From Pseudobacteriovorax sp. (GTDB taxonomy: Bacteria; Bdellovibrionota_B; Oligoflexia; Oligoflexales; Oligoflexaceae), in assembly GCA_050293845.1 (NCBI GenBank), contig JBNKNM010000122.1:1-15625 (forward strand): a DNA stretch of 15,625 nucleotides. Reading direction: 5' to 3'. The notes below the pieces were generated by a model, which was not told the DNA's origin, searched no databases, and was given only the letters and a program-made list of their open reading frames with translations. Of this stretch, positions 1 through 15,625 are shown piece by piece (position 1 is the first letter of the stretch; each line of letters starts with the position of its first letter). The position numbers and the translations under genes were made by a program.

Positions 1-142
1 TCACATGATTTACTTCGAAGATTTTGATCAACTCGTTATTAGAGTTGAGGCAACTATGCAATATTTTAGTGAGCGGGCTGATGATGTAATGAAAGTTTTC
101 GGGAAGTTTAAGAAATTGGAAGCCGCTTCTGCAAAGGCTTAA
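1..142 (+). CDS. 3' end of a probable IS630-family transposase (partial, runs in from the window edge)
   Basis: Frame starting at base 2 reads HMIYFEDFDQLVIRVEATMQYFSERADDVMKVFGKFKKLEAASAKA* (TAA 140-142). This resembles the H-x-x-YF-x-x-F-x-x-L helical C-terminal tail of IS630 transposases. A TA junction about 28 bp later truncates the neighbouring gene. Confidence 0.6.
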   Translation, partial: HMIYFEDFDQLVIRVEATMQYFSERADDVMKVFGKFKKLEAASAKA

Positions 143-171
143 AACCCAAAAAAATTATCTGGATTACTATA
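1..171 (+). mobile_element. Right end of a probable IS630-family insertion sequence (end ...ATCTGGATTACTA at 169, target TA at 170-171)
   Basis: A transposase-like tail is followed by a short non-coding end that abuts a TA dinucleotide lying inside a Leu codon of the LolA-like gene. IS630 elements duplicate TA. The left end is outside the window, so the IR pair cannot be confirmed. Confidence 0.55.
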
Positions 172-562
172 GTTCCTTTTCTAGCGTAGCATTATAATCT
201 CCATGCCATCTCATACGGCTAATGTCACCGTTTGAGGCTTGACCAGAAATTTTTTGATTTAAAGATACTCTTAAGGAACGATTTATATTTGGTACATATG
301 CCCACATATTTTCTTCGATCATCAGAAAATTCTTTCCCACATCACGTCGTGGTTTTAACGTTTTAATAAGGCTTCTATCTTTACCACCAATAGAAATTTC
401 AAAACGATTATGACTACCATCTGATGACTGTACACTTACTTCCATTCGATATGTATGCGAGGGGTTTCTGATTTCATCAGCTTTCATGAGAATTGTATCC
501 GCATCAATGGCAAAGACATTACTTGCGAATAAAAATGTCATAATGATAATTCGATACTTCAT
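167..562 (-). pseudogene. Outer membrane lipoprotein-sorting protein (LolA-like family), N-terminal half, truncated by insertion
   Basis: Signal peptide MKYRIIIMTFLFASNVFA, family-like motifs ILMKADEIRNP, DVGKNFLMIEENMWAYVPNINRSLRVS and GQASNGDISR, and RBS AAGGA upstream. It is only 131 aa, whereas such proteins are typically about twice as long. The TAG stop is supplied by the IS end (167-169). Confidence 0.75.
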
Positions 563-591
563 GCTGGATTCCTTTTTAATTATATATCCAC

Positions 592-645
592 TGCTGGAAT
601 AGGCTAAACGTTAGATTAACTAACGTTTAACCCTAGTATCCAGCA
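592..645. repeat. Long imperfect inverted repeat (hairpin) in the PKS / LolA-like intergenic region
   Basis: Perfect 10-bp arms TAAACGTTAG (605-614) / CTAACGTTTA (620-629) with a 5-nt loop, extended by TAGG/CCTA (600-603/632-635) and TGCTGGA/TCCAGCA (592-598/639-645). Confidence 0.75.
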
Positions 646-686
646 CGCTTCACTAAATCCACCAAAGGTGAATGCAGAGCCTAATA

Positions 687-3600
687 TTAGCCAACACTGG
701 CGATAGTTTTATCAACAATTATCTTGTTCAGTGTCTTCATAAGTTTTTCAGGTAAAGGCATTTGAGTGACATTACCCTTTTTGTCACTGTTACACCAAAT
801 TGCTTTATGCTCACCAAATGCTAATTTTTCATCTGGCCCAATTGGATTCACTTTATAAAATTCAAAGTACAATCCTAAACCTCCATCGTATAATTCGGAT
901 AAGGACATACTCACTCTGATTTCGTCAAATGGCATAGCCTCGCGGAGGTGCTTTATCGTGCAATCCTTGCATCGGAATTCTCCCTGCTCTCCTACTCCTT
1001 GAAAATATTCTGGAATAATGCTTTGTAAGTAGTGATCCCTTGTTTTACCCATCCATATAGAGTAGTTTCCAAAATACAAATTTCCTACTAAATTGGCATC
1101 AAACAAGCTAGTTTCAAAAGTTTTTTCCTTAAGAACTATCTTATTGACTGGTCCTGTAGGGCCTTTGAATATACGAGTGCCAGGAGTAAGATTTTTTAAC
1201 GGTTCGGGTGCAGGAATATATGAGTCTTGATCGTCATTTTGAGCAACCATACTATTGATAAATTCACGGTAATAGTCCGGAAATTTTGCAGGCTTCACAA
1301 TTCCATGTCCTAAAATCTCCACCCATGTAAACCCCATTTTTCCTGTAGCAATACGCTCTTCAATTCCACTTTCACCTAATGAGATCCAATCAAAGTTCAA
1401 GGTGACAGTTGACTCATAAGCTCCACTGATTTTTCCACACCACATGCGGCCCTGCACGATACGATCTCGATTACGACACTGCCCCAACACCTCAATGGAA
1501 GACCAATTCGTTACTAAACCCCATTTTCCAGTTTCTGTAAGTTTACGGATACGATCTAGTACGGGAACTGAGGAAAGTTCTCGGGCTGAGCCCATCCAGT
1601 TAAAAAAGTGACTGAAATATATTGAACGGCTTAAGTTCGAAAATGACTTAAAATCGGGGATAAAACTGTTAACAAAAACCGATTGCCCTTGTGGGCCATG
1701 AGGCTCAGCATTTATTTTAAGAACTTTTGATAGCTCCAGATATGGCTTAAGAATTTGGTTATTTTCATCAGGTATCAAATGGTACTCCTTGGTCATAGAT
1801 GGCGGTTCACGGTAGTCGTTTACTAATGTATAAACACGATGGTCGCCATTACTAACTAGCATACTGGATATATGAACATTGCGATCCTTATCATCATTCC
1901 AAAAAAAGTCGATATGACGATCATCTAGGCGTTTGAATTTGATACTGCTATCTTTAGGTTCTATATTTAGTTCTCTTAACACCTTAGTCATACCGATGAA
2001 TCGATCATGTAGAAAAGGATCTTTACTACCCATAGCCTCAAAATTGGAGATGGCAGACTTAATTAATTCACTATCTATGGATTCTGATATAGCACTGTGA
2101 TTAACTGATAGATGACAGGGTAAAATCTTGCTGAAGGATGCATGAACAAGTCGGTCTTTTGTTGTTGAAGATATTGACAAGTAAATGCATTTTCCGCCAA
2201 GATCCAGAATATGGGAGCCGTCGGATAACTCTATTGTTTTTAAGTTCTCAACTTCATTTTCTGATAAAGATAGTCTTTGCGACAATGTGCTCCACAAAGA
2301 AACAATATCTTCTTTAGGTCCAACGTAAGTTGATGCTTGGTTGGAACCAAGGTTATATCGATTGTTATGAGCCTCGAAATTCATAAACGTCTGCTTTTGT
2401 TTGTGAATTAATTCAATGGCTCTGGGGTTAGTTTCGATACGTTCAATAAACTGTAATATGTAATCTTCCATAATTTCCAGCACTACTCCTCTGGAGTTGA
2501 GAACTTTGATAGTTGCTGCAAAGCTGGTTTCATCGATCCTCTGAACATCGGTTATGGCCATTCTTTTAAGAGTACTTTTTTCTAAAGAAGCTGGAGTGAC
2601 TTGAAGATTCGCAATACGAATCGGTAAACACTGGTTTTTGGGAATAATTAACTGTGCTGATTGTAAAAGAGCATCGCGATAGTAAGGGTCTCCTAGTATA
2701 GTCGTCATGCCAAGTTTGTCACGATATTCTGCACGAAAAATAGCCATACCTTCGTTTTCATCATCGGATTCAAGTTTATAGACTTCTTTTATACGTTGAA
2801 AACTTTTACCTTGAAATAGAATAGGACCGTAAAGATCAACTTGCGGATCAATACCCAATGGGCAAAGGGAGTTGTCAAATCCTAAGTAATTATCAATGGT
2901 TGGTGAATAAAGTACAAATTGCGCTGAAAAGTGATCCTTCTTATAACCGGTTTTTGCACAGCGTATTCCAGCTTTTACAATTAAATGTCCACACTTTGTT
3001 TTATGATCTTGTACTTCGGCATAAATTTCAATTTGGTCCCCATGTTGTCCTACAGTAATTGGATTATCAAGGAAGATATTTTCAATATTGACCCCGCCTA
3101 TATCCTCGATACCAAGGGTATAGCAGACTGCCTGTGCCATAGCTTCTAACCCAAAAACAGTTGGAAAAAGGTACGTACCCTTATAGTTGTGATCGTATAG
3201 GTACGTATCTGTGCTAGGATTAAGGGTGACTCGTGATATTACTTCTAGATCTTTATGGAATGTAATCACCTCATCGATAAAACGGAGTTTTTTGATATTC
3301 GGTAATTCAACTCCAGACATACCCATGCGAGATGTAATAATGTGTTGTTGATCACCGATAGTTGAAAAAATACCATCTAAAAATCTGTCGACACCTTCTT
3401 GAGGAAATATAGGGCTAATTCCCATAGATTCCAGCTTATCAACACTGCCTAATTTTGCTCCCATGCCTAATTCATCCCACACGCTGTAAGCTAGGCTTAC
3501 GGTATGAATATGAGGGAATTGCGACTTTAGCTTTCGTGACAGTCTGTCTAATGATTGATTTGCGAGTGCGTACCAGGCATTTCCGGGCATACCAAGTACT

Positions 3601-6600
3601 CCAATAACAGAAGTAAGGGAAGCAAAGACTTTTATCTTACTTAAATCAATTGAATTTAGAAAATTATCAGCACCTAGTATCTTAACTTTAAATTCAATTT
3701 GAGCTTGCTGAACTGATGATAGGTTGAGAGGAGATGGTTTATTTTGACCGGCCCCATGAATATAGGATGAAATAGTTCCTAATTCAGACTCTATTCTTTT
3801 TATCACTTCTGAAACCGAGTCTTTTTGTAAGATATCACATGAGTAATATTGGGCTTCAATCCCTAACTCTTTGAATTGATCTAGAGTAGCAAAAATTTCC
3901 TGACTTTTTGTACATGGTTTATCAGGTAATACTGTACTGCCGATCAAAGCGAATTTTGAACCTGTTATCTTTGCTAATGCTAATGTACATGCAGCAGTTA
4001 TCCCTTTAGCTCCTCCTGTCACTAAAATTACATCCTGGGAACCAAGCCCGGGATCATATGCTTCATGATCTTCTTTGTTGATGATCTTGAGTTTACTTGT
4101 CAGGCGTTTATTATGACTGTCATACCAAACTAAATTTATATTTTTATTTTGACATATTTCTAACTCTAACTTTTGACTTATAAAACCGTCATCTAAATCT
4201 TGATCAAAGCATAAATATGAGAGTCGTAAATCTGGTCGTTCATGATGTAAACTGCTGACAAATGATTTTAGTTGGATGAGTTGCTCGGATCTTTGTATAA
4301 AATGTATACCATGGCTTTGCGAATCAATAGGAAACTGGCCGATTTTGTGGAGATTTGTTATAAATTCGTCCGTACTAACGGTATCTAGATCAACTAAATC
4401 ATCCACAAAAATAATAATATCACGATATTTAGCTACTTCGATAACTGTATAATCAGTCAAAGATCTGAGGGTAGCTCCTTCGCCATTTTGGGCCCATGAA
4501 TCAACTATTTGCTGCGACCAAGAATTAGAAGTCAGTATGAGTGTAGATTGTAGATTCAGTGACTCAATGGGTGTATCTATACTGATGTCTTCAGCAATAT
4601 ATTCTTCCGTGAACGTGCGTACCCAAGGAGTTCGATTGCGCCTTTTAGTAGTTGAGTTTAAGTGGGGGTGACGAGGTGATGGTTCTAAAGAACTTGATGC
4701 CATCAGTATGGTTGAGGAACATCCCTCAATGGCCTCAACTAATTCCAGAATTGATGCGTTGGAGAAATTTCCAAAGTCAATTTCTCCAGCTCTTTCAAGC
4801 TTCATAGCAATGAGAGATACTAATTCATTTGCCTTGATAGAATCCATATTAAGGTCATCAAGAAGTCTCATATTTATGCTTATTGTGTCTTTTTCGAATC
4901 CAGTGAGTTCATGTACTGTTTTCAGTACGATGCTTAAAAGTGCATCTCCTTCATGACTCACGGGTGACTTAACCTCTTCTAGCTCTAAAGGGACTGTGGA
5001 AATATTCGCAAGTTCCAAAGGAATTTCAGTGCTTGCTATTAAAGACTTATTTATAGATTTAAATTCTTTTTCGCAGGGGTTTTCAATATATAACTTGTCA
5101 CTAGGATCTTCGAAAGCTTTTACAAATCTATCTTGATAAACTTCGTTCCATTTTACCTTACCTCCAGAAACAAACCATTGTAAAATAAGGTTTTTAAATT
5201 CTTCATCGCCATGACGTTCATCTACTGACAAAAGTAACGTCTTTTCAGTTAGATTTTTTTGATTCAAATTAGTTAGAATTTTTCCCGGCCCTACTTCAAT
5301 AATGATTTGATGATCTTGTGAAATTTTTTGTATGGCTTCCTTATAATGAACTCTCCCTAACATTTGTTTCTCTAAATATTCACCGAAAGGATGTTCGTCA
5401 AGTTGACGAAGTAAAAAGGAAGAGAAAAATTTTATATTACCTTTGCTAAATTTTTTATTTTTAAGGTATGCGGCTAGGCGTTTGCTGGCATGGTTCATGT
5501 AATTTGAGTGAAAAGCATTGGAAACAGGTATTTCTTGTACATTAATTCCTAATTCCTGTCCTAAGCTTACAAGTTTTACAATACCGCTTTTAGATCCTGA
5601 AATTATGGTTTGATCTTCGGCATTTAAGTTAGCAATGACGAGATAATCATCAATTTGATTTATCAACTTTTCAGCTTTGCGTTCGTCGGCTGCAATATAG
5701 GCCATGGAGCCAGAGTCTTCACCCTCTGTTGCCATAAGTTGACCACGCAAAGAGGAAATTTCGATCAGTTCGACAAAGCTTATTTTTCCTGCAGACCAAA
5801 GAGCAGTAACTTCTCCTAACGAATGTCCGGCTACGGTATCAGCATATATTCCAATTCTCTTTAGTTTTTGTGTCCAGATAGCACTAGCTGTACAAATAGC
5901 TGGTTGCGCTATTTGGGTCTGCTGGGACTGTTTGATAATATGATCCAATGAATACTGGGTCAGACGATGAGGATTATTAATAAAGTATGTTTGTACAATG
6001 GAAATGTTTTCGTCAGCTAGAGTATCTTCAGCTTGCTGCATCAAATCCTGGGCCCATTCATGGCGCAGTACCAATTTTTTTGCCATATTGAGGTGTTGTG
6101 ACCCTTGTCCGGGGTAGACAAAAGCAACGGCACCAAGCTTTGCATGGGAGGATAATGAAAACTCAGCATTACGAATTACTTCCTCTTCCTTTAGCTTGGG
6201 AATTGCATCAAGAAGGAGTTTTAACTTATTTGCAAGATCTGCTGGCTTCCATGCTACCACAGCAGCTTTGATGGGGTCGCGGTGCTGTATCTTACGGCTG
6301 CAATCAACAGCTAAGTCTAGCATTTCACCCCTACTGATGTCTCTGACTACTCTGAGTAGCTTTTGAACTTTTGCTTTCAAATCCATAGTATTGTGAGCTG
6401 ATAAAGGATATACTTCGCAATTATCATAAGTTACCATTAATTTTTCTTCGCATAGTTCAGGCTCAAAAGATTCATCGGGTTGTGGCCCTGAACTCAAGGT
6501 AACATGGGAGTTAATGCCCCCGAACCCCATCGCTGAAACCCCTGCTTTCATAATTGATTTAGGATCACAAGAATTTCCTTCGATAATTGGATATAATTGA

Positions 6601-7889
6601 CTAGCTTCTTTTTTAAACATTTCATGGGGAATTTCACAGCCAGCTAAAGGTGGTAATATGCGACGATTGACAGCCATGACAGCCTTGATCAATGCACCAA
6701 TACCAGCTGCAGCCTTTGTATGTCCTATAATGGTCTTAAGGGATGTTAATCCGATAGAAGGATGATTATTTTCTTTATCCAATGCATCAACTATTCCACC
6801 GATTTCAATGCGATCACCAAGGGGTGTCCCTGTGCCATGCCCTTCAATAAAGTCTAAATCATTAATACTATAATTTGCCATGTTATAAGCTGATTGAATA
6901 GCATGGGATTGTCCCTTCACAGAGGGAGCTGTTAGACCTCCCTTACCATCCGAAGATACACCCCAACCATTGAGTACAGCATAAATTCTATCATTATCTC
7001 TCACGGCATCTTTTAGGCGTTTCAAAAGAAGAAAGCCACAGCCTTCCCCTGGTATAAACCCTGAAGCACGACGATCATATACGCGCATATCTGAATCTGT
7101 TAGTGCTCCTGTTTTGGCAAAACCGATAAGCTCAAAGGTATCGAGACTGATATCGATACCACCAACGAACGCTATATCGAGATCTCCTTGCTTCAATGAT
7201 CTTGCAGCGTTGATTACAGCAAGTAATGATGAAGAACAAGCACCATCGATGGTATAACCACCACCATGTAAATCAAGAAAATTGCAGATTCTACCAGCAA
7301 TAGTATTTGATAAAGCTCCTGCAAGTGTATCCTCAGTTACTTCGGGAAAAACTGATTTAAAAGTATACTCTGTGGTTTTTAGGTAATTTTTAAATGCTTC
7401 ACCAGTTATGCCATGGGCTTTGGCTGATGCCATCATTGCATCTCTAAAAAAGGGCCACCTCATTCTCATAGCGTTGGTTCTAGTCCACTCTCCTGTTAAG
7501 GTATTCCCCAATACTACACCTGTTTGATAATTTTGCAGTGATGTGTGATCGTATCCCGCATCTTTAAGTGCTTTAAGGGCAACGTTGAGAGCCAACCAAT
7601 GGACAATATCGGTTCCTTGATATGTTTTTTGGGGTATTCTATAGGACTGCCAATCAAAATTAAATCCATCTATTACAGCTGCTTCAGTACCGTAAGTCAT
7701 ATCTGGAGACTTACGATCTGAACTGTAATATTTGCTAAGAGGGAGTCTCGAATCTGGTATTCTTCTGAATTGTTGACGTTTACTGAGAATGTTTTCCCAA
7801 AGTTCTAAGGGAGATCTTGCTCCCGGATACCAACATGAAAGCCCTATAATAGCGATTCCATCTTGTTCGTTCCTCATTGTTTTCTCCAT
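687..7889 (-). CDS. Enediyne-type (PKSE-like) iterative type I polyketide synthase: KS-AT-ACP-KR-DH-(degenerate PPTase)-hotdog TE-hotdog TE
   Basis: KS with PKSE-diagnostic stretches GNTLTGEWTRTNAMRMRWP and EDTLAGALSNTIAGRICNFLDLHGGGYTIDGACSSSLL (Cys 7236-7238; His in EGHGTGT 6837-6839 and GHTKAAAG 6720-6722). AT GHSLG (Ser 5820-5822) and VSNAFHS. ACP LLDDLNMDSI (Ser 4839-4841). KR TGGAKGIT with catalytic Tyr at 3570-3572. DH YLYDHNYKGTYLFPTVFGLEAMAQ (His 3189-3191), DLYGPILFQG and LGDPYYRDA. C-terminal NLVGNLYFGNYSIWMGKTRD thioesterase motif. The true start is probably the ATG at 7877, which has GGAG 6 nt upstream. Confidence 0.93.
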   Translation of the reverse strand: MEKTMRNEQDGIAIIGLSCWYPGARSPLELWENILSKRQQFRRIPDSRLPLSKYYSSDRKSPDMTYGTEAAVIDGFNFDWQSYRIPQKTYQGTDIVHWLALNVALKALKDAGYDHTSLQNYQTGVVLGNTLTGEWTRTNAMRMRWPFFRDAMMASAKAHGITGEAFKNYLKTTEYTFKSVFPEVTEDTLAGALSNTIAGRICNFLDLHGGGYTIDGACSSSLLAVINAARSLKQGDLDIAFVGGIDISLDTFELIGFAKTGALTDSDMRVYDRRASGFIPGEGCGFLLLKRLKDAVRDNDRIYAVLNGWGVSSDGKGGLTAPSVKGQSHAIQSAYNMANYSINDLDFIEGHGTGTPLGDRIEIGGIVDALDKENNHPSIGLTSLKTIIGHTKAAAGIGALIKAVMAVNRRILPPLAGCEIPHEMFKKEASQLYPIIEGNSCDPKSIMKAGVSAMGFGGINSHVTLSSGPQPDESFEPELCEEKLMVTYDNCEVYPLSAHNTMDLKAKVQKLLRVVRDISRGEMLDLAVDCSRKIQHRDPIKAAVVAWKPADLANKLKLLLDAIPKLKEEEVIRNAEFSLSSHAKLGAVAFVYPGQGSQHLNMAKKLVLRHEWAQDLMQQAEDTLADENISIVQTYFINNPHRLTQYSLDHIIKQSQQTQIAQPAICTASAIWTQKLKRIGIYADTVAGHSLGEVTALWSAGKISFVELIEISSLRGQLMATEGEDSGSMAYIAADERKAEKLINQIDDYLVIANLNAEDQTIISGSKSGIVKLVSLGQELGINVQEIPVSNAFHSNYMNHASKRLAAYLKNKKFSKGNIKFFSSFLLRQLDEHPFGEYLEKQMLGRVHYKEAIQKISQDHQIIIEVGPGKILTNLNQKNLTEKTLLLSVDERHGDEEFKNLILQWFVSGGKVKWNEVYQDRFVKAFEDPSDKLYIENPCEKEFKSINKSLIASTEIPLELANISTVPLELEEVKSPVSHEGDALLSIVLKTVHELTGFEKDTISINMRLLDDLNMDSIKANELVSLIAMKLERAGEIDFGNFSNASILELVEAIEGCSSTILMASSSLEPSPRHPHLNSTTKRRNRTPWVRTFTEEYIAEDISIDTPIESLNLQSTLILTSNSWSQQIVDSWAQNGEGATLRSLTDYTVIEVAKYRDIIIFVDDLVDLDTVSTDEFITNLHKIGQFPIDSQSHGIHFIQRSEQLIQLKSFVSSLHHERPDLRLSYLCFDQDLDDGFISQKLELEICQNKNINLVWYDSHNKRLTSKLKIINKEDHEAYDPGLGSQDVILVTGGAKGITAACTLALAKITGSKFALIGSTVLPDKPCTKSQEIFATLDQFKELGIEAQYYSCDILQKDSVSEVIKRIESELGTISSYIHGAGQNKPSPLNLSSVQQAQIEFKVKILGADNFLNSIDLSKIKVFASLTSVIGVLGMPGNAWYALANQSLDRLSRKLKSQFPHIHTVSLAYSVWDELGMGAKLGSVDKLESMGISPIFPQEGVDRFLDGIFSTIGDQQHIITSRMGMSGVELPNIKKLRFIDEVITFHKDLEVISRVTLNPSTDTYLYDHNYKGTYLFPTVFGLEAMAQAVCYTLGIEDIGGVNIENIFLDNPITVGQHGDQIEIYAEVQDHKTKCGHLIVKAGIRCAKTGYKKDHFSAQFVLYSPTIDNYLGFDNSLCPLGIDPQVDLYGPILFQGKSFQRIKEVYKLESDDENEGMAIFRAEYRDKLGMTTILGDPYYRDALLQSAQLIIPKNQCLPIRIANLQVTPASLEKSTLKRMAITDVQRIDETSFAATIKVLNSRGVVLEIMEDYILQFIERIETNPRAIELIHKQKQTFMNFEAHNNRYNLGSNQASTYVGPKEDIVSLWSTLSQRLSLSENEVENLKTIELSDGSHILDLGGKCIYLSISSTTKDRLVHASFSKILPCHLSVNHSAISESIDSELIKSAISNFEAMGSKDPFLHDRFIGMTKVLRELNIEPKDSSIKFKRLDDRHIDFFWNDDKDRNVHISSMLVSNGDHRVYTLVNDYREPPSMTKEYHLIPDENNQILKPYLELSKVLKINAEPHGPQGQSVFVNSFIPDFKSFSNLSRSIYFSHFFNWMGSARELSSVPVLDRIRKLTETGKWGLVTNWSSIEVLGQCRNRDRIVQGRMWCGKISGAYESTVTLNFDWISLGESGIEERIATGKMGFTWVEILGHGIVKPAKFPDYYREFINSMVAQNDDQDSYIPAPEPLKNLTPGTRIFKGPTGPVNKIVLKEKTFETSLFDANLVGNLYFGNYSIWMGKTRDHYLQSIIPEYFQGVGEQGEFRCKDCTIKHLREAMPFDEIRVSMSLSELYDGGLGLYFEFYKVNPIGPDEKLAFGEHKAIWCNSDKKGNVTQMPLPEKLMKTLNKIIVDKTIASVG

Positions 7890-8010
7890 AGATTCGTGTG
7901 CATCGGATACTATTGATTTTTTGCTTTATAGTTGAACATTGATTTTTGATTATAAAAGGTAGATTAAATCCATATGTAACAAGTAGAAAAAATATACCCT
8001 GCTATTACTA

Positions 8011-8027
8011 AGCAAAGTGTTGGCCAA
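8011..8027 (-). promoter_or_regulatory. Candidate sigma54 (-24/-12) promoter for the PKS operon
   Basis: Minus strand reads TTGGCCAACACTTTGCT: GG-N10-GC spacing and a close match to TGGCACG-N4-TTGCW, about 120 bp upstream of the PKS start. Confidence 0.6.
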
Positions 8028-8341
8028 TACTAGTTGAAACATTGTTATGGAACAATATTCAGAAATAATGAGTAAATTTAGAAAGGATGAAAAGATATGT
8101 TAATGGAGAGAGGTGCATAGCTTTTGAAGGCCTCTAGATACTGCTAGTTTACTGACTATCAAAAAAATGTAATCAATGCAGTGATATGTGCTGTTTGATG
8201 GATAAATAACGCAATTACTTAGTTCTAAGTTTTGTCTTGTGAACTCCTATCTAGCTGAATTTATGGAATAAAATCTATTTGTCATTATGTTTATCGTACT
8301 AAGTTTAAGAAAAAAAGTTAAGAATTATCCTTTTCTTTCCA

Positions 8342-8358
8342 TTGGTGTGATCTTTGCT
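8342..8358 (+). promoter_or_regulatory. Candidate sigma54 (-24/-12) promoter for the ABC transporter operon
   Basis: TTGGTGTGATCTTTGCT: GG at 8344-8345 and GC at 8356-8357 (N10 spacing), perfect TTGCT -12 box, about 70 bp upstream of the ATG at 8428. Confidence 0.5.
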
Positions 8359-8427
8359 TTATTGCAGTATCCAGCAAGAGATCAATATAAGAATAAATTG
8401 ATCGTCTATTTCCAATAAGGGGTAAAA

Positions 8428-9141
8428 ATGAAGACTCTCTTTGAGGTTGAACATCTCAAATTTTCTTATGGAGATATTAATTATAAACAGAGTATTTTCG
8501 ATGATCTAAGATTTAGTATAAAACAGGGAGAGTTTTTAGGTCTAACAGGACCCTCAGGATCTGGAAAATCAACACTTCTTAATATTCTTGGACTTATTGA
8601 GGATATTCAAGATGGAGATATTAAGTTTGCAGGTGAATCTCTTAGGCAGGCTTCTGAGAGCAGAAAAAATTATTTGCGCTTACATACCTTTGGTTTTATT
8701 TTCCAGGATTTTCACCTAATCAATACATTATCTGTTCTTGAAAATGTTCAATTTTTCCCTTCTCTACAGGGTTTAAATGTATACCAATCACGTATTCGTT
8801 CTCTCTTAGCCCTGCGTCGGGTAGGGCTACTCAATTTATATAAAAAAAAACCTTTAGAGCTTTCCGGTGGCCAACGCCAAAGAGTAGCCATTGCTAGAGC
8901 TCTTGCGAAACGGCCTCAAATAATCATCGCCGACGAACCCACGGCTAGTTTAGATCAGGAAAGCAGTGCTACTGTTATGAATATCCTTCAATACTTAAAT
9001 GAAGTTATGGGCGTGACTATCATTGTCGCTAGCCATGATAATATTATCAACCATTATGTACAAAGAACCATTCATTTAGTTGATGGTGTGATTACTGACA
9101 AAGGAGAAATGAGTCATGCAACTGAAATTTTCGCTACTTAA
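8428..9141 (+). CDS. ABC transporter ATP-binding protein (LolD/MacB-like)
   Basis: Walker A GPSGSGKST, FGFIFQDFHLI Q-loop, signature LSGGQRQRVAIARAL, Walker B IIIADEPT, H-loop ASHD; RBS AAGGGG. Confidence 0.93.
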   Translation: MKTLFEVEHLKFSYGDINYKQSIFDDLRFSIKQGEFLGLTGPSGSGKSTLLNILGLIEDIQDGDIKFAGESLRQASESRKNYLRLHTFGFIFQDFHLINTLSVLENVQFFPSLQGLNVYQSRIRSLLALRRVGLLNLYKKKPLELSGGQRQRVAIARALAKRPQIIIADEPTASLDQESSATVMNILQYLNEVMGVTIIVASHDNIINHYVQRTIHLVDGVITDKGEMSHATEIFAT

Positions 9142-10321
9142 TGTCAGTAGAAATCGTCGTCGTTCCTTAGTATGCATTATTAGTATTGCAGTCAGCATCT
9201 TTGGACTTTATTTTCTCGATGGATTTTTTACTGGTTTAATTTCTATGCATCGTGAAAACTCTATTCATTCGCGACATGGACATGGACAAGTTTTTAAAAG
9301 AAATTACTACGACCAACCTCACTCCAAACCATGGGAGCACTGGATTGATAATTCTCATAATGTTATGAAAGTATTGCTAGAACATCCAAATGTTTTACAA
9401 GTATTTCCACGAGTACAATTTTTTTCCTTATTGACGAATGGTGACCTTTCAGTAGCAGGACGTGGGATTGGAGTCCAAGGTGAGCAAGAAGAACATTTTT
9501 TTAATAAAATGAATATTGTATCTGGCACTGTTCTTTCTGATCATAAAGATGGTATTGTTTTAGGAGTTGGTTTAGCAAAATCTTTAAGTGTTGAAGTAGG
9601 AAATCCCGTTACATTAGTAGGTAACACTATTTATGGATCTATCAATGCACTTGATCTAAAAGTAGTTGGGATCTTTCATATGGGTTTGAAAGAAGCTGAT
9701 GACATGATGTTTCAAATTCAATTAGATCAAGCTCAATTACTCTTAGATACTCAAAAAGTAGAAAGTATTTCACTAGGTAATAGCAGTCACTTGGCTTGGT
9801 CAGATGTAGAGAGCTACGTTGAGTCAAAGTTTCCCACGTTAGAAGCTAGATCAGTGAATGTTCTAGATAAAATATGGGCTGAAAATGGTGAGAATTTTCT
9901 CACAGCACTTCTTAATATCTTTCGATTGGTATTTTTAGGTGTTATCTCTTTATCCATCTACAATAGCTCGGCTAACACAGTTCTAGAAAGAACAAAAGAG
10001 CTGGGAATGATGAGAGCTAATGGTCTCAGTGGACATCTTTTGGTTAAATTGATGACCTTAGAAAATGCTTTTTTAGCTATTTGCGGTGGCATTTTGGGTG
10101 TGCTTTTGACATGGGTTGTAACTTCGATATTGACTGATGGCGTTCCTATGCCACCTACTCCGGGTACCAATCGTGAACTCCCTGTAGCTATTGAGCTCAA
10201 GTGGTTTGATGGTGTACTAGCTTTAAGCCTTGGGATGGGAGTGTCTATACTCGCTAGCTTGAGTGCGTCTTTGCAGGTTCTGTTTCTACCTATATCCAAG
10301 GCTTTACGAAACCTTAGTTAA
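9116..10321 (+). CDS. ABC transporter permease (FtsX/LolC-E/MacB-like)
   Basis: N-terminal NVSRNRRRSL followed by TM1, a large periplasmic domain, the ERTKELGMMRANG motif and three C-terminal TM segments. Overlaps the ATPase gene by 26 bp and has RBS AAGGAG. Confidence 0.9.
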   Translation: MQLKFSLLNVSRNRRRSLVCIISIAVSIFGLYFLDGFFTGLISMHRENSIHSRHGHGQVFKRNYYDQPHSKPWEHWIDNSHNVMKVLLEHPNVLQVFPRVQFFSLLTNGDLSVAGRGIGVQGEQEEHFFNKMNIVSGTVLSDHKDGIVLGVGLAKSLSVEVGNPVTLVGNTIYGSINALDLKVVGIFHMGLKEADDMMFQIQLDQAQLLLDTQKVESISLGNSSHLAWSDVESYVESKFPTLEARSVNVLDKIWAENGENFLTALLNIFRLVFLGVISLSIYNSSANTVLERTKELGMMRANGLSGHLLVKLMTLENAFLAICGGILGVLLTWVVTSILTDGVPMPPTPGTNRELPVAIELKWFDGVLALSLGMGVSILASLSASLQVLFLPISKALRNLS

Positions 10322-10654
10322 TTTCTACGAGAATTAACGTTTTCAACATTCTTAAAACCATAGCCTAATAAGTACATAATTGCAGTATGATACACAATAT
10401 TCGTAGGTAACCGCCTCATAAACCCACGACTATTTTCCGCATAAAACTTGCAATATCCTTCCGCCTTTATCAAAAGGAGGATATATAATGAGTTCAAAAT
10501 ACAACGAGGAAAAAGTAATTTCAGGCTTTGATAATAGTAATAATATCGTTACTCAGTAAATTGAAAAAGCATCAAAAATTTGCCCGATTCCAGCAATGAT
10601 TAAGAAAGAGGTTCGTTGATTGTTAGTCTAGTAGGGAAAAATTAGATTGAAAAG

Positions 10655-11017
10655 TTAGAAACAAGGGAGAAGGTAATGAGGTATTGCTAGAAATACGACA
10701 ATGGATTCCCTTCTTTTGAACTTGGATGACTCAAATGCTATAAATACTAGAGAAAGCATAGGAATAATTGTTAAGATCCGGCCTAATGTAATTTTCTCAG
10801 GCAACTGAGTTAAATTCAAAAAAGGAGTGACTACTAGCGATACAAAAGCAATGAATCTCAGTATCGATTTAGGTTTTTCAAGTAACAACAGAAGGTATAA
10901 CGGCTGTGCTATAATAACAAGATCTGTATAAGCGTTTATTAGACTCTGTTCTGAGTTACTTGCCGCCGAAGCAACTTGTGGTATAGTGAAAAGGAGAAAA
11001 TTTAAAAGGAGATTCAT
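10655..11017 (-). CDS. Hypothetical membrane protein, probably the 5' part of a frameshifted gene extending toward ~10318
   Basis: Signal-like N-terminus and several hydrophobic segments. Downstream minus-strand frames continue with hydrophobic peptide fragments broken by stops and frameshifts, up to a TAA at 10318-10320. Confidence 0.4.
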   Translation of the reverse strand: MNLLLNFLLFTIPQVASAASNSEQSLINAYTDLVIIAQPLYLLLLLEKPKSILRFIAFVSLVVTPFLNLTQLPEKITLGRILTIIPMLSLVFIAFESSKFKRRESIVVFLAIPHYLLPCF

Positions 11018-11621
11018 CTTATAAATGCCAGAAAATATTGATAATCTAAGCTGTTTTAATTTGAAACTCGCCGTACAGACTTACTTTATGCTTTTAGCTT
11101 TTTTTCAAGATTTCGAAAGGAGATTTTCCAGAGTGAGCACCATGAGGCCTATATATGTTATAGCCTAAATCCTCAGAAAATTTTTCCAAAACCCCTTTCA
11201 ATCCATTTTTCACCAATGGCTACAAGCATTTATAGCGACTATCCCTGTGGCTAAAAATTGAAATTTCATCTATAACGACATGTCACTAGGTGGTAGTTGT
11301 AATGGGAGAAGATAGTGATGAAATTAGGCCTATCAGAACTTATTTCCGCACATCTTCCCCAAGGTAAGCTGAATTCCTCAAAGCATCACTAAGAGAAGTT
11401 TAAAACCATGGTCATGGGCTTTATTTCTGATACAGTTTGTTTGGATAACTGGGAGCGTCTCCGATGGATAAGGGACTCAATAAGTATCCTATGTGGCAAA
11501 AAACTTTCAGGGATTTTTGCCTTGGTTTACTGTCGAATATTAGCAAATAAGCGCCACCCAATATTATCGTAAAGTGTACCACATATAAAAATGCTTAACA
11601 TTCATTTCTGCCCTTCGCACT

Positions 11622-11765
11622 TTAACTTGTGTCCAGATCTTCGTATACATGTGGATTCATATCCGGGGTGCAGAAGAAACGACATCCGCATTCTTTATCA
11701 GTAAGTGCAAATCCAAGGAATGACCATCCTAAAAGTGTATAAAGAAAAGTTGAATTTAAGCTCAT
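11622..11765 (-). CDS. Small 47-aa ORF (signal-like N-terminus, CGCRFFC), possibly the 5' fragment of a decayed gene
   Basis: MSLNSTFLYTLLGWSFLGFALTDKECGCRFFCTPDMNPHVYEDLDTS*, with GGAG (11772-11775) 6 nt upstream of the ATG. Below the ORF-track length cutoff. Confidence 0.3.
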   Translation of the reverse strand: MSLNSTFLYTLLGWSFLGFALTDKECGCRFFCTPDMNPHVYEDLDTS

Positions 11766-12066
11766 ACCAAACTCCGTATTAAATGTTGTGCTCAGCTGTT
11801 TTAAGGATTTATTTAGGTGGATATATACTGTTTTTGATTTTGATTAAATTAGGTGTACTCGAGTTGAGAGCGTTGGAGTTAACCTTCCATAAAAGAAGAA
11901 ACTTACTGAGAAGTACTTCTCAGCAAGTCGAGACGTTAGAAAGCCTAAGGATAGAAGATATGGAAGGCGATTTTTAGTTACATACCCAGATGTCACATCC
12001 GCGATCATCAATTTTGGGGTAGCAGCCAGCATCGTTAGGAAGAAGTATTACAGGGCGTACGGGTAT

Positions 12067-12390
12067 CTATCCGCCACAGTAGTGAGTGAAACTAACAGAG
12101 GTTGTTGCATCTTCTTGACTAAGGATTTTAAATATTCTTGCCAGGCGACTCATGTTTCTAAGATCCGCGCTAATACAGAGTTGAACCTCTCCTTCAAGCC
12201 CCCATTGATCTTCCTGGACTGAAAATACGTTTTTAAAGTCTTTTTCGATTTCTAAAATCTCAGTAACTTCATCATAAAGTTTATGGTTGATACCGGCTCC
12301 GAAGCTCGAAAAATCTATAGTTACGTGCTTTGGAGCTGCAAAAAGACTTGAAGACAAAAGTAGAGTGAATAATGTAGTAATAATTTTCAT
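12067..12390 (-). CDS. Small secreted hypothetical protein
   Basis: Clear Sec signal MKIITTLFTLLLSSSLFA-A, RBS GAGGG, two Cys in the mature part, motifs DFSSFGAGIN and WGLEGEVQLC. Confidence 0.7.
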   Translation of the reverse strand: MKIITTLFTLLLSSSLFAAPKHVTIDFSSFGAGINHKLYDEVTEILEIEKDFKNVFSVQEDQWGLEGEVQLCISADLRNMSRLARIFKILSQEDATTSVSFTHYCGG

Positions 12391-12480
12391 AGTACCCTCA
12401 ATAGAAGTGAATGAACTCTATTTTTCTTCTAATCTTTGTCAGCTAAGGTATAAAGGAAATAGAATTATCTGCAGCTGAAA

Positions 12481-12501
12481 ATGTACTCCAATGGAGTACA
12501 C
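12481..12501. repeat. Left copy of 21-bp direct repeat ATGTACTCCAATGGAGTACAC (palindromic; target-site duplication)
   Basis: Identical to 14053-14073 and directly abuts the IS terminal IR. Internal palindrome TGTACTCCA-A-TGGAGTACA. Confidence 0.9.
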
Positions 12502-14052
12502 CTTAAGTTTGGCCAAAAATTAAGCGCAGAATTTCTTAGCAAGGGACTCAAATGATGTATTTATTGTAAAGCTTCCGAGTTCCACTGTGCCAAGTACATC
12601 AAGTTCTTTCCGCAATACCTGCTGAAAATCTGCAAAAGATGGCCGTTTTCCATTCTTATTTCTCCAGCGTGGTAGCTTATTGAAGCTTTTGTGATTTCGA
12701 TTCTCGGAAAAGTGGATAACGCCGGCAAGCATAAGAGCACCATAGGAGGCGACTATAAAGGCCGGCACTTTTTCAATGCTTTTTTGCGACCAGTTCTGTT
12801 GTTTTCCTAGAGACATTTGCTGTTTTTCCTCTTTGAAGTTCACTTCGATCTGCCAGCGATCAAAATACTTTTGTATTAGAATTACAGCATCTAGTTCAAA
12901 ATCGTCAGTTAAGAGATATGCAGATTCACGGTACTCTAGCTTGCCCTTTCTGTTTCTCCTGTATGGGGTAGGAGCGACTACAATTAACCTTAACGGTTTC
13001 TTTTTAGTACTATGCTTCTGAAACACTGGGCCAATTTCCTTAAAACGAATCCCTCGCCAACTCCCGGCATAATGAATTTTAGTAGATTTGTACCCTTTTG
13101 CTTTATCTTGTCTAAACTCTTTTGCTGTGAAACTCTTTTGAGAATAAAACCGTCTGCCACCGGACTCAGCCTTGAGGAACAATCTAGCGTTTTTTCTGGT
13201 TCTACCTATAAGCGAAACTCCTTCTATCCCATGATTGAAGGTGGTTCTGTTGATATAAGACCCGTCGACTACAGCCAGTAACTTCTTAGACGCCAAGCCC
13301 AATGAGTTAAGCTCGTTCCGCATAAATCTTACTAACTTGACGAATGCTGTTGATGCGTTTGACTTCTTGCAAAGTTCTTTATACTGATCATGCGCTTCCT
13401 GCGGAGCACTTTTCCTGGGTTTCTTATGTTTGGGGAGCTTTTCTAACTGCACAGGAATAGCTCTGCAAGGTTTACAATCTTGTCTGTTGTATAAGGGAAG
13501 TAAAATACTTGCTTGGATAAAACGAAATCCCCAAGCAAAGTTTACACGCCAAGGAGGTGAGTGAAAATCTCTTTGCCAAGAAGCACCTAAGAATTTTTTA
13601 CCAGTCTTTTTTACCAAAGTATCGTCCCAAGCTATTGCGATAATATCCTCATCAAGGAAAATCGTAGAGTTTTTCAAATTAGCCCTAAATAGATCACAGG
13701 GCCTCCACACGGTTCTGCTGAAAAACCGATAGGCAGAAGTCCAGTCAAAATGCTCAAGCCCAACTGACATTAGCGCCCTTGAAATTGTTTTTTTCCCTAT
13801 AGTGATCAAAATACTGATAGCCAATAGTTTGGAGCGTTCTCTTGAAACTTTTGAAGGAAATGACTTGTCCCAAGAAGAAATCACCGATAAAAATGTAGTG
13901 AGAAGACCTTCCATAGCAATTCCTTTGCTAGACACTAAGTCATCGTTTTGTTTTGTATTTTTTTGGCGATTAATATTTGAATGAAATTGATTGGAAGGTC
14001 AACTCAGTTTAATTACTGAGTCTATTCGAATATAAAAATGACCAAACTTAAG
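12502..14052 (-). mobile_element. Insertion sequence, IS4/IS701 superfamily, 1551 bp
   Basis: Terminal IRs CTTAAGTTTGG(C)CA at 12502-12515 and TG(A)CCAAACTTAAG at 14039-14052. A single transposase fills the element, which is flanked by perfect 21-bp direct repeats. Confidence 0.88.
12520..13935 (-). CDS. DDE transposase (IS4/IS701-like)
   Basis: WDDTLVKKTGKK (first D), VVDGSY (second D), and YFDRWQIEVNFKEEK matching the Y-x2-R-x3-E-x6-K motif. The start may be the ATG at 13914 (AAAGGA upstream) rather than the GTG at 13935. Confidence 0.9.
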   Translation of the reverse strand: MSSKGIAMEGLLTTFLSVISSWDKSFPSKVSRERSKLLAISILITIGKKTISRALMSVGLEHFDWTSAYRFFSRTVWRPCDLFRANLKNSTIFLDEDIIAIAWDDTLVKKTGKKFLGASWQRDFHSPPWRVNFAWGFRFIQASILLPLYNRQDCKPCRAIPVQLEKLPKHKKPRKSAPQEAHDQYKELCKKSNASTAFVKLVRFMRNELNSLGLASKKLLAVVDGSYINRTTFNHGIEGVSLIGRTRKNARLFLKAESGGRRFYSQKSFTAKEFRQDKAKGYKSTKIHYAGSWRGIRFKEIGPVFQKHSTKKKPLRLIVVAPTPYRRNRKGKLEYRESAYLLTDDFELDAVILIQKYFDRWQIEVNFKEEKQQMSLGKQQNWSQKSIEKVPAFIVASYGALMLAGVIHFSENRNHKSFNKLPRWRNKNGKRPSFADFQQVLRKELDVLGTVELGSFTINTSFESLAKKFCA

Positions 14053-14073
14053 ATGTACTCCAATGGAGTACAC
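14053..14073. repeat. Right copy of 21-bp direct repeat ATGTACTCCAATGGAGTACAC
   Basis: Exact match to 12481-12501. Confidence 0.9.
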
Positions 14074-14214
14074 GTTTTAGAGTCTTTTGATGTCAAAAAG
14101 GCGGTAGAATAGAGATTTGATCGTAGGTGATTCACTTAAGACTCCTGCAGCAATTTATATTGAACTCTGCTATAGAGACAGAGACAGACAAATACTTCTT
14201 TTTGAGGAAAATCC

Positions 14215-15243
14215 ATGAGCTTTGGTAGTGACAATCATTCTGGTGTCCATCCGAAAATCCTAGAGTCGTTGAGCTTTTGTAATGATGGCTATCAGTCATC
14301 TTATGGAGCGGATAAACAAACTGCCATTTTTGAAAGTAAGATGAAGGAGATATTTGGCCCCCAATCCAACTCTTTCATTGTATTCACTGGAACCGGAGCC
14401 AATGTGCTGTCTATAAAAGCGACATGCTCATCCTTTCATAGTGTCATATGTACCGATATAGCTCATCTAGCCTGTGATGAAAGTGGGGCACCCGAAAATT
14501 ACGCGGGTTGTAAGGTAATACCGATTCCACATCGGAATGGTAAAATTACAGTAGATCAGATCAAAAGCAAGTTAGATCGTCGTGGTGATATCCATAGCTC
14601 ACAGCCCCGCCTTATTTCAATTACGCAATGCACGGAAGTAGGGACTGTTTACACACCACAGGAAATTGAGGCTATTGCCACCTTTGCACATGATAATCAG
14701 CTACTGCTTCACATGGATGGTGCAAGAATTAGCAATGCAGCAGTAGCTCTAAACTGCAGTTGGGCATCAATTTCGAGGGATTGTGGTGTAGATATCTTAA
14801 GTTTAGGTGGCACTAAAAATGGAATGTTAATGGGTGAAGCTGTAGTCATTATGAATCAGAATCTAGCCCCTGAGATGCCTTGGATTCGAAAGCAGGCGAT
14901 GCAGTTGGCATCGAAAATGCGCTACATTTCTTGCCAATTTAATACTTATCTTGAGGATGAATTATGGCGACAAAACGGACAGAACGCCAATGCTATGGCT
15001 AGCTACTTAGCAGAGGAAGCTGGTACTGTAAAAGGTATAGATATTGTTTATCCAGTTGAAGCTAACGAGGTCTTTGCCAAAGTTCCTCATAAGGTTATTA
15101 AGAACCTGTCTGATAAATGGAAATTTTATGTTTGGGAAGAAGATCAGAACATCGTTCGTTGGGTAACAAGTTGGGAAACTCAGCGTGAAACGGTCGACTC
15201 TTTTCTTAGTGATTTAAGGACTACTTGTTCCTTATTAAAGTAG
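14215..15243 (+). CDS. ltaE: Low-specificity L-threonine aldolase (PLP-dependent, beta-eliminating lyase family)
   Basis: SFGSDN, TGTGAN, AHLACDESGAPE, TEVGTVYT, LHMDGARISNA and DILSLGGTKNG (PLP Lys); RBS GAGGA. Confidence 0.9.
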   Translation: MSFGSDNHSGVHPKILESLSFCNDGYQSSYGADKQTAIFESKMKEIFGPQSNSFIVFTGTGANVLSIKATCSSFHSVICTDIAHLACDESGAPENYAGCKVIPIPHRNGKITVDQIKSKLDRRGDIHSSQPRLISITQCTEVGTVYTPQEIEAIATFAHDNQLLLHMDGARISNAAVALNCSWASISRDCGVDILSLGGTKNGMLMGEAVVIMNQNLAPEMPWIRKQAMQLASKMRYISCQFNTYLEDELWRQNGQNANAMASYLAEEAGTVKGIDIVYPVEANEVFAKVPHKVIKNLSDKWKFYVWEEDQNIVRWVTSWETQRETVDSFLSDLRTTCSLLK

Positions 15244-15625
15244 AATAACAAAGATGTAATTTTCGAATAGTGGGATCTATCCGTTTTCGCAGATGATGGT
15301 TATCAGATATGTATCTTGCTAAAATAGAACCGAAGCGCTGTGGAGATAGGTTTGATAGCTAATACGGCGTTTGAAAGAAGGTCGATAAATATAAGTAAAA
15401 AGACTTTCTTCATGACTGCCTCTATGACTCACCGTATTTGAGTATCGAATAGCATGTTCGGTGGCGAAGTCATGGTTTTTTGCATTCACGGAAGTCATCG
15501 ATGCTATGAGAATTATAATATAATTTCAATTAGTTAGATAGACTTTATGTAACTTCTCAATATCGACGGAATGCCATAAATTATGGAACAGAACCGTTTG
15601 GGATTGATTTCGACAAGAATTCAAA

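Follow-up and report, generated by a model that had tools for sequence, protein, structure and literature searches.

Gene content and interruption by an insertion sequence

The locus lies on contig JBNKNM010000122.1 of a Pseudobacteriovorax sp. (Oligoflexaceae), and the window, i.e., the whole stretch of 15,625 nucleotides that was analyzed, comprises this entire contig. The source genome (G000) is 96% complete and distributed over 741 contigs, on another of which, C91, the gene cluster resumes. In the window, a gene for a LolA-like carrier follows a large polyketide synthase (PKS) gene on the reverse strand, while the ATPase and permease genes of an ABC transporter are divergently oriented on the other side of a spacer (Table 1). 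The gene order, coordinates and 538-bp spacer of the initial annotation agree with the ORF list and the Pfam assignments. Promoter-like sites are not enriched in this spacer, with 32 found and 36.1 expected from shuffled sequences.

Table 1. Positions of the cluster genes, domains and further features in the window.
Feature	Position	Strand	Basis
Insertion sequence end	1..172	+	frame 2 (bases 2-142): 46-aa ORF tail and stop
LolA_like carrier, N-terminal ~130 aa of ~230	173..562 (ORF from 167)	-	Pfam PF17131
PKSE-type iterative type I PKS (2400 aa) fused to tandem thioesterases	687..7889	-	Pfam domains, motifs
Hotdog domain 2, E10-type thioesterase (aa ~2239-2376)	762..1175	-	PDB matches, SgcE10 tblastn, motif
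Hotdog domain 1 (aa ~2059-2200)	1290..1715	-	motif aa 2085; double-hotdog model
~210-aa insert (aa 1830-2040)	1770..2402	-	sits where canonical PKSE has PPTase
DH domain (aa 1548-1817)	2439..3248	-	PF21089, PF14765; HxxxGxxxxP aa 1567
KR domain (aa 1288-1472)	3474..4028	-	PF08659 E 1.7e-21
ACP (aa ~988-1054, Ser1017 in MDS)	4728..4928	-	weak PP-binding match E 0.0022
AT domain (aa 590-882)	5244..6122	-	PF00698 E 3e-35; GHSLG aa 688
KS domain (aa 11-418)	6636..7859	-	PF00109 E 3e-53, PF02801 E 7e-31
Divergent intergenic region between PKS and ABC genes	7890..8427	.	538 bp, from ORF coordinates
ABC ATPase, LolD/MacB/DevA kind	8428..9141	+	PF00005 E 2e-32
MacB-type (FtsX) permease, periplasmic core domain	9116..10321	+	MacB_PCD (PF12704), FtsX (PF02687)

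An insertion sequence cuts the LolA-like gene at 172/173, and TA stands at each of the two junctions. The ORF tail at the window's edge is presumed to belong to a transposase; an NCBIfam scan of these 46 aa gave no match. Eighteen contigs terminate in this insertion sequence end and 11 in the opposite one (C91, 1-78); none carries both. In sequencing run X1, word depth was 365 for the contig of the insertion sequence end and 9 for the gene, and an uninterrupted LolA-like allele is present in contigs of two other runs. A natural disrupted allele exists beside an intact one. Beyond the insertion, C91 holds the remainder of the LolA-like gene, a DUF1302-type barrel gene and four conserved genes of unknown function. 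The cluster consequently includes an outer-membrane barrel outside the window, and its earlier description as a minimal system does not hold.

The synthase and its fused thioesterases

Pfam matches of the PKS comprise ketoacyl-synt, Ketoacyl-synt_C, Acyl_transf_1, KR, PS-DH and a C-terminal 4HBT_2, arranged as KS-AT-ACP-KR-DH, followed by the insert of ~210 aa and two hotdog thioesterases of the E10 type. The catalytic motifs DGACSS (aa 215), HGTGT (351), GHTK (389) and GHSLG (688) are complete, and MDS (1015), GGAKGI (1292) and HNYKGTYLFP (1567) are likewise intact. The protein shares 35% identity with SgcE in a segment of 1039 aa and 31% in one of 546 aa.

The insert is shared by the synthases of G000, G002 and G005 and is missing in the other seven aligned sequences (six family genomes). 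At its position, relatives of 2600 aa feature a phosphopantetheinyl transferase (PPTase), e.g., P0033 (2605 aa) with an ACPS domain at aa 2139-2199. In the insert itself, Pfam found nothing and no PPTase core was detectable; the sole jackhmmer match in G000 (aa 1978-2120) corresponds to the tail of the PPTase-position region, and a first AF2 model of the insert region was poor. With no PPTase domain detectable in the synthase, activation of its ACP would depend on a PPTase from another gene.

Two copies of the core motif N-x5-YF-x5-WxG-x2-R are present, one at aa 2085 and one at aa 2266, with Phe2095 of the first hotdog domain standing where the second features Tyr2276; Asn, Tyr and Arg of this motif are invariant or almost so among 57 sequences. 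In PDB, the last ~130 aa match DynE7 (8e-12), the "ACP-polyene thioesterase" 4i4j (4.5e-10) and CalE7 (1.2e-8), and a tblastn search with SgcE10 hit positions 804-1100 of the window (E 4.6e-10). AlphaFold models the C-terminal 360 aa as a double hotdog (pLDDT 91, pTM 0.90), whose top Foldseek matches are tandem-hotdog acyl-ACP thioesterases (E 9e-13 to 1e-10, TM by target 0.56-0.77). The PDB matches, duplicated motif and double-hotdog model bear out the assignment of two thioesterases, so that the E10 component of the enediyne cassette has a counterpart here, fused and in tandem.

The transport proteins

The interrupted LolA-like ORF matches PF17131 (E 3.7e-14) at profile positions 1-78 of 184 only. 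It shares 78% identity with aa 1-130 of a 230-aa orthologue in the relative G002, and the part resuming at C91:81-374 is 83% identical to aa 133-230 of the same protein. This orthologue covers the full profile (E 4.8e-38), as befits a Lol-type periplasmic carrier. The match to the NCBIfam model LolA3 is weak and under the cut-off; the LolA-like proteins feature a signal peptide and no lipobox cysteine.

Downstream, the DUF1302-type barrel takes the place where a LolB-like gene might be sought, none being present in the cluster. It scores 18 bits in the source genome, under the Pfam cut-off of 23.2, and 30.1 bits in G002, whose orthologue is accordingly a DUF1302 outer-membrane protein. An Atlas search with the barrel placed 22 of 30 matches in the DUF1302 set (score 0.98). 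Among ten barrel orthologues, a signal peptide is present in the nine with a plausible start call, and the C-terminal residue is aromatic in eight and Leu in two.

The ATPase and permease carry the domains of a MacB-type permease with its cognate ATPase (PF12704, PF02687, PF00005). The best NCBIfam models of the ATPase are LolD (196.2 bits, cut-off 307.75) and DevA (192 bits, cut-off 295.8), and because both scores stay under the cut-offs, the protein is no LolD or DevA equivalog; bacteriocin and darobactin export models are also among its best matches. The permease, the sole one of the cluster and 81% identical to its G002 orthologue, reaches 74.9 bits with the lolCE model (cut-off 362.45). 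The LolC/E and LolD scores are thus far under the cut-offs; of the proposed LolCDE-like exporter, the ABC pair and a Lol-like logic can be retained, but the transporter is not a LolCDE. Among the cluster genes scanned, neither a membrane-fusion protein of the MacA/DevB type (G000 and G002) nor a TolC-like duct was found, and the cluster proteins scanned likewise contained no DUF1329, BNR or RND protein.

A complex of the periplasmic domain of the permease with the LolA-like protein, both taken as orthologues from G002 and neither from the source genome, was predicted with an ipSAE of 0.65 (best control 0.00), a partner pLDDT of at least 81 and at least 90% of contacts shared between runs. Of 157 solved complexes, 116 attained this mark, as did two of 215 mismatched pairs. 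In the predicted interface, an invariant permease loop (aa 174-188) rests on aa 71-107 of the LolA-like protein. Likeness to the solved LolA-LolC complex may have helped this prediction to pass.

Conservation and distribution

Lack of a conserved linkage between this PKS clade and the transporter genes would have spoken against the initial annotation; the neighborhood comparison shows that the linkage is conserved. In eight of the nine relatives fetched, the LolA-like and DUF1302-like genes lie directly downstream of the PKS; the ABC pair is divergently placed upstream in seven, with one contig ending there and one genome without the pair. This arrangement is kept across several genera of Oligoflexaceae at a PKS identity of only 39-62%, with the LolA-like gene starting ~10-125 bp past the PKS stop. 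Intact clusters occur in the cultured relatives Oligoflexus tunisiensis Shr3 and Pseudobacteriovorax antillogorgiicola, and three metagenome contigs also feature the LolA-like/DUF1302-like pair after the PKS. One genome of the same genus (G001) is without the PKS, and in relative G017 and the close metagenome contig L055 the PKS has no adjoining transport genes. Likewise, none of 17 scanned metagenome loci with a ~40%-identical PKS-TE-TE carries LolA_like or DUF1302 genes beside it, so dependence on this exporter is not a general property of the synthase.

In a quick KS-AT tree of 46 rows, the TE-fused PKSs (40 of 46) form a clade (SH-aLRT 100) beside three actinomycete PKSEs. The PKS matched 1591 plasmid records; a cyanobacterial PKS-TE was listed first and the next 24 listed were actinomycete, and the two actinomycete records opened (H14, H2) are both enediyne clusters. 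A tandem-hotdog profile retrieved 348 clusters at 50% identity (E<=1e-30), and the best 150 tandem-hotdog proteins include 49 full-length fusions of at least 2000 aa.

Proposed pathway and alternative explanations

PKSE/TE pairs of enediyne clusters release 1,3,5,7,9,11,13-pentadecaheptaene. A PKSE and a TE are reported to be enough for its formation, and production is TE-dependent (PMC9992847). In the cluster described above, judging by homology, the synthase would build a highly reduced, conjugated chain on its own ACP, and the fused tandem thioesterase would release this chain. The product, probably very hydrophobic, would partition into the inner membrane, from where the MacB-type transporter may extract it and pass it to the soluble periplasmic LolA_like carrier. 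The carrier would bring it to the DUF1302-type barrel encoded by the adjoining gene, and from there the product might enter the outer membrane or cross it. We infer this route from gene linkage, family assignments and the complex prediction. The reading as a non-enediyne, self-releasing polyene synthase, whose hydrophobic product moves from ABC extractor to LolA-like carrier and DUF1302 barrel, has in our judgement roughly an even chance of being correct. The interpretation of the initial annotation is supported in that no E3/E4/E5 genes were found past the insertion sequence and the linkage is conserved; its conjugated-polyene chemistry and outer-membrane destination we infer. By analogy with aryl polyenes, the product would likely act as a membrane pigment or antioxidant. 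With the carrier gene interrupted in this assembly, the strain concerned may no longer have a complete route.

It is rather unlikely that the PKS product is instead a secreted bioactive compound, i.e., a toxin, signal or predation factor, and that the transport genes provide efflux or self-protection rather than outer-membrane delivery. The gene linkage fits this equally well, MacB-type transporters include exporters, with the bacteriocin and darobactin models noted for the ATPase, and AmeABCD, which combines DUF1302, LolA-superfamily and RND genes, is reported to work in efflux (PMC6394551). Nevertheless, the scanned cluster genes include neither duct nor membrane-fusion protein, a soluble LolA-like carrier fits lipid delivery better than efflux through a continuous duct, and the conserved gene set shows no tailoring genes which would raise a polyene beyond a hydrocarbon.

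We regard it as improbable that the genes have stayed neighbors through conserved synteny while having no function in common, with the module handling other envelope cargo such as lipoproteins or other lipids and the PKS product staying in the cell or leaving unaided. The source genome holds three more LolA_like modules with a MacB-type ABC transporter, all of them PKS-free, so that the module is generic and could carry other cargo. The loci in which the PKS stands without the module (G017, L055 and the 17 distant ones) point in the same direction, as does the downstream block of four genes of unknown function, which is conserved too and has a PKS-free paralogue on contig C75. Against this stand the divergent layout around one spacer and the short distance between PKS and LolA-like gene, both kept across several genera. 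Moreover, one of the PKS-free modules (C104) neighbors genes for an AMP-ligase, a decarboxylase and a MatE protein, i.e., small-molecule biosynthesis genes, which suggests that such modules serve local pathways.

With regard to enediyne formation, no E3/E4/E5-like ORFs flank the cluster, neither in the window nor on C91, where such genes had been sought just past the insertion sequence. The absence from the immediate surroundings claimed earlier is therefore corroborated. At the level of the whole genome, tblastn searches with SgcE2, E3, E4, E5, E6, E8 and E11 of the C-1027 plasmid, including the RnfD-like membrane protein SgcE5, gave no match at E<=1e-3. The profile PF08012 (DUF1702, E2/E3 family) found nothing in the source genome or in any of 22 Oligoflexaceae genomes, with two matches in each of two enediyne plasmids as positive control. 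PF07593 (UnbV_ASPIC, the E4-type domain) occurs in two proteins, both on contigs other than that of the PKS (C131 and C21); the one on C131 lies beside a di-haem peroxidase, a methyltransferase and a P450, with no PKS, DUF1702 or E5-like protein at that locus. Because the genome is incomplete and fragmented, the absence of E3/E4/E5 cannot be absolute. A cryptic enediyne cluster with E3/E4/E5 at another place in the genome, or with versions too divergent for detection, as the PKSE-like synthase, E10-like thioesterase and two UnbV_ASPIC proteins might suggest, is nevertheless extremely improbable in view of the missing DUF1702 throughout the family, the empty tblastn searches and the PKS-free context on C131.

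Significance

To our knowledge, PKSEs have been studied almost solely for starting the biosynthesis of enediyne antitumour antibiotics. In the present cluster, PKSE chemistry with a fused releasing thioesterase appears outside the enediyne setting, and for the PKSE-TE-TE synthase family no product was found described in the literature. The set of PKS, LolA-like, ABC and barrel genes appears to be previously undescribed, and the Oligoflexaceae cluster offers a testable model of how a polyene or hydrocarbon insoluble in water may reach the outer membrane of bacteria. We know only of indirect phenotypes for LolA_like and DUF1302 modules so far. A more specific proposal, which we put forward tentatively, is that of a dedicated hydrocarbon mover, in which ABC transporter, LolA_like carrier and short DUF1302 barrel move a bare conjugated polyene, made by the PKSE-type synthase, out of the inner membrane and on to the outer one. 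If true, this would provide the first defined cargo for widespread, uncharacterised LolA_like/MacB-type/barrel modules, four of them in this genome, as well as a function for a synthase family of hundreds of sequence clusters.

Comparison with known systems

The enediyne cassette, represented by SgcE/SgcE10 of C-1027, shares the iterative KS-AT-ACP-KR-DH architecture at 31-35% identity to SgcE, and the succession of PKSE and E10 in Streptomyces sp. NBC_00726 is collinear with the present fusion. It differs in that the thioesterase is here fused and duplicated, the PPTase core is undetected, searches beside the cluster and in the genome recovered no E3/E2 (DUF1702), E4 or E5, and the TE-fused PKSs form a separate clade.

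Aryl-polyene clusters likewise combine a polyene pathway with Lol-like trafficking genes, i.e., a LolA-like chaperone (ApeL), an RND transporter (ApeM) and a LolB-like protein (ApeN), with a proposed outer-membrane localisation; among the features listed in Table 1 of the source are also type II FAS-like enzymes, an aryl starter, and anchoring acyl- and glycosyltransferases (PMC8253772). The present cluster instead relies on one PKSE-like protein of type I, uses an ABC rather than an RND transporter, and has a DUF1302 barrel in place of a LolB-like protein. None of the cluster proteins scanned is a type II KS/CLF, an aryl-starter acyl-ACP synthetase or an anchoring transferase, and, unlike in aryl-polyene clusters, the conserved genes showed neither an acyltransferase nor any other enzyme for anchoring.

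MacAB-TolC resembles the transporter in permease architecture (MacB_PCD and FtsX) and ATPase family, whereas here ATPase and permease are separate proteins and the scan of cluster genes turned up no adaptor of the MacA type. With LolCDE-LolA-LolB, the cluster shares an ABC extractor whose periplasmic domain is of the MacB type, a soluble LolA-fold carrier, the lack of a membrane-fusion protein and, as predicted here, a permease loop docking into the carrier. Still, it features one permease gene, scores far under the LolC/E/D equivalog cut-offs, a PF17131 carrier and a barrel replacing LolB.

Finally, AmeABCD of Castellaniella, reported as a monoterpene efflux cluster that includes DUF1302, a LolA-superfamily protein and an RND transporter (PMC6394551), and PP_0765/0766 of P. 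putida likewise combine DUF1302, a LolA-superfamily protein and an inner-membrane transporter, and both are linked to hydrophobic compounds. Compared with AmeA (605 aa), the present DUF1302 form is short (~415-430 aa). In contrast to DUF1302/DUF1329/BNR/RND clusters, it occurs with PF17131 instead of DUF1329, without BNR and with an ABC instead of an RND transporter, and the module adjoins a biosynthetic gene rather than catabolic ones.

Organization of the Gene Cluster

The assembly (G000; 6.68 Mb, 741 contigs, 96% complete, 41% G+C) contains the window as the entire contig C122. The ORF positions proposed by the initial annotation for the LolA-like gene, the polyketide synthase (PKS) and the divergent ABC pair were all matched, as was the length of the spacer. 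A scan for promoters and terminators gave nothing above chance. Synteny with related genomes stops at the permease. The following ~2.2 kb (10322-12480) hold only short minus-strand ORFs of 141, 73, 67, and 116 aa, for which no family match was found, and a complete IS701-family element lies behind them. The lyase gene near the end of the window, for which the GntG family model stays below its cut-off, is located outside the conserved cluster.

Features of the window (C122) and of contig C91, which continues the cluster behind the LolA-like gene
Feature	Position	Strand	Evidence or remark
LolA_like	167-562	-	Pfam, profile positions 1-78 of 184 only
Type I PKS, KS + AT + KR + DH, C-terminal 4HBT_2	687-7889	-	Pfam
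Divergent spacer, 538 bp	between 687-7889(-) and 8428-9141(+)		
ABC ATPase	8428-9141	+	Pfam
Permease, MacB_PCD + FtsX domains	9116-10321	+	Pfam
IS701-family element, complete	12482-14072		34-nt inverted repeats at its flanks, 91% complementary
IS701 transposase	12520-13935	-	NCBIfam IS701_3, E 1e-40
PLP-dependent beta-eliminating lyase / threonine-aldolase-like	14215-15243		PF01212, E 2e-46
DUF1302-like, 432 aa	C91, after LolA-like		
504-aa protein	C91		weak diheme/PSCyt3 signals
214-aa protein	C91		
511-aa protein	C91		weak DUF1501 signal
325-aa TPR-like protein	C91		
Fatty-acid desaturase	C91:6540-7583	other strand	PF00487; DesB-like, below cut-off

The LolA-like gene is split by an insertion sequence. 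Positions 1-172 of the window represent a repeat end, which recurs at the ends of 18 contigs, and the missing codons are found behind the other repeat end at C91:81-374 (corresponding to aa 133-230 of the orthologue in the relative G002, 83% identity). TA occurs at both junctions, a mark of IS630/Tc1-type elements and the sole ground for the label "IS630". The 46-aa tail of the element led neither to a full-length copy nor to a family (tblastn, NCBIfam), and the body is unassembled, with no contig carrying both repeat ends. The insertion is polymorphic, as short contigs from two other sequencing runs of the same study (X2 and X3) fuse window position 170 directly to C91 sequence. The depth of this uninterrupted allele compared to that of the gene was 2.8 vs 5.1 in X2 and 3.1 vs 3.2 in X3. 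For the run possibly underlying the assembly, the matches listed show only IS junctions. The uninterrupted allele is known from low-depth contigs of this one study and from an incomplete set of matches.

Four further genes of C91 (504, 214, 511, and 325 aa) form a block at 1836-6504. Several relatives keep this block downstream of the cluster, and genes of 502, 251, and 513 aa are kept in four or five of the relatives. A paralogous block without a PKS is present on contig C75 (L040 2060-6783) and ends in a TPR/response-regulator protein. For the 504- and 511-aa proteins, nothing usable came from sequence searches of the PDB, and NCBIfam and Pfam provided weak hints only (a diheme "GEGP" domain, PSCyt3, DUF1501). 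The desaturase adjoins the block in G000 and is missing from this place in G002.

The Polyketide Synthase and Its Relatives

The catalytic motifs of the synthase are all intact, i.e., the Cys-His-His of the KS, GHSLG of the AT, the ACP serine in MDS, the glycine motif of the KR and HxxxGxxxxP of the DH. The last ~130 aa match DynE7, CalE7 and the "ACP-polyene thioesterase" 4i4j in the PDB (E 8e-12 to 1e-8), whereas an ordinary 4-hydroxybenzoyl-CoA thioesterase reached only 0.005. The hotdog core motif appears twice, at aa 2085 and aa 2266, with Phe2095 of the first copy at the position of Tyr2276 in the second. A model of the last 360 aa based on an alignment of 57 rows was confident (pLDDT 91, pTM 0.90), and its closest structural matches are tandem-hotdog acyl-ACP thioesterases. 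Taken together, these matches, the doubled motif and the double-hotdog model make "PKSE-TE-TE", as the gene had been named, the correct description.

Between DH and hotdogs, the sequences of G000 and the relatives G002 and G005 feature an insert of ~210 aa, which is absent in the other seven aligned sequences from six family genomes. A first AF2 model, built for aa 1781-2400 on 10 aligned rows, was of low quality (pLDDT 55) and gives no basis for a fold of the insert. At the same position, P0033, a relative of 2605 aa, carries an ACPS-type PPTase; a jackhmmer search seeded with this region matched in G000 the tail of the region only, and Pfam revealed nothing relevant to a PPTase in the insert at E<=5. 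Accordingly, the self-priming domain of the canonical PKSE seems to have been lost or to have decayed in this family.

Searches with tblastn yielded matches to the PKS in 1591 of 72,556 plasmid records, the best coming from Gloeothece verrucosa PCC 7822, whose PKS-TE is split (38% identity, 89% cover); the next 24 among the matches listed are actinomycete records with 31-34% identity. Two of the latter were inspected: one contains the C-1027 cluster of Streptomyces globisporus, the other a cluster of Streptomyces sp. NBC_00726. Two segments of SgcE, the C-1027 synthase, align with the window PKS, one of 1039 aa (35% identity) and one of 546 aa (31%). In the NBC_00726 cluster, the PKSE is followed by the thioesterase, an order collinear with the fusion in the window. 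The Gloeothece locus (L042) encodes its relative in two proteins, KS-AT and KR-DH-TE. Behind them come three genes resembling tryptophan-7-halogenases, then a carotenoid oxygenase and DevB/DevC, and the locus may represent a halogenated polyene pathway.

A quick-search tree of KS-AT sequences with 46 rows unites 40 of them, the TE-fused synthases, in one clade (SH-aLRT 100), which includes an Oligoflexaceae subclade of 15 rows (SH-aLRT 100). Three actinomycete PKSEs are placed beside the TE-fused clade, one row was not placed firmly, and two G000 outgroups sit on long branches. These outgroups, used here for the tree only, are other PKS or PfaA-like loci of the genome (C23:32027-40179 and C50:9450-12089), with 24-31% identity to the window PKS or SgcE.

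Search for the Enediyne Cassette

A conventional enediyne cluster would be indicated by E3, E4 and E5 homologs just past the insertion. In the C-1027 plasmid, the position beside SgcE identifies E2/E3 as DUF1702 proteins, E4 as CRTAC1/UnbV_ASPIC and E5 as RnfD-like. The part of C91 behind the insertion contains none of them, and SgcE2, E3, E4, E5, E6, E8, and E11 found no match in G000 at E<=1e-3 by tblastn, a search in which SgcE and the hotdog thioesterase SgcE10 do match the window. In addition, the 22 Oligoflexaceae genomes, among them G000, gave no match to DUF1702 (PF08012), two copies of which were recovered from each of two enediyne plasmids as a positive control. E3/E4/E5 are thus not detectable, which means "not found" rather than proven to be absent due to the fragmentation of G000. 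Two PF07593 proteins are encoded on contigs other than the window's. One of them, an FG-GAP/UnbV_ASPIC protein on C131, is located in a group (L137 157-7339) with a P450, a methyltransferase and a di-haem cytochrome c peroxidase apparently split in two ORFs; no PKS, DUF1702 or E5 occurs there, and the group is unrelated to the PKS cluster.

Conservation of the Gene Order

Relatives of the C-terminal 570 aa were detected in 13 of the 41 genomes, one of them G000 itself. Matches were obtained in 11 of the 21 other genomes of the family and in one case, a weak one, outside the family; the same-genus genome G001 gave none. According to the records, this family is Oligoflexaceae, with Oligoflexus tunisiensis Shr3 and several MAGs; the closest protein belongs to Pseudobacteriovorax antillogorgiicola (62% identity). 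A contig scan by peptide patterns matched in Oligoflexaceae only, with patterns so specific that they have no bearing on the wider distribution. The surroundings were fetched for nine of the eleven family genomes with a match, leaving out G015 and G021 with matches on short contigs. LolA-like and DUF1302-like genes directly follow the PKS in eight of the nine, and seven have the ATPase-permease pair upstream in divergent orientation; the contig of G004 ends at the PKS start. G017 features neither pair beside its PKS, with a ferrochelatase upstream and unrelated genes downstream. The linkage of PKS and transporter genes, on which the initial annotation depended, is therefore conserved.

With the tandem-hotdog profile, 920 representatives are found at E<=0.001, of which 348 remain at E<=1e-30, and the best 150 matches comprise 49 proteins of at least 2000 aa. 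When metagenomes were scanned with the tandem-hotdog alignment, 80 loci were obtained, only three of which (L056, L070, and L071) have LolA-like and DUF1302-like genes after the PKS. These belong to a group of four loci with 52-63% identity, whose remaining member, L055, shows different genes at this place. Among 65 neighboring proteins of 17 loci with ~40% identity, no LolA_like, DUF1302, DUF1702 or UnbV was found. Their sole recurrent neighbor is a divergent upstream Ser/Thr kinase with an AAA_16 domain (7/17; L120, L110, L100, L108, L097, L088, and L083, with PKS relatives of ~2600 aa), which may be a dedicated regulator. FadL, MMPL and a MacB-type permease were single cases.

Transport Components

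In NCBIfam, ATPase and permease are nearest to LolD/DevA and LolC/E, respectively, though far below the equivalog cut-offs (196 vs 308 bits and 75 vs 362 bits). The DUF1302-like protein of G002 scores above the Pfam cut-off and the G000 copy below; for the latter, 22 of 30 Atlas matches fall in DUF1302 clusters (score 0.98). A signal peptide is present in the nine of ten DUF1302-like orthologues with a plausibly called start, and the C-terminal residue is aromatic in 8/10 and Leu in G000 and G005. As the LolA-like proteins possess a signal peptide and no lipobox cysteine, they are expected to be soluble periplasmic proteins. A scan of cluster genes in G000 and G002 revealed no membrane-fusion protein.

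Since the carrier gene of G000 is split, the permease/LolA-like pair of G002 was used for complex prediction. It passed with an ipSAE of 0.65 (best control 0.00), a partner pLDDT no lower than 81 and agreement of the runs in 90% or more of the contacts. Of 157 solved complexes, 116 attain this pass mark, as do 2 of 215 mismatched pairs. The predicted interface joins an invariant permease loop (aa 174-188) to residues 71-107 of the LolA-like protein and resembles the solved contact of the LolC hook with LolA. Given this resemblance, the pass shows a likeness and not a proof.

The assumption that LolA-like and ABC genes travel as a unit holds in G000, as the genome contains three additional LolA_like and MacB-type ABC modules on C306, C112, and C104 (L037-L039). 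On C104, carrier and permease form one fusion protein, and genes for an AMP-ligase, PLP decarboxylase and MatE transporter lie next to the module. Each module comes with an unassigned protein of ~380-410 aa with a signal peptide, ending in Phe in two cases and Leu in one; these OMP-like proteins showed no detectable homology to the DUF1302-like family.

Proposed Function and Comparison With Known Systems

The fusion PKS would release a polyene of the pentadecaheptaene kind, and the ABC transporter, the LolA-like carrier and the DUF1302 barrel might carry it as far as the outer membrane or across it. PKSE and thioesterase form 1,3,5,7,9,11,13-pentadecaheptaene, for which a thioesterase is required, though no specific one (PMC9992847). 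The gene arrangement noted in the initial annotation was confirmed, and its reading as a non-enediyne polyene system survives both the search for E3/E4/E5 and the examination of the linkage. Nevertheless, the synthase occurs without the module in G017, in L055 and in the 17 scanned distant loci, the LolA_like/ABC module is generic, and neither an anchoring enzyme nor a PPTase was detected, all of which weighs against the mechanism. In our judgment, the full mechanism, polyene release plus transport to or across the outer membrane, could equally well hold or fail.

The openly accessible literature searched gave no description of PKSE/E10 synthesis together with Lol-like/DUF1302 trafficking. It contained no link of an enediyne polyketide synthase with LolA or of enediynes with Oligoflexus or Desulfosarcina, and nothing relevant on a polyketide in Oligoflexus tunisiensis or on non-enediyne PKSE polyenes, with only enediyne and Bacillus work for PKSE. 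Taken separately, both kinds are known: the synthesis is PKSE/E10 polyene chemistry, and the trafficking is Lol-like and of DUF1302 type. For the transport, two systems serve as analogies. In aryl-polyene clusters, a LolA-like chaperone is accompanied by an RND transporter and a LolB-like protein (PMC8253772), and clusters that combine DUF1302, LolA-superfamily and RND proteins have been linked to hydrophobic compounds (PMC6394551; bioRxiv 10.1101/2020.07.04.188060).
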